This document shows positions 1 through 64,000 of a stretch of 64,000 bases of DNA, in pieces. The notes beneath the pieces are model-generated. The model had not been told where the DNA came from, made no database searches, and was given only the letters and a program-made list of their open reading frames with translations. How positions within the stretch are numbered: the first letter of the stretch is position 1; each line of letters starts with the position of its first letter. Source of the DNA: Calcarisporiella thermophila CBS 279.70 (lineage: Eukaryota; Fungi; Calcarisporiellomycota). The DNA lies in contig NW_027192229.1 of the NCBI RefSeq assembly GCF_041956535.1, positions 42,848-106,847 of the forward strand, in the 5' to 3' direction. A program made the translations under genes and the position numbers.

Positions 1-256
1 CACCATTGTCCTTTCCACCCGCTTCCAATCCAGCTTTGTAGAATTCGTCCACCTCCGCTCGGGTTTTCGCCTTGAATGCTACATGGCACCCGCCAGATGT
101 ACCACCTTTGCCAATGTTGAAGAGGTCGTCGGGTCCAAAGGAACAAAAAAATTCATTATCAATTCTGAGCTCATGGCCCAAAGGCTTAAGAATTTTAATA
201 TAAAACTCCTTGCTTTCCTGAAGGTTCTTACAATAAAATCCCATATGGTCTAACAT
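1..256 (-). CDS. VOC-family glyoxalase/bleomycin-resistance protein (5' part; 3' end lies beyond the window start)
   Basis: Not in the ORF track. Manual translation from ATG at 256 gives MLDHMGFYCKNLQESKEFYIKILKPLG...GCHVAFKAKTRAEVDEFYKAGLEAGGKDNG, open to the window edge. DH..., FY..L..LG and HVAF.A.TR..VD.FY.AGL.AGG.DNG are typical VOC motifs. Confidence 0.9.
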   Translation of the reverse strand, partial: MLDHMGFYCKNLQESKEFYIKILKPLGHELRIDNEFFCSFGPDDLFNIGKGGTSGGCHVAFKAKTRAEVDEFYKAGLEAGGKDNG

Positions 257-1101
257 GGTGTGCAGAGAATGTGAAGAAAGAAAGATAAAATTCGAGGACA
301 CTTCAGGGAAATGCGCGCTATTTATAATGTCTTGAGGGTTATGAGAATGCTCGGTGACGATCCAAGCAAAATGACTCTTTATGGGAATATAGGGCAAATA
401 GCCGCTCGAAGTTGACGATATGCTGAGTCAACTTGGATAAAATTGCTGAAATCGGAGGAATGAAATGTGGCCCTAGTTGCCTTAAAAGTTCGAAATGAGT
501 CTTAATACTTCAGCGCATAGAGGGAACTTGTTCACGCGTGTCTCTGTTATGAGCTTAGATGACTATAGGTTACGTGCCCGGAATATTTCCAATAGAGGGT
601 GGCGGTCTTTCCGTCGCACAACTGTGGGTCCATACCCGAGTGAGCTATTCGACTTGGGGGAAAGAACGGCTAGGCCACGGCATTTATATATACTTCACTC
701 CACTCCCACGTTAAAGCTACCAAGAGACTTTTGGGCTTGTACTGGATGGACGACGTCATGAGTTTAATTTCGGTGACTAATTGCGGCCCAGCTGGAGTTT
801 GGTCTGTAAATGCGAGGCAGTATTGGTTTCAAGGATTCGACTATAAACAGCATTGAACACGTTCGTCTAATTTAATGGCCTGGCCTTATTCTAGGTTGAT
901 AGAATCTCGCCATTTCTTTTTGTCTATTCGTAAGGCTTGTCGCATAATGATGGAGGATGGCTTAGGCTAGAAACCTCTACAAATGATCAGACTCGGATCT
1001 GCTTGCATTCGAATCCCGCCGAGTTTGGTTGATTAATTTTCCAAATATTTCCCGCGTTAATCCAGAAGCATAGGGGAAAGAACTACTACTTCAGACACGA
1101 C

Positions 1102-2166
1102 ATGATTCCCGCCCTCGCTTCAAACATTATGCGCGAAACCTATTATACTCCTCAGCGAGTCACCCCCTTACAAGACAGCGCACTACTCATTCAAGATCCC
1201 ATCTACGGGCAAGTTCGCATTCAAGATTCCATTCTCGTGGATCTGATTCAATGCCGTAGTATGCAACGTCTGAAGGGGGTATTGCAACACGGCATCACTG
1301 GTCTTATTGGAATCACACCTCCTGTAACGCGTTTTGAACATAGTGTCGGAGCCATGCTCCTTGTGCGAAGGCTTGGTGCCTCCCTTGATGAACAAATCGC
1401 TGCTCTTCTTCACGATGTTAGCCATACTGCATTGAGTCATGTAATTGATCACGTATTTAAGGGGGAAAGAAGCTTTCACGAACAACAGAAGGAAGCGTAC
1501 CTTACGCGCACAGAGATTCCAGATATCCTTGCCTCCTATAACCTGGACTGGCATAAGTTTGTTGACGAGGAGGACTATCCCCTCCTTGAACAACCTGCCC
1601 CTCGTCTTTGTGCAGATAGGCTCGATTATGGCCTTCGCGATAGTGTCGCCTTTGGCATTCTCAAAATCGAGCAGGCCCAAAATATCGTGGAGCAATTGGT
1701 AGTTCAACAGGAACGAATTGTGTGCTCTAAAGCCAATATTGCCTTAGAACTCGCCGAAGCATATATGGAGGCTGACAATCTTGCTTGGTCCAATCTTCAC
1801 AAAGCTTGCCTCTATGAGCTTTCTGCAAAGATTATTTCGGATTCAATCTCTCGCGGAATACTTCGCATGGAGGATCTCTGGCTCAAAGATACTGAATTTT
1901 GGATGCGCCTTACCAACTGTGACGACAGAGATATTCGCGACCGGGTCCAAAGTGTATCGCCTGATACTCTTTTCATTGAAGATGAGAGCAACCCTTCGTT
2001 TAAGCTTAGATTAAAAGTTCGGACAATCGATCCGGATATAGCAGATGATCGGCGCCTAGTTCTCCTGTCCGAGCTCAATGAAAGCTATCTCCATAAACGA
2101 ACCCAATATATTGAGAGTAAGAATAAGGTCTTTTTTATGCGAATTGTGAATAAAGACTCTAGCTGA
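1102..2166 (+). CDS. HD-domain metal-dependent phosphohydrolase (YdhJ / cordycepin Cns2-like), intronless
   Basis: 354-aa ORF with HD-family motifs QRLKGVLQHG, TRFEHSVG, ALLHDVSHTALSH, LCADRLDY and KVRTIDP. Confidence 0.92.
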   Translation: MIPALASNIMRETYYTPQRVTPLQDSALLIQDPIYGQVRIQDSILVDLIQCRSMQRLKGVLQHGITGLIGITPPVTRFEHSVGAMLLVRRLGASLDEQIAALLHDVSHTALSHVIDHVFKGERSFHEQQKEAYLTRTEIPDILASYNLDWHKFVDEEDYPLLEQPAPRLCADRLDYGLRDSVAFGILKIEQAQNIVEQLVVQQERIVCSKANIALELAEAYMEADNLAWSNLHKACLYELSAKIISDSISRGILRMEDLWLKDTEFWMRLTNCDDRDIRDRVQSVSPDTLFIEDESNPSFKLRLKVRTIDPDIADDRRLVLLSELNESYLHKRTQYIESKNKVFFMRIVNKDSS

Positions 2167-2645
2167 GCTGATGATTCCATACCATTTTCAACTCTTAAAT
2201 ATATTATTTGAAACCATTCTATATTATATATACCTCTCCTGTATATATATCAGAATATGGTAATTGGTTTTTTTTTATTGCGTTTCTTGCTCATAAATTT
2301 ATCATTCATATAGAGGTTTATGATTTTGTCATATGAGGACATTTTGCCGTAATGAATACTTCTATTTTGGATTTATTATCGTTAGCATGCTCAGAGTGGA
2401 TAGACTGTGCTGTTTATAAATGGCATATTACATTATTTATAGACGATGAAGTCATTTCTAATATAAGACTATAGAGATAAGTCAAAATAATAGGAAGGGC
2501 CACTAAAGACTTATACTGGTGTTTCAGTTAACTCCTAAGGATGAGCTGTAGTGATGGTAAGTTATTCGACTACATCCTCTTCGATATCCTCTAATAGATA
2601 TATATTGGTGGACATAGCTTGAGTAGGATATCCAAATGGAAAATA

Positions 2646-3716
2646 CTACTCACCTCGATACTCGGCCCAGGTGACCATCTTTGATCTGACAAAGTCTCCA
2701 TATATTACTCTTTCGTATTTCGGATGGTCGTCCCCGACAAGAATATGGAGCGGCTCGATAACAGCGTCAATATTAGGTTCAAAGAAGAACGGAATGCTAA
2801 TTCTATCTCCTTGCACCATTTGAACTCGATGCATGGTAGCTACAAAGCGTCCATTAATCCAACGACTCATCAGGTCACCAAGATTCACTACAAAAGACTC
2901 AGGCACATAGGGGGCAGGAATCCACTGGCCAAGGGAATTGAGAACCTCTAGTCCGCCTGTTTCATCCTGCACCAGCAAAGTGATGATTCCAGAGTCGGTG
3001 TGAGGAGTACAGGAGAACATAGCCTTATCCGACGTGACGGTGCCATTTTCTAACCTACGCTTTGGATAGTGCAGAAACCGTAGCGTAGAAACATTACCCT
3101 CAAAAAAGGGCCTGAAATAGTCTTCAGGTAAGCCGAGAGAAATGGCCACTAGCCGCATAATATTTTCCCCTAGTGCAATGCATTCATGGTAATAAAGCTC
3201 TACTTCTCTGCGAAAATTGGGTAGGTCTGATTCAGGGGGCCATACATTATCTTCGAGTAAATCAAATTTTTCCACTTTTCCTAATGCCATCCTGTTGCTT
3301 TTTGCAACTGGACTCTTGGGTGGCCCTACTTCGAAGCCTATTGTGAGAGAATTTCTGTTATTGGAAGCTTCGTCCCCCTTTCATAGTAGTGGTATTCGAC
3401 GCTTACCTTCTTTATAGGAAGAGTCATCTTTCTGGGAGGGAAAGAAACCTCGATAAGTATTAGGGTTGGCGGGTTCAAATAATCGCTTAGCCAGTTTTCG
3501 TTTGGCTGGACCGGGCAGGGAAAAGAAATTCCTTGCCTTGTCAAACAGCTGTCGATGCGAGACAGAGACCCCATGGTTGATCAGATAAGCAAAGCCAACG
3601 GTCTCGAACACCTCTCGCAAGGCTAAGGCGAGTCGATAAACTTCTTCTTTGGACGTATTAGATTCGTAAAGTGGGGCCAAGTCAATAATAGGTAGTTCGT
3701 TAAACTGTGTTGTCAT
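2646..3716 (-). CDS. 2-oxoglutarate/Fe(II) dioxygenase (IPNS/DIOX_N family), 2 exons
   Basis: Exon 1 (3716-3407) has LPIIDL and GFAYLINHGV. A GT-AG intron (3406-3338) joins SYKEG/FEVG. Exon 2 has LRFLHYP, the HTD...H facial triad and RISIPFF. Confidence 0.93.
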
Positions 3717-4720
3717 CCCCGTGTGGTTGTGATGATGCTAAAAAGTAGCCTATTTTTATACTTTTATATCATATTCAGCTGTACACATCTTATGACAAAT
3801 TTCAATTTCTGTGGTGCGTGATCAGTTTAATTACTTCATTTTGGTATGGTGTTTGAATAAAATTCGTAGCTTAGACAGTAGTGCGAAGATAGATAAAATG
3901 AAAAGTTACGAGGCACGTAAACGATTTTAAGACGTATTATCTACACAGGTTAATAATTTGCGACTCTTTAATTTTTTGTTCTCATTCCATATGGCCTGCC
4001 TCACTATGCCCGTAGTTATGCAACAGCAAGTCAGTTTATAGAGGGTACAGTTACAAGTAGGACTATTGACCCATATAAATAAGCTTGTTGTAATACAGCG
4101 AGTTCGGGAGAAATGTGACCCCCTAGTCAAGTTCAAAATTGAGCATATTTCACAAAAACATTTTAATTTGGACAGCACCACAGCTTTAATTTGAAAAAGG
4201 TTGTTTTTCGAGTCAGAAACAGAAATAATACCAGACCATGCATCCGATTAAAGCAGAAATGCGCACATGAGCAGGCTTAACTCAAACCATTCATTGTGTG
4301 ATCGGCCTTTTTATTGCTACGTGCTACGATCACACTTTAATGGTTCGCTTTTTATACTCGCGCAAGATTGTCTAAGCTTGTGTGAAATTTGTTGCCTCTT
4401 CGGCTAATTGCATTTCTATCGTGATAGTATCAAACTTTCCCTCTGGTCAAGTCTTCAATTCAAGGGATTAGGCTGCTAATCCAATCATGATGATATATGC
4501 AAGCCCAGGATAGGTGGCCGTTGCTTTAACCTGTCATAGAATGCTACCACCTTAAGCCAAATAGAATTTGGGTGATAATGATAGCATAAAAGAAATTTAT
4601 TGATCAAAGCTAGAATCGCTTAGGTCGTTTCCATATCAAAAAACGTCTCGACATAAGGTGATTGATTTATCGAAAAAGATAAATTGATAGCAATATCGTG
4701 TTCGGAATTCACTCGAGACA

Positions 4721-5644
4721 TTATGCTTCTTTCAGGTTTGCTTGAATCACATGGTGAAGTTCTTCTCCTAATTTCAGGGATGATGCTGGATTCTGACCAG
4801 TCACTAGTCGACCATCCACTACTACGCATTCGCCCCATGGCTTAGAGGCCTTCTCATATCTGCCTCCATTTTCTTTGATCTTAGATTCAAGCAAAAATGG
4901 CATTTGACTTGATAATTCTAAGTGAGTATACAAGAAATACATTTGTTTTAGACCTTCATCGTGTCGAGATAAGAGATAGCAAGTCATTCTTACTTACCAA
5001 CCAAATTTTCTTCTTCATTGGAGAAGCAGGTAATCCGTTTATCTTTAATCAAATATTCTCCATTGGACAATTTGCATCTGACAATGCCAGCAGGTCCTAG
5101 TAATTAAGATAAGTTATTCAAATCATGTTTGGGGGAGGCGGAAAAAGAATGTCGTGAAATTACCATGACACACCGCGGATATTATTCCGCCCTTTTCATA
5201 CACCGTGCGTACGATGAAGTGGCTATGTTCATTATCCGCCAAGTCAAACATAGGGCCTAGGTGATATAGGCTGAATAAAGCTAAAACAAAAAAAAATCTT
5301 AATCTCAACAAGAGAAATTTACCATGACCACCAGGAAAGAAAACCCCCGCGTATTCGTGGGCTCGATTAACTATATTTTCCAGCTTTTCTGTTTGTTCCA
5401 ATTCCATTTGAATCTGCCCATTGTCCATGAATTTTTTACACACTTCGTCATTTGCAAAATCTTTGACGCTACCAGGGTCTACAGGACATCGTCCACCCTG
5501 CGGAGATGCGAATTCAATGGTGTAATGCTTCGAGAGCACGTGGTAGGGGTGGGCCAATTCAGGGAGATAGTATCCGGTGTTTTTGCCACTCGGGAGGCTG
5601 GCATGTGAGGTGATGATAAAAAGGATTTTCAGATGCATGGACAT
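4721..5644 (-). CDS. DJ-1/PfpI family protein (Hsp31-like glyoxalase III), 4 exons
   Basis: Motifs GYYLPELAHPY, PGGHG-PMFDL, AVCHG-PAG, ITCFSNEEE and DGRLVTGQNPAS, joined by GT-AG introns. Confidence 0.92.
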
Positions 5645-6562
5645 GTTGTTGAAATAATGTTTTTAATGCAACTAGCAATAATAGAAAATTGCAACGAATT
5701 CCACAGGGAATAGAAAGAGGCGAGTAATGAACCGAGGCATGAAATTTCAATTTTTATAAGCATGGCGTCTATATTCCAAAATTGGGCGTTTTTTAATTCT
5801 TGAGTTAGCTCTCCTTTGCTATCCCATACAGATAATGCAGAATGGGCAAGCATATCGTATGGCCATGCTGGAGCCGCATGGATGCGCTCCGCATCAATAT
5901 TGCCCGTGGTCGATAGTGAAAGGGGTGTAAGCAGAGGCATCTCGCTAGAACAATATGAAAATCAACAGGGGTTGTGTGCCAGGTATAGTTGAACGGTAGT
6001 TGAGTAGGCGAGATTGGAGAATTTAGTTAAATAGCACTATAGTAGTCTTGAACTATACCAAGTTCCAAGGCAAATTTTGACAACAATCCTGTTTCGACAC
6101 AGTCCGACTCAATATAAACTCGGGAAACGCCACCCATGTTGTAGTGAGTTCATTTGGCAGATTATGTCCATCATCCAGGATTGATATGTGGATCATTCAA
6201 TCTATTTTGCCTAGACGAGCTTCTACTATATAGCTTTGAAAAATTTCTAGAGGAAATGGGATTATAACTTTAATAAAGAGGCATGTGTATTGGGCAGAAG
6301 CTATGGTTAAGAGCATCCACACGAAATATCGGCTGAGCAAGAACATGCTGACACACTTTTCATATTCCCTATCTAACGAATATACTTTTCATATGTGCAT
6401 ATATAAATAGTAATTCTCTTCTAACTCTATTGAATCCCAAGTGCCTCGGATCTCGAACGATTTTGCCGTGGCTCATCAACCTTTTTGGGACCAAGCCGCA
6501 CCAATATTCAGTCCGGAAAACTAGTCTAATATTATGTAAACAACTAAGTAAAACCTGCAATC

Positions 6563-7980
6563 ATGGATAAAATAATGAGCAGTAGTAAATTTATAATTCT
6601 TTTCCTAGTGACTCTACTCCTACTTTTATATTATGTATACTACACTAACTACACACTCGAGCAAAACATTCCTATTATTTCCTCGAATGCCTTAGATCCG
6701 CTACCTCCCTTGGATCCATGGAGTGCATGGCCTCCCCTACTTTCGCACTCAATCTGCCGCCCTAAAATCTATGTCTACCCTGTTCCTGAGAATTTGCGAA
6801 TTCCGAAATCCGATTACTTTGGCATTTGTTATGAAAGCAATTACAAGAGTGAAATAATTCTTTGGGAGCAACTTTTAAGTGGTCGAATTCATGATCACTA
6901 TGTGACTCAGAATCCAGAAGAAGCGGACTACTATTATATTCCTTTTTTGGGTTCATGTTGGCTATTCTCTCAGTGCTGGCAACACCATCATTTTAACTTT
7001 AGTGAGCGCTGCAATGTAGACGAGCGATATGTTCTACCCATGATGCAATATGTTATCGAAGCGTACCCATACTGGAATCGCTCTGGTGGCACCGATCATA
7101 TTATGGTCCACCCGATGGACCATAGTTATACTTACTATGAGAGCAACTCTGTTTTCCAACCTGCTATTTTTCTTACTACCATTGGGGATAAACGGCAAAA
7201 TAACTTTTACAAAATTCGCTATTCAAAAGATATTGTAATTCCTTCAGCCACAAGCTTGATCCATTATGCCGGATATAACCCACGAGACTATTTGGACGAA
7301 GAGGGATATCCCGTGAATCTGTTCGGCAATAGAGTGCAACGGAATATCTTCGCCATTTTCCGCGGTAATGTAGTTTCTTCCGAGCACTTTCATCCAGCGG
7401 CTCTCTAATGTCTTTTAGATTATAATAGGAGGGGGCTCCGATATCAAACCAGATGATGCATATAGCCAAGGTATACGCTACTTACTATTCCATGGTTTTA
7501 AGGATTATCCAGGCTGGAATATTGGTAATTCGGAATGGGATATGTTTTATGCTCGTCAACTCTCGCGTTCACGTTTTGGGATTACACCCGCGGGCTGGAC
7601 TCTAGATACAACTCGGCTTTGGTAAAGAACTATCTAGATGGCTAACTCTCAACAATTCTGATTTGTCCATGACAATTCATTCTACATATAGGGAATATCT
7701 AGCCTTCGGAGTAGTACCTGTTATAATTGCGGATGGGATTATCCAGCCATTTGAAAACGACGTAGACTGGCATGGTTTCTCTGTGTACGTTAGAAGAGAA
7801 GATGCACATCAGCTCGATAAAATCCTAAGATCTATTACAGAAGAAGAGTATGAGCGCAAACGCAAGCGAGTGTGGGAGGAGGGCGCTCGTGTTGGCTTGG
7901 AGCGGGACGCTTGGCATTTTATTGCGCGACAATTGTGCAGACTCAAACGCATAACTAGAAACGAGACTTTAACACTCTAA
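6563..7980 (+). CDS. Exostosin-family glycosyltransferase (GT47), type II membrane protein, 3 exons
   Basis: N-terminal TM anchor; KIYVY, NPEEADYYYIPF, PYWNRSGGTDH, KDIVIP. The spliced middle and last exons read SRFGITPAGWTLDTTRLWEYLAFGVVPVIIAD. Confidence 0.9.
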
Positions 7981-8781
7981 TTGCTTCAGATACGCTCCTT
8001 TATTTAAATGAGTCTGAAAGATTACCTGTGCTGTTTAGAACTTGTCACTATATTAAGTAGTCGTTCTTTTATGATACCCTCACTCTCACTTGTTTATTAT
8101 TGTTTTTCTGCACTATTTGTTAGATGCCCTGTGTACTGTATATAGGAGGAGCAGGAAAAGTGTCGCTCCAAAATAAAATATCATTTATTGTATCTGATAT
8201 ACAGATACTATACCTAATATGTAGACCTTTTTATAAAAATAAAACTCTAGTAGTGTGTCTGCTTTCATATCGGACCACCTCCAAGGGTAAGTCCTTAGCT
8301 CGCTCTTGAACACCTGCAGTTCATTTAAACTGTATCGAACCTCAAACTTTGCTTTATCTCAACTTGACCTTCGGAGGTTACTAGAAACCTTAAGACATAT
8401 CCAAGGTATATAGTGATATAGCATTAAATATTGTTGATATTAAGAAAAAGAAATATCTTGTTCGATATTTTTTTTCACATATATGCGAATAAAGTGCAGT
8501 ATTGTGTCCGGAAGATATTAATTTAAACATTAGTGAGAGGCCTTATCTTTGGCTATAACAAGCGAATTTGTAAGGACAGGCAGTCAATCAGCCAATTTGA
8601 AGTTTCCTATAGAATTTTCCTTTGACAAATTACCCAATCTCCCCCGCGAAATTATTTTTCAAATGAGCGAGTCTCATGCTAGGTTGAATTGAGGTCAAAA
8701 TCATTTAAATACCGGTTTATTCCTCTTTTATTTTCTTCCGATTTTAGAGATTTGCACCCTATCTCACTTGTCACTTGCATT

Positions 8782-9636
8782 ATGGAATTCGAAGATACCG
8801 TCGAACTCACTCTGCCCCGGCATTTAGAGCCGTGGTCGAAATCACCTCCTTCCCTAACTCCTTCTAACGAAGAATCTTTCAATAAATCATACACACAACT
8901 TTCACAAACTAATACTCAAGCTGGTCCTTCTAAGGCGGTCGCGATGGGGCTGTCCGCGTTCGCAGTTACGACTTGGGTAAATTCGATCTACACTATTAGA
9001 GGCGCTATTGCAGGCGGACGCAGTGCTCCAAATATGATTGTAGGTTTGGCACTATTTCATGGTGGAGCTGTTCAGGTGAGTAGTCAAAGATACTTAAGGC
9101 CAATTGAGACTAGCATAATATGATGGTTTCCAAGAAAAACTTTTGCCTTACATCGATCTGACCCAACCACTTTTTGACATAACTTAAAGCTTATCTCAGG
9201 CATCTGGTCCCTGCACCAAGGAACCTCCTTTGATGCCGTTGCGTTCACATCTTTCGGCGCTTTTTGGTTGTCCAATGGAATTACCCTACTTCCTTTTGCT
9301 GGTGTCCTCCAGGCTTACTCAACCCTCCCACCCATTGAACTTAGACTTGCACAGGGATTCTATCTTACGGGATGGCTCGTTTTTACTTCACTGTTGTGGA
9401 TTGCTGCTCTAAAGAAAACGAAGTCATTGCTCTTTCTGCTGACGCTAGTAATAGCAACCTTGGCGGTGTTGGCAGTAGGTGAATTCCTGGGTAATGACAG
9501 ATGTCGGTTTGCAGGAGGTGTGTGTGGACTTTTATCAGCTTGTCTTGCATTTTATATGGCTTTAACTGCTATGCTTGAAGCTGATGGTGTTCATTTTCAA
9601 TTTTCCAAGTTTACCAAGTTCACCAAGAGAACTTAA
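8782..9636 (+). CDS. GPR1/FUN34/YaaH (Ady2/SatP) acetate transporter family protein, 2 exons
   Basis: Intron 9076-9189 joins FHGGAVQ to LISGIW...AFTSFGAFWLS. Six hydrophobic helices; AGGVCG...AFY near the C-terminus. Confidence 0.85.
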
Positions 9637-11150
9637 CATGAAAGTATAATGTGTATTAGAATTAAAGCTTTTCTTTCGTTTGAACCCTTGTTCTTCTTGT
9701 TTCATTCGTAAATATCAAACTTAATGTATCATGAATCGATTCTCCTCTTCATTTCCATTCATATTACTTCTGTCAAAGTCTGGATATAAGTAATAAAGCC
9801 ATCTTATATTTAGGAATAATATCAAGACAAGTATATAAAGTAATTGCAATTTGTTCTCTATAATCTGTTCAAATTAGCTGATACTGTCGAGGCAACCTAA
9901 TCAATCGTAGAGAAAGCTCTAGATACTACTCTATTTTGAATATACTGTACAAACATACTTTAGTAAATATCACATGCAGTGGAGAGGGGGCCTGACTAGG
10001 GCGCGCAGAAATTGACTCCCGCAAAACTCTTTTTTTCATCCTCTATAGCATCCATTCCTCATATCTTATCACTTGATTTTCCCTAAATCTATCCACATAA
10101 ACCAATTTTTAGTTTGTTTGTTTGGTGGACGGACCAGCAATAGAAGTGTCAGGGGCTTACTAAGAAGATCCAGAAGAAATAGAGTAATCTCTACAAATAT
10201 GGAAATCCCGGATTAAGGACCCGAATAGAAGGGTGGTACCAGCAGGGTCTAGAAAAGTCAACTTTGGTTTCGGATTTCCCGATGGACAATCTATGGTTTG
10301 TTTTGCTATCAAAGAATGCAGGCGCCTTGTCGGTAAAGAGGCTGAGCCCCCTACACAATACCTTGACGGCATTTCCGTCATGATACAACTAGAGTGACAA
10401 GCGGCCTTGGCTTCATACTATGTTAATGAATAACGAACGAATAGACTGCTCTTGGAAAAGTAGGAATTTCGCAATGCTTTTTCGCGACCACTCACGCCAG
10501 ATCAACACCTATTGTCTTACTAATATCTTCCAGCTCAAATTTAACTTTTTGGGAAGTCAAGTACAATCCATACTCTAGTAGGCAATGCTAGATACACATG
10601 ATCCTAAGGATGCCCTCGAAGTGCAATCTGACGCTATTGGGCAATGGGTGACTCTTTTACGACTCCGCAGTGCTTATATTCAAATTAGGCAACTCCTTAG
10701 ACGTATGTCAATGGGACGGATTACTATTGGGGGTTCCTATCCACAAATATCCCTGGCCGACTGGAAATAAAATGTAAACCGTATCTTGTGCGCATAAGAT
10801 AAACAACAATTTTAGAATCCGTTTTCTGGATGCATGGGAAAATGCTTCTAAGAAAAACGCAATTAGAGCTTTTTTCTCCTGATTAGTTTGGTATCGTATA
10901 ACGCCAACAAAGAGAAATTGTTCTAAACTCTTTTCTATGCTCGATGTTCCAGAGTGGATCTTATACTGAAATAAGGAAACGAAAGGATCTTTATAATTAG
11001 GGATCACCTAATCAAAAAGGCTCCAAAAAGTATTTAAAGGGCTCAAACTCCTTGTGAAAAAACTCATTCATACAGTAAATTGATTTCGTTTCTCCTACAT
11101 TGATTACATATCTTTATTTCATTGATATCCTTTTCCACTCTATATCTAAC

Positions 11151-13620
11151 ATGAAGAATCTACTATATCCATCTCCTTACCTCGCTGAACAGCTTCGCTT
11201 GAAATATTTTGACCTTACTGGTCATTTTCTCGTTAGTGAAGGATTGGTCTCAAAGCCTGCCAACACGATGGCCACAACAGATACATCGGCGAACTTCTTC
11301 AGAGGCTTCCGCTCTTTGGGCGTTGGCCAGTTCCGCAAGATTACGCTGTGGACTCTCCAGGATTTATTCTTTCTACTGTTTATCGCTAAAATTAAAAGTG
11401 ATATTTCCAAAAATCCTGAACATAAGTTCCAGTCCCATAGTGAGCTTCCTTATAGTAAGTTTTTAACTTTAATTTTAGCTTCTGTCAATAACCTTAATGC
11501 CTAAATTTAAAACGCTTCTTTCGTTTTTAGATGGTGGTCACGAGGCATCAGATATAAAAGAATATCTACGACGCCTGGTCAAAAACATATTTTTGCCTGA
11601 ATATGCTATCGACAGTACTGATAAGGATCTTGCGGATAATGCAAATTCTATCATTGAAGATGCGTTTTCCTCACAAAGCGTGGGTAAACTCGTCAAAATT
11701 ATGCTGGAAGCTGTGCAACTTATTGCAGCAGCGTTTGCCCGATGGGAATGCGCCAAGACCCTTGTGCCGATTGACGTATCCCCTGATGCCAGAGAACCGA
11801 GCTTGGTCAACTTTGTAATTAGCGAAGAAGTCAATCGAATTATTTTTGCTTGGCGGTACCCACTTGAAGGTGACCTCCTTGCTGCCGTTTCGCAAATGCT
11901 ACAAATTGCTCGAGATGAATCTCGTCAACTTCATCCAGTCGAGTACATCTTCCTTCACCTGGCGTATCAACAGCTAGCCAACGGAGAATTACCTAAGGAC
12001 ACCCAGACTCGTTTCTTGGGCACCTCCGGATTCCGTCGAGATACCCAAACCTATATGTCGTTGACCGATCCTGGTGATGGTCACATCTTCGGAACTTCTC
12101 GTTATAATGAATGGATGCGAGGAGCTATTGTTCACGTGGGTATGATATTGAACACATTTATTCATAGCATGGCTCAGGTTTTATTAACATTTAACATTTC
12201 ACAATTACTTGGCAGAACATTTGGAACGCCCCAACCATTTTCCCCGTGAAATGATTGAATCCTACCGTATTTCCTCAATCCTCGATTTCGCCAGAACCCG
12301 CCTTCATGTTGGTTCAAATGCTCCTATCACGGTGAATTTGTTATTCTGATATGATTTCAATTATCCAATCCCGACTTATGCATTTTCCACAATTTCAATA
12401 GTATTTTGTTGGACGCATGCTGAAAGATTATGGCAAGTTTGATCTAGACTTTATCAAAGTAGTTAACACGACATCTGCTGCTGCAACGGTAAATAGAATT
12501 GATCCGAGAGATCAAAATTCCCATTTATTGATTCGGTTATTTTGCGTCCATTTAGAGTGCATTTCAACTAGGAGCTGCAGAGTGCAAAGTTGCTATGGAC
12601 GGTTTGACAACCTCTCAAATGGTCCGATACATGAAGGGCTTATCAGGGCATACCCTTCGCAATTGCAAGCAGTATCTTTCCGCCGCGTTCAACCTCAACA
12701 CTCCTCTTGTGGACGATTTGCCTCCTTATACGGCTGAAGATCCGAAAATCTATACAAACCAAAGAGAGATTGGTTTGCGTGGCATTGAATTGGCAGCCAT
12801 GAGTGGATTCGATAAGGTAACCTGGGATGGTGCTAGCGATTCATATCCTAGCAAATGTGTTATGGAGCAACTTGGGTTCCAGGACGCTCTTGAACTCGTC
12901 CATCGCGCTCATGAACAAGGATTGGTTACCTATTTTTCCGCTGGATTCAAGTTCCACAATATTGAACTGGTGGTATATACTGGTGTTGACGGGGTTGGCA
13001 TCGGGGGAGCTCAGATCTTACGTTTCATGGACCACCAGACAGGCATGCACGGCCCTTATCTCGACGAAAATATCCCAGAAATCCTGCGTTATCGTGATGA
13101 CGCCGCTGCTACTATTCGTGGCCGTGGTGTGCATATACTCACCCGGTTAGATCGCATGTACTTTGAGGGCTCTATCACTGAACAACAGAACAGTCTTCGC
13201 CTGGATCTTTACGATGCTCTCTACAACGTAGATGAAACTAAAATTGAAGAGCTTCTTAATCAACTTGAATCTGTCGCACGTATGCCGGACGACGGTGAGA
13301 CCCCATACAACGCATATGCCAAGCGACTTGTCCAAAGCGAAAAGCCGCTCCTTTCGAATTACCTAGACCAATCTGAGTGGCAGTCTTGGATTGAAAAGTT
13401 GACCAAATTAATAGGGTGGGGTAATGAGGCCGAAATTGTGGAAGAATACATGGGAGAGACCTGGATGCATCTCCGCAAGAAGTACCGGCATACTTTACAT
13501 AGGGTAAGTTTAGAATTAACTAGCTGAAGAAAAATAAATTCCAATCTAATCATTAATATCTCTTTAACATCTCTACTTTAGCGTCGGTCTTTCCTCTTTA
13601 AAGCAAAGATCTCATCCTAA
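11151..13620 (+). CDS. Uncharacterised ~700-aa protein with a TIM-barrel (MfnB/class I aldolase-like) domain, 6 exons
   Basis: Exons 11151-11454, 11531-12139, 12216-12331, 12402-12488, 12556-13503 and 13582-13620 are all GT-AG bounded and splice to 2103 nt in frame. Barrel-like motifs GAAECKVAM, GFDKVTWDG, AHEQGLVTYFSAG and GVDGVGIGGA. Confidence 0.75.
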
Positions 13621-15930
13621 GTATATATGGATAATGGAAATTTCACTGATTGTCATTTGATATTTTGTTATTTTGATACTCTCTTGTCGCTTATATTTTA
13701 TATTTACGTTCAATGTATATCTATGAATAAATTTCAAAGAATTATTATATCTACTTAATTAATGGTTCAAGTTCAAAACAGTGAGCAGTTTTCCTCCCTA
13801 CAAAGAGTGTGGAGCCACACTCAGCATTGCAAAAATACTCTTTGGTTATAAAAGCTAATTTCTATTCTCATGCCACTATTAGCCTGCACAAATTGGAGAT
13901 TTTAAGCTAGATCAGAAACACTGAATCTAGAAGTTGATAATTCAAAATTTCAGGGATGTCTACAGTTGTATCGCTAAAATTTCAAGCAACATAATATCGA
14001 GCTACACAATATTCAATACTTGGGGTTGTTTGTTTCAAAAAGAATTAGTTGCGATTAAGAATATCAGAGTTCGATTTTGGTATAACCTACTCGTTACTTA
14101 TGTCTGCAGTTAGCATTTAAGCAGCCTTGTGCATCGCTATATACACATCGTACACTTCTTATAGGATTGAAATTCATATTAGACCAACCAACAGCATCGT
14201 CACATGTTTCACAGGAAGAGTAATTATCATTGGTATAAAGAATAGACAATATGAATTTAATAATAAAAATAGAAGATTGGTGAGAAATTTCCAAGCTAAT
14301 TATGTTTTAAAAATGATTCAATAAGTGTGATTTCAAAGATCGAACTTCATCGATGCACCTTTTGAGAAAGGTTACAATAAAAACAAACTAAATAATAGCA
14401 ATGTCACACCAAATAGACAATGAAGAACCTCGTCTCATATATTGTGTAGATGAGCTGTTCCTCAGGATAACTAATAACGAATTCCTTCTACATGTTCGCA
14501 CTGAAAAATAAATTCTCATTACTTTATTTATCGATAAAAGGAAGATTTTAATATAATTTTCATCATCTTCACACATAGAGGACTGTAATCGTAAGAGAAA
14601 CACCTGGTATATAATAGAAGTTCGGGAGCAACGTTTGTTGTTCTAAAAGGAAATGGATTAACTATGCTAATGAACGACTATCACTCGCCAAGACTTTCTC
14701 CTTTTTTAAATGCTGTTGCAAACTTCGCTATCCTATTATAAAATTTTAGGAGATTCAAATGTGGATAAAGTTGTCGTTGTCAAAACTAATTAGCTTATAA
14801 GGACTCAAAAATAAATCCTAAAGGCGAGTATTTTGGTAGGTATTGGGTTTAATTTATACAATTATTAAACATTGAAGTAACTATTAGTTGTTGTAAGTAT
14901 TTTTGTAATTATATAAGTAGATTTTAGAGTTGACTGGAAAATAAATAAAACGCTTATAGAAGAAGGGCAAGTATTGAAAGTAGTTTTTTTGGGAAAACAA
15001 TAACCAGCGACAGCAAATTCATTGCGCTAAAAATGTGAGGTGGATGGATATTCACAGAGTTATTAGCTCCCGAAAATATCTATAATAAAGTAGATCCAGA
15101 TAAAAGACCAATTAGATTTCATAATTTTTTTATAATTCCATCTAATTCTTTGTGGAATTTCCCAAATGGATATCCTAGATTTTTCGTATAATAAGACTTA
15201 CTTAGCTAATGTCCACACGGAAAACCTATTTTAGGAAATATACAAGAGTCACAAACAATTCCATTGAATTTCTGGCGCAGATACAGGGTTATTATATAAT
15301 AAACAAATGATGATAATGAGACGCTTTTTGTCTAATTTCTAACCATGAAGGTTGTAGAGATAAAAGATAACGTGAAATATAGTTCGCAATAGAATATATG
15401 TAGATTGATATAATAGGTATTCATGGTGATTGCTTCTTTACCTGTATTCAACAATATATTATACTATGCAAATAAATCGCACAATCACTGAATTAAATAT
15501 GCCTAATATCTATTTTACTCTAATCCTCCTTTTACAAGAATAAAAGTCTTTTGCTTATAATTAAATAGAGGCATTAGAGCAATAGCTTTAATACCAAGTA
15601 TTAGTAGAGATAAATAATCTGGCCCGTCTATAAATATTAAGTAATAGATAAATTGATCTGAAACGGAAAATACTCCTTGGCTCTCGAATTTCAAAATAGA
15701 AGCTGGATTTCAAAGCTTTGCAGAAATTTGGCATTCTTCTGTAATACGTTCTTCGATCCAGACTAGGAATTAATAAGCTGGGGTGAATTTGGACCTCCGA
15801 TAGTAACCATATCTATGAGGAAGCAGTATCGTGCTCCTTATATTTAATAGCCTAATCTTGCAAATGTCGCCAGAAAATTTGCATATAATACCTGTTTATT
15901 CTGTAGTGAGCATTATTTATTTGTATCAAT

Positions 15931-16734
15931 ATGCAACCTATTTCTCTCATCCAAGGACGCATCGCTCTTTCATTTCACCTTGTTTCTGGTGAAGTGGTTA
16001 AGAATGTCTTGCAGCAGCTTGGTTACGATGTTGAGGTGCAGACAGCCTCGCACGAAGAGATGTTCGAACGACAGAGAAGTGGCGACATTGATATACTCAT
16101 TGGCTGGTTAGAGGGATCTCATGGAAAGTACCTGGACGCGTATAGAAATGAGTCAATAGTTCTTCCTGGACCCGTGTACCAGCCCTATTGCATATGGGGC
16201 GTGCCTGAATATGTTCCTGAAGAGGCTGTTCAATCCGTGTCAGATTTGCTGAAGCCCGAGGTTGCCGAGAAAATGGCTAAATGCATTCAAGGAATCAATC
16301 CTGGGGCGGGCATTTCGCGTTTCTCGCAAGAAATAATCAAGGATTATGGATTGGATCACCTGGGTTATTTTTTCCAGCCTGGGACTGAGGAACAATGCTT
16401 CGGAGCCCTTGAAAATGCTTACTTGACAAAACAATGGCTGGTCATTCCTCTATGGCATCCTCAATTCCTTCATCAAACCTATAAAATTCGACCTTTGAAA
16501 GAACACAAGCGATTGCTGCGCGGAGTGGACCAGGCTCAGATAATCATTCACAAATCTGCGGCTCACAAATTCTCGCAAAAGGCCATTGATGTATTAAGTC
16601 GTATTCAAATCAGCAACCAAGGTGTTACCTATATGGATTATCTTTACAACCGAAAAGGATTGTCTGTACCTCAGGCAGCTCAGAAATGGATAAGTGAAAA
16701 TCAAGAATTGTATAATTCATGGTTTCAGGCATAA
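15931..16734 (+). CDS. Glycine betaine/choline ABC-transporter substrate-binding protein (OpuAC/ProX family), intronless, no signal peptide
   Basis: 267-aa ORF with LSFH, GDIDILIGWL..SH, WGVPEYVP, IQGINPGAGI and WLVIPLWHPQF, matching the bacterial OpuAC pattern. Confidence 0.88.
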   Translation: MQPISLIQGRIALSFHLVSGEVVKNVLQQLGYDVEVQTASHEEMFERQRSGDIDILIGWLEGSHGKYLDAYRNESIVLPGPVYQPYCIWGVPEYVPEEAVQSVSDLLKPEVAEKMAKCIQGINPGAGISRFSQEIIKDYGLDHLGYFFQPGTEEQCFGALENAYLTKQWLVIPLWHPQFLHQTYKIRPLKEHKRLLRGVDQAQIIIHKSAAHKFSQKAIDVLSRIQISNQGVTYMDYLYNRKGLSVPQAAQKWISENQELYNSWFQA

Positions 16735-17071
16735 ATCAACATTTAATGACATATTGAACTTTTAAACCTCAGGTTTTGTATCTCATGATGTATTACATTA
16801 AATATCGAATATTTAAAAAAAAAAATAAAAGACAATCTATCCATCCTTAGAAAAACATTTCGGTCATATTGCCAGCAATTGGCATTATGTTCTAGTATGC
16901 GAAAATCGCATACAGTAATTTAATATTTTCAAGCTTTCTCCATCACCTTACTTTTAAACAGGCTGACGTCCACATAGGCACAACTATTGCAAACTAGTTA
17001 GTTTCCTTGGGATCATAGATCTCAATGGATCACATTATTTTAATAGCAGTTTGTTAAATATATACAGAGGT

Positions 17072-17893
17072 TTATCTTACTAATGGAGTAAGAGTGGGAC
17101 GATAATAATAGAGTTTTGTTGAGGGGCAATCTATGATAGAACTACCAGTATTTACTATCGTGGTGCGACATACAACGCTGCATTCTTGCGTCGTAGAGGG
17201 TTGTGGCAAGAAGATAATATATTCTAGATTATCCGGACAACCTGCCATATATGTGAACTGGCCACTAATGACAGGGCAGACAGGGTATGTTGAGGATGAG
17301 ATTGAGAATAGTGTTGTGGTTTGCGTTGGCTTTAGTGTTGGAGTTAGTATCGGCGTTATTGCTGTTGGTGAAGGTGAACTAATTGAGGTTTCTAATAAGA
17401 TGGCTGTTAATGGAGTCGAGATCGATGATTCTGAGGTTGTTTGCTGCAAACATGTAGTGACAGCATCGTTGCACTCGTCACACACTACGGGTTCGGCAGG
17501 TTCGGATGGCAAAGCTGTGTCTGGTGTAGTGTTAGAAGTCGTGCCTCGGGTAAGACTGGAAGTTGTGTTAAGAGTATTTATGGATGCCGTTTCAGAGATT
17601 GAGAGTCGATTTTGCGGTTTTCCATCATTGATGATCTGATTCAAGCTTCCGCTGTGCTTACCACTATTTATATCATCAAAATGATGATTCTTATTCAAAG
17701 AGTATTCATAATCAATCCTTATTTCTGGATCCACTAATCTAGTGCCGCTTACCTCTCCAATCTGTTGGCTTCCGCCTACAATATTGCTAAGACCAATGCT
17801 AATGCCCCGAGGAGAAATAATGGGCTTTAAGATTGAACAATTTGCAAGAGCAATGAGATAAGGAATAACTATAATAACGCAAGCGTTTCTCAT
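17072..17893 (-). CDS. Secreted Ser/Thr-rich (mucin-like) protein with Cys-rich motifs, hypothetical
   Basis: Single ORF; the alternative start at 17944 is also possible. MRNACVIIVIPYLIALANC resembles a signal peptide. Long S/T/P tracts, a CDECNDAVTTC motif and a C-terminal Cys domain. Confidence 0.6.
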   Translation of the reverse strand: MRNACVIIVIPYLIALANCSILKPIISPRGISIGLSNIVGGSQQIGEVSGTRLVDPEIRIDYEYSLNKNHHFDDINSGKHSGSLNQIINDGKPQNRLSISETASINTLNTTSSLTRGTTSNTTPDTALPSEPAEPVVCDECNDAVTTCLQQTTSESSISTPLTAILLETSISSPSPTAITPILTPTLKPTQTTTLFSISSSTYPVCPVISGQFTYMAGCPDNLEYIIFLPQPSTTQECSVVCRTTIVNTGSSIIDCPSTKLYYYRPTLTPLVR

Positions 17894-18974
17894 AATAACG
17901 ACTCTTAAAAATTCAAAATCAAACTTTTGTTGTGTTGCCGTCATCCAAGAATTTTTATATCCCTGCGACTGTTTAGAATTGGCAAATTTAAAAAATGACC
18001 CTCCATGGAATAATGCTTGTTTGGCACAAAATTTAATTGTCCCAAATAAATCATTAATGTAAAAATATATATATGGGAAATTGTTATTTTATCTATATGT
18101 TGAGTAACGTATAGTTTTATAATACATACATCAATAACTTTAAATTTAAAATATATTCATTGATTTTAATATAATTCTTTTATTGCAACGGGGGAGTCGA
18201 AAATTGAGGCATGGGGTCATGTTGAAATGGATTATTACTTGGGTCTATAGATGGAATTCGGGGATCCTGAAGTCTATTTCTGAATACTTCCCCCATGTAC
18301 AAATCAGAAATGACTACCACAATGATGTCCATAACATCACGAAATTGTATAGATTATTTCTAGGAAAATAGTTGGATAATTAGTTTACATATGTACGATG
18401 TTACATAGACTGGATTTTTTTTTAACATTGCATTCAATTCGGGTGATTCAAATTTCATATCTATCAATCGCACTCGTTTTCAATCTCCAAAATATATAAC
18501 CTCTTCTTACGATCCCAATGAATTTGGACACTTGTTTTCTTGAAGTTTATTTCACAAAATATGGGAAGAATTAGCTATTTTCAATAGAGGTCCATTCTCT
18601 CTATAGAATTATCATATGTCAGATGCTTGATATTTGGTTTGCTAACTGCGCAGAAGACTCCTGAGAATTTGCTAATAGTAATTTTCAATATAATTTTAGA
18701 CACTTTTATTCATCCTTCTGCTTTCTCATCCTAAATCCTCTAGCATGTGGCCTTGACACATGAGCACACATACACAAAAACTCGATAATCAAATATATAA
18801 GAGTAGGAAATAAAAAAAACTCTACGAAACCACACCACAAAAAAATAAAAAATAAAAATCAAACTTGTACTTTTCTTGTAATAAAAATAGGATTTTACGA
18901 ATTCCACAAACCTTGACTCATCAATAAATCTTGGGAAACTTATGGTCAAAGAGTTCGCAAGTATCTCCACATGC

Positions 18975-21900
18975 TTATTTCTTTTGAGTCGAATTAGGAC
19001 CACCATAGGACGGGCTCATTGGACGATAAGATGGGCTGGTGGGACTGTAGGAGGGCGAAGTAGGGGAGTAGGAAGGATTTGCAGGAGAGTAGGATGGACT
19101 GGTTGGGGAGTATGAAGGGCTGGTGGGAGAATAAGATGGGCTTGTGGGCGAATAGGAAGGGCTAGTGGGGCTGTAAGAAGGACTTGTTGGTGAATAAGAC
19201 GGGCTCGTGGGTGAGTACGATGGGCTCGTCGGTGAATATGTAGGGCTCGTCGGCGAGTAGGATGGACTCGTGGGCGAGTATTTTGGTGATGTGGGTGAGT
19301 ATTTAGGAGAAGTTGGTGAGTAGGAAGGACTCGTTGGGGAATATGACGGGCTTGTGGGGGAATAGTTTGGAGATGTGGGAGAGTAATTGGGTGACGTGGG
19401 GGAGTAGGATGGGCTAGTGGGAGAGTATGAAGGGCTTGTGGGAGAGTAAGAGGGACTGGTTGGAGAGTACGATGGACTTGTTGGAGAGTACGACGGGCTC
19501 GTTGGAGAATAGGATGGACTAGTGGGCGAATATGAAGGGCTGGTGGGAGAATAGGAGGGGCTGGTTGGAGAGTAGCCTGGAGATGAGGGGCTGTAAGCAG
19601 GGCTTGCGGCATAACCTGGAGAAGAGGGGGAGTATCCGGGACTCGCGGGAGAATAGCCCGGGCTTGTCGCTCCATATGGGCTCATTCCGCCGCTCCATGG
19701 ACTGGCCGCCCCCACTCCATAACCACCTGTCTCTGCAATGGGTGAGAACATTGCATTCTCCGCCACACCAGGCCTATAGTATTCTGCAAAGTGACCAGGA
19801 GAGCGTGCCTCGTATGGCGTCTGCTGGGGAGTCATCGAGCCGCCCATAGGAGTGTAGCTGCCAGCTCCTACAGTGCCGAGCGTGGCCACATGGGTTGTTG
19901 GTACCACATTTTGAAGCATAACTTCGTCAAGCATCACATCAAAGCTGCCTGTGCCCAATGGAGCCAACTGCCCGAGCATGATGTTCTCAGATACTCCTCG
20001 GCAATCATCCAGCTCTCCTACTGCAGCAGCCTCCAACAAAATCTCAACTGTTTCTTCGAAGGAACATCGCATAAGGGCACCCGTCTCTGCACGGTTGATT
20101 CCGTGACGAGTAATGGCCATCAAGTGCCCATGCATCGTCATCACATCGCAGAGCAAGGCCAAGTGACGGTAATTGACGTAGGATGCATCAAATTCAATAA
20201 CAGCACGCAATTCCTTAAGAAGCGCAGCACGAGTAGCCTCGATGCCAAGCACATCCATAATTTCAAGACAATTGTTTGAGTAGGTTCGGCGATGGTCAAC
20301 ACCCTCTTGGCAAAGGACCTTCTGGAGGTTACTTCCCGTAGTTTCAAGAACCCACTCGTTGACCTTGTCAAAGGTGCCGTCCTCACGACGTACTACTTGG
20401 GACTTTTCAACCATAAATACTCTTTCAATACCCTCAATACCACGCAGTGATATAGAGCTCAACATGTTACTCTCGATACGACGCAAGAATACGTCTTCCT
20501 CTATTCTTCCAGATTCATCCATACCCTCGTCCTATTGTTTGAATGGAGTGCAATTGAAAATAAATAAATAGCGTTTATGTAAACGCAGTTTCAAGCAAAA
20601 AAATACCTTTTCCATGCCATCCTCGTGCATAATACGACATCTAATTACGAGATTCTCCATGTTATCATCACTGCAGATGACGTGCAAATCATTCTTGAAG
20701 TCATCGTTAATGCGGTTAGTTACATCAAGCATGCTCAAGTTTTTATCGATCATCATAGCTCTGTTGAGTATAATACGCAAGAGCCATGGCGAAACATTAT
20801 TTATTACGGCCGGGTTGTCGCTCTATAAAAATCAGCTAATTTCAGAAATCAATCGAGCGAGTAAGCGATGTATCACAAATTACCTCGAGCGCGTAGTAAG
20901 CTTCTGTAAACTCTTTATCCTCTTCGATGATAGTGTTCTCAATGTCAGGATCGTAATAAATCTCAGTTGCTTTAGTAATCTTTTGCAGGGTAGTGTGTTC
21001 GAGTGCGACCTGAACTTCCTTTGCGAGCTCCATATTACGAGCGCGGTCAGGAACAAGATACACAGTCAGGATGGGGGTCTTGATATTCTTTGCCACGTTG
21101 ATAATTTCCTTCAAACGAGGGACACCAAGCGTTACGTTTTTACTCGATACACCAGCATAATGGAAAGTATTAAGCGTCATTTGCGTGGCAGGTTCTCCAA
21201 TGGATTGTGCAGCAATGGTTCCAACCATCTCACCAGGATGCACCATGGCCAAATTGAATCTACTCTCAATCTCACCAAGGATCCATTCAAATGCAGCGGT
21301 GTTCAGGTGGAACTCCTCAATTACTCGCTTAGCAGCAAAAGTTGCGCGAAGCAGTGTCTGGAAGAGGAGGGTTGCGTTTTGCTGAGCACCCAGACTGATC
21401 GGGTCGCTACCGCGAACGACAACTAGGCGTTCCGCGAGATCTCGTACACTAGTAACAATCTGCTGTGGATGGATGTTACAAGGTTTCTTTGGATCAATGT
21501 GGAAAATGGTCTGCGCATTCCAAATCAATCGTTTTAGATTCACAGGCAACCAGCAGTCTGCGTCACCCTTAGGGAAAACGAAATCGCGTAGGAGATTTCG
21601 GTCCTCCTCCAATCGATCAAACTCGGCGTTGAGAAGTGCCTGAGTGTCTGCATCCCCATCAATTTCTGACAGAACTCCAATATCGAGAGTGCCGGGTTTG
21701 AAAGAACGCGAACGATCCATCACATCGACCCGGTATTTCTTCTCAAAGTTTTTATCAGAAAGCTTGAGAGAATCAATGGTCTGTTTCTCAACATGCCCAC
21801 CATCCATTCCATCCTCGCCGTAGCAGAATTGGATGACTTCACCAAGCGAATTGCGCACAGTTCCATCATAGCTGGCCATGACATCTTCCAGGGCTTTTAC

Positions 21901-24900
21901 CAACCGACGCTGAATATAGCCAGTCTCGGCAGTTTTTACTGCAGTGTCTACAAGACCCTCACGACCTCCCATGGCATGGAAAAAGAACTCTTGTGGCGTG
22001 AGCCCACGCAGATAAGAGTTTTCCACGAATCCTCTAGACTCAGCACTATGGTCATCCTTTGCAAAATGAGGAAGTGTGCGCTGTTTGAAGCCGAATGGGA
22101 TACGTTTGCCTTCGACGTTTTGCTGTCCGACACAAGCAGAAATCTGAGAAATATTGATGAACGATCCCTTCGAACCAGCAACCACCATCTGTTTCACATT
22201 GTTGTCATCTTTCAAATTTTGCTGGGCCTTTTTACCGGCTTCATCACGAGCTTGATTGAGTTGTTTGTTGACCTTGTTTTCGAAAGTTTCACGAATCGTC
22301 ATGCCTGGCTCACATTCAAGTTTATCTTGCTGTGCAGCAACAATGATCTCGTTCACGCGTGCCTTTGCAGAGCTGATGATATTGGATATGGTTTCCATTG
22401 TAGATGCATCTGCTATAGCATCACCAATTCCGATGCTAAATCCATTGTGCAGCAGCCAGTGGTTGACGACACGCTGTGCTCCATTAAGGAAACTTTTAGC
22501 AGCCTCAGGCCCCAGCTCCATCATAGCCACATGTACTAGGCCACCTCCAGAAGTACCGACCGTATTCTTCGTGAGAATTCCGGTGAGGAGCTCACCATTC
22601 TGGATAAGTACGTAGTCGTCCTTTGGGTTAAGCAGATTACCGTCCTCGTTACTGCGACGACAATTAACTCCTTTGGGAATCACCATGCTAATAAGCTGTT
22701 TGCCAGTCCAAAGTGGTTTTGGTTTAAAAATGGCGGGCGGAATCATATTGCCATCCCAGTCAGGCACCCACATAAGAATGTTCATTACAAGCTCACGATC
22801 GAGGAAGCAGTCGCGAAGCGTAAATTTACGAATACCACAAAGAGTGTCCTGTACAATTCCCATGACCGGCTTGTTAGCCTGGGGAGAGATAATCTGCTTT
22901 GGAACCATGCAGAGCTCTTGAATCTCAGCACGAGTCTCCAGCGATTGAGGTACATGCAAATTCATCTAACATATACATCAGTATAAGGCCATAATTGAAA
23001 TGACAAAAAAAAATATTACCTCATCACCATCGAAATCTGCATTGTATGGACTTGTAACAGAGAGATTCAAGCGGAAGGTGGAATAAGGTAGCACTTTAAC
23101 TTTATGTCCCATCATAGACATCTTGTGAAGTGAAGGCTGACGGTTGAAGATAACCAAGTCCCCATTATCTAAATGACGTTCCACCTTATATCCAAACTGA
23201 AAAAAGAAATACATGAGAAAGATTCAAGTATTTCAGGATCCATTATATGCAATATTCCCTTACCTGTAGAGGAATATCTCCAGCACGCTTGTGATATCGC
23301 AAATCAATACGCTCACCTCTGTCTCGTATCACATATTTTGCACCAGGGTGTTCGTTCGGGCCGTTTCTCACTAATTGCTGCAACCGTGCAATGTTGTATG
23401 GTGTCACTATCTCAGGGTAGGTAAGGTTGCGTGCGATACTGCGAGGAACTCCAACCTCGTCGATAGAGAGGTTAGGGTCACCAGTAATGACGGTACGAGC
23501 AGAGAAGTCCACACGTTTTCCCATCAAGTTACCACGCAATCGACCCTCTTTACCCTTCAGACGTGCGCGGATAGATTTAAGTGGACGGCCAGATTTCTGT
23601 AGAGCCTGAGGCTGCCCTGCAATGTCATTGTCCATATAAGTGGCCACATGAAACTGAAAAAAAAAAATTAGATCAGACCTGTGAGCAAAAAAAGCATTAA
23701 ATTTACCTGGAGTAAATGCTCGAACTCATTAATGACGTGAATCGGTGCACCCTCCATCTCGCAGCGCTTCACATGGGCATTTGCCTTCAGCCAAGAGTCA
23801 AATCAGTAAACAATAGAAGCTATTCGAGAGTATTCCAATTATACCTTGAGAATATCCGCAAGCTTATGGGTCAAATCATCCTCAGAACGCCCACTTCCGT
23901 CCATAAGGATACTGGGTCGCACCTGAGGAGGAGGCACTGGTAGCATTGTAATAAGCATCCACTCCGGGCGAGCATACTCGGGCGACAGACCCATTGCGAC
24001 CATATCTTCCTCACTTATTTGTTTGAACACCTGTAAAACCTGAAGAGGGGTGACGAGATTCTTTCCTTCTGGAAGAATTTCCTAAAATTTTGTGAATATT
24101 AGATGTTAGAAGAGGAGGGCAGAAGTGAGTGCAAATAAATTTTACATCAGATGAAGCAGTTTGCCTGTAGGTTGCATAGAGCTTCAATCCTTCTTTCTTA
24201 AATGTAGGCTGCCTGTGGCCACAGCCGCCATGCGATTTTTTGCGTTTTCCGTCAATATCACCATTCATCATCATAGTATCTTGATTGTCCACCTCATCCA
24301 TTTCATCGTCGTCATCAGCCCCACGTTCACAGACCATCTTTGTCTTGGCAATCTCCCATACTGCTTTTAAGCGAGCTTTTCTACTCCTCAGTCTGCGTGC
24401 TCTCTCAAATTTGGGATTGGACTAAAGTAAAAAGAATTGTATTAAGTTACTCAGACCAACCCGAAATCTCGCTCAAAGCACGTACTTCGTCCACTTTCAG
24501 CTTGGAACAGTGGAAGCAGACGCATTCGAGGATCTTTTTCACTTTATTCAAAAAGCCTATGCAATTTAGAGTAGCGATAGTCTAGATATGTTCTCTCTTG
24601 AAGCAGGATTTTAACTAACCAATATGAAAAACGGGTTTCGCAAGCTCTATATATCCAAAATGGCCGGGACATTCTGCCATTTTTTGATCGCATGTCTCAC
24701 AATAACGATGTCGATCAATTGTGCCTAGCCTCGGATCAAACAATCCTCCACGTTTGGGCTGGCCAGCCTCATCGAGAATCTCTGGATGCTCGACTTTAAC
24801 ATAACCCATTGCTTTCTATTATTTGCCAGGTATCAAAAAGTTGAGTATTGATCTAGATCTGCCGATGTGTCCAGAGACACACTCAAGAAAAAGATCAAAA

Positions 24901-25005
24901 ATAAGATGGTAAACATACTATCTCTTCTGGAGAAAGAATTCCAAATTGGACTCCAGTGACACGCCCGAGTGGAGCCTTGGAGTAGGCGAAAGCGTGTCCG
25001 CTCAT
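18975..25005 (-). CDS. RPB1: DNA-directed RNA polymerase II largest subunit, multi-exon
   Basis: Starts [12 protein letters not shown]...[10 protein letters not shown]. Zn motif ECPGHFG, catalytic [29 protein letters not shown] and a C-terminal YSPTSPS heptad array. Confidence 0.99.
19008..19677 (-). repeat. RNA polymerase II CTD heptad repeats (~30 units of 21 bp)
   Basis: Tandem YSPTSPS and variants in ORF 18975..20522. Confidence 0.97.
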
Positions 25006-25321
25006 GATTTAATATGTTTTTGAAATTTTTTTGAAATTTTCAAGATTTAAAAAACAAAAGTAAAAAATGAGGTAAAAATAGAGAAAATGGTGAAAGATCT
25101 TTCAAGGATTGCTGCTAGGTGACCTTTTCTGGGAGTTCTGAAGAATAGAAATCAAAGGTCAACAAAGATCAAAAGCGAGAAACTCCCAAGGAGTGATAAA
25201 GGAAGGGGAAGAGAAGATTTTATTGACTTGATGACGTCGACAGACCAACTAATGTCGACAGGATTTTACGTGTCAGCTCGAGAACTTTAGATCATCCTTC
25301 CTTTTGCTTTACAAATTCATA
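25006..25321. promoter_or_regulatory. Bidirectional promoter between RPB1 and YOS1
   Basis: 316 bp between divergent ATGs. Contains TGACGTC and a direct repeat GTCGACAG at 25236 and 25254. Confidence 0.55.
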
Positions 25322-25635
25322 ATGGGCGTTGCCAACCTGTTAACTGCACTCTTACTCTTCATCAATGCGATTGCAGTATTAAATGAAGAAAGATTTCTTG
25401 CTCGTATCGGGTGGAGCTCGACTTCTTTTCATGGCTATGGAGATCAAGGTCAATCAATAAAAGCACGGATGGTCAATCTGATATCTGCAACAAGAACACT
25501 AATGAGAAGTATGTTCGCAAAAGCATTTAGCTTCTGTTCAAATAATTATATTGACAATTATTTTCCTTTCTTCCCTTAGTTCCCCTCATCGTAATCAATC
25601 TCCTCGTGATAAGCTATAGATTAATTCTGGGTTAA
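25322..25635 (+). CDS. YOS1: Yos1/IER3IP1 ER-Golgi transport protein, 2 exons
   Basis: LLFINAIAVLNEERFLARIGW...NLISATRTLMR, intron, then IPLIVINLLVISYRLILG. Confidence 0.95.
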
Positions 25636-26019
25636 AATGGATCAGGCCAAACTTTCATCTATTTGAATCTTATTCCATTTTCACCTCCGCATTTGTACCT
25701 TATAAGCCTCTTCTCTTTTTATTCTGTTATTGTTGAGCTACCTATTTGATTTTATAAAGACTAGTACTCTTTTCATCAGCCTAAGACTACAGGGATTGCT
25801 GAAGGCAAAGAAATGATTTAATCCTATAGAAAGCTAATCGTTTTCCCTATCTCTTAAATGATCTCGTAGTCAACTGTGTTTATTCTTCTCGTAAGATGAT
25901 ATATTTGATATTCACTTCATAGCATTTGCATTATGAATTAAATCTAAGCCGCGCTATAATTTTTATTCGAGCTTTATCTCTTAATATTTAGCTGTTCAAA
26001 TGGAAAAATATTAAACTAT

Positions 26020-29000
26020 ATGGATGCAAATTTTCTAATTTCAATTGAACCAATAAAGCCATTAAGGCAACAGCTTCCACTTCCTCCGGATCTCATTTTA
26101 AAAATTCTTCAACACGTCCCTGTCCCATCGCTTACAAATGTCGCGGTCGCATGTCGTCGATTCAAGGTGCTCGTGTATGACGATGAGATTTGGGAGGCAA
26201 AACTACGTGCTATGGGAGTTTGGAAAGATTTCAATGAGAATGAGAACCCGCTTGATGCGCCAAATGAACCACTCTTTTTATCAAATTCGAGGTCATCACA
26301 TGCTGGAACGAAGAATGATTTGATGAGCTTTGATCCGTTCACAAATCCCAATAGCTCTGCATCTAGCATGCTCACTCCACCACCAAGTTTATCAACATCA
26401 TTCACAAATAATTCGACCGGTACTCTTCTAGACCTAGATTCGCTTCCCTCTACTTTTAACAGAGCAGATCGCCCAGTTTCGCTTCACGCCCTCATCCCTG
26501 GAATTGGATCTGATCCACTCTCCGCTAATGCACGAGCAAAATCTACCGGAGAGGCTCGTGGTCGATTCCGCCAGATGTTTATAGAGCTATTTCCCTATTA
26601 CAGGGAGTTCAGGCGTGGAACAAAAGACTTGAGTGTGTTCAGAGATTTCGCGGGAGAACCGCTTCAGATCGCGAAAATGTTGACTCAGCTAGTGGCATTC
26701 GGGAGAGCCAAAGTAGTGGATGACTGGAAAGACGTATGTATTATTAAATCCTTTTTGAATTATTCGCTTGCTCATATTTTCTACTTTGCTATATAGATCA
26801 ATAGTTCAATAGAAGCTGCTTGTCAAGACTTCGAGCATGCATGTTTGCATCACTTCAATAATGCTTATAGCGCAGATGATAGAAAAAATATGGAGGTAAT
26901 ACTTGAACAGTGATATAGTTGTTTATGGGTTTGAACCACAATTTTTTTAAACTGATAGAGATATGCAACGGCATTAACATGTTTAAATGGCGGGCATGCA
27001 TGTATACAATCTTTTATCCAACATCACCCTCTTTTCTATGACCTACCCTTCAATCCAGGAGAGACCATGGGGTAAAAAGAGTGATTTACCGAGTTTTATA
27101 GCCCTATTTAACATAATACATTGGATTCCGTAGCACCGACTTTTTACCTTTAAAGAATTTCAGCAAATACCTTACTGATGAGATTAAAAAGCAAGCAGCA
27201 CTTATTAACGATGTATTCCCGAGCGAAGCGGATGTGCTATATTTATTTTGCGAACGTTTATTTGAAGATGTGGTATATTTCATTATATTATAATTGAAAT
27301 AACATGTTTCATCAATGTGGGATCATATTATAACTTCTTAGGTAAATGACCATTTAACATCGCTACTAAAGGCTACCCGTGATCACGATGTACAGCTTTA
27401 TCTTCAATGTGTGTCCGCTGTTACACAGGAGTTACAATCAATCGGAGATGTGATTAGCAATTTGAAACCTGGAGGGATAGATCGCTCGCGTACGGACAAG
27501 CTCATTAACAAACAGTTGCACCCAATTGTGCGAAGATATCTGCACGATGAGTTACAATGGGTGAGCGACAACTGTGTATTGGCAACTGAGAAATGGGAAG
27601 AAGAGGTGAGTATTCTTGCTATTACCTAGAACTAGAATTTTATCATTCATCCGCCATACAATGACGTTTAATTAGAGAAAATCAATTAAACGGGCGAAAT
27701 CTAAGCGATTAAGTAATCCAATGGCCACACCAAATCGAGAGCTTTACAAGCGCAATTATTTAAAGGCATTCCGTAAAATCCTATTGCTGCCAGCAGACAT
27801 CGTCACCTCTTCCATTCAGACAATCCAGGGCTTCTCCGGTCCTGGAAAATCTTCAAGTAGACCATCCACTCCAGATCCATCAAAAATTTCATCAAATAGT
27901 CAGCAGAATGGAGACAGCCCCAAGTTGGAGACTAAAAGTCAATCGAAGCAAGAAGCTATGAGCGCGCAAGAAGTACAAGGAGCGCTCATGGCCGCACAAT
28001 TGGATGAAATGCAAGATATTTTGAGCCTGGAGATGTCTCTTCACTTGATTCATATCAACAAAGAAGCTCAACAGCGAGTAGGATTTTTCTTAAGATTGGC
28101 AGATGAATATGGCGAGCAAGCGTAAATATCATACACTATTACATTGTGTCTGGGAGATATAACAAAACATTTTTTGTGCTGATTTGATAGCCAAAAAACC
28201 ATTGAAACTATATTTATTCATCTACTACGGACGCTAGGTATGCATCACATTAAACCAGGGTTCGAAGAGTAAGTAGATTGCTTCTACCTAATACTATATT
28301 GTAGCTCAACCAACATCAATCTTGGCATTAGGGCTATAGAACACCTCGGAAGCTGTAATAAGTTAGACTCTACTATCGATCATCAAACCCCTATCACTTC
28401 TCTCCGTGACTTCTTCGAGCTTATTCATATGGCCGATCTTATCCAACAAATGGTGCACGTGTACTACGAAGAAGAAATGGTATTTTTTAGTATTGAATTT
28501 GCTTATCTGGTGCAATAATTCTAACAACTGCTGTTTGATATATAGGGAAGATATATTGATAAAACCGATTTCCTCTCAGATTGCAATAAAGAAAAGAAGA
28601 ATTTTGAGCGCTTACTTGATGACTATGTAGCACGGGGACTTGACCGTAGCCTACAAGTGCTGATAGATCATGTGGAGTATATTCTTCTTCGCGATCAAGC
28701 TGCCTCAGATTTTCTTCCCGCACACGGACAAGTACTTGACTTGCAGCCGACAAAAGCTTGTAAAAATGCAGCTGATTGTGTTCAGCTGCATACTCAGCTT
28801 TTGCTTGGATGTACAGATAAAACAATGCTGGATGTGTTTTTTCAGGAAATAGGCTCCCGATTTTTCTCGTAAGTACTAGCCCTTCTTTGCCTCTTGCACT
28901 TATTAGGCTAATAGCTGGCCTTATGACAGAGTTTTATGCAAACACTTCAAGCGGTTTACTATTAACGAGGCTGGTGGCTTCCAGTTAATTTGTGATCTCA

Positions 29001-29251
29001 ATCACTACAACCAGTGTGCGTGGTCTCTCCGCCAGCAGCCCACTACTCGACTCTTCATGGCACTAAAAGACCTTGGCAATCTTTTTATAATCCAATCACC
29101 CGAAGCTCTAAAAGAGTTTATTCATGATGGAGAGCGTTTTGGTGGGACATTTAGGGTGGAGGAGGTATTGGAGTTCGTACAGTTAAGGGCTGACTGGAAA
29201 ATGATCCAGAAAGAGGTGGAGAGAGACAAATTGGATTGCATAGTGATGTGA
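26020..29251 (+). CDS. RCY1: F-box/Sec10-domain recycling protein (recyclin-1), multi-exon
   Basis: N-terminal F-box (LPPDLILKILQHV...VACRRF..LVYDDEIW). C-terminal Sec10-like segments GGFQLICDLNHY, LKDLGNLFI and EFVQLRADW, ending in a CaaX-like CIVM. Confidence 0.9.
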
Positions 29252-29606
29252 AGAATTTGTCAATTTTCGAGTCATAAGCAACGATGGACATTTGGAATTT
29301 GCCTTTTTTTTGGTTTCTTTTATGTGTTAATAACCTTTTTATTTAATAATAATATCCTGATCTCGTTCAATTTGGTAGTTTTAATTTGCCCACTTAATTT
29401 TCATTCAAATAGTATGTAGTATATTTACCTCGAGGTAATTATCAGATGGCTCACATGAGTCATAATAATCAATTGAAATTTCAAACTCTATATAACGTTA
29501 AATAATACCCGATATTAAATTAGAAACTCGAAAGTTAAAGAGACCGTCGAGATTTGACGTTAAAGCCAATTTAACCACCTGGGATCAATTATTCTTGCAC
29601 TAAAGA

Positions 29607-30282
29607 ATGACTGTACCTATAAAGACCGCAAGCAGCAACATCAAAAAGAATGTTACCGTGCGTCCATTCTCGCCCTCCAATGATGAAAAACATTTTGAGC
29701 GCATTCGTGGCCTCATTAACAGTGCCTATCGTTCAGGTAGGTTGAATTTGAAGGCATTTCCAAACTTAAGAAATTAAACCATTGCCCTAAATGTGAATGG
29801 ATTGTCTAGATAAAAGTTGGACCACCGAAAAACATCTGATTCGGGGAGAGAGGATGACTATCGAAAATCTCAGACGCACTTTGGAAAATGACTCAATTCA
29901 TTTGTTCCTCGCATCGATTCCCGGGAATTCGGCGGAGAATAAACAAGCTTCCAGTGAAGATGAGCTGATCGTAGGAACCGTTGATATCGAGTTCAATGAA
30001 GAATATCCTGGTGCAGGACTTCTTGGCTGTCTTGCAGTGGACCCAGAATTTCAGTCCCATGGCATAGGTTCACGACTCGTCTCCCATGCCATGCACTTTG
30101 CTAAAGAGCAACTCAAGCTGAGCAAAATGGTGATATGGGTTGTGGACAAGCGTTCAGATATTATTGGGTGGTATGAAAGACTTGGCTTTAAGAAGACAAT
30201 GGAAAGACGCCCATTTGTATGGCCCAACCTAATCCGGGACGGAATTGAGCTCGATTTTATTGTGCTAGAAAAAGCTCTGTAA
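29607..30282 (+). CDS. GNAT-family N-acetyltransferase, 2 exons (tandem copy 1)
   Basis: LINSAYRS/DKSWTTE spans a GT-AG intron. Acetyl-CoA motif LAVDPEFQSHGIGSRL and WYERLGF. Confidence 0.92.
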
Positions 30283-30490
30283 ACCGAATGTTTGCTTGCA
30301 TAGTGTGCACATCTTAACAAAAGATCTTTACATGCTTTGACGAACCTTAGCTCTTCGCCAAAAGATTTATCCAATTAATTTGATTTTTATCGAGATTTAT
30401 TACCGTAAAAAATTAAAATCAACTCCGCTCAAGTCAGAAAGCATATATCTGACAACCTAGTCCTCCATTATTTTTTCTGAATTGACAACA

Positions 30491-31162
30491 ATGAGCATTA
30501 CTTCTGTTGAGAATCTAAAGAATCAGGTCAAGATATCCAGCGCCAAACTCGAACATGACGTGCATGTAGAGAGGCTGTATAAAATTATTAATGCCGCATA
30601 CCGCTCAGGCAAGTGTTTTTCTATATCTAACGGTTCGAGAAGCTATCTTATACTTACCCTGAATTAAATAGATAAGGGATGGACGCACGAAGCTCACCTT
30701 GTAAAAGAAGATCGCATCACTATCCCCGAACTTAAAGAGCTAATTGCTGATGTAGAACACAAGCACGGTCATCTTCTGCTAGCATTTCTTCCTGCAGACT
30801 CCACCCCCGTTCTAAACCCGACGGATGCAGAGCGTGCTCTCGGCGAAGTTGTCGTGGGCAGCATTCAGATAGAGCCATCGCCACGTGGTGAAGATGAATG
30901 TCTTATCGGATTGCTGGCAGTCGATCCAGCACTTCAATCTTTGGGGATAGGTAGCAGGCTTATGCGAAGTGCAATTGACTTTGCCCGTGATATTCTCAAG
31001 AAAAAGCACGCTGCTGTTTGGGTTTTGAACCAGCGGCCAGAGGTCCACAGTTGGTATTCGAGACTTGGCTTTGAGAAAACAGGAGAGCAGCTTGAGTTTG
31101 TAAACCCGCAGAATCTAAAAGATAAAGAAACGCATATGATCGTCATGCGTAGGACCTTTTAA
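30491..31162 (+). CDS. GNAT-family N-acetyltransferase, 2 exons (tandem copy 2; GC-AG intron)
   Basis: IINAAYRS/DKGWTHE spans intron 30609-30671. LAVDPALQSLGIGSRL and WYSRLGF. Confidence 0.92.
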
Positions 31163-31420
31163 TTCTACCATATTTATATTTTCAACAATGTAAACCTAAA
31201 AAGTGTATCAAGCTTTATATATGTTTTATTTCATTTTATTTCATTTTATTTTATTAGAGGATAAAAATAGAAATGAAGGCCAGAAAACTTATCTGAAGGA
31301 AATAATAAAAAAGGGTTCGACAGAGATTGAAAGTGAAAGAGGACAAGCGGAAAAAAGTGAAGTTGCTGCAATGAAGGGTATTAAATTAATGTCAAAGTCC
31401 AATGTGAACAGGATGGGGTG

Positions 31421-34334
31421 CTATAACTTTAAATCTGCCAGTATCCGTGAGCATATCTTCCTATACTGCCACGCGTCGCCGCTGATCCTATGAAATTGCA
31501 CCCCGTGCATTCCAAGTAGCCACGGAACACGAACGATATGCACCTCAAAGCGAAGTATAAGTCCTGCGACCTGTTGGGAAGTCATAGTTGACTCCTCTTC
31601 AAAAGACTCTCGATACTCGCCCCCACCACCCCTGATTTTACCTCGCTCATTTTTTAACAAATCGAACTCCATCAGGCTTTGTTGTTGCTGCACCTGCTGT
31701 TGGGTGCTTGCAAGATCGATGCTTGGTAAGTGAAGACATTCATATCCTCCCTTAATCTCATGGTATTGTACCCCGATTTGATTTAGCACTTGTTCCACAT
31801 TGCTTCGAATTTGTAGAGCGGGCTTAGTGGATGTGGTTGCTACCGAAAACAGTCCCTTCAAGAACACAGGTTTTGCCTCCATCCGCTGCTTGTTCGAACT
31901 GGGCGTGGTAGGCGTCGTAGGAGAGAAAGGATAGCTGTTGTTTGTGTGCTGAGGAGAGGTAAATTGCTCCGAAGATTGCTGCTGAGGGATGGAGACTTTA
32001 GGGAGTTCAACGGCGGGTGCTTTGGTATTAGCCGAGCGGCCGCCGCCAGATGATGCTGCTGCACTGGCAATCCAGGACCCCCCGATTGACGATGGGCGTT
32101 GTCTATGCCGGCGGTATTCCGTTTCCGGCAAAGAAACCGCTCGAGTAACCCCCTTTGTATCGCCTACTTCCTCAGAGTCTCGGACACTATCACGCTCCGT
32201 TAGTTGCGGAGAAGGGGTGGCATAAGCAGAAAGCGCAGAAGGATGTCTTGAGTGTTGGCCTTTGAAGGTGGGGCGCCGCCCTCCATCTAGAGAAGTTCTA
32301 CCCAGAGCCATCCCCAACCTTTTGAAAACGCTCCCATCACTCTTGCTTGGACTGCTAGGTTCCTCTCTCGAAAATATCGAAGGCCGCTCATCTCGGCCCA
32401 GTGTACGTCGTCGTTCCTTGGTTGGCACCGTGGGGGGCGGATGGTAGAGATCGGGAACATCTATTTCCAACGAAGGACCGTTGGTAGCATGCAATGGATC
32501 GGGCAAGGGAATCTGTGGGGCAGCAAATCTTTGCTGTTGCGCCTGTTGCTGTCGTAGCTTTTGTTCCGCTTGTGCCTTCAAGGCCTGCCGTTCTCTTTCT
32601 TGCTTCTCGCGTACAAGATGGTATATCGATATCAAGGGGTGATATGCCTCAGGCAGAGTAATTGGATCGTCCGGGGGTGGAGGTGGTGGCGTCTTTCCTC
32701 CCCCCATTTGTTTATTAAATAGGGTCTTAACAGTTGAATTGTTTCGCATGGATGAGGGAGCAACGGATTCTACGCTTCTCCAATACGCCTGGTTCTGTGC
32801 AAGCTGCTTAGCAGCACGCTGATACGTGTCACTTGTCACGATTGCCTCCAACTCGCGCCGAATTTCTTGCTCAGTGCCAAACTCAAATCCAGTCATTCCA
32901 CGAATAACATCCATGTCAAGAGGGAGACTAAGTGGTAGGCGGTATGGTAAATAGTTTTTGATTTTGGTGTCAAATCCCCGATTTAGCCAGGGATGCTCCA
33001 TGATCTCGGTTAGTGTAGCGCGTTGTGAGGGATCTGTTACAAGCATGCGAGAAATGAGATGCTTGCATTCTATAGATAGAGGGAGAAAATTAATTAATCA
33101 TGAGAAATCTCTTATGAAGGAAAGAGAACTAGTACCAGAACTAAGATAATTGGGATATTCCACAATCCCCCGTTTAATTTTCGCGTGCAGTGCAGGCATG
33201 CTTTGATCATCAAACGGCACCTTTCCACATACCAATACATATAAAACAATTCCAAGACTCCAGATATCTACTTCTGGTCCAGTATACATCTTTGCATTTA
33301 GGAGTTCAGGTGCTGCAAAGTAAAGCGAGCCGCAGAATGTGGAGAGCAGTTTGTCTGGCGAGTAGAGGTTCGAGAGCCCAAAATCGATGATTTTAACGTC
33401 CCCCATCTTGGAAATTAGGATGTTTTCAATTTTTAAGTCTAAAGATAGAAAAAAAAAATTGAATAAAAAACCCTCTACCCAATAGTTGTGCTAAACAAAA
33501 TGTACATACCCCGGTGTACTATCGAGTTTCGATGGCAATAATCTATTAAAATAAAAAGAAAAAAACCGCAAATAAGCGCATGAACACACATATAATAACA
33601 CTTAGTGTATTGCTGATTCATACCAAGTGCGCTTACAATTTGTCGTATAAATTTTCGAGCCTGCTTTTCCTTAATCTTCCCATGGCTGATTATATAATCG
33701 AGGAGCTGTGCTCCGTCTACAAATTCAAATACCATATAATAGTAGTTTGGGAGCACCATCATCTCGCGCAATCCTACAATATATGGGTGGTGTAGCAGTA
33801 GCATGATGGAGCCTTCGCGAATAGTACGTATTTCTCGATTTTCATTCTTTTCTGGCCTAGATTTTCGTCCGCCGCTGTTGTTATGTGTACGCGGAATGAT
33901 CTTGATGGCAAACTAGAGAGAGAAACATTGATGGTCGATAAGTTAATCGAGCCAAGTATAAAATCTTGAAATCAGTACTGAGGCGTTGAATATTTTGCCA
34001 CACAAATCTATACCTTTTCACCAGTAGTATTGTGGACACCTAATTTCACTTTTCCCATACTTCCTGCACCTAGAGTTTTGGTGAGCGTATATGCGCCAAG
34101 TATTTTCTTGGTTCTCGATTGTTGCTGCTTTATTCTCCGCGCATCGTCTATATCGGTAGTGAAATTTTCATTGGCGAAATCGGATGTTGACGATTGCGCG
34201 GTTTGAGTGGAAGGAATATTAGCACTCTGAGAACACTCTACTTCATTTGCGGATTGCGGCGCGATCTTATCAAGGATCTCGGAAGAAGAGGGAGGAATTG
34301 GAGGAAGCACTTTTTCTGCAAGAACGGCAGACAT
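31421..34334 (-). CDS. KIN1: Kin1/Par-1/MARK Ser/Thr kinase with C-terminal KA1 domain, multi-exon
   Basis: [45 protein letters not shown]1 segments [17 protein letters not shown] and [19 protein letters not shown]. Confidence 0.96.
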
Positions 34335-35357
34335 TGTGTCTCAAATAGATGAATAACAAGTGGTAGATTTGAGTAGAGAAGAGAGAAATATCAAGAATAA
34401 TTGTCATATAATATCCGCTCAACTATATGTCTGTAAAGTCGAGCCAAATCAACATAGCTGTGACTCCGAGTTGAAATAATGTTGAAATAGAAAATAATAA
34501 CTGATGTTTGACGTTATGTCAGGGACACATTAAATACCCGAGTTGGGGAGTAGAAGAGTTGCAACACCACAGGTGTGTAAAGGACTAGAATGGTTTGTCC
34601 GAACGTCTCTTGTGGAGATAAATTAAACTGCGCCACTGCGTTACCTAACCTAGAATTCTGAGAAATTTCTCTTAGGTGAATATTATGTTGGATATTCTCT
34701 GGCGGAAAGAGTTAAGGACGGGTTTTGTATTTATTACGCTTCTAAGTTCAAGGATTCAGATTAACTATCAACTCCCTGTTGAATCTGCCCCCTAATACGT
34801 GCTACATAGTCCGCAGAATCCTTGCATATGACTCGACTCGGACATATGTCGCACTTGAAGGCCAGCGAGTTTATTTAGCAGCCACTATTTTATTTTTAAG
34901 TCGTACACCATGTTTGGTCGTTGCTTAACTCCTGGTGGATATATGGTAATAATATCATAAAATAGGAATAAGCCCTCCTCTCTTACATACGTGCTTTCTT
35001 ATTGCTTACTCCCCAATTTTTAATACCCAAGCATTTAAAGTTTATGTTTTTGAACGATGAATAGATTAAAAAACACAAGAACACGCGTTTTAATTTTTAA
35101 TTTTTTTTATATGAAGTTTTGCTAGATATCGAACGAGATTTTACCATTTCTCTACTTTTCACCAGTGGCATTTTATGTATCTTGTGTTTTCTTAATGTCA
35201 CCTGATATTATCTCTACCTTGCCCTTCGCATAGAATTTGATACTTGGATCTATGTTTTAAAAACGTTATACTTTCTAAACCATTATAATAAGTACTCATT
35301 AACATCCTTAGAGTAAGAAGAGCAATCGAGAGTTTGTACACGAGTGCGACTTGGAAT

Positions 35358-38300
35358 ATGAAAAAAGATGCCAGGTACGAGTCGCCCGAGGAATCTTGCA
35401 CCCTTGTTCCAAAAAAACGACCATGGCTCGATTTAGTGCTTAATCCATGCGAGTCGACTTTATCCAAATCTACAACAACTAAATTAGAGAGCAATGATAA
35501 ATCCCAGGGAGCGAAATCTCGTGAAGGGATGTCTATGGATGAGCAAATAAGCACTGTTGTGGAAATTTTGGCAGGGATATTGCGACTGACCAAAGAAGAT
35601 GTTGAATACCGACTCCCTCAACTAGAAATGAGTATGCATCTATTTAATCTAGTGTGCCGCCGCATTTAATTTTAACTACTATTTTTACAGATGATGTGCG
35701 CAATAATCCCTCTCCTATTCTTGCTGAAATCAATTCACTGCTCGATGGCTCAGATGCAAAATTAATTTCCTCCCTACATCATCTACGCCAATGTCTGGCT
35801 GAGACTACCTCCCCCTCTTATAGCGCATATGCCCGAGCCATCAATTTCTATGCGCTAATGACCGCTTTTATCACAGTATGTCAATGCTTTTTTGAGGTCT
35901 TGGTCTGGGAGCTGTCAGCAAGCTCAGAGAACGATACCGCATTTATCATGGGTGATCGAAATCATGTATTAAGGAAATTCTTGACCGCATTTCATAACGA
36001 AGACAACTTCCTTGCAGAGACCGGTAGGCAAGGTGGCATGGATGCATTTTTGTGGCACTATCACCTTGTCACCTGCCCCAACAGCCCACGTCAAAAACTG
36101 TCGGGCGGTTCAAATATGACGGATCGTCTAATTGCAGATTTGCAAGCAAAATCTATTCGTTTTGTGTCCCTAGATGCTATAGAATCCATTTACTCGACGT
36201 TTTACACCCAATATTTCCTAAATGCCGTCGCGACCCAACATCAAAAGGATCATGGCCAATTCTACACTCCACGCGGTGTGATCAGGTTTATGTGGGATCG
36301 ATGTCTGCATGATCGAGACGAGTCGACCTTACTGCAAAGAATCCTTGATGTTAAGGATTCTAATGATGGCAATAAGATGGAAGTAGACGGGTTTATCCCG
36401 CGGGTGCTAGATCCCTGTATGGGCACTGGAGGATTTCTTGCCGAATACATCAACCGTCTAACCACCGCTGCATCGCACCACCCCAAAATATGGAACTCTC
36501 CAACACATATTCAGACACTTATACGCGCTATCTGTGCGAATCTTTGGGGCATTGAAATAGACTCTTTTGCACTCCACTTCTGTCGCATAAATATAATGGC
36601 TCACCTTTTGCCGCTGTATTGGCGTAGTATACGACTCTCGGGATCTTGGCCCGATATTTATCAGTTGCCGCGTTTAAAATTGTTTTGTAACGACACAATG
36701 CGGTTGCATGTGGGGGAAGACGATGACAGGTGGGAAGCTCATGAGATGCATACCCTTAGGGAGATAATTCAATTCGACTTCGTGGTAACAAACCCGCCCT
36801 ACATGATCCGGAAAACAGGGTATTTAGCAGCACCGGACAACAAGCTCTATGATGAGCGTGTATTAGGAGCACGGGGTACTCAAGCATATCTGTACTTTTT
36901 ATGGTTTGCACTGCAACGATTAGTGCCTGAGACGGGTGTCGTGTGTCTTATCACAGGTAAACTTATTACACCGCGAAATAACATAGGTTGGAATGGTTCA
37001 ATAACTCGCTTTGTTCTATTTAGCGAGCCAATGGTTGGGGCTGGAGTTTGCCGATAAGCTGAGGTATTTGGATGAAGATGCTCGGCTTTATATCGGCAAT
37101 TTCTCACATCTTGAACCTTTTTTAGGCTATGGCTTTGGAACAACTGTTACCTTGAAGAATTCTATCAGTTCGAACCCTATCGAGTTTGGCGTAAAGTCCA
37201 AACCGATTCATTAATATTCAGAATACGCCGACGAGCAACCCCCCTCAATGTCCCAAGCTCTCCCATCCCCTATCCTGCTGCTCCGACGAACGGCAAAGAA
37301 AACGGAACACATGAATCACCTCGCGACATAATATTTCTTCGCCATGTCAATAAGCGCTCTACACTTGAAGAGACGCTTGACGCTTACGCTCGATTTGACC
37401 CACGGTGCCCATCCGCATCCAATGTAGACTTTCGAATCACGCCTGCTACAAACTTTGCCCCCCCCACCTCCAATGCTTCTTTCACATTCTTAATGCCCAC
37501 AACCGCAGTAAGCGAGGAGCTTGCAACACTTGTGAGCCATCTGCCAGGTTTGTGTGACCCCAATGGTAAAGTAAGTGGGTGGAGTGACGAGCGCCCGTTA
37601 GAATGGCATCGCGGACCTAATACCAACCCCGTTTATGCGCTTGTTGTGAGAACAGCATGGGCTAAAGAAACCTTTGGAGAAGAATGCTGTAAACGGTGGA
37701 TGAGACGTGTATTTTACTGGAATGGAAAAAACTCCGGAGTTGGAGAGGAGCCCTCCTCTCCTGCCGGGGGAAGTGGAAATGGAAATGGAACTAAAGCGGT
37801 AGTAATAAGCAATCCAGCCGTGGGAAGCGGGAAAAAAGAGGCCAAATTCTGGTATTGTAGAGATTCGCTCCGCCTCACAAAAAAAGAATCCTCTCCTGCT
37901 GAGAGCTATTTGCCTTTTATTGATCCGGTCCGTGGAGATTACTCACTTATTCTGGTGGATAAGGAGGGAGCGACTAGATTGAAGCAAGAGGTGGGAGAAG
38001 AGGGGCCGCTCTGGAAATATTTGCGTGAAGCCAGAGAGCAGCTACAGAGTGGCATGCGAGATAAGGAAGTGGCGTGGTGCCAATTCAACAATTGCGGGTA
38101 AATCCAAAAACGAATAAGAGAAATAGAGCATTGAAATCATCTTTTTTTGGATACTATATAGAAGCGATATACCTGTAAAAATCGTCCATCCCATCAACTA
38201 CGGGTATTTTTCGAAATCACAGGTAGAAAATCAGAAGAACACATTCGCGTGACGGATGCTAATCATTGCTCTGTGTGTCTAGCCAAGACAACGCTTTTTC

Positions 38301-39113
38301 CTTGATGTAGATAGCGTTTGTGTCACAAATCAGTGTATCTATTTCACCGTCAAGCCTGGGCATCCGCCTGCCTCCTTCTTTCTAGCGCTACTCAACTCAA
38401 CCTCGGTGCAATATTTTCTTACCGTGCACTGTCGGTATGATCAACAAGGACGTCTGCGATTATTTCGAGAATCAATGGCGCGTGTTCCATACGCGAAACC
38501 AAGAGGACAATTATGCATTGAAAGCATGGTCGATTTGGCAATTGGAGCCCGAGAAGTTAGGCACCTGCTGTTTTGGATAGCAACCGGCGGAAGCGGAGAT
38601 AGCGAGGGTGTCGGAAAAGGATTTCCAGTGGCAGAGAAGATAAGAAGGGGAATTTGGGAAATTTCAAAGAGTGAAAAAACCTGTCTCCTGGATTGGTGGT
38701 CCAAGAGGATCGAGTCAGCCAGGAGAGAAAAGGAGCCGAATGGTAACAGCAAGAATTCGGGGGCTAGAGGGTCTGGGAATGAGTCAGTTATACATCACGT
38801 CGAAACCTTGCTCTGGATCGGCGCCATCCTCCAGTATGCGGTTGACCAACACGCATATGCTCTCTATCATATTAACCCTGGGATACAAGTTGCCCTTGAA
38901 CAAGAACTTGGTTTGGAAGTATCAGAAAAAATCATTGAGCAGTATCCGCGATTCACTCCGCCCTCCCATACACAAGGCGAGACAAATGTAATCGAAGAGA
39001 CCAGAGTTCCCTCCTGGGGAGCAGAATTGATAAAAGAGATGCATAATGTATTGAAAGAGGCCACTCGCTTTTTTGCACGCTGTGGGTTTGAAGCCAACCT
39101 TCGCCACTCTTAG
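35358..39113 (+). CDS. Restriction-modification-type (gamma-class, M.TaqI/Eco57I-like) N6-adenine DNA methyltransferase with C-terminal TRD, 6 exons, ~1147 aa (start uncertain)
   Basis: Exons 35358-35631, 35691-36956, 37024-37063, 37126-38097, 38162-38222 and 38283-39113 are all GT-AG bounded and total 3444 nt in frame. Motifs in order: GQFYTP (X), VLDPCMGTGGFL (I), WGIEID (II), FDFVVTNPPY (IV), YLYFL (V), GVVCLIT (VI). TaqI_C-like segment FLALLNS..VQYF...GRLRLF..SMARVP. Confidence 0.88.
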
Positions 39114-39674
39114 CCATACTTTCTCTACCTCAGTCAACCTCCGCCGCAATGTATATGCCCTCACGCATCAGAATGTGAGTTTTCCATGGAGCTGACCGTA
39201 TATTTGCACTGGAACGAACCTGTAATTTACCCTTACAGCTAATGTTATTAATGTGAGAGTCTATGACTAGATTACGCATAGAGCCTGTTTTAATCGAATA
39301 AGATGAAATAATTTTAACGTGTAAAGTGTGGGAATGACTTAATATCCAAACCATGAGTTTCGAAATACGATAGCAAATACAGAGCCTATCTCAATTGAAG
39401 AGCGCGATCTCCATTATCCAAGGATATGCGACCGAACCATGTGTTGTTTTATGCACCGCTGTGTATGTAAATGCTCTAGGGGTATTTGGCTATCCTCGAA
39501 ATAACTGAGGGTTGAATACTTGGGGGATGTAGGGCTTCCTAACCGAATGGATGGAATTTTTTAGCTAAATTAAGTTGCATTAACTATTTGGACTTTGATT
39601 TGCCCGCTCTTAAGCCTCGCCGTAATATTTTATGTCTAATAATCACATCCGCGATTGAATCCCTCCATCTCAAA

Positions 39675-42346
39675 ATGAGTTCCACGGCTCATCGCATCCC
39701 AGCTCCTAAAAATGTACGTCCCCAAACAAATCGTACTGCATCGACTCGTAGCACGACTGATCCAGCCGTGAAGGTAGCTTCGCCTGGTTCCGACAAATAT
39801 ACTTCCGCTAGGCAGCCAAAGACCATTGTTGCAGGATCACGAATTCCAACACCATCTATGCCCAGCAAACCACAGGTAGCATCCACCCAAACTCCATCGA
39901 AGACTGCAAGTCGTCTCACTCCCCCCGTGCCCTCACCGGACATGAGGGAACATAAACCTCCCCCCAGGATTCCACATCCCGCCACCACCTCAAAACCAGT
40001 TTCCAGCTCGACATCAGGCGGCATGAATCGCCTAACCCCTACAGCTTCTGTCACCCCTCGTACACCCGCGCCGAAAACACCCACCCGCACCCCCACCCGC
40101 ACCCCCACACGATCACCTCGCACCCCGCTCACATCTTCCTCTACTCCAAAGGCAAAGGCCTCCCCATCAGTAAGAGAGGCAATCGCGCAGGCGCGATTAC
40201 GAATGTCCAAAAAAGCAATGGAAAATAACAGCACTGACGACGACGACGCCAAGATGAGCTTAGAAATGGAAATAAAGAGAGCCAAGGCTACCGGTAGGAA
40301 ACCAGTTTCGTTGCTACATATTATCTAATATTAACTCTATTGTCTACCTATATTTCATATGTCTCCATGAAGGCCGCATCAACCTTTCAAATCGCGGATT
40401 GACGGAAGTTCCAAAAGAGGTGTGGAACATGTACCGCGTTGACCCCAAATCCATAGTGATAGATCTGAGCAGAAGCGCCGCAGATGACCCATACGAGTCT
40501 CCCATTGCGGTCGACCTCACATCTCTTGTCCTTGGAGATAATAATCTAACCTGTATTGACTCGCGTATTGCCGAATTCGCTGCATTGACCAATGTCGACC
40601 TTCGAAACAATGAGCTCACCGAACTCCCACATGACTTTGGGGGGCTCCGTAGATTGAAAATTCTAAATTTGTCAGGGAATAGATTGATGGCCGTCCCGCA
40701 AGTCATCTTTCAACTTGCAGAGCTGGTGGAATTAAATTTGGCAAAAAACCAGCTGAGCGGTAGGCTGGCGCCCGAGATAGGTAGACTTGCGAATCTGAGA
40801 ATGCTGGATGTATCGGATAACATGCTTGATATGTTACCTGCAAAGGAGCTTGAGTGTTTGGTGGAATTGAGAATACTGAACATCTCAAAAAATCGACTGC
40901 CTTTTCTACCTGCGCATGCGCTGTTGAAGATGGTGAGACTGGAAGAATTGGAGGCAGGCGAAAATGCTCTTACAACGGCCTTCGCCGGTCTGAGAGATAT
41001 CCTTAGTGGTGGTGAGGACGGGGAAAGCACAAACAGCTCCGACGCACGGTACCATTCGGCTTTTGTGATGCCTGCGTTGACCCGCCTCAATTTGCGCAAA
41101 AATGCTCTAGTTTGCTTCGATGACCATCCCACCGAACACATCCGAATGCCCAGCCTTCGTGAGCTATTTCTCACACACAACCACCTCGCTGACTTGGGCA
41201 AGCTTTTCCTCCACGCACCACTACTTCAAGTTTTGGATATAGGTTACAATAAGTTCACAGAGGTACCCGCCCATCTCACTCAATGCACAAAGCTGCAGCG
41301 CCTAGACTTAAGCTACAACACAATATCTGAACTACCAACAGAATTTGGCCGCTTGGAGGGGTTAAAAGTGCTAGCAGTTGACGGAAATATTATTCGTGGT
41401 GCCCCCCGTACCGGGAAAACTGAGGACATATTGAAGTGGCTGCAGAAACGTCTGACACTCTCTCAACCGCACTCCGAGGTACACAATGAGCGAGAAGACG
41501 CGCCGCCAAGAACAGACAAAGCTTCCGTGCAGACCAAGGATCGGGCTACTCCCACTTCGGATTCAGCGCCAACAAGGACCGACGCAGAATCATCCTCGGA
41601 AATCTGGAGTACTCAGCCCCATACCGCTCTACAGACTAGAATTCTCCATCTCGAGAAAAGGGGGCTTACCGACTTGACCCCCCAAGATTTGGCCGGCCCC
41701 ACGTTTTCACCTCACACAATCGAGCTTAGCCATAACAAACTAGCATCCATTCCGCATGCACTAGCTGGAGACGCGTTTGCTAACTTAAAATCACTGAGCC
41801 TCCATCACAACCGGCTGGAAACGTTCAAAGTTTTAATGGTTGGTGTGCAATTTACACATTTAGAGGCTCTTGACCTTTCGCACAACCTAGTTAGTATATA
41901 ACCTGTGTTGACAATGTGGACGTTCACTAAAGCTCCTTACTTCTTGTTTTTCTGCTAAGATCACAGATATCTTTACCCCGTCGGAGGAAGATCGGGGTGA
42001 CAAGTCAAGTTTCCCCGCCCTTCACCAACTCGTTCTCGCCTTCAACCGCCTAACCAGCCTTCCCCCCTCCCTCACGCATTATTTTCCTCGCCTGCACTCC
42101 CTGGTAGTTTCAAACAATCTCATTGAACGAATCGAACCCTCCTCCTTTACAGGCCTGCAGCTTTTAGATTTGTCAAACAACAGCATTGGGCATCTCCCGC
42201 CCGAACTGGGGCTTGTGACTAGCATCAAAACTATGATGGTGGAGGGGAACATGTTTAGGGTCCCGAGGCGGCAGGTGTGGGAAAGAGGCACCGATACTTT
42301 GATGGAATGGCTGAGGAATCAAATGCCGCTTGAAGATGGAGCCTAG
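39675..42346 (+). CDS. Leucine-rich repeat protein (LRRC40-like) with Pro/Thr-rich N-terminus, 3 exons
   Basis: Many LxxLxLxxNxL repeats in two blocks, each closed by GN...P...T..(I/L)(L/M)xWL. Introns at about 40294-40371 and 41890-41959. Confidence 0.85.
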
Positions 42347-42612
42347 CGCATCACACACCTATTAATATTGTAGTATCCCCCGCTTTATATGCTGCTGCAT
42401 TGTGCTTTTCTTTTTATACACTAATAAGTTTATCTAAACTGGTCGTACACTTGTTTGGAACCATGGTTGCAATGTTGAAATTTCATTAAAATAAAATGAA
42501 AAATTAAAAAAAAAAAAGAAAAAGACAAATAATCTGTAACAACGTTTTATAAAGAGAAAAGTATAACAAGGGGAAATATCATACATCTTTATCGTCCTCC
42601 TCATCGGTGCTC

Positions 42613-44299
42613 CTAATCTTCCTCTTCTTCATCCTCGTCCTCATCCTCCTCTTCGTCCGCGGAGTCCTCCTGTGTCCGGGAGAAGTACCGAGCAAAATCG
42701 TATGCGTCATCTTCATCGCTCTCCATATCATCCACTGTGGTTTCTGCCTGTTTCTGTTTCTTGTTTCGAGGCTTTGATTTTGAGCTGGAAGAAGCGGTCT
42801 GAATTGGGACAGCGTCTGGGATCTCCTCGTCCTCATCCTCGTCCTCCTCTTGGAGCTCATCCTCCTCCATCGCATCGTCTTCGCTTTCCTGCTCTCTATC
42901 CTTGGGATCACGGAGCTCAAAGTCGAATTCTTTAGCGCTCTACGTATTCGAAGGTAGAAATATCAATTGATCATTTCACCTAAAATCAAAGTGGGACCCA
43001 CTTACCATAGCCAAACACTCGCCGAACTCTTTCTTCCCTAAAAGATTTGATAACACCTCCTCTTCAGCTTGTCTTATTTCGTCCGAGACTTTCTCGGATT
43101 TTTTCCCGGGCTTGGGGGGTGTTGTGTAATACTTCACACTCTTGCTCCATTCTTTTAATATGCTCCGTGCTGCGATTTGGATATCTTGCGAGGGTTGGAG
43201 GTGGGCCAAAAGTTCGGGGGTTGAGGAGAAAGTGGGGGCGTTGAAAGCCAGTTGGAGAGCTTCTTTGCTGCAGCGAGAGAAGAGGGAATCGACTATGATG
43301 GAGAGGAAAGAATGGTTAATCAAACATGCGAGCTGCTAATATAGTGCCCAAGAGTAAAGAGATTTACCCAGTGAAACCGCGTCCTCCACATGCTTGACTT
43401 GTCCCCCCCTCAAAATCTCTGCTTCTCCTATGGCACGCACGCTGACCCCCCGTCCTTCGACGACTTCCATTCCCACAGCTTCCAATTCACGCACCACTGC
43501 GGATTTTCCAACATGAACAAGCCCCACCACCCCGACGCACCTCGACCCTCGCAAAGCTACCGCAGTGGTCTCTACTAGGTGGGTTGGATAAAGGGTGCGA
43601 AGATAATTCAGCCAAGACTTGACCACTTCCCGAGGAACAAACTCGATTTTGTTAAGGGCGAAAACGAGCTTCTTTCCCTTCTCAGTCACCAACCGCTCCA
43701 CCGCCTTCACACGGGTGCCGAGTGGATCACGTGCATCCAGCACCTCAACCACCACATCCACCTCCTCCCTCTCCAGTAGCTCTCGCCATTCGATTGTACG
43801 CTTCACCCTGGCTCCTTTTCCAGCTGAAGCCGCGGCTACTGCCTTGTCCAATTTCTTCTGCTTCTTCTTTTGCTTTTTCTTCTCCTGCTGGGCAAATTGA
43901 CGCTGACGCTCCTCACGCAGGAGCTTCTCGTTGGCCGAGTCCCGTTTGGCTGCTTCTATTTGGGCCAAGAGCTGCTCTTTGTAGGGATAATTTGCAGGAA
44001 TTCCAGGATCCTTCTTTTGCTCTGAATTGAAGCAAACAGATGGATTAGTTCATATTATATTCTTTTTACATCATTGACTAAAGGGAATGAATGAAAAGAG
44101 CAGCAACTCACTGTGCTTATGAGGATTCTTTTTGGCTTCTTTGCGTAGCTTGCGATGATGCTCGGCTACTCGCTTTAAGATCTTGTAGCGCTTGGAAGCG
44201 CTCATCCGCTTACTTTTTCCCTCTATTCTCGAGAAAACAAACCATTAGCAGCATTCTCTTTGTGGTTCTACATCGCCAGTGCTTACTTTTTGGTACCAT
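42613..44299 (-). CDS. Nug1/Grn1/nucleostemin-like circularly permuted GTPase with degenerate G motifs, multi-exon
   Basis: Spliced N-terminus MVPKKGKSKRMS..KRYKI.KRVAEHHRKLRKEAKK...KDPGIPANYPYKEQLL (GN3L/Grn1 domain). EVLDARDPLGTR, LNKIE, GLVHVGKS, YYTTPP and an acidic tail ending YDF.RYF. Confidence 0.85.
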
Positions 44300-44475
44300 A
44301 GTTCTTACGATTCAGTCTACGATAAAGGGGAAAGAGGAGGTTGAATCAATGACCAAATTAATATTTGGTAGTAAACAAAGATCAAGCAGTCACCGATTCA
44401 GCACAGTCACTTTGCCTCCTCTATTAAGGATTCATGATTGAATAGGAACGGTTAGAGTTAATAGAGCCATTGTGA

Positions 44476-45837
44476 ATGTCCATATCACGAGCGCCTCTCA
44501 ATCTAAGAACCCATTTTCACTATGACAGAACCATTAACTGGTTCCCTGGTCATATGGCACGAGGCCTACGCCAGATCGGGGAACAGCTTCACTCGGTTGA
44601 TCTGCTTGTCGAAGCAAGAGATGCTAGGATATCCTTTTTGCCATAAAATGGGTTGAGAAATGAATTTGGTTTTTTATGGAGATTAGAAATCATTCTAATT
44701 TTCAAACTTTTGGATCCTTAACTCCCCCTGCCCTGTTTACATCCCATTATCAAGCGTCAATCACAATTTTGAAAAGCTCGTCCAAGGGAAGGATCGTCTC
44801 ATAGTATACAATAAGGCAGATCTCGCAGATCCCACTTATGAACCTGTAAATATTGCTTCACCGTTGGGCTTTGTTTCGGCTATACCCATTTATTGGCATT
44901 ATTAACGAAGATTGCGATTTGACCTAACTAGATAGTAAAGCAGGCATTTGCAAAATATCTCGGGCAGAAAGTGCTCTTCACGAACGCAGATGCAAGTGTC
45001 AACGTGCGAAAGATTATCGAGCATGCAGCGAGTGCGTTCTCCATTGAAGCTTATAACAATTTTAGTCGCTTATCTCGCTCAACCGATGTTCTTTTTTTTT
45101 TAACAGATAAGGCGAGAAATGATCCACTTCGATTCCCCTATGTCACCGTCATGGTGGTTGGCCTCCCCAATGTCGGTAAATCCTCGCTCATTAATGCAAT
45201 GCGTCGCCTTGGCGTCGGCCGTGGAAAGGCTGCCCCGACTTCCCCACTTCCGGGATATACACGGTCGGTGACTGGCAGGGTCAAGGTCTTCGAGGATCCA
45301 AGAGTCTACCTGGTGGATACCCCGGGCGTGATGATGCCATACGTGGAAGACCCAATGGTGGGGCTGAAAATGGCTGTGACGGGAGGAATAGGCGAGCGGG
45401 CGACAGACGAGTCACTCCTCGCAGACTATTTGTTGTGGAGGTTGAATCAATTCGAAAACTACAGGTATTAGGGCTAGTTGTGAATGGCTCGTGCAGCTCC
45501 AGCTCATCCCTATCTTGCTCTGTGCCATAGTTATATCGACAAGTTGAATTTACCCATCGATCCAACCGATAATCTTGAGGAGTTTCTTCCTGCTCTTGCC
45601 AAGCGGATTGGTGCCATCCGTCGCGGGGGAGAACTCGATCTTTCGGCGGCGGCGCGGTTTTTCCTCCAACAATATCGAGCGGGCAAATTGGGCCGCCACA
45701 CATTGGATGACATCCATCCGGCTTGGTTCTCAAGTGCGAAAGTGGGCGTAAGTAGGCGACAAGCAAAGAAGCAGGCGAAGCTAGAAGAACGAGCGAAGAA
45801 GAGAAAAGAAACCCCACTCACTGTACATAAACTCTAG
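44476..45837 (+). CDS. MTG1: Mitochondrial ribosome-assembly GTPase (RbgA/Mtg1), 5 exons; the first intron is U12 AT-AC
   Basis: [54 protein letters not shown] and YRAGKLG. Confidence 0.95.
44629..44740 (+). other. U12-type (minor spliceosome) AT-AC intron, 112 nt
   Basis: 5' site ATATCCTTT, branch site TCCTTAAC at 44715-44722, terminal AC. Removal restores the conserved DAR/IPLSS in phase 0. Confidence 0.93.
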
Positions 45838-47346
45838 TGTATATTTAATAAAACATCACGGGGTTTTTTTTTCGCTCTCTTCATTTCCTCTTTAAGGCTC
45901 CTTGGCTAAAGCCCAATACCACACCCGGCTCATGCTCTGGTTTATTTCGCGCTTCAAGTCAATGCGCACCTTAAGCAGAAATCTATGCGCCACCCTTAAA
46001 CTTATACATGGATATCGATGTTTTATTTGGAGTCTTCATTCTTTGGACCGACTTCTCACAACTCCCTTTCACCAAGTTCTTAGATTCCAAAGAGTGCTGA
46101 ATATGAGAAATGACGGTCATCCCGGGCCAAAAATTTAAACACTGGGAGAAGCTGGTAGCATCATTATGTAAGGTCCAGGCTTATTCCAAGAGTTCATTAA
46201 GATCCCAGCCTTAATTTTAAACTAAATCGATGTTTCTTTCAAGGAAGGTTTAGGGCATTGCTTAGGAGAGTTTAAACTAAAAGAATGCCTTGGCCTATCA
46301 ACTGCACATGTTATTTTTCAGTAAGATCGCCTAGCTTCATCTATCTTGCTAGATAACTGATTCGTGTAACATCACTGAAATCACTAGAAAATGAGATGAT
46401 TCCCATATGCGATCATATGGCACATGAATAGAAATGGAAATTCTACAATTGACTTAAAACTTCATATATATCCTCACACAGTTGTCAAAATGTTGGATAT
46501 CAACAGTTGATAATGGAGATATGCAGCCTGCCCTAGGTGCTCTAAAACTCAGGGGCTGCGAAATCAGCAGTTCGAAGCAGTTCGAAAACGAGCTTTGGCC
46601 AGGAGATAACCATTTTCCTGTGAAACCCTTCCTCTCCTCACTCTAAAGCAAGAGTATAAAGCTAAAAGCCTCGGAGGCGCCGTGAAGACTTTCCCAACCG
46701 TCGTGCTTTTTGCCTGCTCTAGCCATAAACATGTTTTATTCTTCTGAATTGTTTCCCCTTCATTCTTTCCCATGCCTTATATGAAATATTTTTAGCCAGG
46801 CATGAGCGTATAAACTGATGGAATCTGACTCGATCTGAGCAGTAATATAATCCTGAGTGGAGAATACGGTTTCAACGCCTCTATGGCTGAAAAACCTCGA
46901 TCTAATATTGTTCAGGGGGTTTGAACATGCTTAACGCTGGCTTGCTAAAGTTTCATCAACCCTAGAATGGGAAAGTGTTGACTCCTGCACAGATTGCTTT
47001 TCTTTGGACCCATCGCTTGACCTGAAGATATCTCGAAACAATCTCTGTGAAAGTTGAGAAAAGCAGGCGCTATGGTGTATGCTTGTTGTAGATGATGGCT
47101 ATTCGTAAATGGAAAATATTATATGAATTATCTTCACGATGCATTTTAGTTTGCTGTAAGCCATGCATCCATCTCAATTACACTTGGAAAATCCCTTCTT
47201 CCTCTCTCCGGGACTAAGATTTAAATTCAAAGTGCGTCTTGAATCAGGTTAGGTTATAGAGTGGCTTGGGGCATTTCAAATTTGTTTGTCCTCGAAAAAG
47301 TTCAAAGGTGCTCCAGCGATCTAAAGCGGTTTCCAAAGGATTCATC

Positions 47347-47960
47347 ATGTTTTGCGCAAGTATGTGACTCGATCGCTTTACTGTTCCTTTGAAAAGGGTG
47401 GCACGATCCATTTGACTGACCCCATTACTTTATTGTTTTTTTTATTGCTACTTTAGTCTCAGGAGAGGCACCAGAGCACCCAGTCATCTCCAAAAAATCG
47501 GGTCAGATTTTCGAGCGAAGATTGATCCTCAAGTACATTGCAGAGAACGGACAAGATCCCATTACCCATGAGGAGCTCACGGAAGAGGATCTGGTGGACG
47601 TCAAGACGTGTAAGAGATCACCCCCTCCCTCATTTTCCCGCACCTTCGCGATGGATTGTTTTTAGATAACTAACGGTCGATTCTCTTCATCTTTTCTTTG
47701 CCATGGTAGCGCAAAAGGGTGCCCAGCCTCGCCCTCCTAACCTGACCTCGGTTCCTGCCCTTCTCTCCACTTTTCACGACGAGTGGGATAAACTAATGCT
47801 GGAAACCTTCAAGCTTAAGCAGGAACATGCGCAACTTCGCCAGGAGCTGAGCCAGGCTCTCTATCAGTACGATGCCGCAACACGTGTCATTGCGCGATTG
47901 ATGAAGGAACGTGATGAAGCACGAGAGGCTCTTGCGAATTTGCAAGCCAACTCGTCCTAA
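47347..47960 (+). CDS. PRP19: Prp19 N-terminal module only (U-box plus coiled coil, 138 aa, no WD40), 3 exons
   Basis: Exons 47347-47359, 47457-47609 and 47710-47960 total 417 nt: [41 protein letters not shown]...[24 protein letters not shown]...[33 protein letters not shown], then stop. Confidence 0.9.
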
Positions 47961-48198
47961 TCTTTGTTAATTTTTCGAGCGTGTAAATTCCTTTTACTTT
48001 TTCTTTTTCTTTGATTTTTCTGTAATCTTTGCTTTCTTTTTTTTTATCTCGCTACACAAAAGTTTCATAAAAGACATTTCGAAAGGGAAAGGGAGAGGGA
48101 AAGGTTTTCCCGAGGATAATCTCTAGCACAAAAGGTTTATTTGTCGATGAATTTATTTTACAGGTAGCGTCGTGATAAATGAACAAGAAGCAGCAATG

Positions 48199-49471
48199 TC
48201 ATGATGTTGGAGAGGATCCACTCTCCACAGGGGCGACAAACAGATCCACAAAAGCAGCCTGTAGGGCTCGTTCGAAGACACTCCTAACGGTGAATCCGCC
48301 TGCACGCGCCATTCTCTTGGTGGCATACCCTGCCAGTCGGGGGTCATCATAGGCGCCTTTGAACTCGTATCCCTGCACCTCGGCATAAGGAGACTGAACC
48401 GGATCCCAGTCGGGGTCCAGCTCTTCCTCTTCCTCCTCTTCCATGGTCTCTCTCTGTTGCAACGACAGCAGATAGCTGTCAATCTTCGCCTTGCTCTGCT
48501 CTTGCTGCTGCTGCTGCTGCTGCTTGCGCATGGAGGACCGCTTAAGCTGGATGGCCTGCTGCTGCCTCTGTGCGATGATGGCGTCTGCCGGTCGGTCACT
48601 AGTCGCCAGTTCTCGGATGATCTCCAAACGCTCTGCTGTCTTTGCCATCCGCTCTTCCTCGATTTCGCGCCTGTAAGCTTCGAAGCTCTGCTGTTTCTCA
48701 AGGCGCTCCTGCTCCTCCTGGTACTTGAGAAGGCGTTCTTCATTCATGCGGCGAGTTTCGTTTTTGCGAATGAGATCTTGATTCTCTTTCTCGTACTGCT
48801 CCATTTTAGACATGGTGTCTTGAACATCGATTCCATTGATAAGATTAAACGCTAGTAGCGAAGAAACAAAGCATTAGCATGAGGGGTGGTGGAATGCGCT
48901 TGGAGACACATACTGATCACTTCAACTTCTTCTAAGTAGTCGTTGTATGCCTTCAATGTCGGGAAATCCTCTTGCCTCTTGTTAAATCTAACATAACCCG
49001 TGTCAGAGATCTTCATTCCCAAAAAAAAAAGAAAACAGCTAGAGGAAGCCCTTCTCCACACTAGTGGCCTACATTTTAGCCAGCCGCTTTCTTGTTTGTA
49101 CTTCTTTTTCGACCTGCAGATCTTCGAATGTCTGCGACATGAATTGGTTTTTCCGCAGCACCACGCCGCAGATCGGGCAGGGGGCAGGACCCGAAATGAA
49201 GATGCGATCAATGCAATTATTGCACCTAGACACGCGGGGAATCAAGAGGAGGTATGAAGGCCAGACAAATCAAGAAAATTAATGCTGAGGGAAGCTTACA
49301 TTTTGTGAAAACATGGAGAGACCAGCAGCTTCATTTGAGGATTGAGGTAGTTGTCGCTCTTGCACACGGGGCACACGACGTGCTCCGTCTATGACAAAGA
49401 AGCGGTTGAGAAAGGAATGGCTTCCCGGGCATTAGGGGGATCCTCACCTGCTCGACCTTTCGAGTCTTCAT
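48199..49471 (-). CDS. TFB3: TFIIH/CAK assembly factor MAT1 (RING finger), multi-exon
   Basis: Spliced CPVCKSDNYLNPQMKLLVSPCFHKMCNNCIDRIFISGPAPCPIC...QTFEDLQVEKEV, FNKRQEDFPTLKAYNDYLEEVE and ARAGGF. Confidence 0.95.
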
Positions 49472-50081
49472 TGTGATCCGGGGGAGGCAGAATCGGCGAG
49501 GGCGGGGGAGAGGGGGGGGGGAGCCGCAGAGCGGAAAAAAAGGTTCTTAAGTCGCGAGAAGAGAGTTCTGGGCCGAATAGAAAAAGTATCCAGCCGGCTC
49601 GCTCCCAGAATTTTAGGTTCGCATGAATTGATTCTCTGCTCAGTCTCTGCCCTCCCTTTTTTCCTCAGTGGCGTGGAGGAGTTTCTCGACTTGTCTTTCG
49701 CATTCCGTTGTTCCTTCCTTCTCTCCATTAGGCATAGACATCGCAGAGGTGAATTCGCAGGAAAAGGTAAATTGCCATCCAGCGCCGCTCTCTTGAGCGT
49801 TGCGGATCTTCCCATCCGGATGATTCCCGGAATTGACCTCCACCCTGCAACCGAAAGTAGTGATTGCAAATCTCATTCTCCGATTCACAAACACTCTTAC
49901 TTGGACAAGTGCAGAGGAAGAGAGTGCGTGTGATCGCATTGCTACATTCCAAAGCATGCTCCTTAATATCGCTAAACAATCGTGCTAATCCCTGTTGTTG
50001 AATCTCTTTAGAACAGAGGAGAAAAAAAATACATAACTTTCAGAGGCGCGGTCCCACTCTCTTTTACTATTTCGTTAAAGT

Positions 50082-51539
<1,458 letters not shown>

Positions 51540-52559
51540 GAGGTCGAGGCGAGGGGTGGCAGGGAGTGGGGGGGGGGGGGAGGGCCGGGGCCAAAAAAGA
51601 AGCGCTTACTTAACAGTGTGATTCTCTACTCATCTGTGTGTTATTTTTGTTTTCCCTTGTGTTATATAATATACAATCCATCTTCCCTTGATTTTTCCCT
51701 TCGCGCTCCTATCCGTCAATCCTATAGACGGTTTCGACGCCAGCACTCCTTTTTAATTTTTCCCTTCCGCAAATTGCTTACCAAGAGAGATTTTCCGGGA
51801 TTTAGAAAAACGCAACCTTCACACACCCGACCTGAAAACAAAAGCAGTGACGAAACGATGATTTCATTGCAAATAAAAAGAGAATAGCGATTCTTTTTTT
51901 TTATCCGACGGTTCTTTTTATGCAAATATGGCTTGTGCTCCAAGCCAACGGAAAATTCCCCTTCCCTGTGGTTCAGTTGAGTAATCACAGGAGCCCGCTT
52001 TCGACCGATCTTCCTTTTTTTCCCTTCGGAGCCGTCGGCAATCAGAATTGGGAATTCTTCCCGTTTGAGCCAGGTCCAATCGCGGTACGGCTGCGCCAGA
52101 CTGTGCCTCTCACGGTGATTGGGCCATGCGGAGTGTTTCCATCTAAAAATTGAAAGGCTCAAATTTGGCGCCTCCTTTTTTCATATTTAGTGTCGCTAAA
52201 TTTTCTATTCCCCTTTTCTAAATATTTCGTTTGAGTTTCAGTCCGACTAAATATAACGAGGCCGTAATTGACCGTTAAAGTTCCTTAGGCCGCTTTTTTT
52301 CCTCTTCATTCCATTGCTTCTGCAATTTCTCGCCTCGTCGCTTTTGCGCTTGAGAACGCCGTGCTCAGAGCCCTCTCCTCCCCTTACTCTACTTTCTTCC
52401 TCCACGGGTGATCCCCCCCCCAATCACAGAGACTTCTTCAAGCTGGCGTCCTTCACCACCTACGCCGTGGACACGCGCTCCGAAAAGTCGGAGCCGCTGC
52501 ACCTCCCCCTAACGACCGCGGACCCTGCGGCCGTCTCCGCCGACAGCAAGGCGTCCTTC

Positions 52560-53838
52560 ATGCAGCCGCTGCTCTCCTATTACCACCGCCCGCAAAAGCT
52601 GGCGAAGGCTGGGGCATGGCCTGCGGCCATCGATACTTCCTATATATGGCTTGGTCTCTATTTCTGTTTCAACCTGGCCCTGACAATCTACAACAAGGCT
52701 GTGATGCAGCTCTTCGACTTCGGCTTCCCATGGACGCTAACGGGAATCCATACTCTGTGCGGGGCAGTCGGCGCCTACCTGTGCTGCCAGATGGGCTACT
52801 TTCGGCCGGCCAACTTGGGAGAGCGGGAGAGCTTAGTCATGCTGCTCTTTTCGGTGCTGTACACTATCAATATTGCTATTAGTAATGTGTCCCTGAACCT
52901 GGTCACCGTGCCCGTGAGTATTTCCTCTGCCCTCTGACGTGGCGACACGAGATGCAGGACACTGACTCCCGTGTTTACATTATTGTTAGTTCCATCAAGT
53001 GGTTCGTGCCATGACGCCCCTCTTCACCATCATTCTCTCGGTGTTTTTCTTGCAAAAACACTACTCCATCATGGTGTATATCTCTCTGATACCGGTACGT
53101 GATCATGCATTCTATCCACGCTCCCATTCTATCATATTCATTGACGTTTGTGTTGTCCTCTTCTAGGTGGTGCTCGGAGTTGCCTTTGCCACCTTTGGCG
53201 ACTACAACTACACACCCATGGGCTTTGTTCTCACCGTGCTCGGCGGTGTTCTCGCGGCACTGAAGACCGTGGTGACCAATCGCGTTCAGGTCGGCCGGCT
53301 CAAACTACACCCGCTCGATCTGCTTCTTCGCATGTCGCCTCTGGCCTTTCTGCAGACGATGATCTATGCCTACGTGACGGGCGAGATGGCGGAGCTGCGC
53401 GAGTTCTCCCGCGCGGGCGGAATGAGCACGACGCTGGTGCTTGCGCTGCTTGCCAATGGGGTGATCGCGTTTTTCCTCAACATCGTGTCCTTCACCGCCA
53501 ACAAGCGGACGAGCGCGCTCACCATGACGGTGGCCGGAAACGTCAAGCAAGTGCTGACGATCGTCATCGCCGTGGTCATCTTCCACATCAACATCACGTT
53601 TATGAACGCAATCGGCATCCTGCTCACCCTTGTGGGGGGCGCCTGGTACACGAAGATCGAGCTGGCCGAGAAGCAGGGCAAGCCGGTGACTCCCAGCTCG
53701 CTTGCCTCGCTCCCCTTCTTCAAGTCCATCGCCCGCCTCTTCGATCACCGGGCGAAAGTCCTCACGCCCGGCGACTCGCTCCTGGGCTCGACCGTAGACA
53801 TGAAGCTCCCTGTCCACGGGACAAAACCCCCCCTCTAA
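52560..53838 (+). CDS. Triose-phosphate/nucleotide-sugar transporter (TPT/SLC35 family), 3 or more exons; start uncertain (ORF open from 52314)
   Basis: YFCFNLALTIYNK, FPWTLTGIH, NIAISNVSL.LVTVP/FHQVVRA, LHPLDLLLRMSPLA and ALTMTVAGNVKQ. Confidence 0.9.
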
Positions 53839-54598
53839 TTTATTAACCCCCTCCATAGTGAATATAATGTGATATATGGTATATGTTTGCCGTTTATATT
53901 ATTTTATTATTGTTATTTTTTTTTTCTCCTCTCTCCATTTCTATTATTATTCTTAGTTTATGTCATGGCACTTATTCGTTCTTCTCTTTTTCCTTACATA
54001 GAGCGTGTATATTTTTTTTTTTTGGCCATTTAATTTTATATGGTTTGAGCTGAATTTTTTATCTTTATGGCTTTTACTTTTTTTTTACTTTTTCCTTCCT
54101 CCCAACTCTCCTTTTGTATATTCCTCCTCTCTCTCTTTATCTCTTTCATATGCCTTTTTTTTTTCTCCTTTGAGCATAAACTACCCATTTCAAATACATA
54201 CTTCTTCTCACTCCAACTTCTGCAGAAAGTGCTCTTATTGTGATGGCGTACAAGGATTTCTTTTTTTTATTGCGCTGTTGATTTTTCCAATCTATCATGA
54301 ATAGGACTAGGTAACGGAGCAAGCTAGTTTGTGTTTATTAGGGTCGGATAGGCACAGACTGGATAGGGGAGAAGGGTAGGAGGGAGCTGGGGCCAAGAGG
54401 TGGGGGATATAGCATATTAATTTATTCAAAAGCAAAGAAGGAATAAGACAAAAGACCCCCTCGCCCGTCGTATTATTACCGATGCCCCATCCCATGGAAA
54501 GAAGTGAAAATTACAAATGCAAGCATGACTACAGATCTTTCTATCCGCCTCCCCCCTCCCCTCCCGTCCTTCTCGCACTTCTCATCTCCAACCGTCGC

Positions 54599-55877
54599 CT
54601 ACTCCAGCCGCTTGGTCAGGATCTCGCACCCGGTCTCGGTGACGAGAAGGGTCTGCTCGAACTGGGCCGAGCGCTTCCCGTCTTCCGTCACCGCCGTCCA
54701 CTGGTCCGGCCATGTCACGTCCCGATGGGTGCCCTGGGAGATCATCGGCTCAATCGTAAATACGTGGCCCGGCCGCATGACCCCGACCGCCTTGTTCTTC
54801 GCATAGTGCGGGACGTTGGGCGCACAGTGGAACAGCTTGTGGATCCCGTGGCCGCAATACGTGCGCACCACCGAGAACCCTCGGCTCTTAGCATGCTTCT
54901 CGATGACGGGCCCCACGTCGCGGTAGAGAGTGCCCGGCTTGACGATCGCAATCGCCTTCTCAAGGCACTCCCGCGTCGTGTCGACGAGCTTTTGCGACTC
55001 CGCATCCACCTCGCCGACACAATAGGTCTCGTTGAGATCCCCGTGGAAGCCCCGATAGTAGAGCGAGACATCGATGTTGATGATGTCTCCATTTTGCAGG
55101 GGGCGTTGGTCCGGAATTCCATGGCAAATCACCTCATTCACCGAACTGTTACGGCGGCACATTGAGGGCAAAACAAAAAGGGAGAGAAGAAAAGAAATTA
55201 GAAGAGTCCGCGAGTTCAGCGGAATGCTACCAATGTAGGGGAATGGGATTCCAAACGGGCCACTTACGTGCAGCAACTCTTTGGGAAATGCCAGTAATTC
55301 AGCGGCGACGGGTATGCTCCGCGTTTGATGGTGGCCTCGTGGATGATCCGGTCGATCTCGTCGGTTGTCACGCCAGCCTTGACGGCCTTTGCTCCCTCCT
55401 CCAGCACCTCCCGAGCCAGCCTACAGACCACCCGCATCCCCTCCTGCTCCTCTGCATTGAGCACCTTGATCGAGGAATAGAAGGGAGCCCGGTTGTAGCG
55501 CGGATCGCCGTCCTCGGAATAGTTCGGCCGGGGAATGGTCAGCGGAACCTCGCGTTTGGGAGAGAGCGGGTAGGCGGGGCGCAGAGAGCCGGTGAATTTG
55601 TACGAGGGCCAGGGATTGTAGGGCTTGTTGGCGGCGGGAGAGACGGGGCCCTCTTTCGCGAGATGGAGGACCTTGTGGAGCGACTATCGTGGAAGCGAGA
55701 TTAGTACCGGTTGGCCCCCTCTCTTGCAAAACCAAACCCAGATCGGCTTACCCAGTTTTTCTTGAAGCACTCCTGAGAACAAAAGTAGGCGGGTGGCAAT
55801 TCAAGTTTGATGCACGTCGGGCACTGGAGCTTGGCGGGGTTGTTGCACCCTTCCCCCTGACATGTGTGCTGATCCAT
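54599..55877 (-). CDS. MAP1: Methionine aminopeptidase 1 with N-terminal zinc finger, multi-exon
   Basis: LQCPTCIKL...[54 protein letters not shown] and SAQFEQT. Confidence 0.97.
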
Positions 55878-56356
55878 TCTGTTGATTGGCGCGAGGCAAA
55901 AAGGAAGGGGGTACTGCTAGATAGAAATCGAGGAGAGTAGAGTGGGTGTGTGAGTGTGCCCCCCCTGATAGAGAAGAGTTAGATAGGATGCTTAGCTGAG
56001 TTGTTTACGCACGAATGTAGAACCAGTCACTTTATGAAATAGATAAGCATTGTACAGCTGAGGCACAAAATTACAAACTGAAAAAAAAAGTGTTCAAGAC
56101 AAATAGATAATGCGAGGGCCGGGGAGAAAGGCAAAAATGGAGAGGAGAGAAAGCAAGCGAACCATGGAGTATATAGCTACAAAAGAGGGAGGGGGGGGGG
56201 GAGGGTTAACGTGAAATAAACTTACAGGAAGTAAAATTACTAATGAAACAGTGGGTGGATGATGGTGATTATGAATACATGAAAAAGAAAAGAAATAAGA
56301 GAAGAAAACAAAAGAAAACACATGCAAAAAGGCGATGTGAAGACAACTGCGACCCT

Positions 56357-59135
56357 CTACTCGTTAATACACTGCGCAAGTATCTGGTCATACCATGGGG
56401 CGTACACTCGTCTATTGAACAGGGCCAATTCACGCACGCTCTCGCCTATTCTTTCCAAATCCGCGCGCACCATCTCCAAACCTAGACTCGAGAGTCGCTC
56501 CAGTGGCATCGGCTGGCCGCTCGCGAGGTGGTGGGCCATCGTCGACTGAGCGCGACGCAGTAGCAGCTGCACCACCGTATCACCCGACTTGAAGAGCGTT
56601 TTCTCGACCATGGCGCGAAGGAGGCTCTGGCGTTCGGGAGAAACCTGGACCCCTGCCCATCGAAGAATGCATTCGGTGATCGCCTCCGCGCCGTGGGATT
56701 TGTCTCCGCTCTCAGCGCCACCCTCTGCGCCATGGTCACCCCCGCCCCTGCCCGTTGGTATATTCTCTCGCAAAATGCGATAGATCTCGTCGCGTAGGGA
56801 TGGGTCATTCCGCCCAAAAAAGTTCCGCACAAGCATCAACAGCGCGGCCACCTTGGTCACCATTCGAACCTCGGCACGCAGCTCTACGATTCTATCTACA
56901 TCTAGCCGCATGGTCTCAGGCAGCGATGCTTCCGATGACGCCCCTTCGCTCTCCATCGTACACATCATCGCCACCATCGCGGTGTTGTACACTTGCTCGT
57001 ATCTTAGAGGCGGCTGGGGCACTCCCTCCGGATTTCTCTTCGCCATCTCCTCCTTCAGCCCGTGCGCGCTCTCCCTCAGCCAAGCCTCCGTGCGCTCCAA
57101 AGAAAGCGTGCCCTCTTTCAGCGCCTTTTCGAACCCCGCGCGCTCATACTCCACGATGTGCTGGACAATGTACGGCCTCGCCATTCTAATGTGGAAGTTG
57201 GCCAGGTCAAGCTGCATGGTGTCGAGCATATCGAATATCTGTTTGAAGGCCTCGGCAGGGTCCTCGAGGCGCACGATCGCCTGGATGGCTTCATCGCGTG
57301 AGGGCGCACAGAGCCGGTGCATGATCCCCAGGATAAACCGGATGCAGCCCTGCAAGTCGAAGACGCCCTTGGCGGCCTGCTGCCGCATCAAATCCACGTC
57401 CAAGATCTCCTCGATCTCGCGGCTGGTGGCGGAAGCGGGAACCATTTCTAGCAGGCGCTGTTTGATTTCGCCCACTACTGGCACCCAGCGCTCGGCTCTC
57501 CCCTGTGCGAAGTCTTCCTTCGCCACGTCGAAGAACGCCTGCGTGGCGACATCACGAACGTAAACCTCAAGGGCGGACCGCGGCGGGGGGGAGAGTTCGA
57601 AATTCGGGTCGAGCGCGATGCGATGGGCAAGCTGCTCGTTGGTGAGGGAAAATCCCGTGGATTGGATCGGGATCTCGCTGAGAACAGAGGAGGCGCCCTT
57701 TGAGGTCGAGGGGGTTGCGGCGTCCTCCACCGAACGAGGTGCAGCTTGCGGCGAGGAGGCAGGGGGCGTTGATCCTTTGTCGGGCCTGTTTCCATAGTCG
57801 CCTCTCTCGTGGTTCGGGCCGGCCTCTATCTGGATGGAGTCTTCTTCAACTTCAGGCGAGCTGGGCCTCTCCTCAAGCACTTCCCTCCTCGCCCCCTCCA
57901 GCCTCTCCAAGGCCTGCCTCCCCCCCAGCCCCGCCAAATGCCGTCGGATATCTCTCTGCTGCTCCTCGATCTTCGGCTTCCACTCCGTCACGAAATCCGG
58001 CGAATTGGCCACCGTATTCCAGAGTCGATCCAACTCGACGTGGTGGGCCATGAGTCCGCGAATGAGCCGCTCGGCATCCTTTGCCTTCCACGCTTCGAAC
58101 GAGCGGTAGTACGTATGCCAAGCCTCGTTAAAAGAGCGCAGGCGCTGCGCCTTTAAGCTTGGGGCCGTCTCGTCCCGCCATATTTCAAACTTAACCAGCA
58201 TCGTCTTCGTTATGCCGACGAGCAACCGCTCGTCTACTCCGGTAGCACCCAGTACTTCGTGTGGGTGGGTTACGATCATGAACGCCGTCAGGAAGACCTT
58301 CGCCGGGTTGCCGCTGTATCTTTTGGACGTCAAGGGCATCATTTGCCGGATCGCCTGCAGCAGCTTTGAAGTGGCGCGGATGAGCTCCTTACTGTTCAGA
58401 AGGCGCTGGAGCCGCGCAAAGCTGCTTTTCTCTGCGCTTTTAAGCGTGAGCCCGTAGGAGATGAACTCGCTAAGCAGGGTGTTTAGGCGTCTATTGGGGA
58501 AGGCTTCGTCCGCGGCTAAAAGGAGATCAGGGTTCGAATCGTGGTTTTGGTGAATACTCTGTAGGATGCGAGACTTGGGAAGCGAGAGCAGTCGTTCACG
58601 TCGTAGCTCTGACTGGCGCAGACGCCGTTCCAAATCTTCTCGCTGCTTCTCTGAATGACAAAAAAAAAACCAAATCCAATGAGCGGAAAATTAAAGGAGC
58701 GAACATAGCAAGCGTGGTAGTGCTACGTGATGGAGCAAAGGAAGACGGGATCGATAGCAGAGCACACATACCTCTCTCCTCCATTTGCTTTGCCTTTTGC
58801 ATCCGCGCAACGCGCTTTGCTCTTTCCACGGCATCCCCACACACCTTCGACTGCTGTTGGAGGATCCTTTCTCTCCTCATTTGAGCTTCCTTAAACCGGG
58901 CCAACATCCGTTGCTTCCTCACTCCGGTATCACAGGGAGACGAGTGACCCCGTTGCGCGCGGTGGTGAGATAAGCGGCGAATAAGGCGAGAGCGCCGTGC
59001 CTCAAGGATGGCGTCGCGACGGCCGGAGGCGTGCTCCGCCGATTCACGGGCCGGTGGAGAGGGGAGCGACGACGACGACGACGACGACAAAAGGTCCTTG
59101 TGAGAACGACTTGAGGACGGCTGGTCTTCTTCCAT
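56357..59135 (-). CDS. SOK1: Tcp11/Sok1 family protein, 2 exons
   Basis: LTNEQLAHRIALDPNF, LDVDLMRQQ..GVFD, LCAPSRD, MQLDLANF, VEYER..F and LPETMRLD..R. Intron at about 58652-58770. Confidence 0.9.
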
Positions 59136-60366
59136 AATTGTGTGGGTGACCCTTCGGTGGATTTCAGAAAGGGAGAGGAGGGAAAGAGGGTGTGAAACCG
59201 AAGAGATAATAAAGGAGCAAGGGCAAAAGGAAGTCAAAAGAAAACGACTGATAGAAATGGATTGGTCAGCAGAATTTGCGGTCACATTCGCATCATTCAT
59301 CTCCCTTGCATAATATAAGCGGATATGCATTAGTCCATAAAAGAAAACGGCTCTTCACGCAACGGATGAAGCCATGGGAAGCGAGCTGGAAAGTCCCTAG
59401 TCCCTATGGCTGCTTATCGCGCGTGCTCGCACCTATATTCCCCTCCCAAGGCGCCCATGAGGATCGCGCGGAGGTTATAGAAAATTCCGGCAACAAGTTC
59501 CTTAATAACAACAGCCAAAAAAAGGTCCGACTCTGGCCAAATTATTAATTATAGGAGAGGCCGGGATCGGGTGGACAACCTTTGTCTCCTCTCCAGCAAG
59601 AGCTTGACCAGACTGAGATTGGCCGTTCATATCCATGGTGTGGCGTCATTTCTGCACACACGATGGAATAGGAACTGCGCCTCATCCATGCTTTGGGATT
59701 CTTGGTCGACTCAGATCCGGGATCCAGGGTATTAAGCAGAGTTTCGATCAAGAATGTTTAGGATGGGCTTCGAGAAAGAGGCGGAATACGGTTGGGTGGG
59801 CTCATATGAGTCAGTTCACTAGAGCAGGTAGAGAGGAATTCTAAAATACGGAAGCTTCCCATCTTGTTACGGACAGTAGCTCTTTCTCTGACCTATGTTT
59901 GGAGTAGAGCCGCTCTTGTTTTTCATTTGATGCGTGATCAACAGTATACGAAAATCGGGATGGAGGGATGCGACGGCCGTAAATCGCCTGCTGTCTTCTT
60001 GTTTGTATTTACACAAGTTCCTACCGCGCCCTCTCTCTACGCTCCATTCTGGCTGCGGCAGAGCGGGTAAACATATGTAAAATTCGTACGCTGCGCTGAG
60101 TTGGAAATAAAAAATAGAGCAGCCACGCAGTCCACTGTAGATTCTCGTACGCTCCCCCAGCATTTGCCTCCAAAACTCTCTTTCTCTCCCGGTCATTGTT
60201 CGATTTGATTTGCGGATCTCATCGACTCCTTACACTCCTTCCCTCCGGCTCCTCTCTTGATCACCCCCTCTTGATCACCACCTTGTTCCATTCCTTTCGA
60301 AGCTCTTGAATTGGCAGGCTCCAATTAAGTCAGTATACCATTTTATTTTATTTATTCCCCTTGAAG

Positions 60367-60915
60367 ATGCCATCCGTCCAGACGATGTCGTATCCTCTCT
60401 CTGCTGTGCGAGAAGAACGCACCACCTCTTCCTGGCTAGACACTGTTCTTTCCGTGCCTCTCTCCCAAGAATCTGCCTCTTCGTCATCTCCCTCCCCATC
60501 TCCAAGCTCGGCGTTATCCGATGAAGGCTCCTGGTCCAATCTCCAAGTATTGGCGGAGGCCTCCAATCTTGCCGAGACAAAGCGCCGTCGCAATGCTAGC
60601 TCGTCTGTTAAAGCATCGCCCGCAACTTACAGACTACAGTTGAATCCCATCGGATCTTTCACCTCATCCTTGGAAAACTTACATCGCCCGCAAAATCCAC
60701 CATTATTTCTACTGGGTTCCAAAGTGGGCGGAGTGTGGCAAGATCTGCCAACCTGTGGGGTGTGCCAGAAGACTTTCAACCGAGTCTACGATCTGCATCG
60801 GCATATGAGGCGCCATGATGCGGGCAATGCGGGGGTGCGGTGTGAGACTTGTGGGAAACAGTTTACGCGAAGAGATGCCCTGCTTAGGCATCTGCGACGA
60901 AAAGCCCACAGCTAA
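60367..60915 (+). CDS. Small C2H2 zinc-finger transcription factor (2 fingers)
   Basis: CGVCQKTFNRVYDLHRHMRRH and CETCGKQFTRRDALLRHLRRKAH. Confidence 0.85.
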   Translation: MPSVQTMSYPLSAVREERTTSSWLDTVLSVPLSQESASSSSPSPSPSSALSDEGSWSNLQVLAEASNLAETKRRRNASSSVKASPATYRLQLNPIGSFTSSLENLHRPQNPPLFLLGSKVGGVWQDLPTCGVCQKTFNRVYDLHRHMRRHDAGNAGVRCETCGKQFTRRDALLRHLRRKAHS

Positions 60916-61514
60916 TGCCCATGTTAATATTATTTATATTTATCTTTGGTACTATTTCATCTGTTAGGATATATTTGCAGATTTGATTGGTTTAGCATAG
61001 TAATAATGATAATAAAAAACGTACAGATAGAGCTTGTAAGAGCAGCCCCGCATCGCACACTCAGCATCCTGTAAGCGTGCTCAAACTTTTCCCCCATGGA
61101 TGGTGATTCCGCAGTCCAGGGCATCCAAGCTTAAGGTTGCAGAAGAGAATTAAGACCAACGGGCTCTGTATCGCCAATATGGATAGCAGAAGATGGGGCG
61201 CACGCGCTCCAACTTCCATTCAATCACGGGATCAGGCGTCCGAGATGCTTGGCCTTGCCGGTCGCTTCTCTGCGGGGCTGGAGAGAGCCACGAAAGAGAG
61301 CGACAGGGATAAGGGTCGTGAGAGAACCACTGGCCAGATTATGCCAACCTTATATTCAAGCTCCGCGCAGGACGGTGGCGAGTTTTGCCTAAAGGGATTC
61401 CATTATGCCCGGATTTTCGGCCTATTATGTTTCACACTTTCCCTTTGCCTCAACCCGTGATTGCCTTCCCTTGTCCTCCAAGCGTTCTCTCTCTGCCTGG
61501 AACGCTTGAACATC

Positions 61515-63459
61515 ATGGCCGGCTTCAAGCGCGATTCAGCCGCCAGAAAAAGCCACCGCTCCTGGTACATCTATTTCGTTGCCTCCCTTACCGCAGGTAG
61601 GCCTGAGTCACCATTCGACTCATCCCTTGGCGAAGTCTTCACCACGAAGTGCTAACTCCTTTATTCTAAGTGGGCGGATTTCTATTTGGATACGATGCTG
61701 GTATCATCAGTGGGGTCATGGTCATGGACTCTTTTAAAAACCGCTTTGGAATCACGAATGAAAACTTTAACGATACGTCCGGAAGTATCGCGGCCATTCT
61801 CCAACTCGGTGGATTTGCAGGATCTTTTGTACAGCATGCACTGGCGGATTATTTTGGAAGAAAGTTGGGCTATCTTTCGATTCCGCTCTTTATTCGATCG
61901 CGCTTGGATTAGTTAACCTGAAATGATTTCCACACTAGATGGACCATCATCGGCATGAGCGTCGTATTTTGCATAGGCGCGGTGATGCAAACCGTGGCAA
62001 GCTCGCTTCCATTGCTCTATGCCGGTCGGTGTATCGGTGGTTTCGGGCTGGCCATTGTTGCGCTGGCAGTGTCAATGTATAACGCGTAGGTTTCATTCAT
62101 TGTGACCCTTTGTGTGTATGACTGTTTATCCATGCATCACCTCAGAGAGGCTTCTCCTTCCGACATCCGCGGAGCCATCGTCGGTATTCAGGATTTCATG
62201 CTTGCCTTTGGTGCCGCTGCTTCCTATTGGACCAACTATGCTTGTGAGAGGGGATTTTCCTCCCAAGCCGATATTCAGTGGCGCCTCCCTCTGGGCATCC
62301 AGCTGGTGTTCTCCGTCATCCTGATTTTCGGCGTTATGATTCTCCCCAAATCACCGCGATGGCTTGCAATGAAAAATCGCAGAGAGGAAGCGGCCCGGTC
62401 GCTTGCAAAGCTGCGTGGGTTGCCGGTGGAGCACGAGGAGATTCAAGAGGAGCTTCGAGAAATCTATTATATTATTGAGTCAAGACCTTCCACCAGTTGG
62501 AAAACGGTGTTTGCCGGAGAAAACCTCCGGCGGCTGAGCGTGGGCCTTCCTCTGATCGTATTCCAGCAATTCACCGGCCAGAATGCCATTGCGTACTTCG
62601 CGCCCACCATGTTCAATCGCCTGGGCGTGCATGGGACCACCTCCGCTCTCCTCGCCACCGGGGTGGTGGGCCTGGTCAAATGGTGGACAAGTCTGGTGGG
62701 AGTATTTCTGGTGGATCGCGTGGGGCGGAGGCTCCTCCTCATGGCCGGAACCGCGGTTATGTGCATCTGCATGTTTTTTATCGGTGGCTACTCGGTCTTG
62801 TCTTCCGGCACGGGCTCTGAATTAAGTGCCGGGGGATATATCGCTGCCATTTGCGTCTATCTTTTCATGTTCGGATACAGCTCAAGCTGGGGCGTCCTTC
62901 ACTTTGTAATCGTAAGCTTCTATTTTTTATTTTCACAGGACACCTTTTAGTTTATCCTCTTTTGAGCCCTGACCCAATCATCATTTCTTTTGTACCGCGT
63001 GTTTATCCCATAGCCTGCCGAAATATACACGCAGAACATTCGAGCCAAAGCAGAAACTCTCAGCGGTATGGTCGAATGGCCCTTACAGGCCGCCTCAATC
63101 AAGGTAAGGAGCCACCGTCGCATTGCGTGTTTCACCATCGCATCCCACTAACGAGTCACCTCTAGCTCTCTCCGATCATGCTCGCAATTCCTCACGGTGG
63201 AGCCTATTTTATTTTTGGTGGGTTACTCTTTTTGTTCTTCCTCTGGGCATTTTTCATGCTCCCCGAGACGAAGGGGCATTCGTTGGAGAATATGAATGAT
63301 GCGTTCGTTGGAAACCCTTTCACTCGATGGCGTCGTGCAAAGCCGAGGGAGAACCCGGCTGAGAAAGTGTTGGAATTGGGGCAGGAAGAGAAAGGCAGAG
63401 ATCGGCACATGAATATGACGGAGATAGCGGGTGAACCCAAAGTGGAAAACGAGGATTAA
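61515..63459 (+). CDS. MFS sugar porter (hexose/quinate-type transporter), multi-exon
   Basis: GGFLFGYDAGIISG, ADYFGR, EASPSDIRG, QWRLPLGIQ, PKSPRWL, FQQFTGQN, VDRVGRR and LPETKGHSLE. Confidence 0.95.
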
Positions 63460-64000
63460 TTATTCGGATACTTGGTCTTTTAATATGGCCTTCTTAGGTG
63501 TTGAAATAGCTTATCTCGCTTTATCCTGTACAATGCCACTGTACTTCATTCATCCTATTTATTTTCCGCTAACACACTACGTCTATAGTCTCGAATTCTC
63601 TATGTACATGAAATTTCCTCTGCAATTTTTCTTGTAATTGTATTATTAGGATAAAATGAATACTACATTTCGAATCCGTTCATTGCCAAGGGCTTTACTC
63701 TGATCCGACTTTTGAGGGTAATATCATCATGCTCTTGGTCGTCCATTACAATTGGAACCCTTGTCTTTTATATGTTCCGGATTATTAGTAAGTAAAAAAG
63801 GTTTTTTTTTTGTGATTACAGGATCTTTATTGAAAAGTATCCTTTTAAGTAATAAAATAACTAGACAGTTCTCCGAAATAAGGAATACATGTATGTAATG
63901 GTAGAGCATGTGAATACCATCCTAGTAAGTAAGTAAAAAAGGGCTCTAGGAAAATTTACTAGAAAAAAGGATGGTATTATAGTTCCATTTATAGACAAGA

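What the first reader, a model, noticed from the sequence alone, without database searches (positions are those of the whole stretch)
35358..39113. Domesticated restriction-modification-type N6-adenine DNA methyltransferase in a fungal housekeeping block
Seen: five spliceosomal introns splice to an intact ~1147-aa ORF. It has gamma-class amino-MTase motifs in order (GQFYTP; VLDPCMGTGGFL; GIEID; NPPY; YLYFL; GVVCLITASQWL...ADKLR; YQFEPYRVW..VQTDSLIF), an HsdM-like helical region (DAFLWH...DAIESIYS) and a TaqI_C-like target-recognition domain. It has a PKKRP NLS-like motif near the N-terminus. No PD-(D/E)xK nuclease motif, partner REase or transposon ends are evident, and it sits between KIN1 and an LRRC40-like gene. 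Knowledge: this architecture is that of bacterial type II/IIG MTases (M.TaqI, Eco57I), whereas the symmetric ApT 6mA of early-diverging fungi is written by MT-A70-family enzymes. Inference: an old bacterial acquisition, now intronised and nuclear, that could write a second sequence-specific 6mA (or 4mC) mark. This is a candidate undescribed fungal epigenetic or genome-defence system, although annotated homologs may already exist in related genomes.
Basis: partly seen in the sequence, partly recalled or inferred. Interest (0 to 1): 0.85.

Follow-up and report, generated by a model that had tools for sequence, protein, structure and literature searches.

The report
Fungal MetB asymmetric DNA adenine methyltransferase
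This is the Calcarisporiella thermophila copy of MetB, a DNA adenine methyltransferase that early fungi took from bacteria long ago; its role as the writer of one-strand (asymmetric) 6mA marks was already shown in Mucor in 2024, so it is a new family member and not a new system.

Summary
Six exons and five GT-AG introns give an intact 1147-aa gamma-class amino-methyltransferase. The model is identical to the public gene VTP21DRAFT_8234 of Calcarisporiella thermophila. The gene is single-copy and lies between a KIN1-type kinase and an LRR gene.

The 'undescribed' claim fails. It is the orthologue of MetB (Lax et al. 2024, PMC11258239), whose deletion in Mucor lusitanicus removes 70-75% of 6mA and the asymmetric AAA6mACA motif. 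Its top hits are accessions on that paper's MetB list, and it falls inside the fungal MetB clade (SH-aLRT 99). It keeps 177 of 184 family-conserved residues, NPPY included. A Mucor orthologue folds like CamA/MmeI without a nuclease domain.

Small additions: this is a record from Calcarisporiellomycota, which the paper did not sample. Introns 2-5 sit at the same positions in Basidiobolus and Rhizophagus, so intron gain is ancient. Two putative DNA-reading loops are invariant in the 13 family sequences aligned, which suggests a similar target motif. Activity, motif and expression in this species were not tested; no RNA runs were listed. The scan's earlier notes concern other 6mA genes of this genome, not this one.

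The parts
35358..35631 (+). Exon 1 (aa 1-91): variable N-terminal extension with a PKKRP basic, NLS-like motif (35409-35423)
   Evidence: no Pfam or homologue hit; similar short basic motifs in 5 of 6 homologue N-termini checked
35632..35690 (+). Intron 1, 59 nt, phase 1
   Evidence: a phase-1 intron in the N-terminal region of all five homologues mapped, exact position not alignable
35691..36956 (+). Exon 2 (aa 93-513): helical domain, then the methyltransferase core with motif X (GQFYTP), motif I (DPCMGTGGF), GIEID and catalytic motif IV NPPY (36791-36802)
   Evidence: the Mucor orthologue's helical domain aligns with HsdM, MmeI and DrdV
36957..37023 (+). Intron 2, 67 nt, phase 1 (CLIT|A-SQW); same position in Basidiobolus, Rhizophagus and, read by eye, Paraphysoderma
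37024..37063 (+). Exon 3 (aa 515-526)
37064..37125 (+). Intron 3, 62 nt, phase 2 (ADKL|R); same position in Mucor, Jimgerdemannia, Basidiobolus and Rhizophagus
37126..38097 (+). Exon 4 (aa 528-850): end of the methyltransferase domain (YQFEPY..VQTDSLIF) and first part of the target-recognition domain (WHRGPNTNP)
   Evidence: single copy in the genome
38098..38161 (+). Intron 4, 64 nt, phase 2 (NNC|G); same position in Jimgerdemannia, Basidiobolus and Rhizophagus
38162..38222 (+). Exon 5 (aa 852-871), KIVHPINYGYF, strongly conserved part of the recognition domain
   Evidence: 67-84% identity to fungal MetB proteins over 15-20 aa
38223..38282 (+). Intron 5, 60 nt, phase 0 (SKSQ|PRQR); same position in Jimgerdemannia, Basidiobolus and Rhizophagus
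38283..39113 (+). Exon 6 (aa 872-1147): TaqI_C-like recognition subdomain with the invariant loops VTNQC (38322-38336) and YDQQ-R-R-F (38436-38465), then C-terminal helices and the stop
31421..34334 (-). Upstream neighbour (context only): KIN1/MARK-type kinase with KA1 domain, divergently transcribed
39675..41901 (+). Downstream neighbour (context only): leucine-rich-repeat protein; end coordinate is that of the last ORF examined

Best explanation
The gene is the single-copy Calcarisporiella thermophila orthologue of MetB. It encodes a nuclear, SAM-dependent, gamma-class DNA N6-adenine methyltransferase descended from a bacterial single-chain restriction-modification enzyme (IIG/IIL-like) that has no nuclease domain. 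Mechanism, by inference from structure and family knowledge: the C-terminal recognition domain binds a short non-palindromic A-rich sequence, the target adenine is flipped into the NPPY pocket and methylated at N6, on one strand only, so the mark is asymmetric and must be rewritten after replication. The target is probably like Mucor's AAA6mACA. It works beside the MT-A70 machinery for symmetric ApT marks. Shown here: gene structure, orthology, intact motifs, family fold, ancient introns. Shown in Mucor by others: the 6mA-writing function and motif. Inferred for this species: activity, motif, nuclear location.
For: Exon-2 hits are accessions on the paper's MetB list: KAI9143530, KXN73575, OAD69548, RUS17405, CAG8493446, KAI8988547 and others. 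A reverse search with the listed Mycotypha MetB finds this gene at E 4e-178, 38% identity, 87% cover. The tree places exon 2 in a 31-row all-fungal clade, SH-aLRT 99 on a stem of length 1.02, containing both sequences the paper names as clade 1. Exons 2, 4, 5 and 6 are collinear with all fungal homologues tested. 177 of 184 family-conserved positions are kept. Only one copy in the genome; the second PF02384 hit is a HemK/PrmC-type protein. Introns 2-5 are at shared positions. The AlphaFold model of a Mucor orthologue (pLDDT 84.7) matches CamA at Z 28.2 over 550 of 568 residues, and MmeI, DrdV and BrxX at Z 20-22. The Mucor knockout loses 70-75% of 6mA and the AAA6mACA motif (PMC11258239).
Against: No methylome, enzyme assay or RNA data for this species (it is absent from the paper's tables). 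I did not hold the M. lusitanicus MetB sequence under its own accession; Mucor velutinosus, M. circinelloides and M. bainieri orthologues stood in (the paper counts one copy in M. lusitanicus). Identity to Mucor is only 29-45% per large exon, so the motif may have drifted; one otherwise invariant proline is arginine here. The tree is the quick search without bootstrap, on the methyltransferase region only. The paper shows knockout genetics in the passages read, not purified-enzyme activity.
Confidence: 0.93

Rival explanations
1. It is a MetB orthologue with a different target motif: the recognition domain has drifted, as bacterial IIG/IIL enzymes often do, and this species carries a new asymmetric 6mA motif.
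For: Only 29-45% identity to Mucor in exons 4 and 6; residues next to the invariant loop differ (RLRLFRES here against RMRFFGRL in Mucor). In the MmeI family two residue changes switch a base (PMC2731914).
Against: All 33 conserved positions in exon 6, all 7 in exon 5 and 63 of 67 in exon 4 are kept. VTNQC and YDQQ-R-R-F are invariant in 13 sequences from Paraphysoderma and Conidiobolus to Mucor and align, weakly (E 0.73), with CamA's DNA-contacting Ser472/Ala473 and Ile517/Tyr521. The RLFRE variant is shared with Rhizophagus, Basidiobolus and Podila, so it is the common non-Mucorales state.
Confidence: 0.25
2. It is a genome-defence or self/non-self marking enzyme, paired with an unrecognised nuclease or reader.
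For: Restriction-modification ancestry and fold. In Mucor 6mA is slightly enriched on repeats (0.23 in the paper's Fig. 2b source data).
Against: No nuclease domain: the Mucor model is structured from residue 27 and starts with the helical domain. No PD-(D/E)xK-like pattern in six N-terminal extensions. No partner or conserved neighbour in six homologous loci. Mucor methylation ratios near 0.5 are too incomplete for self-protection. Reported phenotypes are hydroxyurea sensitivity, lipid content and virulence in larvae.
Confidence: 0.07
3. It is a protein or RNA methyltransferase (HemK/N6AMT1 or Trm11 type), or a bacterial contaminant.
For: Shares NPPY with HemK; trivial PrmC and UPF0020 partial hits.
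Against: Those hits cover 20-30 residues and are below cut-off; the real HemK-type gene is elsewhere in the genome. The family fold includes a full DNA-recognition domain. Five spliceosomal introns, four at ancestral positions, and fungal neighbours exclude contamination.
Confidence: 0.01

Closest known systems
MetB of Mucor lusitanicus (JGI ID 1597305; fungal PF02384 'clade 1', Lax et al. 2024, PMC11258239)
   Same: Same family and orthologous group: single copy, same domain order, collinear over exons 2-6, NPPY, shared intron 3 with Mucor, same clade as the named members KAI9143530 and KXN73575.
   Different: Different species and phylum (Calcarisporiellomycota, not sampled by the paper). 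Longer (1147 aa against about 975), with a longer N-terminal extension and glycine-rich insertions. Keeps five introns where the Mucor orthologue mapped has two. Activity and motif not measured here.
CamA of Clostridioides difficile (orphan gamma-class 6mA methyltransferase, CAAAAA; PDB 7LT5, 7LNI)
   Same: Best structural match to the family model (Z 28.2, 550 residues aligned, rmsd 4.0); orphan enzyme with no nuclease; non-palindromic A-rich target.
   Different: About 16% identity; CamA lacks the N-terminal helical domain; bacterial. A shared fold does not imply a shared motif.
Type IIL/IIG single-chain enzymes MmeI, DrdV and BREX PglX/BrxX
   Same: Helical domain, methyltransferase, recognition domain in the same order (Z 20-22 over about 640-670 residues); MmeI-type enzymes modify one strand only.
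   Different: MmeI and DrdV carry an N-terminal nuclease that MetB lacks (alignments start at chain residue 143-156); 10-13% identity; no operon partners.
Iyer, Zhang and Aravind 2016 Group-2 (M.EcoKI/M.TaqI-like) clades 5 and 6 (PMC4738411)
   Same: [quoted passage not shown]
   Different: I did not check their sequence lists, so the assignment to clade 5 or 6 is a lead and not a test.
MTA1c / AMT1 (MT-A70 family) symmetric ApT writer
   Same: Also writes DNA 6mA in early-diverging fungi; four MT-A70 loci exist in this genome, three with DPPW.
   Different: Unrelated, circularly permuted family; multi-subunit; symmetric and heritable mark linked to active genes.

Membership tests
Fungal MetB (clade 1) | PF02384 N6_Mtase domain above cut-off | tested here: met
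   50.5 bits against cut-off 20.4, E 2.4e-13 on exon 2
Fungal MetB (clade 1) | Nests in the monophyletic fungal clade with KAI9143530 and KXN73575, apart from bacterial relatives | tested here: met
   31-row fungal clade, SH-aLRT 99, quick IQ-TREE search without bootstrap
Fungal MetB (clade 1) | C-terminal target-recognition domain homologous to that of MetB | tested here: met
   Exon 4 E 6e-74 and exon 6 E 2e-32 to the Mucor velutinosus orthologue; family model covers the CamA and MmeI recognition domains
Fungal MetB (clade 1) | Low identity to bacterial relatives, not a recent endosymbiont transfer (clade 2) or contaminant | tested here: met
   Non-fungal hits start at E 3e-20, mostly 24-40% identity over part of exon 2 only, with no BLAST hit for exons 4-6 in the six tested; ancestral introns
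Fungal MetB (clade 1) | Usually single copy, vertically inherited | tested here: met
   One locus in the 28.2-Mb genome; four intron positions shared across phyla
Fungal MetB (clade 1) | Intact catalytic and SAM-binding motifs | tested here: met
   NPPY, DPCMGTGGF, GIEID and GQFYTP present; 177 of 184 conserved positions kept
Fungal MetB (clade 1) | Deposits asymmetric 6mA at AAA6mACA in vivo | not testable with these tools
   No methylome or reads for this species; AAAACA count in the window is unremarkable, 64 against 53 +/- 7, which is uninformative
Type IIG/IIL restriction-modification enzyme | N-terminal PD-(D/E)xK endonuclease domain or a linked restriction gene | tested here: not met
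   No such domain in the family model, in Pfam scans or among neighbours
HemK/N6AMT1 or Trm11 protein/RNA methyltransferases | Full-length match to the family model, no DNA-recognition domain | tested here: not met
   PrmC 14 bits against cut-off 199; UPF0020 19.4 against 22.3, 20-30 residues only
MT-A70 / MTA1c | PF05063 domain, circularly permuted fold, DPPW | tested here: not met
   PF05063 matches lie on four other contigs, none at this locus

The most novel reading that the evidence does not exclude
Two readings are not excluded. (a) The Calcarisporiella enzyme reads a different motif from Mucor MetB and so writes an unreported asymmetric 6mA pattern. (b) The family is older or wider than a single transfer into fungi: its nearest outgroup in my tree (SH-aLRT 97) includes proteins from the protists Pigoraptor chileana and Gefionella okellyi, so a related methyltransferase lineage may be scattered across microbial eukaryotes. 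These rows are long-branched, 26-27% identical over the catalytic domain only, and mixed with prokaryote-looking contigs, so separate transfers or long-branch attraction are more likely.
Probability: 0.15. Interest if true: 0.4.

Novelty: new member of a known kind. Interest (0 to 1): 0.15.

Why it matters
Little on its own. The family, its bacterial origin and its function were published in 2024 and reviewed in 2026 (PMC11258239, PMC13297926). The gene fills an expected gap in the distribution (Calcarisporiellomycota). The shared intron positions are independent support for one ancient acquisition followed by vertical descent, which the passages I read argued from trees alone. What asymmetric 6mA does for the fungus is still open. 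An orthologue from a heat-tolerant species could be a convenient enzyme for biochemistry and a structure; no close relative has a solved structure.

Tried and rejected
Other acceptors for intron 5 (38310, 38314) break the frame; a 3-nt alternative for intron 4 (38164) is in frame, but the public model uses 38161. phmmer of exon 2 alone against the PDB found nothing at E 0.01; the family profile and the fold search did. No RNA run was listed. Synteny: tblastx of the window's flanks against six homologous loci gave no hit. Repeat search found only chance-level pairs, so no transposon ends. The AAAACA count is not informative. The careful bootstrap tree did not finish in two runs; the quick tree is reported. 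A Pfam scan of the 50-sequence alignment was over the size limit and was repeated on seven proteins. The likeness of D-QQG-R-x-R to the MmeI E806-x-R808-x-R810 code (C after, purine before the target) would fit AAA6mACA, but I obtained no residue-level alignment to MmeI, so it is speculation.

Full report
Observation. The gene model is correct. Exons at 35358-35631, 35691-36956, 37024-37063, 37126-38097, 38162-38222 and 38283-39113 sum to 3444 nt, i.e. 1147 codons plus stop. Each exon is open in the phase handed on by the one before, and the introns (59, 67, 62, 64, 60 nt) are all GT..AG. A search with exon 2 returned a public 1147-aa protein, P0036, 100% identical over the exon. All six exon translations are exact, ordered substrings of it. 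An independent search with a Mycotypha homologue named it 'uncharacterized protein VTP21DRAFT_8234 [Calcarisporiella thermophila]', a fungus of the phylum Calcarisporiellomycota. Exon 2 scores above cut-off for N6_Mtase (E 2.4e-13) and Eco57I (E 2.5e-10). The neighbours are a KIN1/MARK-type kinase with KA1 domain and an LRR gene. No RNA run was listed, so splicing was not seen in reads.

Method note. The joined protein was never sent to a search, fold or look-up tool; P0036 appeared only as a hit and was used only for the substring check. The structure prediction was made on a Mucor orthologue (P0196). No contig looked human.

What it is. Lax et al. 2024 (PMC11258239) describe MetB, a PF02384 protein of early-diverging fungi. 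Deleting it in Mucor lusitanicus removes 70-75% of 6mA, mainly the asymmetric sites, and abolishes the AAA6mACA motif; the mutant is hydroxyurea-sensitive, richer in lipid and less virulent in larvae. They report a fungal 'clade 1' from an ancient horizontal transfer, name Conidiobolus KXN73575.1 and Paraphysoderma KAI9143530.1 as members, and note an MmeI-like recognition domain. The hits of exon 2 are these proteins or share 90% clusters with them: KAI9143530.1, KXN73575.1, Phycomyces OAD69548.1, Endogone RUS17405.1, Cetraspora CAG8493446.1, Mycotypha KAI8988547.1 and more, all on the paper's accession list. The reverse search from Mycotypha MetB finds our gene at E 4e-178 over 87% of the query. 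Exons 2, 4, 5 and 6 are collinear with Mucorales, Umbelopsis, Endogonales, Glomeromycota, Mortierellales, Basidiobolus, Conidiobolus and Paraphysoderma homologues; exon 1 has no match. Placed on a 50-sequence family alignment, exons 2-6 tile the Mucor protein without overlap and keep 177 of 184 positions conserved in at least 90% of the family. In a tree of the methyltransferase region with 105 other sequences, exon 2 falls in a clade of 30 fungal proteins with SH-aLRT 99 on a long stem (quick search, the careful one did not finish). The genome holds one copy; the other PF02384 match is a HemK/PrmC-type gene. Calcarisporiella is not in the paper's tables, so this is an unsampled but expected member.

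Age. I mapped introns in homologous genes. Introns 2, 3, 4 and 5 lie at the same codon and phase in Basidiobolus ranarum and Rhizophagus irregularis; 3, 4 and 5 in Jimgerdemannia; 3 in Mucor velutinosus. All five have a phase-1 intron in the N-terminal region, as this gene does. Paraphysoderma has an intron at the position of intron 2, followed, as I read it by eye, by a 4-nt micro-exon. So the gene carried these introns before the Mucoromycota, Glomeromycota and Basidiobolus lines split, and probably before the split from Blastocladiomycota. Gene neighbours are not conserved.

Anatomy and mechanism. The AlphaFold model of the Mucor orthologue (mean pLDDT 84.7, pTM 0.81) matches the orphan 6mA methyltransferase CamA best (Z 28.2, 550 of 568 residues, rmsd 4.0), then HsdM subunits, DrdV, LlaGI, BrxX, MmeI, M.BseCI and M.TaqI (by sequence profile). 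Its order is helical domain, methyltransferase, recognition domain. It is structured from residue 27, and alignments to MmeI and DrdV begin after their nuclease regions, so the nuclease is absent. N-terminal extensions vary in length, show no PD-(D/E)xK-like pattern in the six checked, and five of them carry a short basic motif like PKKRP. In exon 6, VTNQC and YDQQ-R-R-F are invariant across 13 sequences. A weak profile alignment (E 0.73) puts them on CamA Ser472/Ala473 and Ile517/Tyr521, which contact DNA in the CamA structure (PMC8187626). I infer that these are base-reading loops and that the target motif is similar across the family. The chemistry (base flipping into the NPPY pocket, methyl transfer from SAM) is established knowledge for this class (PMC4738411). 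One-strand methylation of a non-palindromic site follows from the Mucor data. The genome also has four MT-A70 loci, three with DPPW, so the two-writer arrangement seen in Mucor probably exists here; I did not classify those loci.

Rivals. A changed motif is possible (0.25, compatible with membership). A defence role has no support beyond ancestry. A protein/RNA methyltransferase or contamination is excluded.

Beyond fungi. The nearest outgroup (SH-aLRT 97) includes Pigoraptor chileana and Gefionella okellyi proteins and several unnamed ones. Their contigs are mixed: one beside adenylosuccinate synthetase, one beside an McrBC pair, one near a protein kinase. Similarity is confined to the catalytic domain and branches are long, so I record this as a lead only. 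Iyer et al. 2016 already listed M.EcoKI/M.TaqI-like clades in rhizarians and basal fungi.

Verdict. New member of a known kind; interest 0.15.

Noticed in passing
P0069 (Pigoraptor chileana, 1680 aa), P0073 (Gefionella okellyi, 1142 aa), P0066 (L011:926-3664): Eco57I/N6_Mtase proteins from two protists and an unnamed assembly group next to the fungal MetB clade (SH-aLRT 97); similarity is limited to the catalytic domain and branches are long.
   Followed up: partly
L014:161-8020: A 1491-aa relative with a weak N-terminal OTU-like hit lies beside an ankyrin plus AAA_5 (McrB-like) gene and an McrBC gene on a metagenome contig: a possible defence island of unknown host.
   Followed up: no
P0048, P0051, P0053, P0055, P0056 (Gongronella butleri): MetB is expanded to at least five diverged paralogues, four on a contig of the same length (933 kb) with consecutive accessions: a natural place to look for changed motifs. 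The accessions are in the Lax list.
   Followed up: no
L021:8508-8625: Paraphysoderma metB appears to use a 4-nt micro-exon between two short introns at the position of the window's intron 2 (read by eye).
   Followed up: partly
Mortierellales homologues, e.g. P0227, P0229, P0239: These MetB proteins are much longer (about 1300-1850 aa), with large insertions that split the methyltransferase domain.
   Followed up: no
L004-L007 (G000 contigs C21, C10, C8, C2): Four MT-A70 loci in this genome: three with DPPW and one with DPPLEE, as expected of an inactive partner subunit.
   Followed up: partly
window 29797-31162: Two tandem GNAT acetyltransferase genes just beyond KIN1.
   Followed up: no
L002:1312-2223: HemK/PrmC-like methyltransferase in a single 303-aa ORF; the only other PF02384 match in the genome.
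   Followed up: partly
window 52000-63000 and 19001-20000: GC-richer stretch (0.49-0.62 against about 0.41 in the left half of the window) with strong AT skew, and a 1-kb block with GC skew 0.38; both overlap long ORFs and probably reflect low-complexity coding sequence.
   Followed up: no
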